From contig CAVSHO010000009.1 of the NCBI GenBank assembly GCA_963727825.1, positions 1 through 64,000 of the forward strand: 64,000 nt of DNA, read 5' to 3'. The position numbers and the translations under genes were made by a program. The notes under the pieces are model-generated. The model worked only from the letters and a program-made list of their open reading frames with translations. It did no database searches and was not told the origin of the DNA. Of this stretch, positions 1 to 64,000 are shown one piece after another. How positions within the stretch are numbered: the stretch's first letter is position 1; the number at the start of each line of letters is the position of its first letter. Origin of the DNA: Ignavibacteriota bacterium. GTDB taxonomy: Bacteria > Bacteroidota > Ignavibacteria > UBA10030.

Positions 1-220
1 GGCAGGCAGGCGCAATCGCCTCTCCTCAATCCTCAATCCCCAATCCTCAATCTTTACTCCTCAATCCACCATCCGCAATCGCTTCTCCCCAATCCACAAT
101 CCTCAATCCACAATCCTCAATCCACAATCCCCAATCCGTAATCTCTTCTCCACAATCCACAATCCCCAATCCACAATCCGCAATCTTTACTCCTCAATCC
201 TCAATCCTCAATCCCCAATC
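1..220. repeat. Heptamer tandem array (CAATCCN units: caatcct/caatccg/caatcca/caatccc)
   Basis: Many degenerate 7-bp units are directly visible. The window opens inside a GGCAGGCAGG palindrome half that is also seen at 26059-26068. Confidence 0.9.
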
Positions 221-324
221 TTCCTTTTCGTTGCATGAGTAGACTTCCGCCCGTTAATTTCTTTGTTGCTTCTAAAAGCATATATTCGGTGTGTAATTTT
301 GCAGGATAAAATAGTAGGAGTTAC

Positions 325-593
325 TTAATATACTTCGTCATGTGTTCCAATATCAATCAACAACACTGTCTTCTCATCTATAAAATCAAAACCACGCGGC
401 AATCGTAATCGACAGAAAAAGACCATGACCCATCTAACAAGCCGCTCAATTTATGTGTTCTAAGTTTTGGATGAAAGGGCTTGGCTGCAAAAAGAGTTAT
501 TGCTTGTTCAAACTTATTTTTCAAACGAACTGAATGTGCAACTTTCTTTTTATAGGATTTCTTAAATCCGGCATCCCACAGAAGTTTAAGCAC
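325..593 (-). CDS. Type II TA toxin, RelE/YafQ-like mRNA interferase (1-nt frameshift near 390)
   Basis: Contains PKLRTHKLSG..WSFSVDYDCRVV. Adding one T to the T-run restores the typical C-terminus FDFIDEKTVLLIDIGTHDEVY, with the stop at 325-327. Confidence 0.8.
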
Positions 594-801
594 TAGCGAG
601 ATCCTTTAATAATTCTTTAAGGGTTCCCTTTTTTACATTGCCGATTTTGACATGAGTTCTTGCTTCTTTTATACGATGTGCAAGGAATACCCTTTTTTCT
701 TCAATCATTTGTTTTTGAAGGATTTCAAGTGTATACTCTTTTTCAGGAAACGGCAAATTCCTAAATGTATTTACTATCGAACCTACAGAAATCTGTTCCA
801 T
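586..801 (-). CDS. Putative cognate antitoxin
   Basis: 71 aa ORF overlapping the toxin start. Ends in ...GNVKKGTLKELLKDL, typical of small antitoxins upstream of RelE-family toxins. Confidence 0.65.
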   Translation of the reverse strand: MEQISVGSIVNTFRNLPFPEKEYTLEILQKQMIEEKRVFLAHRIKEARTHVKIGNVKKGTLKELLKDLASA

Positions 802-887
802 TGTTTCTACTCCTTTATATAAAAATACAGTTTCTCTTGTTGAAACTCAAGTAGCTCTCCTGTCATGAAAATAGAACCAACAATACC

Positions 888-989
888 CAATCCGAGATCC
901 GCAATCCGCAATCTCCAATCCTCAATCCCCAATCCTCAATCCACAATCCACAATCCGCATTCCGCAATCATCAATCCACGATCCACAAT
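888..989. repeat. Heptamer tandem array (CAATCCN)
   Basis: About 14 units of the same heptamer as 1-220, on the other side of the TA pair. Confidence 0.9.
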
Positions 990-1848
990 TATCTTTTCAA
1001 ATGTTGCTCAATCAACCTCTTCGTCTCAATAATATGATTTTTAGAAGACGCCCCGAAAAGCACAGATTCAATACATGGAAATTTGCCAAGATACTCTATT
1101 GCTTCCTGAGGTCTTAATGCACCGCCTGCCAGAACCTGCATGGCAATTGGCCGGAATTCCTTTTCGCGCAAACACTTCTCATAAAGTTCTTTCCCCCCTG
1201 ACATGCGAAATCCAGTTTTATTGATGGATGTACAAACAATAGGATTATTAACCTGTATAGAAGCGAGTGCGTCCACTAATGCCGGCATATTCATTGTGAT
1301 ATATCCTGGTTCCGCTTTATATCGCTTGCGTATATGCCGATCAAAAACTCCAAACACATCATACATCTTTAATCCCAAAATCATATCGACAAGCACATTT
1401 TGCAAGAAAACAACTGGTGTACTATGCCTTTAAACATTTTCATCTCGGCATCGATCAACAGAGTGATGAGTTTTTCATAGTCGCTGCTTACAAACGCCAA
1501 TCCGCCCTGAGCAAATGTGCTAAAAATATTGCCTGGAACGTATTGTTTGACGGTATCCAATATGCCCAATTCGGTAACAGCATTGGCATATTTATGCGCA
1601 TAAGGCATGCATGGATAGATTTTAAATTCTGACCATTGACCTGGATTCTTGCGCATAATGTCGCAAATATTGGCAATGCGATCATGGGTTGTGCACATAA
1701 AGGTATTAATACCTGCTTCCCTTGAGATCTCTAATACCTTAAGTATTGCACTGTCTTCTTTAAATTGTATCGATTGTGCGCGGGATCGCTCGTCCGAGAT
1801 ATGGCTGACGGCAAAAAACTGGTTGTCTCCGAAAAGTCCTTTTTCCAT
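989..1848 (-). CDS. Conserved hypothetical protein, probable TIM-barrel/aldo-keto-reductase-like fold (frameshift near 1400-1430)
   Basis: ORFs 1381-1848 and 989-1405 join into about 290 aa, with FGDNQFF at the start and IAMQVLAGG..SVLFGASS at the end. Confidence 0.55.
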
Positions 1849-1849
1849 T

Positions 1850-2866
1850 TTATAACCGTTTCGAATCTTCCATAATCATTTCAATCACTTTATCGGTATA
1901 CTGCGCCTGCTCAAAAGTATTAATGGGTGATTGCTTTCCGTTTTTAATACAATCAATAAAATTGTCGATCTGTGCACTGTATTCCTCACCGCGTAAATAG
2001 AAATTAACCGGAATTGCATACTCCGCTATAGAGCGTATCGTCCACCCTTTTTCAATATGTTCGCGCTTGTTTTCTTCTTTTAAATAGATTTTCATTTCTG
2101 TCGCATCACAGATAATTTTTCCTTTTTTTCCAATCACAGTTAAAGATGTCGACATCTTTCTGTAAGTCTCATCGCTCCAATTAACAGAGAGAACGCCGGA
2201 GATGCCATTCTGCAATGTCAGCAAAGCGAAAATAGCATCTTCAACATCATGAGAATAAATGCTTTTCAAGAGTGTCCCGTTTACTTTCACAGGACGGCTA
2301 ATAACTTCCTGAATAAGATTCAAAACATGCGATGCATAATCATTTAAGCACCCGCCCCCCTCTTCTTTTTTCGAACGCCACGAAGTACCCTTTTCTTTTG
2401 TGACGACCGGTCCGTATGCTTCTCCGGTAAAATGGACTATCTCGCCAAGCACCTTTGCCTGCAGCAGTCGCTTCAATTCACGGAACGTACCGATAAAATG
2501 ATTATGATACCCCACTTGATTCACCAGTTTTTTTGATTCCGCCAGAGTAATCAATTCTTCCCCCTCCTGGGAATGGAGACAAAATGGTTTCTCGCAAAAT
2601 ACATGGATATTATTTTCAAGTGCATATTTCACAATTGGGTAGTGAAATTTCGTCGGCGTCGCAACAATCACTACATCAGGGTGTTTTTTATTTATCATTT
2701 TCTTATAATCGCTGAATGTTTCCGTGCTCGTAAATTTCTTAAATGCATTCAGCATAAATGAAGATGTATCACAAACGCCTACCAGTTCTGCGTCAGGATG
2801 CGCACCCACAATGGCAGCATGTGACAAGCCCATTTTCCCTAAGCCCACAATTGCGGTTCGAATCAT
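1850..2866 (-). CDS. Gfo/Idh/MocA family oxidoreductase
   Basis: Motifs VGLGKMG, HVFCEKP, QVGY and GGGCLNDYASH. Confidence 0.9.
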   Translation of the reverse strand: MIRTAIVGLGKMGLSHAAIVGAHPDAELVGVCDTSSFMLNAFKKFTSTETFSDYKKMINKKHPDVVIVATPTKFHYPIVKYALENNIHVFCEKPFCLHSQEGEELITLAESKKLVNQVGYHNHFIGTFRELKRLLQAKVLGEIVHFTGEAYGPVVTKEKGTSWRSKKEEGGGCLNDYASHVLNLIQEVISRPVKVNGTLLKSIYSHDVEDAIFALLTLQNGISGVLSVNWSDETYRKMSTSLTVIGKKGKIICDATEMKIYLKEENKREHIEKGWTIRSIAEYAIPVNFYLRGEEYSAQIDNFIDCIKNGKQSPINTFEQAQYTDKVIEMIMEDSKRL

Positions 2867-3119
2867 TTTTAATTATACACTTTCATTACTTTACTGCGAA
2901 CGGAGAACAAAGCATCGTATAGATACTTCGAATACCCCGACCCTTTGAAAACTCATTGAGCATCCGCTGCTTTCAGATTCGATGCGATTTATTGTTATTT
3001 TAAATTATCGTACGGAATAATTTCAAGAAAAGCTTGAAAAGAATCTATGATTTCTTTCCCCGGTTCATTATCGATATTTTTTTCTGTGGGAATATTATAT
3101 TTTTAAAAATCAACCAACA

Positions 3120-3671
3120 TTAATACTTAGGTAAATATCGATCGGTAATAGATTGTAACCTCCTGAGAGAACCGTCTTTTGCAGAAACAATCGGATACAA
3201 AGTGGGCCAGTCTATATGAATATCTGGGTCATTCCAAATTATTCCAGAGTCGTGTTCCGAATAATATATTTCGGTGCATTTGTAGGCTACGATTGCTTCT
3301 TCACTCAATGTTAGAAAACCGTGAGCAAAACCTTTAGGTATAAATAATTGCCAGTGATTATTCGAAGAAAGCTGGATTCCGATCCATTGACCAAATTTTG
3401 GGGATCCCACTCTCACATCGACTGCAACATCAAAGATTTCACCTGCATATACTGACACAAGTTTGTCCTGCAAATGTGGATATTGAAAGTGTAAACCACG
3501 CAAAATATTTTTATGGGAAAATGATAAATTATCCTGAACAAAATTTTCGGGTATCGAATATTCTTTGTAACGGGAATAATGCCACGTTTCAAGAAAGTAG
3601 CCCCGATTATCACTGTAAACATCTGGCTCAATAATAATCACGCCTTCGAGCTTTGTATGAACTATTTTCAT
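3120..3671 (-). CDS. rmlC: dTDP-4-dehydrorhamnose 3,5-epimerase
   Basis: Motifs DNRGYFLE, FVQDNLSFS, LRGLHFQ, IPKGFAHGF and WNDPDI. Confidence 0.95.
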   Translation of the reverse strand: MKIVHTKLEGVIIIEPDVYSDNRGYFLETWHYSRYKEYSIPENFVQDNLSFSHKNILRGLHFQYPHLQDKLVSVYAGEIFDVAVDVRVGSPKFGQWIGIQLSSNNHWQLFIPKGFAHGFLTLSEEAIVAYKCTEIYYSEHDSGIIWNDPDIHIDWPTLYPIVSAKDGSLRRLQSITDRYLPKY

Positions 3672-4375
3672 AATGGTTTGTCCTTACTCTATACAAGAAT
3701 TATTCCAACTGGGAAAAAAATATTCTTTGTTTCCATGAGATATTTCAAATTCACATCCTGATGACAATGCCAATATGCATGATTTCTCCATGAAAATAGT
3801 AAAAAAATGCTCCGTATTCATCTTCGTACAGGATTTAAGGTTTTTTCTTCCCGCCGAACATGGTCGCCACTATCGTTCCATTCTGTACTGCGAAATCAAT
3901 CGGAACCCTTTACTTGCTATTCGAAGATAACAAAATCCTTTTTCATCTGAGAACAGTTCTACAGCATCGGGAACAATAAGCCTATAGAAAATATTACCTC
4001 CAAGCAAAGATAGACATCATGGCGGATAACGAAGCCTTGCTAATAAATGCTTGACGAAGCTGGTTCTACCGTCATCCGCTGTTCCGTATAAGAAATATTC
4101 AATCCCCATTTGGAATCATCTTCAGGCAGATTTTCAAATATTATTGTATCCGGAGGCATGAAAACAATGAACTATACCTGAAGTGGTGCCTTCAAATTTG
4201 ATCTGGTTCATTAGATCTTCGGTTTGTGATGAAAAAGCAGTAATGAGTTGCCTACTATATCGATATCAAGAGAAAAATGATTATCGGATCCCCCTAATGC
4301 CATTCTTCATTTCATGTTTCCTCCAGTAAATATTTCGGCAGCATTTTAGTCTATGAACCTCCGCTTTTCAACCGA

Positions 4376-6007
4376 CTATTTTTCATCTGGACTGATGTAA
4401 TAATTATTTTTCGCCATCCAATGTAGTAGTACTATTTTGCGATCTGTATCTTGGATTGCAATTTTATAATTATTTCTGTCCTCCGACCGACCTTCGATTT
4501 CTGCATCCCAATCCGGGGATTCCCGGAAACAAAAGAATGTCCAATCCCATCTATATTCTTCAAATAGTTCAATACAGTCATTTAAATATTGAGCCGATCC
4601 AGGTGCCCACCGTACAACTCCAAATTCGCCTACAAATATTTTTGCCTGATATGCTTGCTGAAAATCTCGCACTGGCTGTAATATTTCTTTAAGAACACTT
4701 TTATTATAATATTTACTATCTATGATTCCCGGATACGCAATATCTCTCCTGGGATCTAAAAGCCCTTGATGTGTATATCGTGTCGGTACATACATATGGA
4801 CCTGGTACACAACATTCGGAATGTCAACCGGCACTAAATACCTGAAGTTTTGGGGAAAGTCTTTACCATCAACCGAAATCATGATGGTGGTGTGCTTATC
4901 TATTTGTCGTATCGCCTTTGCAGCCTTGATTTGAGTTTCGAGATAATTCATTCCATTACAATCAGGTGTTTCCTGAACTGGTTCATTAATTAATCCGTAG
5001 CCACACATATATTTGTTGCCCTTAAACCTTTTAGCAATCATTTTCCATGTATCAATAAAAACCTTATTGTACATAGTATCATAAAACATCGTATAGTTAC
5101 CCTTGTCATCAAATCCTCCTGGCGGTTGGAAAAGATCGATAACAAGTCCAAAGTTATATTTTTCGCAAGCTTTTAATACTTTGTCTAATTCTTCAAATTT
5201 ATCGCGTAACCAGGCATACCATGTATCTATATTTGTGTAAAAATCGCGTTTATCCCAATTTCGAATCATATGCCATCTGATTACATTTGCTTTCCAATTG
5301 ATTGCAAGATCGCGAAATTTGATAGTGTCCGCATCGGAACTATAGTGATACATTCCCACACCTCTCATCCGATGACTTTGATCATTTATCAGGAATGATG
5401 TTTCTGCTTTCGCCATCGGTTTTCGTTGAAGTGGTAAATTCATGACGACGACCATGACGCTGTCGAACCAGACTGTTCCTGAACTGCCCTGAAGTCCGAG
5501 GCCAATTGTTCCTGTCTCTGCATCGTCTGCGATAATCTCGCTGAATGATAATTCTTTCCATTGAAAAGTGCCAAAAACATTATTCTGATTTTTCCAGACC
5601 TCGGTGGACTTCGATTTATAATGAAGTATAAATCTCACACCGAGATAGTATGCAGAAGGTTTTGTGACGGAGTCTGCCTTCGCCAGGCATCGGAACCAGA
5701 GTCTCATTCCTCTCAAGGGAACAAGATTAATGTTCATTCTCGTAATATTGTCTACAGGAAGGAGTGATTGATGATTTGCAACGACCTTTAAACAACAATT
5801 ACCATTACATCCTTCATTGACCCACGCTGCAAACGGTTTTTTTTCCCATTGACTTCGGTCGGACACATTTTGAAAGTCCATCTTCAAAACAGTATCACCC
5901 TGATGAATCTCTTGCGCTCCAAGATTCATCAGACTCCCTGCCATGATAACGAGAATGATCGACCGTATCAGTTTCATGATCCTTTTTATATTGCCAGAGA
6001 TGGTCAA
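4376..6007 (-). CDS. Secreted glycoside hydrolase family 5 with N-terminal CBM-like domain
   Basis: Signal-peptide-like N-terminus, acid/base motif YGLINEP, YQVHMY, nucleophile motif FVGEFG, and WDWTF. Confidence 0.85.
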   Translation of the reverse strand: MTISGNIKRIMKLIRSIILVIMAGSLMNLGAQEIHQGDTVLKMDFQNVSDRSQWEKKPFAAWVNEGCNGNCCLKVVANHQSLLPVDNITRMNINLVPLRGMRLWFRCLAKADSVTKPSAYYLGVRFILHYKSKSTEVWKNQNNVFGTFQWKELSFSEIIADDAETGTIGLGLQGSSGTVWFDSVMVVVMNLPLQRKPMAKAETSFLINDQSHRMRGVGMYHYSSDADTIKFRDLAINWKANVIRWHMIRNWDKRDFYTNIDTWYAWLRDKFEELDKVLKACEKYNFGLVIDLFQPPGGFDDKGNYTMFYDTMYNKVFIDTWKMIAKRFKGNKYMCGYGLINEPVQETPDCNGMNYLETQIKAAKAIRQIDKHTTIMISVDGKDFPQNFRYLVPVDIPNVVYQVHMYVPTRYTHQGLLDPRRDIAYPGIIDSKYYNKSVLKEILQPVRDFQQAYQAKIFVGEFGVVRWAPGSAQYLNDCIELFEEYRWDWTFFCFRESPDWDAEIEGRSEDRNNYKIAIQDTDRKIVLLHWMAKNNYYISPDEK

Positions 6008-6061
6008 GTTTGAACGCGCGAACCATCCCCCCGAACGGACACTTTATAAAGTGTACGCTTT

Positions 6062-7197
6062 TTATTTTAATGTCCCTTTTTGCTTCATTTCCTCTAGCGA
6101 ACGATCGTAGCGGTCCTCGGCTGGGGGCTGCCCCTTCACCCATTTTACAAATTGATGGACACCTTTGGAAAATTCGACCTGCGCACAGACTCCTAAATAT
6201 TTATATAAACGATCAACGTCGGCATAGTTATGCCTGATATCTCCAACACGGAATCTTCCGCTTATTTCTAATGGCACTTCTATTCCCATTTGCTCCATGA
6301 GAGTTTGTGCCACGGTAAGTACACTGGTGGACTTCCCGCTCCCGACATTAATAATCATCCACTGTCTAAGATCTTTTTCGATGCCGGCAATCGTTGACGT
6401 CACAACGTCATCGATATAAACGAAATCCCTGCTTTCCTTTCCATCTTCAAAAATATTTATTGATTGCCCGTTTCTAATCCGTGTAGAAAATATCGAAAAT
6501 ATTCCTGTATAGGGATTCGTTAACGATTGCCCCGGGCCGAAAACATTCTGGTAACGGAAAATAATTCCGTAAATTCCGAGAGAAGGACAAACATTTATGA
6601 CAAGCTGTTCCTGAACATGTTTTGTAATACCATAGACGGAAGATGGGTGCTGCTTTGAGCCTTCATCAGTCGCTATGGGTGTTAAAGGACCGGAACCGGG
6701 ATATTTTACTTCAAAATCTCCATTCTGCATATCCACATCCCTCCGATGAGTTGGATAAACAATACCGAGTTCTTTACTAAGATATTTCCCTTCGCCATAG
6801 ATTGCACGACTGGAAGCTAAGATGACTTTTTGAACATGGTGAGGAGTATTTGCAAGAACATCCAGCATAAGGGCCGTGCCCTGAATATTAACATTGGTAT
6901 ACTGTTCAATATTGTACATGGATTGCCCTGTCCCGGTTTCAGCGGCCAAATGCACAATGACATCCTGATCCTGAATAACATGTTCCCACGTGCTCCTGGA
7001 TAGGACAGTTCCTTTTATAAAATCAACTTTATTCATAATTGAAGCATACAAAAAAGATGATTGTTCGGGAGATTTTCCGTGGATCTGTTCGGATAAATTA
7101 TCGAGTACACGTGTACTTCAAATCCTTTTTCTAAAAGACGCAGAGCAAGATGAGATCCAATAAATCCGGCACCTCCGGTAATCAATATTTTTTTCAT
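6062..7197 (-). CDS. NAD-dependent nucleotide-sugar epimerase/dehydratase (frameshift near 7110)
   Basis: An upstream frame from ATG 7197 gives MKKILITGGAGFIGSH. The downstream part has HLAAETGTGQS, LASSRAIYG, the YxxxK motif YGITK, and FEDGKESRDF. Confidence 0.85.
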
Positions 7198-7229
7198 TTC
7201 TTGTCGTTCACCTTTTGCAATGGTATCAT

Positions 7230-8195
7230 TTAAGCACGAACCAGATCATCAATGAAATCAGAAATACTTCTGATTTTGAAATCCGGTTGAGATACCTTTA
7301 GTGTATTATATGATACGGTCAATGTATCGTTTTTATCCTGTTTTGTAAATATGATGGTATTGCTCCTGTTAAAATACTTGCTTCTCTCCATATAAGGATT
7401 GTTCGATATAATCATAGTCTTAGCACTTAACGCTTCAAAACTTCTGATCGTTATTCCTGTTTGATAAGGATGCGCATAATCAAGTGTAAAACGCGAGAGC
7501 TTAAGCTTTTCCATATATGCATCATACTGCAATGGCCGGATATGGATATTGCGAAGGTACTGAGGGTACAGCCTCGGATTGGAAAGAAAATTTGCAATGA
7601 AAAAGAAAATGTTCTGCTCATATATATATATATATGTTGCTTGGATATTGAGAATGCACAGGATTTTATCAAGATATTTTATTCGTCCGGAGTGATTCCG
7701 GAAAATAGCGGAAAGTTCATAGTGAACTTGCTTTTCCTCTGTCAGGGGCGGAGCAGCTGAATACAATTCAACAACGGGAATATTATACTTATCCCCATCC
7801 TTATAATCAAATGTAGAGAACCTATCGGTCTCTTTGTACCAACGTAAAGGAGCTTTATTGTATTTGAACGAATCCCACGTATAGCCTATCACTCTTTTAG
7901 ACGAGGCTCTTAGTTTATGCATCAACGATCTATCGACTCCTCGGCCTTTGATGATGATTATTATGTCATATGTTTTATTTTGTAAATATCTTTTTGAAAT
8001 GACATATTCGGTCATAGGCCTCAAGATGAGAATGTGCAGTTTTCCAAGGATTTTTCCTATAGGACCTTCTGGATATTCATCGTTCGCAACTTTTACGATA
8101 TACCCTTTAGATTCAAGAGCATGTTGTATATTCGCGGCCAGCGAATAAAATCTCTTTGAGATAATAAGGAGACATGTAGACGAATTCTTAGTCAT
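7230..8195 (-). CDS. Polysaccharide biosynthesis protein, probable glycosyltransferase
   Basis: Motifs YTWDS, FSTFD..D and QTGITIRSFEAL, as in CPS/LPS-locus GT-B-like proteins. Supported by operon context. Confidence 0.55.
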   Translation of the reverse strand: MTKNSSTCLLIISKRFYSLAANIQHALESKGYIVKVANDEYPEGPIGKILGKLHILILRPMTEYVISKRYLQNKTYDIIIIIKGRGVDRSLMHKLRASSKRVIGYTWDSFKYNKAPLRWYKETDRFSTFDYKDGDKYNIPVVELYSAAPPLTEEKQVHYELSAIFRNHSGRIKYLDKILCILNIQATYIYIYEQNIFFFIANFLSNPRLYPQYLRNIHIRPLQYDAYMEKLKLSRFTLDYAHPYQTGITIRSFEALSAKTMIISNNPYMERSKYFNRSNTIIFTKQDKNDTLTVSYNTLKVSQPDFKIRSISDFIDDLVRA

Positions 8196-8207
8196 CAGAA
8201 AAAATGA

Positions 8208-9338
8208 TTATAATTGATATGCATTGATTAACATAGGACTTACTTTTGATTCCGTATAATTATTTAACACCTTTTCATATACTTCTTCAGAAAGCGATGC
8301 CCATTCACCGGATTGCCATATGCTCAAAACACGCTCGGCATAGAGAGATGCATCAAAGGTCTCAATAACTAATTTCTCAATACCAATGATTGATTTATTA
8401 AAACCGTACGTGCTTGCCAGAGGAACAACACCGCATGCCATTGCCTCAGTCAAAGAATTCGAATGACCTTCCCTTTTTTCTTTCGTCGGGAATAAGAAAA
8501 AGTGTTTCCTACTTAGTATTTTCATTAAATCTGCATGATTTTTTGATGATGAAAAAGATATGACATCCTCGAGTTTATTTTCATCAATTTTCTTTTTGAC
8601 TTTCTGAAGAAATGAACGATCGTCAAATGACGAATAGGTCATATCCAATTCACCTATCAACTCAATGTGAAAATTACTATTCTTCTGTTTCAGACAGGCA
8701 CAAATATCAACGATAAAATCAATTTGCTTTGATGGTGAAAATCTGCCAAAATATACCAACTCAATTTTCTTGGAGTGGATACGATCTGATATATTGTTTT
8801 CCTGTATCAGCGAATCCTTTATATAATTGGGATAATGAAACAATGGCCTCTTGGTAATTTTTTCAATGACGGAAATGTCATCATATCCCTGAATTAAAAT
8901 AACTGAAGCTATGTTCAATGTTCTTCGTAGGAAATTACTATAGATACGAGATCGTGTTGTAATAGATTGAGATAATCCGCCAGCTCGTAATTCATAAATA
9001 GTCTTTGCCTTACATATCTTTGATATGAACAACAGAAGATATTCAAAGTAAATCATATTATAATAGTACCCTGCAACGTGTATAATTTTCGAGCCTTTTG
9101 TGAAAAGAAGTTTCCATGTAAATTGAACCAGAGAACAACTTAATTGGAAAGGGTAGAGTACTTCACCGAGTCTACTTCGAATGATGTGGTAGGGTTTAGA
9201 AATTGGAATAACAGTAAAATCATTATCGAGTAAAATCTGAATGGTTCTATTATTCCCTGTTTCACTTCCTCCTAAAATGGTTTTATTTTTCTTGCCAAGA
9301 GGACCATAGAATAAAATAATTCTTTTTGTTGTTGTCAT
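8208..9338 (-). CDS. Glycosyltransferase family 4
   Basis: YFGRFSPSKQ and the EX7E motif EGHSNSLTEAMACG. Confidence 0.9.
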   Translation of the reverse strand: MTTTKRIILFYGPLGKKNKTILGGSETGNNRTIQILLDNDFTVIPISKPYHIIRSRLGEVLYPFQLSCSLVQFTWKLLFTKGSKIIHVAGYYYNMIYFEYLLLFISKICKAKTIYELRAGGLSQSITTRSRIYSNFLRRTLNIASVILIQGYDDISVIEKITKRPLFHYPNYIKDSLIQENNISDRIHSKKIELVYFGRFSPSKQIDFIVDICACLKQKNSNFHIELIGELDMTYSSFDDRSFLQKVKKKIDENKLEDVISFSSSKNHADLMKILSRKHFFLFPTKEKREGHSNSLTEAMACGVVPLASTYGFNKSIIGIEKLVIETFDASLYAERVLSIWQSGEWASLSEEVYEKVLNNYTESKVSPMLINAYQL

Positions 9339-9371
9339 GAGTGGTGTAAAATTAGCTGCATGGAAATAAAA

Positions 9372-10319
9372 TCATAATGGTAACAGCCATTCACAAAATT
9401 TAGCAATTCCGGCTTCGAAAGAATATTGAGGATTGTACCCCAGTTTTCTTTTTGCTTTGGTTATATCGGCAAATGTTCTTTCCACATCGCCCGGTTGAAG
9501 CGGCAATTTATTAAGAATCGCCTTCCTGCCGAGAGCCTTTTCCAGTGTGCTGACCATCTGAATTAATGAGACTGTTCTCGATTCGCCCAAATTAATAATC
9601 TCGTATCCATGAAGGTTGTCGAGAGCACCTGTAATTCCATTGACTATATCGTCGATATAAGTATAATCCCTTTCAGTGCTTCCATTACCATAGAATGGTA
9701 TGGGCGATCCTTCGTTTATTAATTTTGCAAATTTATGGATTGCAAGATCCGGCCTTTGCCTTGGCCCGTACACTGTAAAGAAACGGAGACAAAAAATATC
9801 AAAACCAAAAAGGTGATGGTATGTATGACAAATCAATTCTCCGGCCTTTTTACTAGCCGCATAGGGTGATATAGGGCTATCCACACTATCATTTTCCGAA
9901 AAAGGTACTTTTTTATTATTCCCATAGATAGAGGATGAAGAGGCAAAAATTAACTTTTTACACTCATTCTCTTTCATCGTTTCAAGAAGGTTTAAAGTAC
10001 CTATGACATTGGTATTAAAGTATCCGGTTGGATCCAATAATGACGGCCTGATACCAGCTTTTGCTGCTAAGTGAACGACAACATCAATTGAATCTTCTTT
10101 GAATACTTTCCTTAATGCGGTTTTATCAAGCAGGTCAGTTTCAAACAGCCTAAAATTCTCATGCATTCGGAAATCACGAATGTTTGTTTCCTTGATATGC
10201 TTATCATAAAAAGGGTCGAAATTATCAACCGCAAACACATGGCTTCCATTGGCGAGAAGCTTTTCGACCAAATGGGAACCAATAAAGCCAGCAGCTCCAG
10301 TAACAAGAATTATTTTCAT
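9372..10319 (-). CDS. UDP-glucuronate 4-epimerase-like SDR
   Basis: Motifs VTGAAGFIGSH, HLAAKAGIRPS, SPYAASK and RFFTVYGPRQRPDLAIHKF. Confidence 0.9.
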   Translation of the reverse strand: MKIILVTGAAGFIGSHLVEKLLANGSHVFAVDNFDPFYDKHIKETNIRDFRMHENFRLFETDLLDKTALRKVFKEDSIDVVVHLAAKAGIRPSLLDPTGYFNTNVIGTLNLLETMKENECKKLIFASSSSIYGNNKKVPFSENDSVDSPISPYAASKKAGELICHTYHHLFGFDIFCLRFFTVYGPRQRPDLAIHKFAKLINEGSPIPFYGNGSTERDYTYIDDIVNGITGALDNLHGYEIINLGESRTVSLIQMVSTLEKALGRKAILNKLPLQPGDVERTFADITKAKRKLGYNPQYSFEAGIAKFCEWLLPL

Positions 10320-10433
10320 CTTATTAGGATAACAAAATTATTACAGCAAAAATTATAACCATTGACTCCCCGCACGGTATTTCCCCAGATGAAAGTTTAA
10401 ATATTATGTAAGAAGCAATAAATCCATTTTCTT

Positions 10434-11441
10434 CTAATATCCAGCTATTTTTCTTATGAATTTTCCAAAAGGTTTTTTTATCGTTGTTTTTAGTAACTTT
10501 ATGGTGGTATCTTTTATTGGTGGATTAAGTACTTTGCTATAGTGGTTATAGTAATAATCATTATTAAAATACATTGAATTTCTGTAATATTCCCACCAAA
10601 TATCAAAACGCCAACACAAGTCATCCCATGGATTAAGTCCATTATAGTGAATCAAACCAGTTTCTTCCTGTCGATTGTGATTAATTGTCACTGCGGCTTT
10701 AAATCCTTCTTCAATTTCTTCAGCAGAAAATAACTTATTTAAATAATTCGGATCTCTAAAATATTTTTCATAGAATGATTGATTTGAGTTATACATTGGG
10801 GATATATATTTTATTTTATTCCTGCAGACAATATTAATTATGTCTTGATCCATATAAAAGTATTTACCGCCTACGAGTTTTTTAAATTTTCCTACTATGT
10901 TATCTTTACGTATTTCTTGCGAGTTATACATAAAAAAACCGCAATTAACATACTGCAGCGGATCACAGCCGAGAGAACGTACATATCTTTTATTGACAAT
11001 AGAGTTTTTCACAGCAGCAATGTAATTCTGGTTGAAATCTATAGTATAAAGATCCCATAAATCAATGTTAAATATGATATCAATATCAGACACAATGATC
11101 CTGTTGTATTGTGGCAATAATTCCGGAATGAGAAGCCGATAGTAGGTATTATTAGGAATACCGCGCAATTTATATGCATGAGTAAATACATCTCCAAGTT
11201 CTATAAAATGAATAGTACAATTTTTATACGATCGGTTTACTCTGAGCAATGTTTCTTCATACTCACCCATGATATCGCCGCCGTGCAACACAAAGATTTC
11301 GTAATATGTTTCTTTGTGAGCTTTGTCAAGTAAACTTGAGAAGCAAACCCCTGCCTGCATGGCAACTCTATGGTCAAACATAAAACAAATAGGTACATAA
11401 TTCATTATGCTGTTTCCAATCAAAACTTGATATTTGTTCAA
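10434..11441 (-). CDS. Glycosyltransferase family 8
   Basis: TYYRLLIPELLP, DxD motif DIDI, YVNCGF, DQDIIN and IHYNG..PW. Confidence 0.9.
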   Translation of the reverse strand: MNKYQVLIGNSIMNYVPICFMFDHRVAMQAGVCFSSLLDKAHKETYYEIFVLHGGDIMGEYEETLLRVNRSYKNCTIHFIELGDVFTHAYKLRGIPNNTYYRLLIPELLPQYNRIIVSDIDIIFNIDLWDLYTIDFNQNYIAAVKNSIVNKRYVRSLGCDPLQYVNCGFFMYNSQEIRKDNIVGKFKKLVGGKYFYMDQDIINIVCRNKIKYISPMYNSNQSFYEKYFRDPNYLNKLFSAEEIEEGFKAAVTINHNRQEETGLIHYNGLNPWDDLCWRFDIWWEYYRNSMYFNNDYYYNHYSKVLNPPIKDTTIKLLKTTIKKPFGKFIRKIAGY

Positions 11442-11475
11442 ATACCTGATTAAGTAATCTCAAGGAATGCTGATT

Positions 11476-12594
11476 TTACATGTTTTCTTTTAACAATGTC
11501 TTTTTCAGTGCATCCAAATATCCGTGTCCAAATCGTATGTCCGATTCTATATAATTTCCTTCCGCCCACTCATTCCACGATCTCAAAATAATTATTTTCT
11601 TCCCGTCAGGTTTATTTTTTACTTGATCCAGGCAGTCCCGGATGTGTTTTTCAAATAGTTCTGGCGTACTTTCCATGATAGATCACCGCCCTTCTACCGG
11701 ACCTGGGTGACCGGTCATATTGAGGAATAAGCGTAGGATAAATATTTTCCTGCTTATCATTCTCTGTATAAAAATACTTAATGATATCTTTATAATTATA
11801 TTTATTCAGGTACCTACCCCGCCAATTTTTTCGATCAATTTATGTCTTACTAGTTTCAAATACTTGCCTTTTACTTTCGATTCCGCCTGCCACTGTCCAT
11901 TGGAATTAATCGCATCGAATCCTAAATCGAATAATTCGCGCTGATATGAGACACTTATGCCGACGAAATGAATTCCCGAGAGACCGTTTTTTACAGCCAG
12001 ATTATTCCAAAGATCTATAAATTCATTCACTTGAGGAATGTTTAATGGTAAAAAAATCAGAAACAGCGGCTTATCTTCCACCTTAATATATCTTTGATCA
12101 TGAAATGCTTCAAGTAAAGTATAAAAATGCTTTTCATTATCCTCTTTACCAGGATATGTCTGTTCAACAAGGAATGTTTTCTCTTTCCAATGCTGACTCG
12201 AGTTCCAATCTCTGTTATTCCATGAATGATTAGCCCAGCCTAGACAAAACGGGAAATCCGGTTTTCCAGTTCTTAGGAGTTCTTTTAAAGGCATTTCAAG
12301 CAATCTTTTTCCATTTCCAAACCAATAGTCCCAATACAGGAAACCTTCAATGCCGGCATCTCTGGCCATCTCAGCTTGAGCTTCTCTGACTTCAGGCATT
12401 CTTAAATCATAATATCCTAAATCAGCTGGTACTCTTGGTTGATAATGCCCCCTAAATAAAGGCTTGGCTTTCCCTACATTTGTCCATTCTGTAAAACCTT
12501 TCCCCCACCATGCATCATTTTCAGGTATTGGGTGAAATTGCGGAAGATAACATGCGATGACACGTGCTTTTGGTGCGTTTTTCTTCATTTTCAT
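11476..12594 (-). CDS. WbsX / GH99-like glycosyltransferase (two frameshifts, near 11810 and 11672)
   Basis: YLPQFHPIPENDAWWGKGFTEWTNV and FCLGWANHSW. An intervening frame reads IYPTLIPQYDRSPRSG, and the C-terminus has SWNEWAEGNYIE. Confidence 0.85.
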
Positions 12595-12615
12595 GGTCTA
12601 TTGAACACGTCAGAA

Positions 12616-13983
12616 TTAGATATTTTCTGTAATAAGACCAGGTTGGTCTGATGAATACGATTCTTTTTTGTTTATTATTTGTTTTTTGAAATACACAAAC
12701 CTCAGCAAGACAGTGTAGATAACTAAAAATAACACAAAGGATCCGCATATGCCCGTAATTAAAATAAATACAGAATAAGAAAAAATGAATGCATTAAGAT
12801 AGATTCTTACTTGCTTCAAGTTTTTATTATTTGTCATTTTTCGATTTAAATACAGTAAAGAAAGAAAAAAGAACAGCCAGATCAAGCACCCAAGGATACC
12901 ATTTTCAATAAATACAACAAGGAATATACTTTCAAATGCAAGAAAAATGGTATCAGTGCCAACTTTTTTCATGAATATTGTCGTCCAATAGTATCCTTTC
13001 CCGATAAGTAGATCACGTGCTGTAATAAGTTTCAATCCAGCGTTGATTTGTTCTAATCTCATATTAACAGATGATCCTTTAGTTTGCGCCCCCTTACCGA
13101 ACACACCAACTATTGAATCTGCAAATTCCTGGTACTGTCCAAATATGGACGTATCTATTCCAATGAGAAGAATTGAAAAAACAAAACAAAGTATAATGAT
13201 TTTATGTTTTCTTGTTGTTAAAAAGTACATTATATATGCAAAACCGGCTAGAAACGCAAATATGCCGGAACGAGTACCGCTGATGATCATATTAATAATG
13301 AAAAGAGTTAAAAGAATGTAATGAAACCTGTCGTATTTTGACCAGTGAATAATACGTATAAAATAAATAAACATGAATAGTAAAGCCGACCACATCATCG
13401 GATGCGAAGTTGTTGATTGTACTCTTCCCTGGAATCCACTTCTGCTAGTTTCAAGAAAACGGCCCACCCAATCGATTTTCTCTAAATAACCGCCAAATAA
13501 TCTGACGTAGGGGTTTGATGATGATACAAAACAAATTAAACCATAAATGCTCATCACTATTGAACAGAGAATAATTACCTTGAGCAATATTTTTAAATCT
13601 TTTTCTGATTTATACAATTGCCATATAATAATAGGAACAAAAGCAGCATTCATAAAATCTGCCCTCAGGGCGGGAAATTGTTCTGAAAAAGGTAATTCAC
13701 GCGGTATAAATGTGAGTAGGAAAAGGGCGGAATAAAAGATGAGCAATGGACCTGCTATTGTATAATCAATCTTTTCTTTCTTCCATACTACATACTTAAT
13801 GAAATATATGACTAAAAAAAAAGTTGTCACTATATTATAGCTTAGCGTCAGCCCTGCTATTTCAATTTGCATATACGGTATAAGAAATAGATATCCAACG
13901 TAAACACATATGGCTTTTCGCAAATCAAAAAGAGCGATAATGAAAATAATAAGAACTACTAGTATTAATAATAGATTTATCAC
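12616..13983 (-). CDS. O-antigen polymerase/ligase family membrane protein (Wzy-like)
   Basis: Polytopic hydrophobic protein with RVQSTTSHP, SGTRSG, GSSVNMR and ENGILG, in a Wzx locus. Confidence 0.75.
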   Translation of the reverse strand: MINLLLILVVLIIFIIALFDLRKAICVYVGYLFLIPYMQIEIAGLTLSYNIVTTFFLVIYFIKYVVWKKEKIDYTIAGPLLIFYSALFLLTFIPRELPFSEQFPALRADFMNAAFVPIIIWQLYKSEKDLKILLKVIILCSIVMSIYGLICFVSSSNPYVRLFGGYLEKIDWVGRFLETSRSGFQGRVQSTTSHPMMWSALLFMFIYFIRIIHWSKYDRFHYILLTLFIINMIISGTRSGIFAFLAGFAYIMYFLTTRKHKIIILCFVFSILLIGIDTSIFGQYQEFADSIVGVFGKGAQTKGSSVNMRLEQINAGLKLITARDLLIGKGYYWTTIFMKKVGTDTIFLAFESIFLVVFIENGILGCLIWLFFFLSLLYLNRKMTNNKNLKQVRIYLNAFIFSYSVFILITGICGSFVLFLVIYTVLLRFVYFKKQIINKKESYSSDQPGLITENI

Positions 13984-14053
13984 AGAATTGTTTTAGAAAT
14001 GTAACCCTTACGAGTAGAATTAATCTGTTTGTGCTATAAAAAGATGCATACTT

Positions 14054-15034
14054 TCATTTTCTTTTTTGCCTGAGTATATCGAATGCAATAAAATCTTTAA
14101 TCTTTCTAAAAATCATGATGAACTTTTTGTATTTAATATATCTGTCATATATGTATTCAAAATCGTAATTATATGCTTTTTTGAACATTTCTTTTGATAA
14201 AGCAATATCCCCTTTTCGATTATATAATTCAGATAAATTTAAGCAACTAACTGCTAAAGTCTTAGAAAAATTTTCTTTAACACGGCCTGAAAATAATTTA
14301 ATTATCTGTTCCTTAGTCTTTACCCATTTTGCCAGAAACTCAATATCATCACGTTTACGATTACTATAGATTCCGCCCTTATGAATTCGATAAACAGCCA
14401 TTACTTCATTAATATATTTTATCTTGCCGTATTGTGCATTTAAGAGATGCAATGGATAATCACCAATAGGACTTTCACGATACCAATCGGGAAAGTCTTT
14501 TATCAAGCCATTTCGGAATACAACCGATGGAGTATGCATAAAATTTGTTACCACAAGATCTTCAATAGTTGTAACATCTCGAGGAACGTGTGTAATATAA
14601 TCCTTAATGAGCCTTCCGTTTTTTAAAATTTTAACCTTATGGAAACATATGGCAAAATCTGAATTTGCTTCAAGAAAATCGATCTGCTTTTGCAACTTAT
14701 AAGGATCCGTCCAGTAGTCGTCGCCTTCGCACAGTGCAATGTATTTGCCTCGAGCACGTGGAAAGGTTATATTAGCCCATATATTAATTGTCTTTTTTGA
14801 ATATTGATTTTCTGTTTGATAAATTGGTTTTATCAAATTAGGGTAATGTCTTTCATATTCCCGTATAATATTAGCGGTATTATCTGTCGAAGCATCATCA
14901 TGAATGAGTATCTCAATTGGGAATGTCGTTTTCTGCATAAGAAAACCTTCGATGGCATCACGAATATACTTGGCGTGATTATAGGTTATACAAGAAATAC
15001 TTATGAATGGATCTTCTGTTTTAGCGGTAATCAT
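14054..15034 (-). CDS. Glycosyltransferase family 2
   Basis: Motifs ITYNHAKYI, HDDASTD and GKYIALCEGDDYW. Confidence 0.92.
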   Translation of the reverse strand: MITAKTEDPFISISCITYNHAKYIRDAIEGFLMQKTTFPIEILIHDDASTDNTANIIREYERHYPNLIKPIYQTENQYSKKTINIWANITFPRARGKYIALCEGDDYWTDPYKLQKQIDFLEANSDFAICFHKVKILKNGRLIKDYITHVPRDVTTIEDLVVTNFMHTPSVVFRNGLIKDFPDWYRESPIGDYPLHLLNAQYGKIKYINEVMAVYRIHKGGIYSNRKRDDIEFLAKWVKTKEQIIKLFSGRVKENFSKTLAVSCLNLSELYNRKGDIALSKEMFKKAYNYDFEYIYDRYIKYKKFIMIFRKIKDFIAFDILRQKRK

Positions 15035-15354
15035 TATTAAATAATGTTAGAGTATTTTATCCGTATCTGTTTTTAATCTCTGTAAATATTCATTATCTAT
15101 TTCAATTACATATAAAAGTTGAGATATAATATAACTGTGGCCGACAAGTGGTTGATCATTTATTAAAATATTACAGGTGTTAAGCCTTTAAATCCTTTTG
15201 TACCAAAAGCAGCGTTTCATAAGTCATTTCAGTTCCATATTTAGCGTTTTCGAAAAACATATCGTAATTATATTTGTTCTTATATTTCATTGCCTATAAC
15301 TCAGACTAAAATGACTTAAAGTTTTGATAAAATTATTTTAACATACCTTTAGAT

Positions 15355-16660
15355 TTAATTACGATAGAGATCAAGCAATGCAGTATCAAATGTTTGAATT
15401 ATCATCGATTTCCCGTTCCCATCAAGAACGGAGAGAGTATTATGTATTTCATTAATTACTTTTGACATTCTATCAATAGTGGTTGTGGCAATAAAGAAAC
15501 GTGCAAATATTTGCCTTAATGTACCTTCACCGCTAATAATATCTCCTTCATAATAACGTTGTAGGATATAAAATACTTCCGGGATCTTAGATATTTTATC
15601 CATTCCGTAAATATTAGCAATTTTCCCTTCTTTTATAATCGGAGATAATTTACAACACCATTGTTTATAATGCGGATCAATCATTTTTTCTATGTCAGCA
15701 TCTCCGGTTTCTCCTGTTAATGCATATCTGATCAGCATTTCCATCATACTAAACCCCGTCATTTTTTCAATTATCAACGGTTCTTGTGATCCGGTAAATC
15801 TGTGACCGGTTTCAGTACCAAGCCAACATTCCATCGTCATCGATAAAACCGCTGAAAAATAATGGCCCATTAGTCAATCCAATGTCAGAAATGACTCGTT
15901 TAAAACTATCATTTTGATTATTAATGAAAGAATCTAAATGATACGATGGGAAAATAAAAGCTGTTGGCAATTTAGCAAATCCATCCCCAACGGAATTTTC
16001 ATATCTGTCAAACATACAACTGATTACTGGAACGCCGTCTTTAATTGCGTAATGAACATCGGCAGCTGGGCCGGCCATATATTTTTCAACTATATATTTC
16101 CCCTTTATAGAAAATTGAAGTGCTTTCTTAATTCCTGTATCTAATTCTTCCAGGTTATAGCACACAGAAATACCTTTACTGCTGCTACTGTCAACAGGTT
16201 TAGTAATAACAGGGTATTTTATTGTTGTTGTATTTTTTACATCCATATATTCTGGAACAGTCCTGACGCCGTTTTTTCTACAAACAGATTTAAAGGAATA
16301 CTTATCAATTAAAGTTTTTATCTGTTCCTTATTAATATAACATGGGAATGCTAATGCTTCACATATTTGTTGATAAGCTGGCAATAATGCTTCTGCGACA
16401 CCAACCATCACTCCATCAATATTTTCATTTTTAGCAAGTTTAATTAAGGCCTCAACGCACGATCCATCAATATCATATTTTTTATCTGCATGTTTTTTCG
16501 CAGGGTCATTTAGATTGTAAGCAGTAACCATTGTGTAAACGCCTAAACTTTTTGCTTTTTCAACTAGTGGGATAGTTTCTGCATTTGCGCCGAGGATTAA
16601 CAATCTTTTCCCTCTTAATTTATTTGTTTTGATAAGATTGTGAAATTTTGGTTTGAACAC
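15355..16660 (-). CDS. ATP-grasp (carboxylate-amine ligase) protein (frameshift near 15820)
   Basis: LLILGA N-domain, DKYSFK, YPVITKPVDSSSSKGIS, IVEKYM, then E.GHRFTG in the second frame. Confidence 0.8.
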
Positions 16661-16717
16661 GATGATAATATTATTTTAGGTAATCAAGTTTAATTGCAAC
16701 CAAAGAAATTAAGAATC

Positions 16718-16993
16718 TTAGTACCTATTCGTACACGCATTATCAATCTTTTCTTTCCAGTTCTGATCATTATTGATGAGAATATCTTTTATAGCAGTGT
16801 CCCTTGAATGTCTTTTTAAAGGAATCCGGATATATTGCCAACCATCAATTCGTTTAAATATCCTATTTCTCTCTATCCAACCGTGATAAATAAACTGAAC
16901 TGTATCGAATAAAATAAACTTTTCAACATTATTGATAAGACTATAGTAGCCAAGATAAGGGAAAAAATAAGGTCGCTTTATAGCTAATTTCAT
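16718..16993 (-). pseudogene. Truncated WbqC-family protein
   Basis: MKLAIKRPYFFPYLGYY..FDTVQFIYHGWIERNRI matches the WbqC N-terminus (normally QPYFxP), but the ORF stops at 91 aa and no continuation is visible. Confidence 0.8.
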
Positions 16994-18126
16994 TATCTGC
17001 CCAATCGGCCAAGAAATTCACAAATCATCTCAACTGTCTCTTTATCAAGTGTTGGATAAATCGGCAAACAAATAACTTGCTTTGTCACTGCCTCAGCAAT
17101 AGGCATTCTACCCTGTTTTGCCGATTCCAAACCGCGGTAGGTTGGAAACTGGCTGATAAGAGGATAGAAATATCGCCTCCCATAAATATTGTGTTTTTTT
17201 AGTTCTTCATATACAGTATCCCTGGTTTTGCCATATTTTTCTCGATCAATCAAAATCGGGAAATAAGGATAACAATGCTTCACGCCCTGTAAATCTTCAA
17301 GATAGGATATACCTTCTATTCCTTTCAATTTCTCCCTATAGATCTCTGCAATTGTTTTCCGCTTTTCAATCGCGCCATCAATGTGTTTTAACTGCAACAA
17401 ACCCATTGCAGCTTGTACCTCATTCATTTTGGCGTTTATGCCCGGAGCTACAACTGTAGTTTCATTTTCGAACCCAAAGTTTTTCAAGTTATCAATTCTT
17501 TTCTTGGTAACTTCGTCATGGCAAACAATCGCTCCGCCTTCAAAAGTTGTGAATACCTTTGTGGCGTGAAAACTCATCACCGAAAGATCCCCAAAATTTA
17601 ACACGCTTTTCTCATTTATAGTTACGCCAAAAGTATGGCACGCATCGTAGACAACTTTTAATCCGTATGTCTTCGCAATTTTTTCGATTCGCTCAACATT
17701 ACACGGATTGCCGTATACATGCACGGGAAAGATTGCTGTTGTTTTGGGTGTTATTGCCGCTTCAATTTTTTCCGGGTCGAGATTGAATGTATCCGGTTCG
17801 ATATCTACAAATACCGGTTTAATATTATTCCACCAGAGTGCGTGAGTGGTTGCAACAAAACTAAATGGAGTTGTTATTACTTCTTCCACTATGCGCAATG
17901 CTTGCAGTGCTGTAATAAGTGCAAGCGTCCCGTTCGAAAAAAGCGAAATATATTTCACACCGAGATATTCGCAGAGCGCTTTTTCTAATTCTTTATGATA
18001 TTGACCATTATTAGTTAGTACTTTGCTCTGCCAAATATCTTCCAAATATGGAATAAATTCTTCAAGCGGTGGTAGGTATGGTTTTGTAACGAAAATCGGT
18101 TGTTCAACTCTCTTTGGATTTTCCAT
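16993..18126 (-). CDS. DegT/DnrJ/EryC1/StrS sugar aminotransferase, VioA-like (dTDP-4-amino-4,6-dideoxyglucose)
   Basis: NGTLAL, TTPFSFVAT, YDACH, PLP-lysine motif SFHATKVF, GINAKMNE and RRYFYPLIS. Confidence 0.9.
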   Translation of the reverse strand: MENPKRVEQPIFVTKPYLPPLEEFIPYLEDIWQSKVLTNNGQYHKELEKALCEYLGVKYISLFSNGTLALITALQALRIVEEVITTPFSFVATTHALWWNNIKPVFVDIEPDTFNLDPEKIEAAITPKTTAIFPVHVYGNPCNVERIEKIAKTYGLKVVYDACHTFGVTINEKSVLNFGDLSVMSFHATKVFTTFEGGAIVCHDEVTKKRIDNLKNFGFENETTVVAPGINAKMNEVQAAMGLLQLKHIDGAIEKRKTIAEIYREKLKGIEGISYLEDLQGVKHCYPYFPILIDREKYGKTRDTVYEELKKHNIYGRRYFYPLISQFPTYRGLESAKQGRMPIAEAVTKQVICLPIYPTLDKETVEMICEFLGRLGR

Positions 18127-19576
18127 ATTCTCTAACTTTTAAAATAATAGGTCTCATAACGATGTTTTTGATTTCATTATATCCATTTATATGAAAACTT
18201 TCAGATAAAAATACCAACAGTATTGCTCCAGTTATAATCTGAAGAATAAACTGCATGATAATATGTGTATAAATGATAGTACCTACAATATAGACACATG
18301 CTCCGACAATAAGTGAAACCATAAGAGAAGGCAGAATATCTGTGAGTTGTTCAAGCACTGGATAAGATATCAATTGTGCCGAGTAATAACTATTGATAAA
18401 ATACGCAATGATTGATCCAAACATCATACCGATAATCATGGCCTTAATCCCAAACACGATACCAATCAAAATAACAGGGATATCAAAAGTTTTCTTAATA
18501 ACTTCAAGTTTTAAAGAAGATTCGGATCGTCCCTTCACATTTAGAATATTCAAATTCAAGGCATGTAAAGGATATAATGCACCAGCGAAGCACAGGAGTT
18601 GGAGGTAAATTACACTCGCTTCCCACTTTGCTCCGATCAAAATCAACACGAATGGTTTTGCTACAGCCGCAAGACCATTCATCAGGACAAATGATATATA
18701 CATCGTTGTTATGATGAGCCTTTTATATCTTTCTTTCAATTTAACATTATCTTCTTGGAAAGTCGCAAGAACAGGATAACTTACCCTTTGGATAGTCGTA
18801 GTAATGTTTTGTGAAATAACGTTCTTAAATTGATCTGCTCTCGTATAAAATCCAAGTTCTGTTGCGGAAAAAAATTTTCCAATCACAAGGTAATAAATAT
18901 TAGTAAAAGTCGTATCTATCAGTCCGGATATCAATAGTTTGGAGCCAAAACCGAATAGTTCACGAAATGCCTTAACCCTGAAAACAAAAACCGGTCTCCA
19001 ACCATTCCAAAACCATAAGAGAGCGGAGTTAATAATATTTTGTGCAACATTCTTCCATACGAGGCTCCAAACTCCCCAACCGTAATATGCCATGACTATT
19101 CCAATGACGCCCGAGGAGACGGAGGAAATGATTGAAATATTGGTCTGGAGTTTGAAATTGATATTCTTTGTTAATATTGTTTTTTGGATAACACTTAAAC
19201 TACTGATTATAATATTGACTCCTAAGACTTTGATCATGAGAGTCAATATCGGTTCGTGGTAAAAATTTCCAATTGCTCCGGAAAACAAAAAAAGGAGAAG
19301 ATAAAAGAACGATCCAATACCAAGATTATAGAAAAAAACCGTACTGTAATCTTCATTCGTACAATTATTTTTCCGTATCAATGCATGACTAAATCCACTA
19401 TCAATAAAGGATTGAGATATGGCTATAAAGATCGTGAGCATCCCTATAAGCCCGAATTCTTTCGGACTTAAAAGCCTTGCCAGAATAATTCCAAATACAA
19501 ACTGGAGACCCTGGTTAACAAAATTATCGGCAAAGCTCCACTTTAATCCGGAAATTGTCTTTTGTTTAAGTGACAT
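18104..19576 (-). CDS. wzx: Wzx flippase (WzxC-like)
   Basis: MSLKQKTISGLKWS, LARLLSPKEFGLIGM, ELFGFGSKLL and LGFYTRA. Multi-TM protein. Confidence 0.9.
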   Translation of the reverse strand: MSLKQKTISGLKWSFADNFVNQGLQFVFGIILARLLSPKEFGLIGMLTIFIAISQSFIDSGFSHALIRKNNCTNEDYSTVFFYNLGIGSFFYLLLFLFSGAIGNFYHEPILTLMIKVLGVNIIISSLSVIQKTILTKNINFKLQTNISIISSVSSGVIGIVMAYYGWGVWSLVWKNVAQNIINSALLWFWNGWRPVFVFRVKAFRELFGFGSKLLISGLIDTTFTNIYYLVIGKFFSATELGFYTRADQFKNVISQNITTTIQRVSYPVLATFQEDNVKLKERYKRLIITTMYISFVLMNGLAAVAKPFVLILIGAKWEASVIYLQLLCFAGALYPLHALNLNILNVKGRSESSLKLEVIKKTFDIPVILIGIVFGIKAMIIGMMFGSIIAYFINSYYSAQLISYPVLEQLTDILPSLMVSLIVGACVYIVGTIIYTHIIMQFILQIITGAILLVFLSESFHINGYNEIKNIVMRPIILKVREYGKSKES

Positions 19577-19679
19577 GTAATTAATTATAAATAAACGTTA
19601 GCAATAAATGGAATAAGAAATAAGTCGCGCACATTCCCAGCACGCGATAGTGAGATTAGAGACTTGTTTTCAAACAATT

Positions 19680-20735
19680 TCAAGATCGTCGAAAGAGGTG
19701 AACGAAATCCAGAATAATCGAATATCCCTTTTCCAATTTAGGTAAAAATGCCAATATAAGTGTGATTATCGTTGTGCAAACAACCATTAAAAAAATAGAC
19801 CATAGTGTTCGCGATGGCCCTGTTTTAAGAATAGGGTCTCCAGCCAACTCCTGTATGTTCAAAATAGGAGTGTCTCTTATTTCGTCAAGCTTTATCAATT
19901 CCAGTTGATGAGTCAATTCCATATAAACACCCTGGAGTAGTGTGACATTTCTACTTAATCTATTATCTTCAAGTGCTAATCGTGGAATATTACTACTGCT
20001 CATAGTGCGTTCTCTTAAACTGCGCAATCTGTCTTCGGAAATCGCCAATGAGTCGCATACTTCTTTAATCCTCTCTTCAAGATAGACACGCTGATCCGAA
20101 GCATAAGATTTGCGCTGTGTTCTTATATAATTATCAAGAGATTCAACAATCCGGTTAGCAACTTCAGCACTGAGTTTTGATTCCGGCAAGCGGATACTCA
20201 CTGTTAATATTTTCGTAGTCCAGTCAACTTTTGTTTTTAAATTTGTCTTTTTAAAATCTCTAATAGCTCTCACCACTCTATCTCTTTCACGGAGAGGAAG
20301 AGGGAGATCCTCGTCGGGAATTATTTTAAAATAATCTATTAGGTTTACTGAATCCTTAAATTTATCTGTTAAATATTTATTCTCAATAGCCGGAGCAAGA
20401 ACAGATTCACTCTGGATAATGTTTTCATAAATCTCCGTCGGAGCCGCCTTTAATGACATTCCCGCCATCGACGCTAAATCACTCAACCCGCTGACCGAGG
20501 TAGATTTGCTGCCGTAATCTGGCAAAATGTCTATTGATACATCATAATATGGTTTAACGATAAAAATCATAAATAGAACAATTACGATAGCAGCAATGCA
20601 ATTGATGATTAACCATTTTTTCCGTTTTTCCCAAACACGCAATAGATACGGTGTTAAAGAACCAAAAAAATCTTGCAGCCGTTTATCCCACGGTATTTTT
20701 TCTTGCTCTGTTGATTCTTCTAAATCATCTTTCAT
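19680..20735 (-). CDS. Wzz/Wzc-type chain-length determinant (PCP)
   Basis: N-terminal and C-terminal TM helices around a coiled-coil periplasmic region, with P..KTGPSR before the last TM. Confidence 0.8.
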   Translation of the reverse strand: MKDDLEESTEQEKIPWDKRLQDFFGSLTPYLLRVWEKRKKWLIINCIAAIVIVLFMIFIVKPYYDVSIDILPDYGSKSTSVSGLSDLASMAGMSLKAAPTEIYENIIQSESVLAPAIENKYLTDKFKDSVNLIDYFKIIPDEDLPLPLRERDRVVRAIRDFKKTNLKTKVDWTTKILTVSIRLPESKLSAEVANRIVESLDNYIRTQRKSYASDQRVYLEERIKEVCDSLAISEDRLRSLRERTMSSSNIPRLALEDNRLSRNVTLLQGVYMELTHQLELIKLDEIRDTPILNIQELAGDPILKTGPSRTLWSIFLMVVCTTIITLILAFLPKLEKGYSIILDFVHLFRRS

Positions 20736-20792
20736 AATTTTTACTTATCTATAATGTTGTGGTAAAATATTTTCAGTTACCTGAGTTTCTCA

Positions 20793-21136
20793 ACAGCCGG
20801 AGACCCGAGAATGTCACATGCGAAAGTGTGTGGCTATTCCTAAAAAGTTTCCAAATAGAACTTGGGAATAAGCGAAAATCCTTTGCTCCGTCAAGATTTC
20901 TCATCCCGCTTGTGCGGAATTCGAAATGACAAATAATCCATTTACATTTTACTTGGAAGCACAATAACTGTCGCTGCCGAAACGGCAATGTCTGTTCAAA
21001 TTCATTCTTTTATCAATAATAATAAATAAATCACTCAAACGGTAGTGTTTCACAGCCGGAGGCCTCAGAATGTCACACGAGAAAGCGTGTGCCTATTACT
21101 AAAAGGTTTCCAAGAAGAACCTAGGAACAAGTGAAA
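20793..21136. repeat. Diverged ~85-bp direct repeat pair (20793-20877 and 21052-21136)
   Basis: ACAGCCGGAG..AGAATGTCACA..GAAAG..CTATT..TAAAA..TTTCCAA..AGAAC..GGAA.AAG.GAAA is present twice. Confidence 0.8.
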
Positions 21137-21533
21137 GGCATCGAAGCTTGGTGGTTGAGTAGCCTCGTTTTATGGCGTAGAGTCCAGTCCCTGACTGACT
21201 GTAAGGAGCGCGGCAATCTCATACACTCGTCATTGCGAATAACTTTAAGCCGTCATTGCGAGCGACTGTAAGGAGCGCGGCAATCTCTCTCATTCCTGTA
21301 TGATCAGATTGCCTCGTCGCTACGCTCCTCGCAATGACGTAATAGGGCGGCGAGGACAGGCTACTTTTCATTGCGAACAACAGAATTCAGTCATTGCGAG
21401 CGTATCGAAGCCAAATGCTGCATTTTTCCCCTCCTCACTTGAGGAGGGGAATGGGGTGGTGTGGAGTGCACCCCTTGCGTGAGACAAATATTTTGAGTAT
21501 TAAGATGGACATATTTCCGAGAGGAGATGTCCC

Positions 21534-21866
21534 ATGTCAGTTACACGCAAGCGATTCACCCGTGAATTTAAATTACAAGTAATTCGAGCCTATGAATCAG
21601 GCACAACGGTCGGTGAGTTAACCCGACAATTTGATATTCATCCGAATCTTATTTATAAATGGAGCCAAGAGTATCGTAATAATCCTACAGGAGCTTTCCA
21701 CGGTACAGCCAGTGCTAGCGAAGCACCACAACAAGCCGAACAACGAGTGGCGGAACTGGAACGAATCATTGGCCGATTGACGGTGGAGAACGATTTTTTA
21801 AAAAAAGCCTTGCTGCATGCCAAAACCATATTGGCCGAACCAAACGACAGACTTATCAAACCATAA
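21534..21866 (+). CDS. IS3 OrfA (HTH) transposase subunit
   Basis: RKRFTREFKLQV..IHPNLIYKW..LTVENDFLKKA, with an A7G slippery site at 21800-21807. Confidence 0.92.
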   Translation: MSVTRKRFTREFKLQVIRAYESGTTVGELTRQFDIHPNLIYKWSQEYRNNPTGAFHGTASASEAPQQAEQRVAELERIIGRLTVENDFLKKALLHAKTILAEPNDRLIKP

Positions 21867-22738
21867 TGTATGAACATATCGCACATATCGATGTTGCCTT
21901 AACAGTTCAGGATCGTTGCCGTCTTTCCGGTGTTCCGCGGTCAAGTTATTACCGCCAGCACACGACCAGAGGCAAATAGATCGAGTTGTAGGGCAAGTGC
22001 ACCAAGATCTGTGGCGAGTATCCACGCTATGGCTATCGACGTGTGACCAAAGAATTAGCTCGTCGTGGTACACAGGCGAATCATAAACGTGTTTTAACCC
22101 TGATGCGTAAGGAGAATCTCTTGTGCCGGATCAAACGACGTTTTGTTCGTACAACCGATTCGCGACACGGCTTACCGATTTACCCGAATGTGGCACGAAC
22201 GCTTCTCGTAACACGACCTAACGAACTCTGGGTTGCCGATATCACCTATGTGCGCTTGCTTCGTGGCTTTGCCTATCTGGCGGTCATCCTTGATGCATTT
22301 AGTCGCCGAGTTGTTGGCTGGGCAATGAGTATGCACATTGATACAAAGTTGAGCTTGGCTGCATTAACGATGGCTTTGGAAACGCGTTTTGTTGCCAATG
22401 GTCTGGTGCATCATTCGGACCGTGGCGTGCAGTACGCCTCCAGCGACTACGTTGCTCTCTTGAAGTCAAAGAACATTGTCATTAGCATGAGCCGCAAGGG
22501 AAATCCTTATGACAATGCTATGGCAGAATCATTTATGAAAACTCTCAAGTCCGAAGAAGTCTCATTAAACGAATATGAAACCTTCTCCGATGCAAAACTA
22601 AATATCGAACACTTTATCGATCTTGTTTATAATAATAAACGGCTTCATTCGTCCATCGGTTATATAACCCCGGTTGAGTCTGAAGCTCCATATATGAACG
22701 GTTCCACCTTAGTTCAACAAAATTATGTCTCAGTTTAG
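21866..22738 (+). CDS. IS3 OrfB DDE integrase-core transposase (two in-frame TAGs in the 5' part)
   Basis: YGYRRV, WVADITY, HHSDRGVQY, GNPYDNAMAESF and YNNKRLHSSIGY. Lies in the -1 frame relative to OrfA. Confidence 0.88.
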
Positions 22739-22976
22739 GGGTTCACTCCAGTGGACAATAATTTAGAAACTATAAACTTCTATTATTCCCTTCGATACTT
22801 CGGCAGGCTCAGCACAGGTACGATTACTTCGTAATCACTCAGGGAACGAATAATCGGTGGTTGAGTAGCCTCGTTTTATGGCATAGAGTCCAGTCCCTGA
22901 CTGACTGTAAGGAGCGCGGCAATCTCATACACTCGTCATTGCGAGCGATGCCAACGGTAGCGCGTGGCAATCTCTC

Positions 22977-23289
22977 TCATTCAAGCGGTAGAATATCTCC
23001 CTCATGATATAAATCTATCCATTCGGGATTCATGGTATTAATAAGATCAAGTTTCTTCTGTCTTGAACCTGCTTTGATTTGCTTCTCTCGTGAAATAGCA
23101 TCATATGCAGTTCCAAATATTTCGTAATACACAAGTTTAGTAATATTGTACCGACTGGTAAATCCTTTTATCCGTTTCTCTTTGTGTTCCAATACTCTGC
23201 GCACAAGATCGTTTGTCATACCGGTATACAGCACAACATTATTCTTATTGGTCATTATATATACAAAGTATTGTCGTTCTTCGGTACAT
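22977..23289 (-). CDS. Small GIY-YIG nuclease
   Basis: An in-frame extension gives QYFVYIMTN..VLYTGMTNDLVRRVLEHK..LVYYE..AISREKQIK..NPEW.DL. The probable ATG at 23289 is one base out of frame. Confidence 0.88.
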
Positions 23290-23601
23290 AAGCTATGCCG
23301 TCATAGCGTAACAACATTACCCCGTCATTGCGAACAACAGGATTCAGTCATTGCGAGCGGTGCCAGCGGCAGCGCATGGCAATCTCTTTTTTTACTCGTG
23401 CGATCAGATTGCTTCGTCGCTACACTCCTCGCAATGACGTAATAGCGCCGCGAGCACAGGCTATTTATCATTGCGAGTGACTGTTAGGAGCATGGCAATC
23501 TCACACCCGTTATTGCGGGCCCGACGTGCTTGCCCACCGTCTGTTTAGCAATCTCTCTTTTTCCTGTATCATCAGATTGTCACTGTTTACTCTTTACAGT
23601 C

Positions 23602-24000
23602 CTAATTCTTTTTCACCGTCTTCAGGTTAAGAAATCTTTCAAAGGGAAAGAAGTCTTTGTCATTGTGTAAAAGGATGATATTGTTCTGTATACAAAATGT
23701 CGCTATAATAACATCAATGGTTTTGCGAATAGTGATGCCCCTTTTGCGTAAATACCTGAAATGTTCTGCACTTTTTATGGCAACTGCTGCACCGCAAATA
23801 TCATAACACGGGAAAAACCCGAGCATCGCTTTTGCTTTTGCATAATCCTTGTCGGTCCGGAAGCCCTGCAGAACTTCAGCCAACACATAATCGCTGATGA
23901 TAATAATATCCTTCTCCAACATTTCATCTAATGCATCTGACTGCCATGCTGGAGTACCGTTAAAATAGTCTATCCAGACGGAAGAGCCCACAAAGATCAT
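23602..24000 (-). CDS. vapC: VapC PIN-domain toxin (first catalytic Asp appears as Gly)
   Basis: MIFVGSSVWIDYF, EVLQG, RKRGITIRKTIDVIIATFCI and LLHNDKDF. Confidence 0.88.
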   Translation of the reverse strand: MIFVGSSVWIDYFNGTPAWQSDALDEMLEKDIIIISDYVLAEVLQGFRTDKDYAKAKAMLGFFPCYDICGAAVAIKSAEHFRYLRKRGITIRKTIDVIIATFCIQNNIILLHNDKDFFPFERFLNLKTVKKN

Positions 24001-24191
24001 TGCGACGCTCTCATCTCGTCAAGATTACCCTCCCATTTCAAGCGGCCACGGAGAGACTTTAAGCGGCCCTGTTTCTTTATGTGCACCAGCAGTTTAAGCG
24101 CTTCCTCGACAACTTCTTTTTTAGTAGAGTGACCGGTCGTTTTTAACGCCGCAGACATCAATGTATCATCAATAATAATATTTGTACGCAT
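23997..24191 (-). CDS. vapB: VapB antitoxin
   Basis: MRTNIIIDDTLM..TKKEVVEEALKLL..WEGNLDEMR, with a 4-bp overlap with vapC. Confidence 0.9.
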   Translation of the reverse strand: MRTNIIIDDTLMSAALKTTGHSTKKEVVEEALKLLVHIKKQGRLKSLRGRLKWEGNLDEMRASQ

Positions 24192-24274
24192 AACATCCTT
24201 TCATGTGAATGATTCTTGTGTAAGATACACATCCACAATGAAAATAACAAGAACAGGACAAATAATTATCGTAC

Positions 24275-24410
24275 TCACTCAGGAATACCGTTGTTTGAGT
24301 GGTCCCGCTGTGAGCGGACGTATCGAAGCCCGGTGGCTGAGTATCCCGCTGAATTCTATTCAGCGGGAGTATCGAAGCCCGGTGGTTGAGTGTTTCAAAG
24401 TCGAAGGCAC
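24275..24410. repeat. GGTGG(T/C)TGAGT..GTATCGAAGCC REP-like repeat family with internal TCCCGC hairpins
   Basis: Tandem units at 24290-24390. Related sequence at 21140-21160 and 21400-21411, and inverted at 22788-22848. Confidence 0.7.
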
Positions 24411-24651
24411 TATAATGTCACACGCAAAAGTACGTTACTATACTTAATAACTCAACTGCTCATCTTTTTACTAACCACAGACTCACTACATTCATCAAAT
24501 AGCTTATTACAGTATCCGTTATATAGTATGCAGTAAAGAAGTTAAATCCCAAAACCAAATGCTTAAAAAAACAAACAATTCACAAATATCAATAAATTCC
24601 AAAGTGCTGAAATTAGTTTATTTTAGAAATTGAATATTGATATTTGTTTAT

Positions 24652-24771
24652 GGTAACTACTCTATTGTCATTCCCGAAAGTTTTTATCGGGAATCTTGAT
24701 AAATCCACGATAAGATTCCCGCTTAAAATCCGCGGGAATGACATGTGCTTTTTGGTATGCTGAGCAGTTGC
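24652..24771. mobile_element. Possible MITE carrying a GTCATTCCCG..CGGGAATGAC palindrome
   Basis: Imperfect terminal IRs GGTAACTACTC and GAGCAGTTGC enclose paired hairpins at 24667-24742. No clear TSD. Confidence 0.45.
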
Positions 24772-24963
24772 TGTTTGTGATTTGTACATTTGTTCTTTGA
24801 AATTTTATTTTTTTTGCATAACATCAATTTTATATTGTAAATTCTTTGAAAAATCTAACCAGACCTCGGTTTCAGACGTTCATTAACTTATCGGCTTATC
24901 TACTCATCGCCTTCACTGGTCATTGGCTCACCGTCTCAAAGACTCGTCCCCTTCTCTCCTTCC

Positions 24964-25017
24964 AATCCTCAATCAGCAATCCGCAATGATTCTTTTTATC
25001 TCCTATACTCATCATCT
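24964..25017 (+). repeat. 54-bp direct repeat, copy 1 (copy 2 at 26079-26132)
   Basis: AATCCTCAATCAGCAATCCGCAATGATTCT(T/C)TTTATCTCCTATACTCATCATCT, 53 of 54 positions identical between copies. Confidence 0.92.
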
Positions 25018-25136
25018 CAAAGGCTCATTGGCTCAATCATTCCCAATGCTGCTGTATAAGATTTTTGGTAAACAATCAAATCTCTATAACCCCTATACTC
25101 CTTACTCATCTCTGCCTACTCCCTACTTTCCTCTTT

Positions 25137-25245
25137 TCAATCCCCAATCAGCAATCCGCATTCCACAATCCTCAATCGATCCCAATCAATCAGCATTCAC
25201 AATCTTCATCCGCCATCCACAATCCTCATTCCTCAATCCGCAATT
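25137..25245. repeat. Heptamer array (CAATCCN)
   Basis: Same unit as the arrays at 1-220 and 888-989. Confidence 0.85.
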
Positions 25246-25263
25246 TCCTTTTCCCTCTTTTAC

Positions 25264-25662
25264 TCATCTACTCATTTGTTTCGGTTTAATCTCCTCAAGA
25301 ATCTTTACCATCAATTTTTCAAAAGCCGGTAATCGTTTAAAAAGTAAATCAGCCACCTCTTTATGGTATGTGTGTGATGTCAGATTCCTTGCATCGATCA
25401 TTTCCAACGCGCATTCCGCTTCTGTGTCATTAAGGATCCCTAACTTTTTCGCTTCTCTCATACATGATTTTGGTGAGGCGGAAACAATTCCTTCAGATTC
25501 TTTAAGATATACCTGTAAACATTTCCATAGAGCTTCCGTTGTATATTCAAAACGCTGGATAGCCGCATCTTGTATGGTGGCCGAATAGTTCTCCTTTAAA
25601 ATCTCGCTCAATGTTTTTAATGCTCTCGATGCATCGCTGTATTTTTGAAGGAATAAATTCAT
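25264..25662 (-). CDS. HEPN toxin / HI0074-family nucleotidyltransferase substrate-binding subunit
   Basis: IQRFEYTTEALWK and the RX4HXY motif RNLTSHTY. Confidence 0.9.
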   Translation of the reverse strand: MNLFLQKYSDASRALKTLSEILKENYSATIQDAAIQRFEYTTEALWKCLQVYLKESEGIVSASPKSCMREAKKLGILNDTEAECALEMIDARNLTSHTYHKEVADLLFKRLPAFEKLMVKILEEIKPKQMSR

Positions 25663-25665
25663 GAT

Positions 25666-25959
25666 CTACGCCCTCCACCATACCGCATGTAATAATGCGT
25701 TTTTTTTAAACGATTCCGATGCCATTGAAAAATCGACAATATCAACTACATACGGCACTGTGAGTTCTTCTACTCTTTCCCGTACCCGGGAGAGTGCTGC
25801 ACGGTTAATGATGCCCCTGGGTATGATAGCAACATCGATATCGGAAGCGTTAGTTTCAGTTCCAACTGCGGCTGAGCCGAATAATGCGATGCCAACATCT
25901 TCTCCGGCAAGTTCGTTGAGGACATTCTGTTTTATTTTTTCAAGATACTCCTGAAGCAT
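25666..25959 (-). CDS. Minimal nucleotidyltransferase (MNT antitoxin)
   Basis: LFGS..G....SDIDVAI and VDIVD. Confidence 0.9.
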   Translation of the reverse strand: MLQEYLEKIKQNVLNELAGEDVGIALFGSAAVGTETNASDIDVAIIPRGIINRAALSRVRERVEELTVPYVVDIVDFSMASESFKKNALLHAVWWRA

Positions 25960-26029
25960 CTATTTCTTACCTGCCATTGTCCACGTTGTATGCATCCACT
26001 ATTCTTATTCTCTCAACTTCTCATTGTCT

Positions 26030-26132
26030 CCAATTCCAATCCTCAATCCCTGCCTACCGGCAGGCAGGCGCAACCCGTAATCCTCAATCAGCAATCCGCA
26101 ATGATTCTCTTTATCTCCTATACTCATCATCT
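26030..26132 (+). repeat. Heptamer units with an inserted 20-bp palindrome, plus 54-bp direct repeat copy 2
   Basis: CCTGCCTACCGGCAGGCAGG at 26049-26068 and the direct repeat at 26079-26132. Confidence 0.9.
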
Positions 26133-26277
26133 TATGATCTCAAATACTCAACTACTCATCCGCCGTGGCTACAGTCAACCTCGCAATAACTTATTTTCCG
26201 CAAATAGGCACAATATATTGTGCACTACCTCATCTTCATCAACTAAACAACTACGCACAAAGAACCAAGCACTACGC

Positions 26278-29193
26278 TCACAACTTTGTCGCAAGCACAA
26301 CAACTGTTGCCGCTGAGACGAATATTGCAAGCACATCTTTAACAAATTCAAATGTCGTTGTTTGTTTATCCTTCGGTACAACCTCCGGAGGTGCCGGTTT
26401 TTCCTTTACAACAAAAATGCTCGATCCGTCCGGTATACCCGGGTTTGAAGACCACCAATGTGTACCTACTTCCTCGGACAAACCTGTCGGATAAGTGACC
26501 AATATAAAATCTGCACTGTCGGTGACACCACCGGAACCTTTAATGTAAAAGGAAGTGGATTTGCCGTCTACATAAGAAAATAGACCTGGATTATTGACCT
26601 CTCCGGTTACCATCACTGCGAACGGTTGTTTTGGTATTGTGACGGTGTCATTTGGCTGCAGAAAAATATCGTCATTCCCTTTCGGATCTTCAATCGCATT
26701 ACGAATATTAATTCTCATTTTTAATCCACCGCGAGCAACCCTTCCTCCCTCTGCATAACCTCCATTTTTTATTCCGCCCGCCCGTTTGATAATATTCGAA
26801 AGATGTTCGTCCAATTTGCTGAGAACATAGGTTCCAGGATGATTTACTTCTCCATTAATAGTTACACTTTTCTGGAATATATAATTAGGATCCGGCCTGA
26901 TAAAAACCTGGTCGCGATGCTGTAACTTAAAACTTGTCGTTCGATATTGATCAATTTTATCCTGTGAAAGAGCTTGCGGATCAAAGAAATCCGGTATTGG
27001 GACGAACATGATTCTTGTTAATGAATCTCGTCCTATTCCTTTTCGCTGAATTCTGGAGATTTCTGCTTGATCTGTTGAAGCATCTTCCGTGTATCCACCT
27101 GCTTCAATTAAGAGGTCAAAAACCGTCATATTCTCGGACAATTTATAGCGGCCTGGTGCTTTTACGCTCCCGCCGATATCGACATAGCGTTCCGTAAATT
27201 GAACGGCGTTAATCGGATAAATGATGATGCGGTCTCCCGCCAATAAAAGTGTATCGTTACTATGATATTGAAAAAGGTCCCAGAGATTAAATGGGATGAT
27301 GTGGGAAGTGAAGCGGTCCGGATTCAAACGCACTAAATCAGCACGTTGTAAATAAACTTGAGATCTGAAAAGTGTATCGGACAATCCGACGGCATCTTTG
27401 ACCAAATTATACAATGTATAATTCCCATAAAGCGGATATGTGCCGGGATGTTTTGCCATTCCCTCTACTCTGACGCTATCAGGGTTCGCAAGGACTTCTT
27501 GCCAGCTATAAACCCGTAAACTATCCCACGATTCTAATTCTAAATTATTGAGTTTATCACCTTCCATTGCCCGGTTTAAATCGATATAAAACACATCTGT
27601 ATGATAATCATCGTATGTGCGCACTAATTTGGCGCGATCCATGTATGCTTCCGGCATTAAGCTATCTGCTTCTTCAATAAGGTCCCTCACCGTCGGAACT
27701 TTTTCAAGTTGATATGTTCCCGGCCTCCAAACGGCGCCATCTATCTTTACATAATTTTCTTTTTCGTCCTGGATGGGGAAGATGGTCACAATATCCCCAT
27801 CTTCAAGTGCATAATCTTTCCCATGAAGCAAAATATCGGAGAAATCGAGATCGAATATTTTCCTTTCAAAATCTCCGGGCTTACGTTCGGCGAATGGAAT
27901 AATTCTATCAATCTGAATTCTTTGAAGATAAAATGTATTACGGATTCCACCCGAGAATTCCAACAAACGTCTTAAATTCTCATTCGGTAAAAGTTCGTAA
28001 TAGGCAGAACGAATTACGGCGCCTTTGATTCCAACTGTTTTTCCCCGCAATGGTACATAAATCATATCATTTTCATTTATCCGGATATCCTTAGTCTTTT
28101 CTGATCCGATTAAATAATCATACAAATCTACCTTTGCAGCAGTTTTGCCGTTTCTTATAAGTCGAATTTCTCTCATTCCTCCGTGAATTAACGGGCCGCC
28201 TACAGTGAAAAGCGCATTGAATACTGTTGAGAAAGGATTTATTGAATAGACTCCGGGATTTGCTACTTCACCCACCACGAATGCTTGAATTGGGCGTAAT
28301 CGTGCTATAGTGAGATCGAGGAATGTTGTGGGCGGTTTTGCAACGAGCCCTGAGAGTGATTGTGAAAGCGCGCGAATAACCCGTGCCTTAGCTTGATCAA
28401 GTGTATAACCAGCAACGAGCACCGGCCCTGCCGGCTGGATAAGTATTCTTCCTTCAGTATCGACAGTATATTCATACATGCTTTGCGTATCACCCCAGAG
28501 GGCAATGCGCAATACATCCCCTTCACCGACGATATACGAATTATCAGCAAGGTTTGGGCGTGCTTCAAATGCGCTTGGTCCCGCTTTAAAAAGATTGTAT
28601 CCGAAATAAGGAATGCTGTCTGGCCCCATGATTTGAGCTGCCTCTTTAGGCGGGGTTGACGGTGCGGGAGCCTGAACAACAGGCGGTTGAACAACCGGCA
28701 TCTGAACGACAGGAATCTGAGTTCCAGGTGCTTGAACAACCGGCGTTTGAGTTCCAGGGAATTGAACAGCCGGCTGTCCGGGAGTCCCATTAGGATTGAC
28801 TTGCGTAGGGGAAACCTGGATGTTGACTTGCGTTTGAGGCTGTGCACCTTGTGTCGTATCGGCAGAACGCCCCTTTAGATAACTCTCTAAATCGATTCCA
28901 ACAGAGTTTGCTTTTGCCTGTGCCTCTTCCATTGTCATTCCATACTTTGCAACTGCAGCCCGGATCTCATCCGGAGTCATTGTACCGAGTTTTGCTTTTG
29001 CCTCAGCAACTTGGGCAGCGCTTTGTGAATATGCGGTTTGCACGGAGAAGCTATTGAGAGAAATTGCCGTTAAAATGAGCAGTCCCCCTAATGTTTTGAA
29101 ATTGAATTTTCTCATAGATTTGTGAGAAGGAATGAAAGGACAAACCTTGCTTTTAAAAATAGAAATGTCTTTCATAACTTCATTTTGCTCCAC
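26278..29193 (-). CDS. Polysaccharide export protein with multiple SLBB domains (Wza/KpsD-like)
   Basis: YFGYNLF, YIVGEGDVLRIALWG, repeated V.GEV..PG.Y / GG SLBB motifs and a C-terminal helix. The start is probably MRKFNF near 29113. Confidence 0.9.
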   Translation of the reverse strand: MEQNEVMKDISIFKSKVCPFIPSHKSMRKFNFKTLGGLLILTAISLNSFSVQTAYSQSAAQVAEAKAKLGTMTPDEIRAAVAKYGMTMEEAQAKANSVGIDLESYLKGRSADTTQGAQPQTQVNIQVSPTQVNPNGTPGQPAVQFPGTQTPVVQAPGTQIPVVQMPVVQPPVVQAPAPSTPPKEAAQIMGPDSIPYFGYNLFKAGPSAFEARPNLADNSYIVGEGDVLRIALWGDTQSMYEYTVDTEGRILIQPAGPVLVAGYTLDQAKARVIRALSQSLSGLVAKPPTTFLDLTIARLRPIQAFVVGEVANPGVYSINPFSTVFNALFTVGGPLIHGGMREIRLIRNGKTAAKVDLYDYLIGSEKTKDIRINENDMIYVPLRGKTVGIKGAVIRSAYYELLPNENLRRLLEFSGGIRNTFYLQRIQIDRIIPFAERKPGDFERKIFDLDFSDILLHGKDYALEDGDIVTIFPIQDEKENYVKIDGAVWRPGTYQLEKVPTVRDLIEEADSLMPEAYMDRAKLVRTYDDYHTDVFYIDLNRAMEGDKLNNLELESWDSLRVYSWQEVLANPDSVRVEGMAKHPGTYPLYGNYTLYNLVKDAVGLSDTLFRSQVYLQRADLVRLNPDRFTSHIIPFNLWDLFQYHSNDTLLLAGDRIIIYPINAVQFTERYVDIGGSVKAPGRYKLSENMTVFDLLIEAGGYTEDASTDQAEISRIQRKGIGRDSLTRIMFVPIPDFFDPQALSQDKIDQYRTTSFKLQHRDQVFIRPDPNYIFQKSVTINGEVNHPGTYVLSKLDEHLSNIIKRAGGIKNGGYAEGGRVARGGLKMRINIRNAIEDPKGNDDIFLQPNDTVTIPKQPFAVMVTGEVNNPGLFSYVDGKSTSFYIKGSGGVTDSADFILVTYPTGLSEEVGTHWWSSNPGIPDGSSIFVVKEKPAPPEVVPKDKQTTTFEFVKDVLAIFVSAATVVVLATKL

Positions 29194-29321
29194 AGTTTAT
29201 GATAACTCAGTTTAAATTTTTTAGGTATCTTAGAAGATAATTTAAATCTATTGGTGCTATACAAAGAATCTCTTTTAAAAAAGAACACATTTTTTCAGTA
29301 TATAACATTGATTGGTAATAT

Positions 29322-29909
29322 AATTCTTTTATTATTGATTTCAAATAACAGTATCGGTCGGTCAGGACGCAAGAGACTGTGTAAAAAGTCTGTTTGTCAT
29401 GCTGAACTTGTTTCAGCATCTATAGAATTTATTAGATTTCAAAGGAACAGATTCCGAAACAAGTTCGGAATGACTGTTTTTACACAATCTGGCAAGTCCT
29501 GACCCCGCTAAATTCTTTTATTATTGATTTCAAATAACAGTATCGGTCGGTCAGGACGCAAGAGACTGCGTAAAAAGTCTGTTTGTCATGCTGAACTTGT
29601 TTCAGCATCTATAAAATTTATTAGATTTCAAAGGAACAGATTCCGAAACAAGTTCGGAATGACTGTTTTTACACAATCTGGCAAGTCCTGACCCCGCTAA
29701 ATTCTTTTATTATTGATTTCAAATAACAGTATCGGTCAGGACGCAAGAGACTGTGTAAAAAGTCTGTTTGTCATGCTGAACTTGTTTCAGCATCTATAGA
29801 ATTTATTAGATTTCAAAGGAACAGATTCCGAAACAAATTCGGAATGACTGTTTTTACACAATCTGGCAAGTCCTGACCCCACTAAACTCTTTTATTATTG
29901 ATTTCAAAT
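29322..29909 (+). repeat. 189-bp tandem repeat (3 copies plus a partial copy), each with a nested MITE-like element
   Basis: Units start at 29322, 29511, 29700 and 29885. They are near identical, and unit 3 lacks 4 bp. Confidence 0.95.
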
Positions 29910-29974
29910 GATGTTGTTCGCAAACACCGAAGATTAGGGAGCTTTATATCGAGTCAAAAAAAGAGAAGAAAAAT

Positions 29975-30242
29975 GTTTATAGTTTTTAAATTATTGTCCA
30001 CCACCCCGTACCCCTCCTCAAATGAGGAGGGGAAAAATGCGGCATTGAAGACTCATCAAGATTCCCAATAACTGGAAGCTTAAAAATGTATTACGTCTCG
30101 CGTGATTACTTTTGAAGTGTCAGGAGAAAACTCCTGACACCACTTGGAATATGACTGCGTCAGCACCTCGTACTCCTCCTCAAATGAGCCTGCCCGCAGC
30201 AGGCGGGGAGGGGAAAATGTCCAGTCAGTGACTGGACTCTAC
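29975..30242. repeat. REP cluster (two CCCCTCCTCA-A-ATGAGGAGGGG hairpins, a GTGTCAGGAG hairpin and a GTAG-type REP)
   Basis: Hairpins at 30011-30032, 30117-30140, about 30173-30213 and 30219-30242. Confidence 0.8.
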
Positions 30243-30390
30243 CTTGTAATACTTATGATTGTGATGGATTTATTTTATATATTAACTCTGTGTCTTGATT
30301 GTTCAAGAGTTATATATTATTGAGATAAATGACTTAATCAAACAATAGAGTAATTCATTATTCATCAGAAAGGCGGATTAAAGGATACTT

Positions 30391-32439
30391 ATGCATAACT
30401 TTTTGAAGAAATATTTACACTTCTGTCCTAAAACGGGAAGATTCCTTGGTGTTGGAAAACTTAATGGTTTATCGCGATTATTATTTCCAATTATTGGTAT
30501 AGCTGCTATGGTTTGGATACTTATTAGGGTAATTCCAAAACCCAGCCGGTTATCATACCCATGCGTGAGAACAGCGATGCCTATTGCTTCCGGATTCATT
30601 GGTTATTTGGCAATGCTTGCATTATCGAGTGTTGCTTTCTTCAGGTCAAAAAAATCTCTTCGGTACTATCCGGTATTTTTTCTCGCTGCGTTCGTCGTGT
30701 TCGGAATCAGCGGATCATATTTAGCGAATCAAACGACCGGACAACCGACTGTAGATAATGTCGTCATTGCTAATCAGCCGATGGGTGTGGCAAAAGGAAT
30801 TTTCCCGGGAAGAGTTGTCTGGGTGCATGATTCCAATGCCGTCAATCAGAATTGGGTGGTACCAAACACATTTAGCGCAAGCACAGGTTGGTATGTGCGT
30901 GAGAACATGAATCAAACTGTAGTCGATAAAATGCTTTCTTCTGCCTTGCAAAGTGTGACAGGCCAGACAACTGACAGTGCAGCATGGGTTGCGATATTTA
31001 AATTTTACAATACGACAAAAGGAAAAGGCGCAGTCCCGTATAAAAAAGGCGAAAAAGTATTTATTAAAATAAACGCCACAAGTGCTTACAGCTTTACTCC
31101 GGATAGTTTAAAACCCACTGCATATACCTCTGAAACTTCGATGGCATCTGTTCTTTCAGTTCTCCGTCAACTTGTTTATGTCGTTGGAGTACCGGACAGT
31201 AATATTTATATCGGCGATCCGTTGAAACACATTTACAAGCATCTTTATGTTGCATGGCATGGAGAATTTCCAAATGCCCATTATCTTGATAACAGCGGCT
31301 TTACAAATCTGGGAAGAGAATTAGCAGTTGCGAGCACGACCGCACTCATTCATTATTCCGACAATGGTACGGTTTTAAGGTCAAAAGCCATGTATTCCAA
31401 CCAAACAGCTGGAGCAGTGCCTGTTTATCAAAATTATCTTTATAAAGTTTTTGAGACAGTAGATTATGTATTGAATATTCCTCAATTGAAAGGTCATCAG
31501 CGGGCCGGATTGACATTGTTTGCTAAAAACCATCTTGGATCTCAAGTCCCTGACGCGGATGGTAATGCCGGTTATCTTCATATGGGCTTGGTGCGACCAT
31601 ATGGAGTAGAAACCCCGGATACTTCCACATTGAGGAGGTTTAACTACGGTATGTATCGATCCCAGGTTGATCTTATGATGCATAATTTATTAAGCGGCAA
31701 AAACCTCATATATATTCTTGATGCTTTATGGGGAACAGATTGGGAACTTGATGTCCCTTTAAAATGGAAAATGCAGCCATTTAATAATCAATATTCGTCA
31801 TCTCTCTTTGTATCGCTTGATCCGGTGGCAATAGAATCGGTTGGTTATGATTTTCTAAGAAGTGAATTCACCGTCGAAAGCAAACGAGATCCTTCCGTTC
31901 AAATGCCGGCAGTTGATGATTATTTGCATCAAGCCGCAGATTCAGCCAATTGGCCCAAAGGAATTAAATATGATCCGAATGGCACCGGTCAATATGTTGC
32001 TAGCCTCGGAACTCATGAACACTGGAATAATGCAACTGATAAAAAATATTCAAGAAATCTTGATCCTGTCAATGGAACTGGCATTGAGTTGATAGAGATA
32101 GAAAATATAGCCACCAGTGTTGCGACTCGTGAGAATGGTCCGGAGTATTTCCAAATTTACCAGAACTATCCCAATCCATTTAATCCTAGCACAACAATTG
32201 CATATAATTTGCCTGAGAATTCTTCTGTGGAAATCAAAATTTTTGATATACGGGGACGTGAAATAAAATCATTCATTATTGGCGCACAATCTGCAGGGTA
32301 TCAGCGAGTTGTGTGGAATGGTACAAATAATATTGGAAATTCAATAGCAAGCGGATTTTATGTCTACAGAGTGAAAGCATCTTCATTAGTAGATGGAAAG
32401 ACTTTCGTTAAATCTGCAAAGATGCTACTACTGAAATAG
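30391..32439 (+). CDS. DUF362-domain protein with T9SS C-terminal sorting domain
   Basis: LIRVIPKPSRLSYPC, KGIFPGRVVWVHD, VFIKIN, NIPQLKGH..GLTLFAKNHLGS, DPVAIESVG and QNYPNPFNP. Confidence 0.8.
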   Translation: MHNFLKKYLHFCPKTGRFLGVGKLNGLSRLLFPIIGIAAMVWILIRVIPKPSRLSYPCVRTAMPIASGFIGYLAMLALSSVAFFRSKKSLRYYPVFFLAAFVVFGISGSYLANQTTGQPTVDNVVIANQPMGVAKGIFPGRVVWVHDSNAVNQNWVVPNTFSASTGWYVRENMNQTVVDKMLSSALQSVTGQTTDSAAWVAIFKFYNTTKGKGAVPYKKGEKVFIKINATSAYSFTPDSLKPTAYTSETSMASVLSVLRQLVYVVGVPDSNIYIGDPLKHIYKHLYVAWHGEFPNAHYLDNSGFTNLGRELAVASTTALIHYSDNGTVLRSKAMYSNQTAGAVPVYQNYLYKVFETVDYVLNIPQLKGHQRAGLTLFAKNHLGSQVPDADGNAGYLHMGLVRPYGVETPDTSTLRRFNYGMYRSQVDLMMHNLLSGKNLIYILDALWGTDWELDVPLKWKMQPFNNQYSSSLFVSLDPVAIESVGYDFLRSEFTVESKRDPSVQMPAVDDYLHQAADSANWPKGIKYDPNGTGQYVASLGTHEHWNNATDKKYSRNLDPVNGTGIELIEIENIATSVATRENGPEYFQIYQNYPNPFNPSTTIAYNLPENSSVEIKIFDIRGREIKSFIIGAQSAGYQRVVWNGTNNIGNSIASGFYVYRVKASSLVDGKTFVKSAKMLLLK

Positions 32440-32487
32440 GTTATCTAAAACGTTTTTAGCTGCGACATCTGAAAAATTCTTTTTCAT

Positions 32488-32526
32488 TATGATTCTTCTC
32501 CTGATACTATCGGGAGAAGAATCATA
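32488..32526 (+). terminator. Hairpin / probable intrinsic terminator
   Basis: TATGATTCTTCTCCTGATA pairs with TATCGGGAGAAGAATCATA and is followed by a T-rich tract. Confidence 0.7.
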
Positions 32527-32610
32527 GTTGTTTTTCTCTTTGAGTTGTCTACAGTTTGAATTCTACATAAAAATCTTTTCCAAAATTTTATCAAAATAGA
32601 GCATGATCAA

Positions 32611-34222
32611 ATGCGAAAGATAACTATCCTCATAGCTTGTTTTTGTTTTACAATCTTGCACGGCCAGACGTCCAATGTGACCATTCAAACTGTTTCCAAT
32701 TACAACCAATGGGGATGGGATACAACAATCGTTATGCAGAACGGCCTAATTACTATGGCGACGGTGCCGGCAATCGGCGGCCGGGTAATGCAGTATGATC
32801 TCAACGGAGTTCCGTCTCTCTTTGTGAATTCTGCAGAATTAGGCAACACGTATACACCCGCCAATGATTTCAATTTGCGGAATTTCGGTGGATTCAAAAA
32901 TTGGCCTTCTCCTCAGGATGCCTGGAATTGGCCTCCGCCTCCCACACTGGATTATGGCAGGTATGCGGTAACCGATTTTCGACAGTGGAGTGACTCAGTG
33001 AGCCTTACTATTATCAGCCCGATTGAACAGTGGCGCGCTCCGAATATTCAGTTTCAGCGGACCGCAACGATATTTAAAGGTTCCACTTGTGTGCGAATGG
33101 AACAAACTATCATCAACACAGGTACTTCTGTGGCAAATTGGGGAGAGTGGGATATATCGCAGTCGATTGTCCAGCACAATGGAAAAACGGATTATCAAAA
33201 TTTCTGGTCGTACTTTCCGCTTAATCCGAATAGCGTGTACGGTAGCACCGGTGTAAGTCCGCAGGGGCCTAGCGCAGCATGGAAAGGAGAGATCTCTCCT
33301 GGAATCTACGGTGTCCAGTATTACCCGGATGGGCAGAAAATCTATGCGGATCCGTCTGTAGGCTGGCTTGTTTATGCTAATCTTTTAGATTCTATTATTT
33401 CAGTTCGTACATTTCCTGTCTTCGATACCTTGCAATATCCTGACGGTGGCGCTCGTATATCCGTGTGGGTCAATCCCCCAAATCCCGCTTATATGGAAGT
33501 TGAGGTAAAAGGGCCGGTTGTTTCACTTGCGGCAAATGGAGGGAGATATACATTTACAGAAAATTGGTGGGCTGCAAAAGTCAGGGCTCCGATTCTGGAT
33601 GTAGATTCGGTCGGCGCAATCGCCAATAGATTATCCTACAATTCAGCAACGCATTGTTTGTCTGCAATCTATGGTGTATTCTATCAAGGCACAGCAAAGG
33701 TAGCTTTTATTGATGCGCAAGGTCAGCTTTTAAAGGAAGGGCAACCGCATACGGTGTCGCCGCTCATGGAATTTCAGCTTCAGGATACAGTTTCCATCCC
33801 GGATAGTGCGAAGACGATCGAAATCCGAATTTACAATACGAAAGATGAATTGATTGGCGTTCTTGAAAAAAAAAGATATCCCCGCCCTTTTAACTGGAAT
33901 TAAAAATATAACCTCAGCACTGCCTTCGGAATTTTGCCTCGAACCGAATTATCCTAATCCGTTTAATCCTAGCACAACGATTGCATATTCATTACCCGAA
34001 AAATCTTCTGTTGAAGTAATGATTTACGATTTACTCGGACGTGAAATAAAGTCGTTCAAGTTTAATGCTCAATCGGCAGGTTATCAGAGAGTTGCATGGA
34101 ATGGAACAAATAATTGGGGAAATATCGTTTCTTCCGGAATTTACATATACAGGGTAACAGCATCTTCATTGGAAAATGGAAATGTCCTTAATAAATCGGC
34201 GAAGATGATATTGCTAAAGTAA
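32611..34222 (+). CDS. DUF4380-like (galactose-mutarotase-like) secreted protein with T9SS CTD (frameshift in A9 run at 33866-33874)
   Basis: Signal peptide, VPAIGGRVMQY, FGGFKNWPSPQ and YMEVEV. The CTD PNYPNPFNP is in the second frame. Confidence 0.7.
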
Positions 34223-34329
34223 TAAACTTCGCTTGAGTGCCGAGCGCTGAAAGCTGATAACAATTATTGGTTAGTTGAATGGATTAGGATTGTTCCGAGT
34301 AAGCTTAGAGTACAGAAATATCTGTCATA

Positions 34330-34509
34330 TCCTTCAATACTCATAATCTGTCGTTACACAATACACTCATTACGCCCCTGTACGGAGATCCATAGAAAGG
34401 ACCTCCGATCGGGACGAAAAGAATTCAATTAGAAATACTATTTCATGAGAACCAATTTCTTAGTGTCAGAAAAATTTCCAGCTTGCAGCCGATAGAAATA
34501 CACGCCGCT
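34330..34509 (-). repeat. ~180-bp repeat covering a CTD gene end and its 3' UTR (second copy at 53763-53941)
   Basis: Near-identical sequence spanning the YFYRLQ.G.FSDTKKLVLMK codons, the stop codon and about 108 bp downstream. Confidence 0.9.
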
Positions 34510-36294
34510 GCCAAGGTTCTGTGCGTTCAACACAACGGAGTACTGACCAGGGCCCTGCGTTGTATTCACCAGCGTTTGAACTTCTCTGCCTAAGATATCG
34601 AACACCTTGAGCGATACGATCGATGTTTTCGGTATGTTGTACTGGATGGTGGTCGACGGATTAAATGGATTCGGGAAGTTTTGTTCCAATTGATAATGAG
34701 ACGGTAATACGGCAGCCGATGTTTCCACGCCAGTTATTTGCTTACCCATTACAAATTGTGCTAACCATTGGAACGCAGGTCTATATGTACCATCACTATT
34801 AACCAGGTAGGCAGTGGTTACCCATGTTGGAGGTATATATCCCCACAGGGTTATTCCTTTTATTGCCGGATGTCTCCACAGTGGAGGAAAATACTTTTCG
34901 TATTGTTGTAATTGATAGTTATCATCGGGGGTTCCAAAGTCGCTATTATTCCCCATGTCAAATTCAGAAATATATACCGGCAATCCGGTCGCACCAAGCC
35001 TGTCGAGATTATGAATGAGCAGAGTGGTGTCAAAAGGCTGCAACTGACCACTGTGTCCCTGGTCGGCAATACCATCGATGACGCCTCTATCTTTTAATAA
35101 ATTTATTATTTGCAGATATGTGGTCGTGGCTCCAGTATCATTGATAATGTTGTAATCGTTTATCAATAATTTTGCGGTAGCAGGCATGTATTTCCTTGCT
35201 AATTTAAAAGCATTTATTACCCAGTCCCAGCCTGTTGTGCCAGAACCACCTAGAGCTTTAATGTAATTTGCATGACCGTTTTGTCCGTCCGGTGGAGTAT
35301 GTCCGGCAAGAGGTTCATTCACTACATCTACCATGTCAATTTTTGGATATCGTTGTCCTACCATCATAAACCATGTTTGGATCCAATTATATTGTGATGC
35401 TGAGTCAAGACTGGATATCCAGGAAGGCTGCTGAGATCCCCAGATTAAATTATGATGTTTATACACCAGGTGATTGGCGATTGCATAATTATATTGCGCA
35501 TCCAGTACTTTCCAGTTCCATTGCGATGTGTCAGCGGCTGAGCCTGCAACGGATCCCCACTTACCGGCGTTTCCTGGAGTCAGCTGGGTCCAATAGTTAA
35601 TAAAAGTATTTTCGGGAGGCTCGTTAGGTACATTCCCTAAAAATTTATACTGCCCTGCTGCAAGCGCCGGGCCTTTCCATATCTTACTAGAATCCACTGG
35701 ACCCGTAATCACTTCAGTAATTTGCAAATTATCGATATAGATGCTGCGTCCAGTATTTGCTGCATAGCTAAATTGAAAAGTCGCTCTGATTAATGTGTCG
35801 TTGGGAGTAAATTGCATTGTGATGTTGTACCAATTTGTGCTCGAAATAGGGAAGAGTTTTGAATTATATATTATGGCATTATTATTCAAGTCATCTACAC
35901 CTACATTGACTTGCGCACCTCTTTGGCTGGCTTTGACCCAAACAGAATAATTATACGTTGTGCCTGGCTTAACAGGGACCTTCGCTTGAACAGCCTGGAT
36001 GTCCCAAGCAGTCGCATCGGTACCATTGACGGTAACTTCCAAAGCCCGGAGTCCTTCTTCCACATTGAGAGAATCGCTCACAATTTCAAACACGGCCGGC
36101 GGATTAATCCCTGATCCAGATTGAAACCACCATCCGTTAGTTACTGAAACGACGCCCGTGTCAGAACTCTCGAAGCCTCCGTTTGTAACAAGCTGGGCAA
36201 AGACATCTGCGGTAAATCCTACCAGCAGCACCGGCAGTATCACAAACCAACCGGCTATTCCAAGTTTTAATGAATTATTCATGTGATCCTCCAA
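34438..36294 (-). CDS. Endo-1,4-beta-xylanase GH10 with CBM4/22-like module and T9SS CTD
   Basis: NGGFES CBM start, TPGNAGKW, HNLIWGSQQP, acid/base DVVNEP, INDYN, nucleophile YISEFD and GITLWGY. Confidence 0.9.
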   Translation of the reverse strand: MEDHMNNSLKLGIAGWFVILPVLLVGFTADVFAQLVTNGGFESSDTGVVSVTNGWWFQSGSGINPPAVFEIVSDSLNVEEGLRALEVTVNGTDATAWDIQAVQAKVPVKPGTTYNYSVWVKASQRGAQVNVGVDDLNNNAIIYNSKLFPISSTNWYNITMQFTPNDTLIRATFQFSYAANTGRSIYIDNLQITEVITGPVDSSKIWKGPALAAGQYKFLGNVPNEPPENTFINYWTQLTPGNAGKWGSVAGSAADTSQWNWKVLDAQYNYAIANHLVYKHHNLIWGSQQPSWISSLDSASQYNWIQTWFMMVGQRYPKIDMVDVVNEPLAGHTPPDGQNGHANYIKALGGSGTTGWDWVINAFKLARKYMPATAKLLINDYNIINDTGATTTYLQIINLLKDRGVIDGIADQGHSGQLQPFDTTLLIHNLDRLGATGLPVYISEFDMGNNSDFGTPDDNYQLQQYEKYFPPLWRHPAIKGITLWGYIPPTWVTTAYLVNSDGTYRPAFQWLAQFVMGKQITGVETSAAVLPSHYQLEQNFPNPFNPSTTIQYNIPKTSIVSLKVFDILGREVQTLVNTTQGPGQYSVVLNAQNLGSGVYFYRLQAGNFSDTKKLVLMK

Positions 36295-36557
36295 AATTAT
36301 AGACTATATTTATTTTAAACCTTCCTTTGAGCAATGTCAACTCTTACCAGCATATAATTGTTCAACAGACACACTGTGGTTATATGTTGTATATGCTCGA
36401 TATATTTCTTCGTACGACTGTTTCTTTCTCACTTACAATTGAGCACCTCATTTACAGTGCCTGAAAGAAAGATATAATCGGCCCAGATACCTACAGCCCG
36501 AGATCTTTCACCGAACTGAAATCGAACTTCGCATAATCCCAAATTATGCATTAGCTT

Positions 36558-36645
36558 GTAGAGTCCCCGCCTGCGTCGGGCAGGCGATCACCAGATCGGA
36601 AAATGATGTTAACATTGTTTCATCCAGTCGGTGACTGGATTCTAC
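36558..36645. repeat. Inverted GTAG-REP doublet (REPIN-like) with a 19-bp insertion
   Basis: GTAGAGTC[insert]CGATCACCAGATCGGA ... TCCAGTCGGTGACTGGATTCTAC. Confidence 0.65.
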
Positions 36646-36655
36646 ACCAATTCGG

Positions 36656-36847
36656 TTATCGTTCACCTTTCCCATATTCTATCATTTCAATAATATATGC
36701 CCCTCTTTTATTTCTAATGAATGGTTTGGGATAATTATAGCGCTTATATTTCAATGAATCCATTACAGCAGTCGGAATAATTTCGAAACAAAGGATGGAA
36801 ACTGAAAGCAAGAACACCTTCAGATAAAGAATTTTATTTTTGTTCAT
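36656..36847 (-). pseudogene. N-terminal remnant of a paralog of the 39597-41942 membrane protein
   Basis: MNKNKILYLKVFLLSVSILCFEII resembles MNNAKGVNLNILVVSAVVICFEII, then diverges. It sits in the same position after a foldase gene. Confidence 0.6.
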
Positions 36848-36975
36848 TTTTCGAAATATTGGCCCGATAAGGTTAAGCTTAAAAAACCGATTGGGAAGAT
36901 TGAGAGAACATTAGAAGCATAAACCAGCGTTTCATCATCTCCAATAAATCGCAAGAAAGCTGACCATTCCATATA

Positions 36976-38752
36976 TTAATGCTGCTTGATTCCGATAGAC
37001 GCAAGATTCTGATTTAGAACATCCTTATAGACTATTACGGAATATTTTATCTTAAGCCGCTCTCCAACAGATTGAGTGATTTTATTTCTGTAATAATCCG
37101 TAAAATCATCTGCAATGGTTTTTTTTGCCTCATCATACGTTAATTGTTTCTCTTCTCTTGTTACTATACATTTGATGAGCGCGTATTGAACTCCTTTTGC
37201 CGTATCGTAATATTCGATCGGCCCGGCAGTTTCGTTTAATTTTAATTTAAAAGCGGCTTCACTCAAATAAGGCGGTTCATCTCCTCCTAAATATGTCCTT
37301 AGAATACCGTCGCGGCCTCGAATGTAAGTTTTTACCAATATTGTTGGGGCGAGATTTTCAAATCTAATATTCTGCTCAAGCTTATGTTTCGCTTCATTGA
37401 TAACGGTTTTGCTCGAATCTATAATTGCATAAATATTTACTTTTGCCAATTGATAATATAACGAATCTCTATTAGCCTCATAAAATTCTTTCAGCGTTTT
37501 CTCGGTGACTGCAGGAATTCGTTCTTCAATTTCATGGCGATTATAGAGCTTAATAATTCTAGATCTTAAAACAGGATTCGTTGTTTCAGGATTAAGGACA
37601 TTTTTCTCAAGATTCAATTTGTAGGCTTTGTTTACAATCATATCGGTTCGCAAAGCTTCCAGGATATAATCTTTTACATCTTTTTCAGTCACTGCCATTT
37701 TCTTTCCCCACATCAAAATGTCATCCAGCAGGCGAAGATATTCTTTAAGATCGACTTTCCCTTTAGAATACTTCAGAATAAGAAAATTATTCCCCTGGGA
37801 AATTGCATGGCGCAAAGTATCCGAATAATAGCTTAGATAGAAACCAGGAATATTCGACCATCGTGCAATCTGTTGTAATGCTTTTTTATTCCAGTTTAAT
37901 GTTTTTTCATCAATGGGATTTTTCTTGGCTTGTTCAAACTGCCGCAGGCTGAAATCCCCGTAGTCGTTCATCAAGAGTTTTTCGAATATCTTCCTTTACT
38001 TTTTCAAACGGAGGTATATCTGCTTTAATAATGTTAACGACTTTGGTAATACGGATCGAGCCCTTATACTCTATTATTCGTTCCTCATTAACCGGAAGAT
38101 GAAAAATCGTGTAATATATATGGCTCATGAGACTTGCTCTCCAATTCAGAGGCTGCATCAAATCGCCCGGACGCGTTGAATCGATCTCATGGGAGTATTG
38201 TCTTGCTAATTCATCGAAATCTGCGCCATTGTGCAATTTTGTCATAATACTATTTGCAAGGGATTTCAATGAATCCAAATGTTTTCGCGATGCATTTTGC
38301 AGTTTTAGAAGAACAATTTGCTTATAGACGACTTCCTTACCCATTTCCCTATATGCATTTTTTATGGAGTCTTCGTTGACATATCTATCATAAAATTTGG
38401 TATTGTAATATCGAATAACCAATTCTTCACTAATTGGGCGTTTAATGCTCTGTATTAATTCTGCGTTTTCATTTAATCCCAAGGTAAAAAAATCAATCAA
38501 TTTTAACTGGTTAACAATCTTATCATCCAGGGCTTCATAAAAATTCTTTGCCGGGTCATTCACATGCCTGTACGCATAAAAGTTATCGCGCCAATATTCC
38601 TGTAACTCGGTAAAACTAATTGTATGGCTACCTGCCATTTTAACTATAATATTCTGCTGAGATGTGTCTTGCGCATCGCACTGAACAAAGACTATAACAG
38701 CCATAAGCATCTGAAGAGAAAGAATTGAAAAGCGCTGCAATCTCCGTGTCAT
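36976..38752 (-). CDS. SurA/PrsA-like peptidyl-prolyl isomerase (foldase), copy 2 (frameshift near 37950)
   Basis: Signal peptide, GADFDELARQYS, LKEFYEANRDSLY, AAFKLKLNETAGPIEY and QLTYDEAK. Paralog of 41945-43715. Confidence 0.8.
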
Positions 38753-38832
38753 AAGTAGAAATCCATAATTATTAATTTCAATGAAATAGATTCGGCTTTA
38801 ATGGAGGTGAAATGTACAAAAACAATTATAAA

Positions 38833-38869
38833 CATAAAACCCTGATAAATTATTATCAGGATTTTTATG
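38833..38869. terminator. Hairpin after the T9SS remnant
   Basis: CATAAAACCCTGATAA pairs with TTATCAGGATTTTTATG. Confidence 0.6.
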
Positions 38870-38897
38870 AAAAACTTAAATAAGATATAACTGCATC

Positions 38898-39470
38898 TTA
38901 TTTCACAAGTGTTTTCTTCTTCATCTGTGTAAAGTCGCCGCCGGTCAATCTATAGAAATACACTCCAGAGGCCAATCTTGTCGCATCGAATTGGACCTTG
39001 TATGAACCCACTGCAGTGAATCCATTTACCAACGTCGCAATTTCTTGTTCAAGAATATCAAATACTTTCAAGCTGACATTTGAGGATTCGGCGAGAGAGA
39101 AGGAGATTGTCGTGGTCGGGTTAAACGGATTCGTGTAAATTTGGTTGAGGCTGAATTCACTAAGTACCACATTATGTGTTCGCTCTACGGCAGGAAGATC
39201 TGAACCGTTATCCAAAGCCTTTTGAATTGCCGCATATTCAGCAGTTCTTTTTGCAAGCCACGCAACTTTTTGAGTCGGGAACCAGTTCAAATTACCAACA
39301 GGGAAACCATTTTCACCATCTGTCAATAATGTTGCATTAGTGTATGAAAGGTCAACCGGAATTGGCAAGTCAAATAGACATAGTTGGCTGCGCCGGTATT
39401 GTCTAAACGCCAATCCGGTAATACAGCTGTACCGGAAGTATCAACTATGGAAACAGAACATTTCTATAAA
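38898..39470 (-). pseudogene. 3' remnant of a T9SS-sorted TBDR-partner paralog
   Basis: IVDTSGTAVLPDWR..(frameshift)..LPIPVDLSYTNATLLTDGENGFPVGNLNWFPTQ aligns to the 43938 protein. The CTD is degenerate (QIYTNPFNP) and the 5' part is missing. Confidence 0.8.
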
Positions 39471-39596
39471 GCTGCACTGTAAGCAGATCTTTGGAACTCT
39501 TAAATTGGGGATTATTATTTTTTGGAAAGCTCATTTAATGAAAGACGATCTTTATCGGCAAAAATATGCTTGATTATACCTTTGGATATTTTCATA

Positions 39597-41942
39597 CTAG
39601 TTCTGTTTACTGGTAGCAGAACCCGAACTCAAAAAAATAAAGATGATTAAATACATACTTAATCCGACAAAAAAGCTTGAAGTAAAACCAAAAGTCATGG
39701 ATAGGATAACTGCCAATACCGAACCGAGAACGGTAAAAATCCCATTCACTCCATACATCCATGGTATATATTTTACCAAATTGTTCTGCTTTAGCATTTG
39801 TATCCCGGTCGGGAAAGGAATACCAAGTAAAAAACCGAACGGCGACAGTAAAACAAAACAAACAATCGCTCGAATAACCAACCCATATGCCAGTAATTCA
39901 TTTAGAATGGATGGATGGATGACAAACAGGAGCACGCCGGCAACTACTATTAAACCTGAAATATGTTTCAAACGTTTTACAACATCCTGTGAATATATTT
40001 GTCCTCCGAAAAAGCTTCCGGCTCCCATTCCAACCAGCAGAGAGCCAAGCAAAATGGATAAAGCAATCGTCGGTGAGCCAAGATAAAGAATGAATTTTTG
40101 GAATAGCGATATTTCCAAAATCATAAATCCGATGCCAATGCAAATGAAAACTAAGAGAGGAAGAAACACCTTATCTTTCTCTTTGTCCTTTTTATTTTTT
40201 TTCAATTTTGATTTTATCTTCCTAAAAGGGACTATTACCGACAATAAGGCAACCACCGCTGTTGCGGCTAGAAGGTTCACAAAGTCACCGGGCACACCTT
40301 TATCTACCTTATAAAAAAATGGGCTGTCATCGCGAACAGGAGATATATCAGAGCTATTTCTGGTTATTATGTCTCCGAGAGAGTGTTGCCCATTTTTAAT
40401 AACCTGTAACAGAATATTTTCAGTTTCATTGTTAACAGGATTATTGAGAAAAGGGAGATATGTTACCCGAGGAAAATCGGCAGGTAAAGACTTTGCAACT
40501 TTTTCTATAGCTTTTATTTCATCAACCGTATAAGCAGATTTTTTAATTACGATTGTTGGCGCATAATCGCTGCCCAAAATTATAAAGTGATTCGGCACAT
40601 CGGAATTATCAATCCCGTTTTCTTTAAAAGCATATAAAGTCGTAATAATAAGTCTAACAAGTTCCCATCTGTTGTGTAAAGTAAAAATTAGCTGACCGTT
40701 TTGAGTTAAATTATTTAAGTAATCCTTTATCGCTTCCACTGTTAGAAGAAAATTCTCATTGGAAGCAAGCCCGTCAATATTCTGCAGCTGTTTGGTTGAA
40801 GGAAGGGCCAGGACAATGATATTGTAATGCTGCCGGGTGCTTTTTATGAAATGGCGGCCTTCAGCCACTTCGATTTTCACACTTGGAAAATTTGTATAAA
40901 TACCTCCGTTAAAGTCACTGTATTTTTTTACTATCTCTACAAAATCCGGGTTCACTTCCACACCGGTAATTTTTTGAACCCCTCCAAGAATTCCTGTAAG
41001 AATTTCTCCCCCGCCGCCAGGACCTATAACCAGCATATTTTCACTTTCTTCTTTAGTCAGAAAAAGAAAAGGAATTGCCGTTGAATGGTGCAGCAAAATC
41101 TTATTAAGAAGTGTATCATGGCGTGCAATGTTCCCATTGAACTTGTACATTTGGGACCCTGCCGCGCCGTCGATGAAAAGATCTTTAATAATATTTTGGT
41201 TGTTATATTCGACTAAATCCGATCTTCCATTTATGCTCCACCTGCTATCGATGATATTGGGATTTATATTTGGATCGTCATAGGTATAATAAATGTCCTT
41301 TTCAGGAAAGTTTCCAATCGGAATTTTCCCTAATAACTCCCTTTTCCCAAAAACTGTCAACACAATAGCCAAACTGATAAGAGCTAGATACAGCAAAATT
41401 TGTTTTTTCTTTTCAACATTCAAATAATTAATTGATGAAATAAATAGAACAAGAGCCAAAAATAGAACGGCATTTGCAGCATTGAATAAATTGAAAACGT
41501 AAATTGATAAGACAGACCCTAATGCTGCGCCAATGAGATCCGAAGCATAAATTCTAAAACCGGCACTTGCATAATTGCTAAAGAACTCAGCGTATACGAT
41601 TCCAGCAAAAAAGAAGGGGAAAAAAAGGAAGGAAAAATAAATGTACGGGTTAGTTATGGATACGATAATTTCCAGTACGATAAATAATATAAGTGAAATA
41701 CCTGAAAGGAAGATGAACTTGCCGAATATTTGGGGACCTTTGGTTGACCCCTCTTCAGGTTTTATTTTGTAATAGGAATAAATTCCGCCGCTTCCCAGCC
41801 CCAAAATAGCCAGGGACAAAATTATAAAAGCATAATTTTGAACAAATATTAAGGAAGAAATTCTTGTGGATATTATTTCAAAGCAAATAACAACTGCTGA
41901 GACTACAAGAATATTGAGATTTACGCCTTTAGCATTGTTCAT
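39597..41942 (-). CDS. Polytopic membrane protein: two MFS-like TM bundles flanking a spermidine-synthase-like class I SAM-binding domain
   Basis: About 7 N-terminal TMs (YASDLIGAALG), a central domain with LVIGPGGGGEI, GVEVNP, EGRHF and DDSPFF, and about 7 C-terminal TMs (GIGFMILEI, LGIPFPTG, YGVNG). Confidence 0.85.
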   Translation of the reverse strand: MNNAKGVNLNILVVSAVVICFEIISTRISSLIFVQNYAFIILSLAILGLGSGGIYSYYKIKPEEGSTKGPQIFGKFIFLSGISLILFIVLEIIVSITNPYIYFSFLFFPFFFAGIVYAEFFSNYASAGFRIYASDLIGAALGSVLSIYVFNLFNAANAVLFLALVLFISSINYLNVEKKKQILLYLALISLAIVLTVFGKRELLGKIPIGNFPEKDIYYTYDDPNINPNIIDSRWSINGRSDLVEYNNQNIIKDLFIDGAAGSQMYKFNGNIARHDTLLNKILLHHSTAIPFLFLTKEESENMLVIGPGGGGEILTGILGGVQKITGVEVNPDFVEIVKKYSDFNGGIYTNFPSVKIEVAEGRHFIKSTRQHYNIIVLALPSTKQLQNIDGLASNENFLLTVEAIKDYLNNLTQNGQLIFTLHNRWELVRLIITTLYAFKENGIDNSDVPNHFIILGSDYAPTIVIKKSAYTVDEIKAIEKVAKSLPADFPRVTYLPFLNNPVNNETENILLQVIKNGQHSLGDIITRNSSDISPVRDDSPFFYKVDKGVPGDFVNLLAATAVVALLSVIVPFRKIKSKLKKNKKDKEKDKVFLPLLVFICIGIGFMILEISLFQKFILYLGSPTIALSILLGSLLVGMGAGSFFGGQIYSQDVVKRLKHISGLIVVAGVLLFVIHPSILNELLAYGLVIRAIVCFVLLSPFGFLLGIPFPTGIQMLKQNNLVKYIPWMYGVNGIFTVLGSVLAVILSMTFGFTSSFFVGLSMYLIIFIFLSSGSATSKQN

Positions 41943-41944
41943 CT

Positions 41945-43715
41945 CTATTTGGAAGCGATTGCATTGGATAGAACGTTTTCAAATATTTTCACCCTGTATT
42001 TTGTCTTTAACCTTGCATCGACCTCATCCGAAATTTGTTGGCGGTAATAATTTTTGAACTCTTCTTCTATTATATTACCTTTAACGTCGTCATAAGTAAG
42101 CTGCTTTTCCGGTTCGATCTGAAAACATTTAATAACAGCAAACTGTTTCCCATTCTGTAGAATCGTCATATTCAATCGGTCCGGCGGATTCGTTTAAGCT
42201 CAATGTAAATGCAGCCTTTGCCAGGTAGTCTCCGCCTGGAGTCCTATAAGCTTTAAGCGACCCATCGCGTTCACGAATAAATACTTTATCCCACCAGGTA
42301 TGTGAGACCTTTTCAAATGGAGTTCCTTTTCTAATTTCATTTATATCTGCAGCGGCCTTTGCGCTATCCGAATAGATCCTTGCATAGATGTACACTTTCT
42401 TTAACTGATAAAATATTGGGTCTTTATGATCTTCATAGAATTTATGTAATGCTTCCGGTGTCGCTTTTGGTATACTTCCTTCAATAACTGCTTGATTGTA
42501 TAAATATATAAGCCTGTCTTCTATAGCGAGGTTTTGCGTATACGGTTCTAATAATTTTTTCTCCAAGCCAAGTTTCTTTGCGGCCATAATAACGTTGTTA
42601 TCGTACATAATCTCTAAAATAAAATCTTTGACACTGACAGAGTTTAGCGTAGTATTGGGATTCAAAATTACGACTTCTTCCAGCAGCCGGAGATATTCCT
42701 TTAAATCAACTTTACTATTATTGTATGAAAGTATCTCAAAATTATTACCATTCGAAATTGCATGTTGAATAGTATCTTTATAAGCACCGCCATAGAAGCG
42801 GTCATCCTCGGTCGACCATTTCGCAATTTGGTCTAATCCGGTTTGATTCCACTTTATCGAGCTCTTATCAATAAGTCCATGCTTAAAGTTTTCGTACGCC
42901 TTATTATATTCCTCATAGTATCCCTTCTTAAGTTGTGACATTATCTCAGTTTTCATTTTTTTAAACGGTTTCAATTTTATTTTTTTAATGTCCAGAACCT
43001 TTACTATGTGAAATCCGTCCATAGATTCTATAACTCGGGTAAATCCTTTTTTAAGTCTAAAAATGACATTTGCAACTGGGTCAATCATTGTTTCTGACCA
43101 GGTCACTTTCCTTTTAGCATTTAGGTTAAAACTATTTAACGAATAAGACTTTGCGAGACTCTCGATATCATAATTCTTGCTAAGACCGGTTTCTATTCCT
43201 AATGCAATTGTTTTTAGTGAGTCAAGCTTCTCTTTTGTCGGATGTGCGGGAAACGGCAATGTTATATCATTACATATAAGTTCCTTATCCATTTCTTTAT
43301 AAGCTTCGGCTGCCCTTCTTTCATTAACATACTTTTCCACAAAACTTTTATCAAAGAAACTGCTCAATAATTCATTATTAATATTACGACGTATTTTCCC
43401 CATCAAATCTTGATTCTCATCTAATCTTCTATCAAAAAAATCAAAAAGTTGTAATCGATATTTTATCAGATCTTTCAATGCGTTTTTGTAAATATCGGAT
43501 TTGACACGGAACCTATTCTGGTACTTCCAGTCAGCTATATATTGCCTCAGGTCCTTTAGAGTTACCAAATAATTGTTATCTATCTTAGCCACTACTTCAT
43601 TATCGCCAATTATATTTGGTTTGTCTTGCGCATGGCCAACAAATGCAGAAAATAATATGAATAAAAACAGGCATTTTATTAATTTCATTAAAAGCTCCAT
43701 TAGTAAATCAGGCAT
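41945..43715 (-). CDS. SurA/PrsA-like peptidyl-prolyl isomerase (foldase), copy 1 (frameshift near 42155)
   Basis: Signal peptide, EVVAKID, IESLAKSYS, GFHIVKVLD, LHKFYEDHKD, AAFTLSLNESAGPIEY and QLTYDDVK. Confidence 0.82.
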
Positions 43716-43872
43716 AACCTGTCATAAAAATTCATTTGTAGAAATAAGGATTTCAATCCGTAAAATTCGTGGCGATCTTTTTCTCACGTTTTGTGAACTG
43801 CATGATCAGTCCAAAATGAGTATTTGACTTTTTTGTAGGCAGTATAAATAGAATCCGTTCTCTTCTCAATTA

Positions 43873-43905
43873 AATCAAAACCCCGGATAGACCGGGGTTT
43901 TGATT
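43873..43905. terminator. Perfect hairpin / bidirectional terminator
   Basis: AATCAAAACCCCGG-ATAGA-CCGGGGTTTTGATT. Confidence 0.8.
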
Positions 43906-43937
43906 GTATCATGTCATTATTAAGAAATGGCAAGAAG

Positions 43938-45708
43938 TTATTTCATCAAGACCATGCTCTTAGTAATTACATTATTTCCAGCTCTTAGTTCATATAAGTA
44001 AATGCCGCTCGACAAACCGGATGCATTGAAATTAACGTTATATGAATTAGCAGCCTGATAACCGTTTACCAGAGAAGCAACTTCCTGACCCAGCATGTTA
44101 TAGACTTTCAATGTGACATTTCCAGCCTTAGCAATTGAATAGCTTATAGTTGTGCTTGGGTTAAACGGATTCGGATAATTTTGCTGCAACTTGAACCCCT
44201 GTGGAAGCTCTTGTTGTGTAGTCGCAACACCAGTTAATTTCCCTGTGCTCAAGACATTCTGAATGCTAGCTAATTCAGTAGCTTCTTGAGCTTTCCACGT
44301 TGCATATTGAGTTGGGAACCAATCTAAGTCTCCAACCGGGAATTTACCAAGTCCGGCAGTCAACAAAGTAGCATCAGTATAGGAAAGATTAATAGGAATC
44401 GGCCAGTCAGCATAAGTGAAATAGGTGGCTTCTGGATTACTTGCTTGACGCCAGGATTTCAAACTACCCGTGAAAGATGTGTCAACTGTTTTTGTTGAAA
44501 AAGTTGCTATTGTCGTAAGCTGCGTCGTGAACAATACATCAGTATTTTTAAAAGTAGGTTTTGTATTCTCAATCCATCCTTGAACGTTGACTTTTGGATA
44601 GGTTGTCTTATTCGCAATTACGGCTAAAGTTCTTGAGTTCGCTTCAATCATCTGGGTGACCCACGCTGTATTGCCATCTACCTTGTTAGTATTTTCTGTT
44701 GCAGCGATAGTAGAAAGTGATGGATCCCAATAAACTAAGTTCTTGTCAGCATAAAAGCTTGCACCGTTAGCAGCAAAAGTGGAATCTCCTTTTAGGTTAA
44801 CAATACCCATAGGCAGGCCATCCGGATCAACTTCACCTACATCAACGTTTGAAAGGACAGAGCAATAGGGTTGTATCGTGGTATTTACAAAAATATTGTT
44901 TGTTACACTGAATTTCGGAATATCGGCAGCGGAATTCATAAACACATAACCGGAGCAATCAATGAAATCATTGTGATTGAAAAGATTTCTACCCGTACTA
45001 TATGTAGGTCGTGTTTTGAACAGACTGCCCTGGGTATTCACGAAAGTACAATTTTCAGCCATAATTGTATCCACGTTACCAAAGTAGTCAATAACACCGC
45101 CGTTACGCCTGCAAGTATGACCGTCGAGATTTACAAAGTAATCGTTCGTCAAGAAGCAGTCCATATTGGATGCGGGAGATATTACCACCCAAAAATTATG
45201 CTCTATAATACAGTTATCAACTCTGAGTTTCGTACTTGCGTTGCCATTAAAGAAGCCCCATCCTTCGCCGCCGGCAGAATTACCAATTTCAATATCGCAG
45301 TTTGCTACAGTCAAGTCACCACCAGGGGCTCACGTTCATGCCTCCTGTGGAGGAACCGCCTTGGTAAACAGCACCTTGAAGAATCGGCGGCGGAGTACCT
45401 GTATTTATTTTTAAAGATGTTTTTGTTTCACCCATAACAATAGTTTTATGCTTTCCACTCGATGTAGGATTATTAACGAGCGAATAAACTCCTGCGTTGT
45501 GCAGCATATATACACGAGTTGCCGGTGACAATGAGTCTGAATTCATAAGTGAATACAGAGTATTCTGGCCATTATAATCACCATCATCTTTTACCCAAAG
45601 AGTGTCGCCGCTTGTTTTCAAGATATATTGTGGATCAGGAGATCCCGTAGCAAATACCAATGATACTAGAAGCAACATCATACCGAAAAGTAATATCGCG
45701 TTCTTCAT
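43938..45708 (-). CDS. T9SS-sorted TBDR-partner protein, probably beta-helix-like (frameshift in C-run near 45326)
   Basis: Signal peptide, repeated xNCxF / NNIF strands, WPIPINLSY..GKFPVGDLDWFP and a QNYPNPFNP CTD. Removing one C gives SPGGDLTVANC. Confidence 0.8.
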
Positions 45709-45830
45709 ATTTAGAACTCCTTAACTGAGTTGTTTTTTGTAAATTTTAGTGAATTAGTTACGCTTTGTTTCTTTCTTTATGAATTCCATCTACCCCCTTC
45801 CTTTAAATATTATATTATTAGAATAGACCA

Positions 45831-48800
45831 TTAAAAAGAATATCTTAGATTCAGCTCGAATGTTGTCGGTGAATATAAGACTGAGACTAAGTTTTGAGTT
45901 ATTGGAGCATCCGGATTCACTCTGTAATTACGATATGTATTTATTCCATTGTGAAAAATATTTACTCCATTCAAAGCTATGCTCAAACCATCAATAGGCA
46001 GATTTTGTTTAAGCGTAAAATCCCATCTATAAATATTGCCGGTAAAGGAAGATTCTTCAGGCCTTATACCCACGTTGTTTATTATATTACCGGTCATACT
46101 AAATGATATACGACCGGAGAAGCCTTTATAGTCGACGCCGAGCGCAGCGTTCACCACATCGTCTGCCTGATTAATTAATCTTCCCTCATACGTCGTATCA
46201 ACAGTTATATATGTAGTCTGGTTCACTTTCCTGCCGTTGACTACGACCGGGATAAGAACCGGATTATTTTCAATTATACGATAAAGCGTATTTGATCCTG
46301 ATTTTGTGTAGTTTACATCTAACACAACAGAATTAAACGGTTTTGGCAAATACCAGAAATTTGTCTGCCAGTCAATTTCAACACCTCTAACAAAGCCGGG
46401 GTTAGGATTATTTAAAGAAGTATAAACTATATCTTGGGGCCTTGTTTGATAACTAAATCTGTCCATTAAAAATGCTGAGTCAGGAATGAAGGGGTTATTA
46501 GTGTACTTAGAAAGATTTCCATAGTAAACTTGGGTACCATACATTTGATTTTTTATTACTTTATAGAATCCGTCTATTGTAAATAGACCTATTGAATTAT
46601 CGTGAATAGTCGAAACAACATCACCGTTTTGTACTGTAGCAGGTAATAGGTATGGATTTCCTGCTTCATAATCTGCACCAGGATAAACAGCAAGTTTAGG
46701 AATAATTGCTGTATAATCCGGGCGGGAAATACCGGTCGTATAGGCAAGTCTACCATCGAACCAATCGTTAAATTTATATTGGAGCTGCACATCGGGAAAT
46801 ACATTTACATCCGTTCGGTTAACGTTGCAACTATTCCAGGGAACAGTGTGATTTATACCAGTATCATTGACAGCAATTTGGTTTCCATTTGTACAAATTG
46901 CGTCACCATAAACACTATGAATAACAAATGTAAAATTGGCATGGTAAATCATATTATAACTTTCGTAACGGGCACCGCCAAGTAAAGTTAACTTTGGCCC
47001 AATATTAAAAGTGCCCATCAAATAACCCGCTGAAAATTGCTCTGCACCGTTCCAATCATTTTTCCAGCTATCATCTTTCTTTACCTTGTCCGCCCAGCCT
47101 TGTTCTGATACTTTCAACCATGGATCATAGATATCCGGATCTATTACATACTTAAAACCTCCATTAGTAAAATTATAAAAACTATTTAGAAAATATTGCC
47201 CTCTCGTAAAATTAGGATCCATAACTTGTGTAAGTCTCAACTGATTTTGAGGAGTGAGGGTTACACCCGGAAAGTAATTATTTGATGCCGGATTTGCGTA
47301 CAAATCCCCAGGGCCATGGGCAAAATCCTCATCGACATTATTTTCACGTGTCGTTCTTATATACTTACCGCCCATTTTAAATTTTGCCGTAAAATCATTA
47401 GAAAAGTTAACCGGCGCCGTTACATCAAAAGATCCATTATATAAGTGCTGGCGAAACTGATTGGCGATATCAGAAACCCATCCTGCTATCGTTGCACTAT
47501 CAGCATCTGCCGGGTTGAGATTGTCAAGGATTTGACATGCTTGCGTAAGTGTCATATTACGCTCTGCGGTAGAGGAATAATATGTTATCGGCTGGCCATT
47601 AGAGACACCAAATGGTGCATTATAACTAGACTGATTTGTAAAATCGGTCCATGGATTATACGCATGCCCAAATATTGTATATTGTTCTGTGGCAGAGTGC
47701 GATAAGCTTGCTTCTATTTTTATATCACCAAAAGTATTTTCTACCTGAAGTGCATTAATCCATAAATCCTTTCCATACAGTTCGCGATCAGCGGTATAGA
47801 TTACACTCGTACCATCAAAACCTAGTTGAATCTGGCTATTATTTTGATCCGTAACATTACCGGCATAAGTATTCTGCAAAACTATTTTACCATTCGGAAG
47901 TTTATAATCCAGTATCAGACTCCCGCCGCTGTTTTTGACAAGATCGTCATCGTATTCGAAGTTTGCACCTGTAGCATGGTAGGTAGCCTGACCGTATGCT
48001 AAACTGCCTGATCCATCGATTGTCTCTGAAAGGGAAGCGGATTGGTTCCCTCCATCAGAACGGTCCATATTCCCTTGTATGAAAACACCTAATTTATCAT
48101 CAAAGAAACGCTGACTGATACTTGCCCAAAACTTATAATTATCTGCTACATGATCTGACGCATTGTAATTCCCTTGACTTAGCACGTCAAAATGAAGACC
48201 CGATTGGGCTTCCCTTATTTTTAAATTAACAGCGCCGCCAATTGTATTTGCATCCATATCCGGCGTAAGTGCTTTTATGACTTCAATGCCGGAGAGCAAA
48301 TTTGATGATATAAAACCAAGATTTGTTGCACGGTTGTTCATGTCCGTTGAAGGTAATTCAATACCATTTAATAGGACTTGATTCAATTTAGCCTGGACTC
48401 CACGGATAACTACCTCGTCCCCGTTCATAAGGGAAACACCGGGTAAGCGGCTCAGTGCAGTAGCTGCATTATCATCAGGAAGCTCATGGATTCTTTCAGA
48501 AGAAACAACATTGGTTATTGTGTTGGAAGATAGCTGCTGGTTGATTGCCGCTTTCTGCCCTCTCGCCTGAGCGGTTACAATGACTTCTTCGCCTTCAATG
48601 GCTTGAGCCTTGAGTGAAAAATTTTGCTCCAGCTTTTCACCCGATTTCACTTCTATAGGAATTTCTTTCCCTTGATAACCAATGTAGCTAACTTTTATTG
48701 TGTATGAACCGGCAGGAATCGAGTTTATAGTATATTTACCATCAATATCAGATGGACATCCCAAGCTGGTACCTTTTATTAAAACATTTGCCCCGTACAA

Positions 48801-48926
48801 AGCCTCACCGGTTGTTGCATCTGTTATAGTGCCTTGAATTTGTCCTGATTCCTGTTGCGCCAACAGGAAAGGAGTACCAAGCAACAGAATAGAAATGAAT
48901 GCGAAAATTTTTATAAAAGTTTTCAT
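45831..48926 (-). CDS. TonB-dependent receptor, Xanthomonas/Caulobacter-type (not SusC)
   Basis: CarboxypepD_reg-like N-domain, AQARGQKAAINQQ, ELPDDNAATALSRLPGVS, IEVIKALTPDMDAN.IGG.VNL and C-terminal LNLRYSF. Confidence 0.92.
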   Translation of the reverse strand: MKTFIKIFAFISILLLGTPFLLAQQESGQIQGTITDATTGEALYGANVLIKGTSLGCPSDIDGKYTINSIPAGSYTIKVSYIGYQGKEIPIEVKSGEKLEQNFSLKAQAIEGEEVIVTAQARGQKAAINQQLSSNTITNVVSSERIHELPDDNAATALSRLPGVSLMNGDEVVIRGVQAKLNQVLLNGIELPSTDMNNRATNLGFISSNLLSGIEVIKALTPDMDANTIGGAVNLKIREAQSGLHFDVLSQGNYNASDHVADNYKFWASISQRFFDDKLGVFIQGNMDRSDGGNQSASLSETIDGSGSLAYGQATYHATGANFEYDDDLVKNSGGSLILDYKLPNGKIVLQNTYAGNVTDQNNSQIQLGFDGTSVIYTADRELYGKDLWINALQVENTFGDIKIEASLSHSATEQYTIFGHAYNPWTDFTNQSSYNAPFGVSNGQPITYYSSTAERNMTLTQACQILDNLNPADADSATIAGWVSDIANQFRQHLYNGSFDVTAPVNFSNDFTAKFKMGGKYIRTTRENNVDEDFAHGPGDLYANPASNNYFPGVTLTPQNQLRLTQVMDPNFTRGQYFLNSFYNFTNGGFKYVIDPDIYDPWLKVSEQGWADKVKKDDSWKNDWNGAEQFSAGYLMGTFNIGPKLTLLGGARYESYNMIYHANFTFVIHSVYGDAICTNGNQIAVNDTGINHTVPWNSCNVNRTDVNVFPDVQLQYKFNDWFDGRLAYTTGISRPDYTAIIPKLAVYPGADYEAGNPYLLPATVQNGDVVSTIHDNSIGLFTIDGFYKVIKNQMYGTQVYYGNLSKYTNNPFIPDSAFLMDRFSYQTRPQDIVYTSLNNPNPGFVRGVEIDWQTNFWYLPKPFNSVVLDVNYTKSGSNTLYRIIENNPVLIPVVVNGRKVNQTTYITVDTTYEGRLINQADDVVNAALGVDYKGFSGRISFSMTGNIINNVGIRPEESSFTGNIYRWDFTLKQNLPIDGLSIALNGVNIFHNGINTYRNYRVNPDAPITQNLVSVLYSPTTFELNLRYSF

Positions 48927-49887
48927 AGCGAACTCTCATAATTGGTGATAGATAATGAGTTTTATGTAAGAATAAAATTAAGAGAAATATTTTTCTAAAT
49001 TTCTTGTTGTAAATGGATATGCTGCAAGGGTAACAGATGGAGAGAATAATCCAAGGCACCAATCGATGTTCTGATTTTCAATTCTATGAAGCATTGCTAA
49101 TTCCATCTTCACGTCCACAAGGTTCAATAAAATATTTTTTTCTTGAAACAAGCGAATAGCTATCGCCGAGAATTGAACAGACTTTAACTGCTTCGATATT
49201 AATTAAATCTGTTTAACAAAGCAAGCTTTTTTTTATTTTTTTTAAAAAAATTTTCCTACTAACAAGAAAATCCTTCTCCGCCTTCATACCTGCATTATAA
49301 ATAATATTACCCATGAATTTATATATATTGATTCTTTTATGTCCGACCCAGATGTTTATAAAAACTAAAGAGTTATTTTTCTTTTAACAATAAAATTTGT
49401 GTTTAGTTTAGTAATGTATGTAGTGATATATACCCGTTTGTTACAAATATCAAAATTGGAACGAAATTGTTCGAATATTCAACACCACGTCATACATCAT
49501 ACATGCGAATAACAATTCATTGCATTTTTTATTGCACCATATAGTGTTGTCTTATATATATGCAGTGTAAAGAGGCTGATGACATAACTACTATATTTTT
49601 ATCCCGACGGGTAAAAATGGGCAATCTCTCCCATTTGCTTTATGCGATGCATTAGTTCCTGCTTGAATGTATCGTGCCTGTGAAGAAACTCCTCTCGAAA
49701 CGTGCATTTTATTATTTGTGCTTATACAACTTTACCTTTCGGATACCATACTCTTTTCCAGTTAGGCACAAGTGCCTTCCATGGTGATCTTCATCTGTAT
49801 TCTAGGCATGGCCAGCAACTCAATTTTCTTTTATAAATGCGCCTTCCTCTATTATAATGGTGATCACGGCATTCGTTCCAGCATTAA

Positions 49888-50001
49888 TAAACATCCTCGC
49901 AGTCCCGCTTAGCGGGAGTCTAACGTTCTGGATTCCTCCCGACTTTGTCGGGACGGGAATGATGCCGCAAGCAGCGGGGTATTAGACCCGAAAAGAATAA
50001 A
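49888..50001. mobile_element. Possible non-autonomous IS200/IS605-type palindromic remnant with nested hairpins
   Basis: CCGCAAGCAGCGGGGTATTAGACCC end motif, with internal TCCCGCTTAGCGGGA and TCCCGACTTTGTCGGGA hairpins. Confidence 0.4.
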
Positions 50002-50294
50002 AGATTGAAAAAATATTATAACATCGCTCCGGGTTATATAGAATTGAAACAAAAATAAATTTTAAAAAATGAAATAAATCTATTCGGTTATGCTGAAAAA
50101 ATATTTATCAAATTTTACTTACTTGTTGATATATTATTTTTGCGAAGGAAATCTCGTATCGCAATAAAATAGAAACCGTTCTCTGGTGCTGACTGAAGAT
50201 AAAACTGATAGTTAGAATATAAGCAATAAAAAAATACGTTTATAACGCATCGAAGAATCCTTCTACAAATAGTTATCCAAGTTCAAATATAAAA

Positions 50295-50401
50295 AATCCC
50301 GGCTTGCTGTCGCAGGTCGGGATTAAAAGTATATAAATCCTTTTTCTAAAACAAGGTATAAATATAAGTGCGACTCACTTATGCAGTGAGCCACACTTAT
50401 T
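50295..50401 (-). terminator. Two hairpins downstream of the FG-GAP gene
   Basis: AATCCCGGCTTGC pairs with GCAGGTCGGGATT next to an A-run, and TAAGTGCGACTCAC pairs with GTGAGCCACACTTA. Confidence 0.65.
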
Positions 50402-50413
50402 TAAAAGAAGATA

Positions 50414-53400
50414 TTACTTCATGAAAAGTAGTTTCTTCACAGAAGTAAAGTTAGATGATCCATCCTGACTTCGAGCCTCAATTCGATAGAAATAAACACC
50501 GCTGCTCAAATGCGATGGATTCCATTCAACCTGGTACCTATTGGCCACTTGGATACCATCGACAAGATTCGATACAACTCTACCAAGGACATCAAAGACT
50601 ATGAGTTTCACATACGATGCTTTTGGAAGCTCATAACTTATTGTCGTTGAAGGATTGAACGGGTTCGGATAGTTCTGCAGCAACGAGTAATCCTTCGGAA
50701 TTTCAGTAAGCTGTTGTGTTACACCAGTGACGCCGTATCCGGAAACAAAGTGTGATGATGCCGAAAATGCACCTTCACCAGCCACATCAATAGAACTTAC
50801 ATGCCAATAATATATTGTGGCTGCAAGCAATGTATCTTTGATCAAGTACGACGTATCCTGTATAGTAGCATCTTCTACAAGATACGGTTGGGTGAAATTA
50901 TTATTTGTTGCAGCAACCTGGAAATGATACCATATTGCATTTGCAGCTTTGTTCCAAACAAAATTTGTCCTTCTCGGTTCTGCAGAAGTGTTTTTCGGAG
51001 ATACACAAATAGGTGGACTGGCTAATTCGATCACAGTCGTGAATGAATCTACTGGAGTGAATGCACTCCATCCAGCTTGGTTGCCCACTTGTACCATCCA
51101 ATAATATCTCGATCTGTTTGAGAGACCCGTAAGCGTAAGAGTCGGGTTTTGCCTTGATGTATCAGATCTGAATTCTTTCCCACCATTTACGTATGTCCAT
51201 GTCTGGAACACATACATACTATCTGCATCCACTTTTTGAACTTTGAAGACCAACGTATCGGCACGTGTATCTGCCTGATTATGCGTAGGATACAGAAGCA
51301 TTGTAGCCAGCGGGAGATACTGGATCGTAAACGAATCTACCGATGAAAATGCAGAAGCACCGGCTGCATTCCAACCACGCACACGCCAATAATACATCCT
51401 GCCAGGTGTTAAAGCACTCATTACCTTGAATGTATCGATCACAGTGGTTGAATCATTGAATAGAAGTGCCTTTGTAATTTTATTAGCAGCAATTGTAGCA
51501 GTATCTCTTGTTATAAATACATTCATCGTATCCAACTGGAAATTATATATATATGCTTCCGGTGTGCTGCTGCAAACCAATTTCGGTGTGATGGATAAGT
51601 GTAATTGGTTCGTTGTTGGTGAAAGTTTTTTCGGTACCGTTGTCGCAGGTGTCATGTTTGTCCGGAAGCTATCGACAGCAGAATATACGGTAACGAAACT
51701 ACCGCTCGCTGCTTTAACATTCCAGTATAATTTAGACGCAAGAGGAACTTTCACAACTTTAAATGTGTCAGTTACTGATGTGAAAGACTGTAAAATTGTT
51801 GACATCGCTTTGTTTGTACCAATTTGAACTGTATACTGGATGGGTACTGTTCCACCTGTCACTTTGTTCCACTTCAGAGTGTTACTAGAAGTTAAGACTG
51901 TATCTCCTGCCGTCCAGGACGGCCGCGAAGTTGTAGGTGCTGCCACGACAAGCGATCCTTCATAAAGTGTCGTATAACTATTAACTGTAAAAGCAGAACC
52001 AGCCCATGTTTGTTTTACTCCATCAGGCCACGTTGCTGAAACGCTATCAACAGCTGTCGCAGTGCCGAGACCGAAGTTTGCCCATAGATCTCCGCCAATA
52101 CCTTCAGAGCCGGCATCTGCTCTAATGTAGCGGATTTGCTTTACACCTCCAGCATACACTGTAAACCTTGCTCCAATAGCCGATACGTTATGACCTATGC
52201 CGACAGGTCTGAAGCCAATCCATTTGTTAGTGTTAGTGCCGGCGTTGTTCTTCAGCAAATCAATAGTGCCACCTGTATAAGAGAAAATATCGAGCCAGCC
52301 GTCGTTGTTGTAATCAACAAAGGCTCCGCCGCGCATTCCTAGGGCTACCCCAGTCAAACCATCGGTAGCTGTTACATTAGTGAAAGTGCCGTCGCCATTG
52401 TTTCTTAGCAGAGTGTTCGTTCCGTCGACGGTTAATATGTCTAACTTTCCGTCATTATTGTAATCACCCGCGGCCCATGAACGTATATAAGTATTTACAG
52501 GCAATCCGTTAGTTGCAACGATGGGTTTGGTAACATCATACTTATATGTGAATGTGCCGTCACCCTTTCCATAGATAATAACAACATTCCTTAAAGCTCC
52601 ATAGCCATCGAAGTTATTTGCACCATTCGAAGCAAATAATATATCCAAGTTGCCATCATTGTTAAAATCACCGACTACATGTGCGAGACCTTCAAAGTGG
52701 CGCACTGTATCGTCGACAATAATTCCCGTATCGACCTTAGTGCCGGCATATATAGTTCCGAGTCCAATTGTTGAGATAGAATCAATCTCATAGATTGTGC
52801 GCTTAAGCGTTGCTGCGGTCGGAACAAAGAATTTGCCGGTTCCATCATTTATGAACAGGACACTTCCTTCTCTAGACCCAGATGTTGTGCCATCGTAAAA
52901 CTTCGAAAACCCATTTCGGTAACTCGGCATCAATAAATCGGGATAACTGTCATTATTCGCATCGAAGAACGATACATTCCAAGCTTCATACGTAAGGTTT
53001 TCATCTATACTCGGAGAGGCTGCACCTCTTCCCATATTGGTAAAGCCGTTTGAGCCTCCTTTAAGCAGCCATATACCACCGCCAGGTGTTGAGTTGGTGC
53101 TGTTCCCGGCAATCGGACTCCCAGTCGCAGTTCCAGGCCAAGCAAGGCTCAAGTAACCACTGTGGTCGATATCTGCTGCCGAAATTCCACCGAAACTAGT
53201 GGTATTAGCTCCCGCGGTCGCAAGGTCGCCAGTTCCGGTCATTGGTGTAAATGATGTACCACCATTATTGATATATAGAAGCGTGACGTTGCTAGTCTGA
53301 GCCATCTCAAACACATCAGGCTTCCCGTCGCCGTTAAAATCGGCAAACGCCATGGCGCATGCGTCTACTCCTGCTGGAAGATTCGCGGACGTTAACTGAG

Positions 53401-53620
53401 AAAAAGCTGTAATCGAGTTTAACATTAAGTTATTTGAACGGAAAAGGACATCCAGAGTATTGTTTCCATCCACATCTCCCCATGTGAAGCCGCTGTTGCT
53501 TCCGGCATTCGGTATAGCAATTACCGGACCGGGAGCGTACGTCACTTCCTGTGCCATGAGAGTACCTATCCCTAATAAGAAAAGTACTCCGCACATAGAT
53601 GCGCGGATAAAAGTTTTCAT
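50414..53620 (-). CDS. FG-GAP/VCBS beta-propeller + ASPIC/UnbV + Fn3-like repeats + T9SS CTD (CRTAC1-like)
   Basis: Repeated DFNGDGKPD / DYNNDGWLD motifs, SAIGARFTV..FGLG...VD...WPDG, YYWRVRG modules and QNYPNPFNP. Confidence 0.88.
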   Translation of the reverse strand: MKTFIRASMCGVLFLLGIGTLMAQEVTYAPGPVIAIPNAGSNSGFTWGDVDGNNTLDVLFRSNNLMLNSITAFSQLTSANLPAGVDACAMAFADFNGDGKPDVFEMAQTSNVTLLYINNGGTSFTPMTGTGDLATAGANTTSFGGISAADIDHSGYLSLAWPGTATGSPIAGNSTNSTPGGGIWLLKGGSNGFTNMGRGAASPSIDENLTYEAWNVSFFDANNDSYPDLLMPSYRNGFSKFYDGTTSGSREGSVLFINDGTGKFFVPTAATLKRTIYEIDSISTIGLGTIYAGTKVDTGIIVDDTVRHFEGLAHVVGDFNNDGNLDILFASNGANNFDGYGALRNVVIIYGKGDGTFTYKYDVTKPIVATNGLPVNTYIRSWAAGDYNNDGKLDILTVDGTNTLLRNNGDGTFTNVTATDGLTGVALGMRGGAFVDYNNDGWLDIFSYTGGTIDLLKNNAGTNTNKWIGFRPVGIGHNVSAIGARFTVYAGGVKQIRYIRADAGSEGIGGDLWANFGLGTATAVDSVSATWPDGVKQTWAGSAFTVNSYTTLYEGSLVVAAPTTSRPSWTAGDTVLTSSNTLKWNKVTGGTVPIQYTVQIGTNKAMSTILQSFTSVTDTFKVVKVPLASKLYWNVKAASGSFVTVYSAVDSFRTNMTPATTVPKKLSPTTNQLHLSITPKLVCSSTPEAYIYNFQLDTMNVFITRDTATIAANKITKALLFNDSTTVIDTFKVMSALTPGRMYYWRVRGWNAAGASAFSSVDSFTIQYLPLATMLLYPTHNQADTRADTLVFKVQKVDADSMYVFQTWTYVNGGKEFRSDTSRQNPTLTLTGLSNRSRYYWMVQVGNQAGWSAFTPVDSFTTVIELASPPICVSPKNTSAEPRRTNFVWNKAANAIWYHFQVAATNNNFTQPYLVEDATIQDTSYLIKDTLLAATIYYWHVSSIDVAGEGAFSASSHFVSGYGVTGVTQQLTEIPKDYSLLQNYPNPFNPSTTISYELPKASYVKLIVFDVLGRVVSNLVDGIQVANRYQVEWNPSHLSSGVYFYRIEARSQDGSSNFTSVKKLLFMK

Positions 53621-53762
53621 GTTTCCTCCAAGATTTATTATTGTTGAATAGTTAATTAACTAATTTCATAATAATAGCACACACCTAATGAGGGTAATCC
53701 AAAATTACTATCATTAAAAACATTTGTCTTGACCGTTGAATCTCATTTTGAATTAAACCACC

Positions 53763-53941
53763 TCCTTCAATACTCATAATCTGTCGTTACACAATACACT
53801 CGTTGGGCCAGCTACGGAGATCCGTAGAAAGGACCTCCGATCGGGACGAAAAGAATTCAATTAGAAATACTACTTCATGAGAACCAATTTCTTAGTGTCA
53901 GAAAAACTTCCAGATTGCAGCCGATAGAAATATACGCCGCT
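53763..53941 (-). repeat. Second copy of the CTD-end / 3' UTR repeat
   Basis: Matches 34330-34509. Confidence 0.9.
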
Positions 53942-55594
53942 TGTAAGTCCAGTGCCGTTAAATGTAGCAATGTGTGTCCCGGCTTGTTGCACACCATTAA
54001 AGAGTGTCGCTACTTCCTCACCAAGAAGATTGTACACTTTCAGTGATACATAACCTCTCTCCGGAACCGAGTACTCGATCTGAGTAGTTGGGTTGAATGG
54101 ATTAGGATAGTTCTGACTAAGCTCATATTTTGCAGGAATACTACTTGACTGCTCCTTCACACCGGTAGTAATACCTTTTGTAAGCCATCCGTAAATAGTA
54201 TTATTTTCCGCCTGCTCTTGCGCTTTCCATGCAGTATATTGCGTTGGCCACCAGTGATACAGGTCTCCTAATGGGAAACCACTCATTCCAGCCGTCTTCA
54301 ATCTAGTGTTGGTGTACGATAGGTCTTCATCCATAGGCCATGAAGCAGCCTCATCTGATACAATATCGTAAGACCAGTCAATATTATCACCAGTTGACCA
54401 TCTACCCAACAAAAAAGTCTTGATGGCGTCCGTGTTGGTCGGAGGAAACTTTAAGCCCGGGTCTACAGATTGAATGAGTGTAGAAGTATCCATAGAGAGG
54501 TATGGCCATGTTGACTTTGTACTAAAGAGGCGCCTCGTATTTGTGCTTATCATAGGCATCGGTTTCGGTTTGAGATTGTCGGCAACGGTGGGATCAATGC
54601 TGAAAGGATTATTTGCCATATAATCCGTAAGCCATTTCTCTAAATAATAGGCGGTGTGAGTGAAAACTATATGGCGTTGACTTTCCGTAAATGGGAATGC
54701 TATGCCCGGTATTGAAAGAGTATCAACGTTTATTGTACCGCCGCTGGGGAAATTAACATCTTCTTCCCGGTTTGCGACTACATCTCCATACATCCATGTA
54801 TTCACAAAAAGGCAGTTATTAACATTAAACCAATACCAATACCCTGATTTAATTGGATACATCATAGTATTAAGAAAAGTAACGTGATTAAACCAAACAT
54901 GATCCATATACTCAGGAGTCTCTTGCATAATACCATATCCAATGTTTGCGAAAGTGCAATTCACGAAAGAAACACTATCGTTATGCCACGTTGTGCTTTG
55001 AAAAGGAAATGAAAGAGCCCTGCCGTAGTATCGCAAGTGCTGGTCAATGCAATTTCGGAAATAACAATTTTTGAATGTTGCGGTTAAATGAGTACTTCTT
55101 TCCTCTACACATGTATAAGAATAATCAAAGATAACATCTTCGAAGTTGGCGATATTTTTATTGCGCGTGCTGTCATTATCAATTTCAAGATGATCACTCA
55201 ATTGCGCAGGGGTCGTGTTTGCATATAACAACCAGACATTCTTCAAAGAAATATCACCAAAGACATCGAAATTATAGTTCCAAGTTACACCGCCTCCGGC
55301 AAGCGACATTATTATAGGAAGTGCTGTGGCCGCTGTTGTACCAGGATCCGGTGCAGTGATCGTGAGCAATGTCCCGGCTGGAGTGGTTATCGGTCCAGTA
55401 AGAAGGTAATATCCTGCAGCATCCAATTGGAAAACTGTATTGGAGAGAGTTTTGCTGTTAATAGCGGCTTGGATTGCATTATTTAGATTCCCTCCACTAG
55501 GGCCGTCGCTGGGAACTTTCACGATTGTCTGCCCGTATAGCGACATAGAAAAAACAATCGCAATACAAAGAAAAACATAAATACAATTCTTCAT
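53870..55594 (-). CDS. T9SS-sorted TBDR-partner protein (paralog of 43938-45708)
   Basis: Signal peptide, FKNCYFRN / FVNCTFAN / NNCLFVN strands, WPMDEDLSY..GFPLGDLYHWWP and QNYPNPFNP. Confidence 0.85.
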   Translation of the reverse strand: MKNCIYVFLCIAIVFSMSLYGQTIVKVPSDGPSGGNLNNAIQAAINSKTLSNTVFQLDAAGYYLLTGPITTPAGTLLTITAPDPGTTAATALPIIMSLAGGGVTWNYNFDVFGDISLKNVWLLYANTTPAQLSDHLEIDNDSTRNKNIANFEDVIFDYSYTCVEERSTHLTATFKNCYFRNCIDQHLRYYGRALSFPFQSTTWHNDSVSFVNCTFANIGYGIMQETPEYMDHVWFNHVTFLNTMMYPIKSGYWYWFNVNNCLFVNTWMYGDVVANREEDVNFPSGGTINVDTLSIPGIAFPFTESQRHIVFTHTAYYLEKWLTDYMANNPFSIDPTVADNLKPKPMPMISTNTRRLFSTKSTWPYLSMDTSTLIQSVDPGLKFPPTNTDAIKTFLLGRWSTGDNIDWSYDIVSDEAASWPMDEDLSYTNTRLKTAGMSGFPLGDLYHWWPTQYTAWKAQEQAENNTIYGWLTKGITTGVKEQSSSIPAKYELSQNYPNPFNPTTQIEYSVPERGYVSLKVYNLLGEEVATLFNGVQQAGTHIATFNGTGLTSGVYFYRLQSGSFSDTKKLVLMK

Positions 55595-55666
55595 GTTATA
55601 TCTCCTTTATAATTTTAAAAGTTAGGTTTACTAAAATTACATGCGTTTTCATTTGGCTAATATTAT

Positions 55667-58600
55667 CTATAATGTGTATCTAATTCCCAGATTTGCAATC
55701 AAACCGTAATTATTTTCAGAAGTGAAACCGCCGATAGTTTGTTGAGTTGAAATATTATTAGCATTGTTGATGTTTTTTATGTCGAGAAACAATTGAAGGC
55801 CAGTCCATGGCAACATTTGCCTGATTGAAGCATCAACTCGATAATAGTTTTTAGTAAAACCATCTGTCTCGCTATAGTTTCCGATACCAGTTACAGAATT
55901 CCCCTGGAAGAGGAATGATACTCTTCCAGAAAATCCCTTATAGTCGTAACCAATGGAAGCGTTCAATAAATCATTCGGCTGGTTAATCAAGCGGTCGACC
56001 CGTGAACTATCAATTAATACGCTGGCGAATCTTGATTGACCTGGACCTGGATAGTTTGGATTGACAATCGTTCTAATAAAAATGAACGGATATGTCGATT
56101 CCGAATGAATATGTGTATAGTTGATAGTGAGAACCACACCATTTAATGGCGCCGGTAAATACCAGAACCTCGTTTGAAAATCTGCTTCAATACCTTTCAC
56201 ATAAGAGTCGTAGGGAGTATTTATGTAAGTAGATACAGTCGCTCCGGCCTTTGGTGTAGGAAAGAATGATGCCGGTACAAAAAAATCCAGCGGGATTATT
56301 CGATAACAATTGGTATGATGTACCATAAGAAAAGTTTGATATAGTCTTATAAAATCCTCCTATGGATAGAAGACCTAAATCGTTGCTATGAAAAGTAATC
56401 ATAAGATCGTGGTTATATGATTGTGCAGGTTTAAGATTCGGATTCCCCGCAGTTACATTGGTATTAATATCCATAGTATAATGCGGTGTAAGTTGGGTAT
56501 AGGACGGTCGCGAGAGTGTTTGACCATAGGAATAACGTATATCACTCCAATCAGCTAGGTTGTACTTTGCCTGCACCATCGGAAGCAAGTAATGATTCTT
56601 TGGATAAACTGTGGTATCACTATAATTCTGAACAAGTGGATTCCGTTTATCATCCAAGTTATATGCAAAATATGACATGTTGTCTTCTTCGTAGCGTGCA
56701 CCGCCAATTATTGTAAGTGCCTGACCTAGGTCCAACTCTGCCATCAAGTATGTGGCATAATAATTTTCAACATAGTCATAGTCATTGGTCAAGGTCTGAT
56801 AATATCCATCTTGCCATCCACCATTTTGGTTTCCGCTAAATCTAGGATCGGTCGATAGCAATTGAGTTATTGCATTCAACACATTTGGATCAGGCGCCCA
56901 AAAAATTTGCCCAAATTTGCCGCCTAAAAAGCTGTTTAAAAGTTTTGAATTTGTCGAAGAAAAATTAGATCCCATGAAACGGTTTGTTGTAGTGTTAAAT
57001 ACTAATTGCGGAAAACTTCTCAGGACATTCGCCACCATTGAATCATTAACAGCTCCATTGCCTTTAGATAAATTAGTATATGGTGTATTCTGATCAAGGG
57101 AATTATCTGTGTGGTCATACTCGCCACCAATTTTAATGTAACCTGAGAAAGCCGGCAATCTGAATGGAAATTTGAAGTCGCTCTTATATGTTTGATTGAC
57201 CTCCTTATAATCGGAAAAGAATAAATTGAGTGTATTCAAGCCAGCCTGGTTTGCACCTAAAAAATTTACCAGTTGAATGCAACTATCCGGAATTGTATTA
57301 TCCGGGGCCTTCGTGACCCCTGATGTTTGCGAGAAATCGTAAACATGGGAGTTCGGAGAATTATTTCGGGAATATGAATTAGCAACTTTCAAATTTGCCA
57401 ACATAAACCCAAAATCGTTTTGCAATTCTAAAGAATTCACTGCAAGATCAGTATTACTATTTCCATCGCTGTAAGTAAAGTCGAGAGATTTTCCATCAAA
57501 GTTCTCTGATGTTCGATAATCCTGAGTAATCGAATTCAATCTGCTGAACATATTGACAGATTTAATAAAACCAGAGGGCAATGTGTAGTCAAGAATTACG
57601 TTTCCCCCATAACGCTTTCTGGTTTCTATATGGCGATCGAGCGATATACTTTGTACATCAACAGGCCTATATCCATTTGCACCAATAACTGTGTTGGTAG
57701 TTGCGTAGCTAGCACTCATATTATCTGAGTTGCGATCGTATTTTTCATCGTTTGCATTAACATAGATACCGAGGTGGTCGTCGAAGAAACGATCGCTAAG
57801 AGAAGCATATGCTCTATAATTGCCATAATTGTCAGTCTTATCCGTATAACCGGATTGCCACAGAAAATCACCATGAAGTCCGGATGGAGCTTCCCGTAAA
57901 TTCATATTAACATAACCGCCAAGGGCATCTGCATTCATATCCGGAGTCAGCGTTTTATAGACCTCGATCGATTGAATCATATAAGGAGTTATCATAGTAA
58001 GGTCGACGCTTCTGTCAACATTCGCTGAGCCGGCTGTTCCACCTTGAGAAGACGTGCCCATCTGAGTGCTTCCTGTTGCCGCGAGTGAAATTCCACCAAT
58101 AGCGACCGTATTGTATTGCGGGGCTAATCCTCTGATCACTATTTTATTGTCTTCACCTGAACTTTGAAGAGTTGAAACGCCCGGCAGACGACCTATTGCT
58201 GATGCCGCATTGAAATCCGGCAACTCCTGAATCCTCGCTTCTGAAACAACGCTGACGATTTTATCCGAAGAAACCTGCTGGTTGATTGCCTGCACTTGAC
58301 CGCGTGCTTGTGCAGTGACAACGACTTCCTCACCAACTATTGCCTGGGCAGTTAAACGGAATTCTTCTTCCAACGTCTCATCTTTTTTGACTGTAATCTC
58401 ACGCATTATTGGAACATAGCCGATGCAGGAGACTTTCACGTTCCATTTGCCGACCGGGATCAACTTTATCTGGTAGTTTCCATCTACATCTGCGGCAATA
58501 CCTAAACTCGTATTTTGAATTATGACATTGGCACCGATTAGAGGTTCTCCATTTGTCTTGTCAAGAACGCTTCCTTTTACAGTGCCAGATCCTGTAGCTT

Positions 58601-59003
58601 GATTATTGGGCTTTTCCTCTTGCGTCAAAATAAGAAGACCACTTTCTGTTACTGAATATTGGATTTCCATATCCTGAAGTATTTGATCAAGCGCCTCAGA
58701 CAATGTCGCTACCTCAAGAGTGAGATTGATTTTTTTGTTCGTCTTAATTAAATCATAATCCAACACGGGTCTGAGATGAACCGCTACAGCAACTTTTTTT
58801 ATAGCGCTAATCACCGGCTCATTCACTAACCTGATTGAAATAGGTCCATACACCGTTGGTGAGATTGGTGGAGTAGGTTTATTTACAGTTTTTGATATAT
58901 TTGCCTGAACTTGCTCAGGAATTTCCTCTTGGGCTAGTACTAATTGGTAAGAAATCACAATTACAAAGAATGCTATCACCCACACCTTAGAACAATAATT
59001 CAT
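55667..59003 (-). CDS. TonB-dependent transducer with N-terminal STN signalling domain (frameshift in a 7-nt homopolymer near 56280)
   Basis: STN-like segment KKINLTLEVATLSEALDQIL..IQY, then AQARGQVQAINQQ, ELPDFNAASAIGRLPGVS and C-terminal LGIRYTL. Confidence 0.9.
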
Positions 59004-59123
59004 ACATATTCTCCTTAATTGAAAAAGTTCATAACTAATTTTAAACTTAGTACGTCATTCGTTAAAGAGGGTAACAAAGCAATGATGTACGCTGACTACC
59101 ATGTACTCGTAATAATTGGGCAA

Positions 59124-60224
59124 TTAAGAATTTTGATGAAGATATAATGACACAATTTTCCCACGTTGCTTATAGTGGAATCGGATAGATAAAGAAAGCG
59201 ACTTTATAATTTGAGATAACGATTCATTGCTGTACGTTGCCATGATATGTCGATTTAACAGGCTTGAATCAAGAACTTCAAACTCTACATCAAACTTACG
59301 CGAAAGTTGTTTGATCACTTCCGCTAACGTCGCATTTTCAAAGACCATCTGGTTCTTCAGCCATGCAAGATACTTATCGGTCCTGATCACCTCTGCTGTG
59401 GAAGGGGCCCCTCCTTTAATCACACGGCTTATCTGATTGCGATGCAGCAATACTTCGTTTTGTTGTTTAGCTCCTCCAAATGCAACTTGTCCTTCGGATA
59501 CAACTACCTGCGTTTTATTATCTTCTGAATATGATGTCACATTAAATACAGTTCCGAGCACTCGTATATTTGCATCAACCGTGTGCACGATAAACGGAGA
59601 GGTCTCACTATGGGTTACCTCAAAGAATGCCTCCCCATCTAAAAAGATTTCACGCTTTTCTTTGGCAAATACAATGGGGAACCGAATTTTGGTTGCAGAA
59701 TTTAAACGGATGCTTGTGCCATCACCCAGGAGAAGTGTAGACCTCTCGCCTTTTTGCGTACAATATTCCTGATATGTCGATTGGTATGCTAACTCTCTCT
59801 TTTCTTGAAGCTTCTTAAAATAAACAGCCGTCCCTATTGACCCGCCAAGAATCAATAATGCAATCATCGCGAGCCTAAAAACATATTGTACCGGCGATTT
59901 GCTTATACCAAAACACCATTGCATTACTACACGAATTGGCCATAGAACGATGTTCACATCCGGTCTTGGCTTAACTTCATCAGGCGATTCGGCTTGAGAC
60001 AGAGTTATGCCTGCCTTGAATGCGAATTTATCCCAAAGCTCATCTTCATCCCACTGTGTGAGTTCGAGTCGTGATTCGTGAAGTATTTGTTCCAATGTCC
60101 GCATGAGTTGTTTATTCGTGACGTCATTCTTTAGCCATCGTTCTATTTTCTGTTTTTCTTTTTCTGTCGCTTCGCCTAAAATGAACCTGATTAAAAGGCG
60201 TAAGGTTTGTGGATTCTTGCTCAT
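59124..60224 (-). CDS. FecR-family anti-sigma factor
   Basis: GEATEKEKQKIERWL, a TM helix, LGDGTSIRLNS, LDGEAFFEV, VLGTVFNV and AW...MVFEN. Confidence 0.93.
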   Translation of the reverse strand: MSKNPQTLRLLIRFILGEATEKEKQKIERWLKNDVTNKQLMRTLEQILHESRLELTQWDEDELWDKFAFKAGITLSQAESPDEVKPRPDVNIVLWPIRVVMQWCFGISKSPVQYVFRLAMIALLILGGSIGTAVYFKKLQEKRELAYQSTYQEYCTQKGERSTLLLGDGTSIRLNSATKIRFPIVFAKEKREIFLDGEAFFEVTHSETSPFIVHTVDANIRVLGTVFNVTSYSEDNKTQVVVSEGQVAFGGAKQQNEVLLHRNQISRVIKGGAPSTAEVIRTDKYLAWLKNQMVFENATLAEVIKQLSRKFDVEFEVLDSSLLNRHIMATYSNESLSQIIKSLSLSIRFHYKQRGKIVSLYLHQNS

Positions 60225-60269
60225 AAATTGACCTTTGCTTATTATTAAAGAATTGGACTATTACTTACT

Positions 60270-60302
60270 ACAATAAGACAATTGAACTTGAAGAACTCCC
60301 TA
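60270..60302 (-). promoter_or_regulatory. Candidate ECF-sigma promoter upstream of fecR
   Basis: TAGGG-N17-TGTCTTA on the minus strand resembles the motif often seen between Bacteroidota ECF sigma and fecR genes (recalled pattern, not tested). Confidence 0.45.
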
Positions 60303-60327
60303 TGGAGATGGATCTACAATGTGAGAT

Positions 60328-60894
60328 TTATTGAAGGCGGAGGGTAGACCGGAGACTCTTTACTGCATTAACCATATGTGCATCGACTGTTTTAACAGAT
60401 ATTTCAAGTATTTCTGCTATTTCAGCATATTTCATATTAAAATATCTGCTTAAAATAAAAACGATCCTACAGCGTTCGGGTATTTTTTCCAGCGCATGTG
60501 TTAGTAAGACATCTGATTCTTGTTGTACAGCGATCTCGTGAGGGGTAGCTGTCGGCAGCGAAAACAACCTCGAATATGTGTCTATACTGTTTCGATGGAT
60601 TGTTTGATGTTTTAAAAAGTTCAAGGAAAGATTACGCACGGAAGTAAAAAGATACGTCTTTAGGCATCCATCGATATTAATTGAGCCTCTACGTTCCCAG
60701 AGAATAAGAAAAACATTCTGTACAATATCTTCAGCTGTATCAAAGGATTTTACATAATATGCAGCAAATGTGCAAAGTTCTTTCACGTAGGACCGATATA
60801 TTTTTTCAAACGCAGATATATCACCCTTAAGTGCTTTTTCTAAAAGGTGCTTTTCCTCTTTATTCGTTAACAGTATTTTTTGTACTGAATGCAT
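60328..60894 (-). CDS. ECF sigma-70 factor (Bacteroidota expansion type)
   Basis: AFEKIY, AEDIVQNVF..LW, YLFTSVRN and CRIVFILSR..MKYAEIAEILEISVKTVD. Confidence 0.93.
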   Translation of the reverse strand: MHSVQKILLTNKEEKHLLEKALKGDISAFEKIYRSYVKELCTFAAYYVKSFDTAEDIVQNVFLILWERRGSINIDGCLKTYLFTSVRNLSLNFLKHQTIHRNSIDTYSRLFSLPTATPHEIAVQQESDVLLTHALEKIPERCRIVFILSRYFNMKYAEIAEILEISVKTVDAHMVNAVKSLRSTLRLQ

Positions 60895-61516
60895 ACTGGT
60901 TATGGTTAGGGGGAAAATATGTTGTGCTCCAATATTTAAGCGATGAACTATACCTTATGAATGTAAGATAAATGTATTCTGCTCATTCCGCAATTTGATA
61001 ATATGATATTCCATCAAAAATATTTTTAGCTAATGCATTGATGGAAGGACAAAAGTCGATTATGAATCTGTCCTCTTTGAGGTATTAATATTCCTTCTAT
61101 TTTGCTATGGAACAATTATTTACATTACTGAAGTTTGAGATGGCTTTATCCTCAATAATGTACGAAAAACATCGCAACCCCTTAGATCATTTTTATCAAA
61201 TCGTTATAATATTGTTATACGTTTGCTTTCTGATTTGGTGAAGGCTGGATTCGTTCTTTCGTCGATGCAAACGCCATTAAAGAGAATAATGGCAAGAAAG
61301 GAAAAAATAGCATCGAATAATGCAGGTCAGAATATCGCTGGTGCTACAATTCATCAGGTTAATGGGGCTCCTGACGGCTCAGTTAAACTTGGAAGGACGA
61401 ACCCGATTTGTTCAGCGTCGTTTGAGACTGGAACCATGTGTCGTTGATATCGTACTCAAGTTACAAAATCAACTTACCCATCTGTCATTTTTTAAACCAA
61501 GAATTGCAATGAGAGG

Positions 61517-61545
61517 TAAGTGCGTACGCTAAACGTACGCACTTA
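61517..61545. terminator. Hairpin downstream of the GPH transporter
   Basis: TAAGTGCGTACG-CTAAA-CGTACGCACTTA. Confidence 0.6.
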
Positions 61546-61595
61546 AAGGCCATTCGTAAAATTCAGGATATCATTTGCAACACTGTTCACTATCT

Positions 61596-63122
61596 TCAAG
61601 AAGATGCAAATTTTTTCCTGCGTTCGGTTAACTCGTCAGCCATCTGTATTGTCATATTTTTATTGATCTGGTAAGCCATCAATAAAAGAGTACAGATCGC
61701 AAACATTATACCGACAACTATACCGCTGCATGCGCGGAAACCCGCTATTGCTTGAGGTGCATCGGGCATTTGGGTGTCATAACTGAACAGAGCTGCCATG
61801 ATCCAAAGGAATGAAGAAGAGCCAAGCGCCAAACCACCTTTTAAAGCAAAACCAATAGTTGCAAAAACGATTCCCGTAAAGCGGCGTCCCGTTTTCCATT
61901 CGGAATAATCCGCCACATCCGCATATATCGCCCAAATTAATGGAACGGTTGGTGCGTATGCTATCGCGATAAGAATTGTCAGCACGACCATGCCGATAAT
62001 ATTCGTAGGGCCAAGCAGATAGAAAGCAAGTGTTCCGATGCTTGCAAGACCAAACCCGCAAATCGCAACCGCCTTCTTCCCAAACCTTTTGGCAAGAGGT
62101 GGCGAGAGGATGATGACAATCATGGTGGTGCCGGTTCCGATCATGTTTATAATACTGTTAGCAACATCGGCAACGTTCGAACTTGCAAGATTCGACTTAT
62201 CTCCGTGGACAATGTAACCGAGCCATTCAAGAATACCACTAGGTGCAGGGGCACCGGGAGCGAGTGCAGGTGCAGTCAAGCCCAAGCTCTGTACCCAATC
62301 ATATAGCGCAAATTTGTCAGCGAAATGATGATAATAATTATAAAGTGCAGCGCCTCTGAACGAGAGAATTGCAAAATGTACTAGAGTCATGAAAAACATT
62401 ACTTTCCAAGGATTGTTTTTCAGCAAATTGATAAAATCTTCTTTCGGCGAAGCTTTTTGAGAGGGCGCGGGTTTAATGCGTTCTTTTGTCGTAGCGAATG
62501 TAACGAGGAACAGGAAGAAACATACAATAGCCCAAATAATCATGGTCATTTGCCAGCCGTACTGCTTGTCATGCCCAACTGCGAATTTGGCAATTAATGG
62601 AAGAGTGAAACCGCCCACAATAAATTGTGCTGCATTCACTGCGATGAACCGGTAAGAGTTAAGCTTAGCACGTTCATTAACATCGCCGGTCATAACTCCA
62701 CCAAGTGCTGCGTACGGCATATTGTTCATGGAATAAATGCTCATCAGTAGAATATTGGTGATAGCAGCGTATATAACCATCGAAGTCATATTCCAGCCTT
62801 TTGGTGTTGTATACGCCAGCACCATTACGATACACCAAGGCAATGCCGTAAATAAAACCCATGGGCGGAATTTCCCCCAGCGTGTGTTCGTGCGGTCAGC
62901 AAGCACACCGACAATCGGATCGGCAAAAGCGTCCCATAACCGAGCGACTAAAAGAATCGTTGCCGCAGCACTCGCAGTAATACCAAAGACATCCGTATAA
63001 AAATTCGTTTGGAAAAGGATCATCGTCATAAAAACAAAATTTGCAGCAGCATCAGCAGCGCTGTATCCCGCTTTTTCGACGAAAGAAAGTTTTTGTGAGT
63101 TTGGTTGCACTATATACTCCAA
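61596..63122 (-). CDS. MFS glycoside-pentoside-hexuronide (GPH):cation symporter, xyloside-transporter-like
   Basis: EKAGYS..D.AANF, FYTDVFGI, DAFADP..G..ADRTNTRWGKFRPW and DVADYSEWKTGRR. Confidence 0.9.
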   Translation of the reverse strand: MEYIVQPNSQKLSFVEKAGYSAADAAANFVFMTMILFQTNFYTDVFGITASAAATILLVARLWDAFADPIVGVLADRTNTRWGKFRPWVLFTALPWCIVMVLAYTTPKGWNMTSMVIYAAITNILLMSIYSMNNMPYAALGGVMTGDVNERAKLNSYRFIAVNAAQFIVGGFTLPLIAKFAVGHDKQYGWQMTMIIWAIVCFFLFLVTFATTKERIKPAPSQKASPKEDFINLLKNNPWKVMFFMTLVHFAILSFRGAALYNYYHHFADKFALYDWVQSLGLTAPALAPGAPAPSGILEWLGYIVHGDKSNLASSNVADVANSIINMIGTGTTMIVIILSPPLAKRFGKKAVAICGFGLASIGTLAFYLLGPTNIIGMVVLTILIAIAYAPTVPLIWAIYADVADYSEWKTGRRFTGIVFATIGFALKGGLALGSSSFLWIMAALFSYDTQMPDAPQAIAGFRACSGIVVGIMFAICTLLLMAYQINKNMTIQMADELTERRKKFASS

Positions 63123-63469
63123 AGTTCGTTTAGAATTTTTGTGAACTTATATACAGATATTACGCTATTCTACTTCTAGAAAATATTATTGTCTTAAAAT
63201 ATTGTAATTGAATTGATGAAATTTGAATACGTATATTTCAAACATGATTAAAATATATATCGTAAAAAGCAAGCCACTTAGGTGTGATATTTGAAGGAAC
63301 CGATTTGATCTTGCCAGGTCTTAAAAAAATTTACTGTGATACTTCGAAACCCTTATAATGATTTTTTCACAGTTGAAGTAAACCTGAATTATTAATGCTT
63401 CAATGAAGCATTAATTTAAATTCTAGAAAACCCTGGTTTTAACTCTATTAAAAATTACATACGATACAA

Positions 63470-64000
63470 TCATTTTAAAAATAAATCGGTTACAAATGAT
63501 TTCAATTGTCCAGAATCGATCTTTAATTTGCCAGTCTGCTTTTGATGTTCTTTAATATATTGCATCACTATTTGTGTGAATACTGCACCCGGCCTGGGAT
63601 ATGCAGCTACTATATAATGAGGGCCTTTTGTTGTTTCTCCCGCTTCTTGTTCCATTTCGGCTCTGAGATTGTCCGGAGTTATTAAAGTATTGGCATATTG
63701 GAAGACAACTTTATCCATTGCTTTATATACTTCTTTACTCTCCTTTACCAAACCATAGTAATCAAGAAGTTGAGCAAAAACATAATTGGATGTTGTATAA
63801 ACATCTTGACCCTGTTCTGATTTTACAGCTTCCCCATTTTCAGTTCGGCACATTGCCCAGCCCATAGTTGTGCGATTATTTTTATAAATCGTACTCAGAA
63901 TTTTCTTGGCTCTATCGTCAGATATGAAGGGCTCTTCTCCGATTGCTATCATATACCACATGGCATCCAGTTGATTAGTCCAGACATCTGTGTTCGTCTT
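63470..64000 (-). CDS. C-terminal part of a GH116-like glycosidase (runs off the window)
   Basis: The frame is open to 64000 and reads DVWTNQLDAMWY, QGQDVYTTSNY and YPRPGAVF, resembling the GH116 DQL.GQWY and Y.RP.A.W motifs. Confidence 0.6.
   Translation of the reverse strand, partial: KTNTDVWTNQLDAMWYMIAIGEEPFISDDRAKKILSTIYKNNRTTMGWAMCRTENGEAVKSEQGQDVYTTSNYVFAQLLDYYGLVKESKEVYKAMDKVVFQYANTLITPDNLRAEMEQEAGETTKGPHYIVAAYPRPGAVFTQIVMQYIKEHQKQTGKLKIDSGQLKSFVTDLFLK

Follow-up and report, generated by a model that had tools for sequence, protein, structure and literature searches.

Work on PULs is built almost entirely around the Bacteroidia pair SusC/SusD, and an inner-membrane MFS transporter is a usual part of these loci. 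The CUT loci of Xanthomonas and Caulobacter are reported to use TonB-dependent receptors (TBDRs) of the TonB-Xanth-Caul type to scavenge plant carbohydrates without SusD (PMC1790865), and the 'atypical PUL' chu_1276-chu_1280 of Cytophaga hutchinsonii, likewise SusD-less, is reported to encode a GH9 endoglucanase together with outer-membrane proteins resembling TBDTs and proteins that bind glycans at the surface (PMC12016534). The xylan locus of Rhodothermus marinus (Rmar_1067-1081) is described as holding Xyn10A (CBM4-CBM4-GH10 with a CTD), a TBDR, a cell-attached hypothetical protein and a periplasmic/extracellular hypothetical protein, as well as a SusC/SusD pair; the genes after the TBDR are listed there merely as hypothetical proteins (PMC6987092).

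We found no description in the literature of the gene core analysed here, which on balance probably, though far from securely, forms the centre of a system for using xylan (glucuronoxylan) without SusD, with the roles proposed below. The initial annotation had reported a co-oriented run of a TBDR, a T9SS protein, a hairpin, a parvulin protein and a 14-TM protein, and the four genes and the hairpin are all found where it had placed them, on the minus strand of the window (the whole stretch of 64,000 nt that was analysed). The features referred to in the text are as follows.

45831..48926, minus strand: TBDR, 1031 aa, CarboxypepD_reg-like domain at the N-terminus
43938..45708, minus strand: T9SS-sorted partner, about 590 aa when intact, split into 45316-45708 and 43938-45314
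43873..43905, minus strand: terminator-like hairpin, 14-bp GC-rich stem with A and U tracts at its flanks
41945..43715, minus strand: SurA/PrsA-like double-parvulin protein 1, about 590 aa when intact
39597..41942, minus strand: predicted 14-TM MFS transporter, 781 aa, with an inserted spermidine-synthase-fold domain
38898..39413, minus strand: second partner remnant, 171 aa, pre-CTD segment and CTD only
38836..38865, minus strand: second terminator-like hairpin, 13 pairs
36976..38752, minus strand: parvulin protein 2, full length, in two pieces (37934-38752 and 36976-37974)
36656..36847, minus strand: MFS N-terminal stub ORF, 63 codons
36532..36737, strand not given: dispersed repeat of about 205 nt; it overlaps the stub ORF in its 3' part
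34438..36294, minus strand: CBM4_9-GH10 xylanase with a T9SS CTD (Pfam)
53870..59003, minus strand: second TBDR and partner paralogue, without a parvulin or MFS gene
55667-56326 and 56187-59003, minus strand: the second TBDR of that pair, split, with an STN domain
53870-55594, minus strand: partner paralogue of the second TBDR
59124-60224, minus strand: FecR-type anti-sigma factor
60328-60894, minus strand: ECF sigma factor
61596-63122: MFS_2 (PF13347, GPH-type) sugar transporter, also encoded in the window

Several T9SS-anchored proteins are encoded at the locus, and repeats and an IS lie near the cassette. The spans 43938-45708 and 41945-43715 measure 1771 nt each, which is no multiple of three; altogether this assembly carries frameshifts at three sites, in the partner gene and in both parvulin genes, which the initial annotation had not mentioned. 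That of the partner gene lies at a CCCC run near 45322-45325, and the base at 45325 is missing in related-strain contigs (X1, 5.27 of 5.27 depth; X2, 318.3 of 318.3). In parvulin gene 1 (ORF 42129-43715, the final ~60 residues being in a different frame, up to the TAG at 41945-41947) it lies near 42152, where one base is extra compared with orthologues, and the base at 42152/42155 is again missing in related-strain contigs (X2, 371.6 plus 244.6 of 616.2; X3, 3.94 of 3.94). Since the surplus base is thus absent at two of the three sites from these contigs, which come from other public runs, the breaks in the partner gene and parvulin gene 1 are assembly errors or strain-specific. RNA-library contigs of relatives (88–99% alike) lie on the TBDR and partner genes and on parts of the parvulin gene, and a single 319-nt contig spans the parvulin-MFS junction, although neither is proof of transcription.

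The TBDR has the architecture of a 22-strand-barrel TonB-dependent receptor, with CarbopepD_reg_2, Plug and TonB_dep_Rec_b-barrel domains all above their Pfam cutoffs (Plug 47.8 bits against 23.9; barrel 52 against 27). A receptor with an N-terminal CarboxypepD_reg-like domain beside a surface partner, co-localised CAZymes, and an ECF sigma/anti-sigma pair with an STN-bearing TBDR near the locus are all features shared with the SusC/SusD xylan PULs of Bacteroidota. Unlike in those PULs, the receptor fails the SusC/RagA model (TIGR04056, 72.5 bits against 368.25, the match being confined to residues 29-176), the locus encodes a putative parvulin chaperone of its own, besides an MFS protein with a spermidine-synthase-fold insert, and no SusD-family lipoprotein was found beside the TBDR, the only Pfam match of the next gene being Por_Secre_tail. 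The receptor scores just under the cutoff of TIGR01782 TonB-Xanth-Caul (299.7 bits against 310), a likeness to the CUT loci, from which the locus differs in its FCB-group carriers, its T9SS-sorted partner and its parvulin and MFS/SpdS genes.

In place of a lipoprotein, the partner is predicted to be a T9SS-anchored beta-helix protein, with a signal peptide, a right-handed beta-helix, a helical linker and a type A CTD. The sorting domain scores above cutoff in two models (Por_Secre_tail PF18962, 44.8 bits against 27; TIGR04183, 49.3 against 23), by sequence the N-terminus is hydrophobic, no lipobox cysteine is found in the protein, and export as a T9SS type A cargo is predicted. When an intact orthologue was modelled (pLDDT 69.8), its beta-helix aligned with residues 425-747 of BcAlyPL6 (7dmk_A; Z 26.7, rmsd 3.0, 296 aligned). 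By their description, the C. hutchinsonii partners are beta-sandwich, SGBP-B-like proteins set apart from this one, and no parvulin or MFS/SpdS gene is reported for that locus in the accessible part of the paper (PMC12016534). Exported by T9SS and held at the cell surface, the partner would have a glycan-binding, possibly glycan-processing role, namely that of SusD or SGBPs beside SusC, and the TBDR would import xylo-oligosaccharides.

A conserved terminator-like hairpin parts the TBDR and partner genes from the parvulin and MFS genes. At this locus it begins 36 nt and ends 68 nt past the partner stop, and the intergenic fold is unusually stable (z -2.9; none of 200 shuffles folds equally well). 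Of 49 related loci, 38 show a stem of 8 bp or more no further than 100 nt from the partner stop; shuffles average 2.7 and never exceed 6. Such a hairpin would set the level of TBDR and partner above that of the two downstream genes.

Parvulin protein 1 contains two parvulin-type stretches and matches Rotamase_2 (PF13145, 49.6 bits against 27), Rotamase (PF00639, 30.7 against 21.7) and Rotamase_3 above cutoff, and its family has profile matches to PrsA (6vj6, 4.5e-10), Cbf2 (3rfw, 5.7e-8) and SurA (1m5y, 4.9e-4). As in SurA, PrsA, PpiD and Cbf2/PEB4, which are extracytoplasmic as well, the parvulin domains are flanked by helical chaperone-type regions; the protein has a signal peptide here, and members of other lineages have a lipobox-like cysteine, which they share with PrsA. 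In contrast to SurA and its kin, it matches no equivalog model (SurA NF008038, 19.7 bits against 394), and its gene sits inside a carbohydrate locus. A conserved active-site histidine pair is the canonical motif of parvulin-type PPIases. These histidines are not conserved in the family, which makes isomerase activity doubtful: in a 24-row alignment, domain 1 has histidine in one row at the first site and in nine at the second, and domain 2 has it at neither motif-aligned site. The parvulin gene always follows the TBDR-partner pair, which fits the dedicated foldase that had been proposed, in the sense of a dedicated chaperone; the protein would be periplasmic, and its main task would be to chaperone the TBDR, the beta-helix partner or both in the manner of SurA/PrsA.

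The MFS gene begins with an ATG 2 nt past the stop of parvulin gene 1. In the model of its product (pLDDT 85.7, pTM 0.84), 12 core helices align to NorA (28vj_B; Z 32.2, rmsd 3.1, 338 of 358 residues aligned), and a structural search with the TM part returned fifty MFS entries at Z of at least 21; so modelled, the TM part is a true, canonical twelve-helix MFS transporter fold, with the Pfam model MFS_1 matching at only 19.9 bits against 33.4. Two extra hydrophobic helices (178-197 and 552-581), with Lys-rich loops before the first and after the second, flank an insert of about residues 198-551, which, being placed between them, most likely faces the periplasm by topology rules. The insert has the N-terminal beta-hairpin and Rossmann domain of the spermidine synthase fold (Foldseek 4yuv_A, 5.6e-7, TMt 0.60; profile match to spermidine synthase 3o4f, 3.4e-11). 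In aminopropyltransferases, the motifs GGGDG, EID and D-x-x-D-P carry the acid residues; here they are replaced by GPGGG, EVN and LPST, invariantly in the family. Weak matches to the membrane-bound spermidine synthase PRK03612 (30–38 bits against 472) extend over both the TM region at the N-terminus and the synthase domain. The locus protein differs from it, and from the proteins named 'fused MFS/spermidine synthase' at NCBI, in having lost the acid residues and in carrying the domain in mid-protein, where two additional helices enclose it. At the same time, an invariant glycine-rich loop (G307-G311) and many invariant polar residues are retained, E329 is conserved where class I methyltransferase folds have their ribose-binding acid, and the insert may have an enzymatic or nucleotide-binding role.

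The initial annotation had taken this protein for a membrane SAM-dependent transferase that, together with the parvulin foldase, covalently matures the TBDR or its secreted partner. The tight linkage of the four genes (see below) would fit such a pathway, as would the unvarying place of the parvulin gene downstream of the TBDR-partner pair, the complete spermidine-synthase/class I methyltransferase fold of the insert, and its conserved glycine-rich loop and E329. On the other hand, the TM part is that of an MFS transporter, the acid residues of aminopropyltransferases have given way to others, the protein stays below cutoff in every methyltransferase and SpeE model (speE equivalog, 31.4 bits against 249.55), two of 10 genomes have the other three genes without the MFS gene, and the likely periplasmic position of the insert, away from SAM, argues against a SAM-dependent transferase. 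We consider the maturation pathway unlikely, and read the MFS protein as the inner-membrane step of SusD-less xylan uptake, not as a SAM-dependent maturase. It would take sugars, once imported and trimmed in the periplasm, across the inner membrane, and its degenerate spermidine-synthase-fold domain would be a periplasm-facing ligand-binding or docking domain, not an aminopropyl- or methyltransferase.

Linkage was examined in 80 loci seeded by the MFS gene, one genome per species, using a panel of tblastn searches, and counted in the 54 with at least 8 kb upstream of that gene. The parvulin gene is present in 52 of these and the partner in 51, and TBDR, partner and parvulin gene lie on the same strand in 43. 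Because the TBDR lies just past the 10-kb flank in all five that were checked of the nine loci without one, all three upstream genes are present in at least 48 of the 54, so that the linkage supposed by the earlier proposal holds well outside this genome. In 35 of the 54, no more than 300 nt separate the parvulin gene from the MFS gene, and among 24 loci examined the spacing of stop and start is -4 to +2 nt in nine (one labelled Balneolaceae). Carrier loci come from peat, soil, sediment and hot springs, and from records labelled Ignavibacteriota, Calditrichota, 'Neomarinimicrobiota', KSB1, Balneolaceae and Rhodothermaeota, labels of MAG records that may be wrong; a cultured carrier, Rosettibacter primus (L060), has all four genes.

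In a second sample of 301 genomes drawn evenly from the phylum, the parvulin family occurs in 10, and a high-scoring MFS protein (at least 820 bits) in eight, all of them among those 10. The two genes lie on one contig and strand, at most 11 kb apart, in seven of the eight, and are parted by contig ends in the remaining one. Eleven genomes of the sample with weaker MFS relatives have no parvulin-family match. The two parvulin carriers without the MFS gene still have GH10, TBDR, partner and parvulin genes, so the trio works without it; in one of this sample, L097, these repeat the R. marinus order exactly, and no MFS/SpdS gene was found. As regards inheritance, parvulin clade labels need to change only twice on the MFS tree (shuffle mean 13.7; none of 500 shuffles as low). 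In the genome of the window, the PPIase and MFS genes occur only at this locus, and many other T9SS cargo genes have no such neighbour. Mere hitch-hiking in a mobile carbohydrate island, with parvulin and MFS proteins functionally unrelated to the TBDR-partner pair, might be suspected from the patchy distribution among relatives (10 of 301 genomes for the parvulin family) and from the nearby repeats and IS, but the order TBDR, partner, hairpin, parvulin, MFS is kept across species at protein identities down to 26–46%, order and orientation survive insertions of GH9, GH10 or GDSL genes, and overlapping stop and start codons are conserved, which leaves this explanation extremely improbable.

Almost all carrier loci lie beside GH10/GH9/CE15/GH115 genes, and SGNH-esterase genes also adjoin. 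Considering the 63 loci of at least 12 kb, GH10, GH9, CE15, GH11, GDSL or GH3 genes are found in 57, and GH10, GH9 or GH11 genes in 44; Pfam annotation of 67 ORFs in eight diverse loci added GH115, CE15 and LacI. The window itself has the CAZyme and regulator genes of a PUL, with GH10 downstream and ECF sigma/FecR upstream. The conserved linkage of the four genes beside xylan genes, with no SusD, bears out the earlier suggestion of a glycan-capture module.

Nearby regulators differ by locus (ECF/FecR in the window, HK/LytTR in L005, LacI in L048 and L063). A 'transceptor', that is, a non- or weakly transporting MFS sensor whose periplasmic domain detects xylan breakdown products and signals to regulators, would account for regulator genes often being nearby and for the large conserved periplasmic domain, but the MFS protein has no output domain, it is constant where the regulators vary, and its gene is tightly coupled to the parvulin gene rather than to a regulator. 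We regard a sensor as very unlikely.

The direction of transport is a separate question. The best structural neighbours of the MFS protein are DHA1-type antiporters and exporters (NorA, Z 32.2; OxlT, 29.7; VMAT2, 29.3; SotB, 28.0; LtaA, 25.9), with sugar symporters lower (FucP, 25.1; SUC1, 24.1; LacY, 23.6), and since the nearest are not sugar symporters, neither direction nor substrate is fixed by the fold. The protein could thus be an exporter or flippase (for a glycolipid, a T9SS cargo anchor or a small molecule for periplasmic-domain modification) that serves assembly of the surface machinery and not sugar import, as the exporters and the lipid-linked disaccharide flippase LtaA among its neighbours, the many invariant polar residues of the periplasmic domain and the T9SS-anchored proteins of the locus could suggest. 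Against this, fold-level Z scores give no direction, and many T9SS cargo genes elsewhere in the genome lack a parvulin or MFS neighbour. Moreover, only two of the eight Pfam-scanned loci hold another inner-membrane sugar-transporter gene (L060, MFS_2 PF13347; L063, SSF), which would leave most of the eight without an importer. The MFS_2 transporter encoded in the window speaks against a sugar-import role of the cassette MFS protein; homologues of it are found in 4 of the 80 loci. An export role appears improbable to us, and sugar import the better reading. A Xan_ur_permease gene in L078 was left out of the sugar-transporter count.

Downstream of the cassette lies a second, decayed set in the same order, which had been described as a repeat of the first. 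The order stands, and the repeat does not: the two copies are only 30–47% identical and thus no recent repeat, and a local repeat was rejected since the second set is closer to another cassette lineage than to copy 1. The remnant 38898-39413 (Por_Secre_tail, 33.4 bits) shares 47% identity with the partner's C-terminal 173 aa and 61–63% with partners encoded in other genomes (L052 and L084). The C-terminal half of parvulin protein 2, whose gene is split near 37950, is 60–62% identical to those of L073 and L083 as against 44% to copy 1, and the tree places it in the other lineage with support of 96. In the stub 36656-36847 only the first ~26 residues resemble an MFS N-terminus, with 17–18 of 39 residues identical to second-lineage N-termini compared with 12 of 39 to copy 1. 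By sequence, the second set is what is left here of an old, paralogous lineage of cassettes, which other genomes have intact. The repeat 36532-36737 has five further copies of 194–210 nt and a partial one of 146 nt in the genome (94.6–99.0% identity), along with one weak 65-nt match (78% identity), and no match in Rfam.

Perhaps, though we give it little credence, the parvulin protein and the periplasmic MFS domain together form a dedicated relay between the TBDR and the inner-membrane transporter, in which a re-used chaperone scaffold carries xylo-oligosaccharides or holds periplasmic GH9 enzymes or esterases, and the dead transferase fold is the receiving dock; if true, this would be a new envelope-spanning glycan-uptake architecture in FCB bacteria without SusD. 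To our knowledge, neither a parvulin chaperone nor an MFS protein with a spermidine-synthase-fold insert has a described role in glycan uptake. A conserved SusD-less core beside xylanases in Ignavibacteria and, by their labels, in Calditrichota, Marinisomatota-type bacteria, KSB1 and Rhodothermia/Balneolia points to an undescribed way of plant-fibre uptake, for which Rosettibacter primus (four genes) and L097 (the trio, in the R. marinus gene order) are testable cultured candidates. The core could mark hemicellulose-utilisation loci where SusD-based PUL prediction finds nothing.

Checks of domains and open reading frames (ORFs) confirmed the positions that the initial annotation gave for a minus-strand gene cassette (36.6-48.9 kb of the window), which lies among the following features.

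45831-48926, minus strand: TonB-dependent receptor (TBDR), 1031 aa, with CarboxypepD_reg-like, Plug and barrel domains
43938-45708, minus strand: partner, signal peptide plus T9SS sorting domain (type A)
43873-43905, minus strand: hairpin with a GC-rich 14-bp stem, inside the 222-nt spacer between partner and parvulin genes
41945-43715, minus strand: parvulin protein 1, with two parvulin-type stretches
39597-41942, minus strand: membrane protein (MFS/SpdS), 781 aa, its ATG 2 nt past the parvulin gene stop
38898-39413, minus strand: C-terminal remnant of a second partner, 171 aa
38836-38865, minus strand: second hairpin
36976-38752, minus strand: second parvulin gene
36656-36847, minus strand: stub ORF of 63 codons, its initial ~26 residues matching the N-terminal end of membrane-family proteins
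34438-36294, minus strand: CBM4_9-GH10-CTD xylanase, downstream of the second set
53870-59003: second TBDR-partner pair, upstream of the cassette
upstream of the cassette: FG-GAP/ASPIC CTD protein
upstream of the cassette: FecR and ECF sigma factor
upstream of the cassette: MFS_2 (PF13347, GPH-type) sugar transporter

Rfam gave no matches across 34000-51000 (E up to 0.1), and a promoter scan was uninformative: its 51 sites are no more than shuffled sequence gives (mean 51.8). About 1.5 kb upstream of the TBDR gene (48927-50413) holds no genes; a repeat of ~105 nt, at about 49900-50002, occurs there and in six more copies elsewhere in the genome at 81-91% identity. Genes for surface-polysaccharide biosynthesis (Wzx, Wzy, Wzz, glycosyltransferases, Poly_export/SLBB) form a large cluster at 1-29193 of the window, and an IS-type integrase gene (22043-22738) interrupts it.

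The proposal that these four genes form a module held up in other genomes, where their homologues are linked both in a set of 54 loci and in a sample of 301 genomes. A reading from 41 relatives, in which the four-gene order was restricted to the genus, was overturned by the wider survey; it had misled because on the contigs of the more distant homologues (L003, L004, L006) only 2.8-4.3 kb is present upstream of the MFS gene. In the survey, a scan with the membrane-protein alignment, one genome per species, yielded 80 loci with flanks of up to 10 kb, which were searched with a tblastn panel, and counts were made on the 54 whose upstream flank reached 8 kb or more. The parvulin gene is present in 52 of these and the partner in 51, while TBDR, partner and parvulin genes lie on the same strand in 43/54. 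Nine loci were scored as lacking the TBDR, and in all five of those checked it lies just beyond the flank; L055 and L052 were scored without a parvulin gene, and at L052 one lies 10.8 kb upstream. The distant records carry their depositors' own labels of Neomarinimicrobiota, Calditrichota, KSB1, Balneolaceae and Rhodothermaeota, and in these the lowest identities are 39-48% for the TBDR, 33-43% for the partner, 26-40% for the parvulin protein and 46-57% for the MFS protein. A cultured carrier, Rosettibacter primus 4148-Me (L060), possesses the complete four-gene set. One 3.8-kb contig with an 82%-identical membrane gene (L034) is filed in a Methanosarcina MAG and is probably mis-binned.

The 301 genomes of the phylum were drawn evenly, with neither gene's neighbourhood as seed. 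Ten carry the parvulin family and eight a high-scoring MFS, all eight falling within the ten; in seven of the eight both genes lie on one strand at most 11 kb apart, and in the eighth the contig ends between them. The two parvulin genomes without the MFS gene keep a GH10-TBDR-partner-parvulin arrangement.

The spacing of the last two genes varies. The parvulin-MFS distance is at most 300 nt in 35/54 loci, and among 24 loci examined the parvulin stop and MFS start are separated by -4 to +2 nt in nine, overlapping or abutting in five. The parvulin gene stands apart from the MFS gene in 17 loci: in 15 of these a GH9, GH9 plus GH10, or SGNH/TPR gene lies between, and in the other two (L056 and L094) 2.4-2.9 kb without a panel match. 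A hairpin 3' of the partner gene is conserved in place, with a stem of at least 8 bp within 100 nt of the partner end in 38 of 49 loci (shuffle mean, 2.7).

A second set in the same order does follow the first, as the initial annotation had it in describing a repeated cassette, but it is not a repeat of copy 1. Identity between the two copies is only 30-47%, while the C-terminal half of parvulin protein 2 is 60-62% identical to the parvulin proteins of two other genomes (loci L073 and L083), and the stub shares 17-18 of 39 residues with MFS N-termini from that group, compared with 12 of 39 for copy 1. A FastTree phylogeny of 57 parvulin proteins, with local SH-like support, has two clades (support 96). 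Copy 1 falls in the 39-row clade, where the MFS gene adjoins the parvulin gene in 34 rows, and copy 2 in the 18-row clade, where GH genes intervene in 15. Low copy-to-copy identity, closer kin elsewhere and a separate parvulin clade thus rule out a local duplication. On the MFS tree the parvulin clades can be placed with 2 changes where shuffled labels need 13.7 on average, a fit which speaks for co-inheritance only, since kin share labels. The second partner and the second membrane gene are truly truncated, as no more matching sequence exists in any frame. Taken together, the identities, the stub match and the parvulin clades leave the window with one working cassette and the broken remains of another, from a second, paralogous lineage.

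A dispersed repeat of ~205 nt (36532-36737) extends over the 3' part of the stub. It has five other copies of 194-210 nt and a partial one of 146 nt in the genome (contigs C1, C7, C9 and C11; 94.6-99.0% identity); a further match, of 65 nt at 78%, is weak. The repeat is without an Rfam match and looks like a miniature mobile element. A same-genus relative carries a different wreck of the second cassette (L001:3585-4411, equal to L017:19971-20862), which retains GH9 and GH10 and has more left of the second MFS gene, the second partner and parvulin genes being absent. Most close relatives have an SGNH/GDSL esterase, with an N-terminal membrane anchor and C-terminal TPR repeats, directly 3' of the MFS gene (e.g. 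L001:10094-12034, and most loci in which parvulin and MFS genes adjoin); the window has none, and the remnant cassette occupies its place.

Three genes, those for the partner and for the two parvulin proteins, are each split over two frames in the window assembly. The break in the partner gene lies at a CCCC run, and parvulin gene 1 has one extra base near 42152 relative to orthologues. Related-strain contigs from other public runs have exactly one base fewer at 45325 (run X1, a 358-nt contig with 4 further differences, and run X2) and at 42152/42155 (X2 and X3); among the contigs listed, none crosses the break in parvulin gene 2, near 37950. Two more genes in the window are frame-split, the second TBDR (55667-59003) and a CTD protein (32611-34222), which with these three suggests many single-base indels in the assembly. 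Given these further split genes, we read the breaks in the partner and parvulin gene 1 as assembly errors or strain-specific changes, not family decay. Contigs from the RNA run give scant cover over 39.1-43.6 kb, cover being no measure of expression level. Two joints, 37758/42725 and 39080/44152, were dismissed as cross-mapping, as their sides are only 26 letters long and they join paralogous positions.

The TBDR scores below the cutoff of the SusC/RagA model and narrowly below that of TonB-Xanth-Caul. The CTD is the sole Pfam domain of the partner. The predicted model of an intact partner orthologue is a right-handed beta-helix (pLDDT 69.8), and its best structural match is to the second beta-helix domain (residues 425-747) of the PL6 lyases BcAlyPL6 (Z 26.7) and AlyGC (Z 22.1), a domain which we take to be non-catalytic; Foldseek returned only weak beta-helix and CTD matches (best 9.8e-4). 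Ahead of the CTD, the family has a strongly conserved segment, LSYT...T.G..GFP.GDL.W (window 44240-44330, 54250-54330 and 39280-39350), with a weaker form in CTD proteins beside two other TBDRs of this genome (G000 C9:219357 and C9:463564). The decayed partner retains exactly this segment and the CTD. The segment may be a TBDR-docking element.

The parvulin family profile matches PrsA, Cbf2/PEB4 and SurA, and among NCBIfam models no equivalog was assigned, all scoring below cutoff. The canonical parvulin histidines are not conserved, and a lipobox-like cysteine stands at the N-terminus in other lineages.

The predicted model of the MFS/SpdS protein (pLDDT 85.7, pTM 0.84) has 12 helices that superpose on MFS transporters (NorA, Z 32.2; 50 MFS entries at Z of at least 21), and both model and profile place a full spermidine-synthase fold at residues ~198-551; NCBIfam models again all fell below cutoff. 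Two extra hydrophobic helices flank this insert, with Lys-rich loops on their far sides, and from the MFS N-in rule together with the positive-inside rule we infer that the insert probably faces the periplasm. The insert has other residues in place of the acids characteristic of aminopropyltransferases. Its glycine-rich loop and E329 do not vary within the family, nor do many of its polar residues; an ESM Atlas search with the insert returned spermidine-synthase clusters only. The earlier idea of a SAM-dependent transferase that matures the TBDR or its partner is compatible with the spermidine-synthase fold but is weakened by the MFS transporter fold, the predicted periplasmic position and the replaced acids. 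Five distant homologues (L010, L012, L013, L014 and L015; 22-28% identity) all adjoin a protein-L-isoaspartate O-methyltransferase gene; they make up a distinct subfamily, which has a conserved neighbour of its own.

Among the 63 loci spanning 12 kb or more, 57 contain GH10, GH9, CE15, GH11, SGNH-esterase or GH3 genes, and Pfam searches with another 67 ORFs, taken from 8 diverse loci, added GH115, CE15-CTD and LacI, a set that points to glucuronoxylan. We found no description of the four-gene module in the literature passages covered; those of PMC3534657 and PMC5317091 do not mention it. After Xyn10A in R. marinus, a table in PMC6987092 gives a TBDR and then hypothetical proteins, and locus L097 has this order with partner and parvulin homologues. 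C. hutchinsonii has another SusD-less 'atypical PUL', according to the part covered of PMC12016534.

The MFS protein may be an exporter or flippase, or a sensor. Drawing on the linkage, folds and residue patterns, the simplest model would be a SusD-less xylan uptake system, in which a T9SS-anchored beta-helix partner would sit at the TBDR, a periplasmic parvulin-type chaperone would serve the TBDR and/or the partner, and the MFS protein would be the step at the inner membrane, its periplasmic domain, descended from a transferase fold, binding a ligand or acting as a dock.
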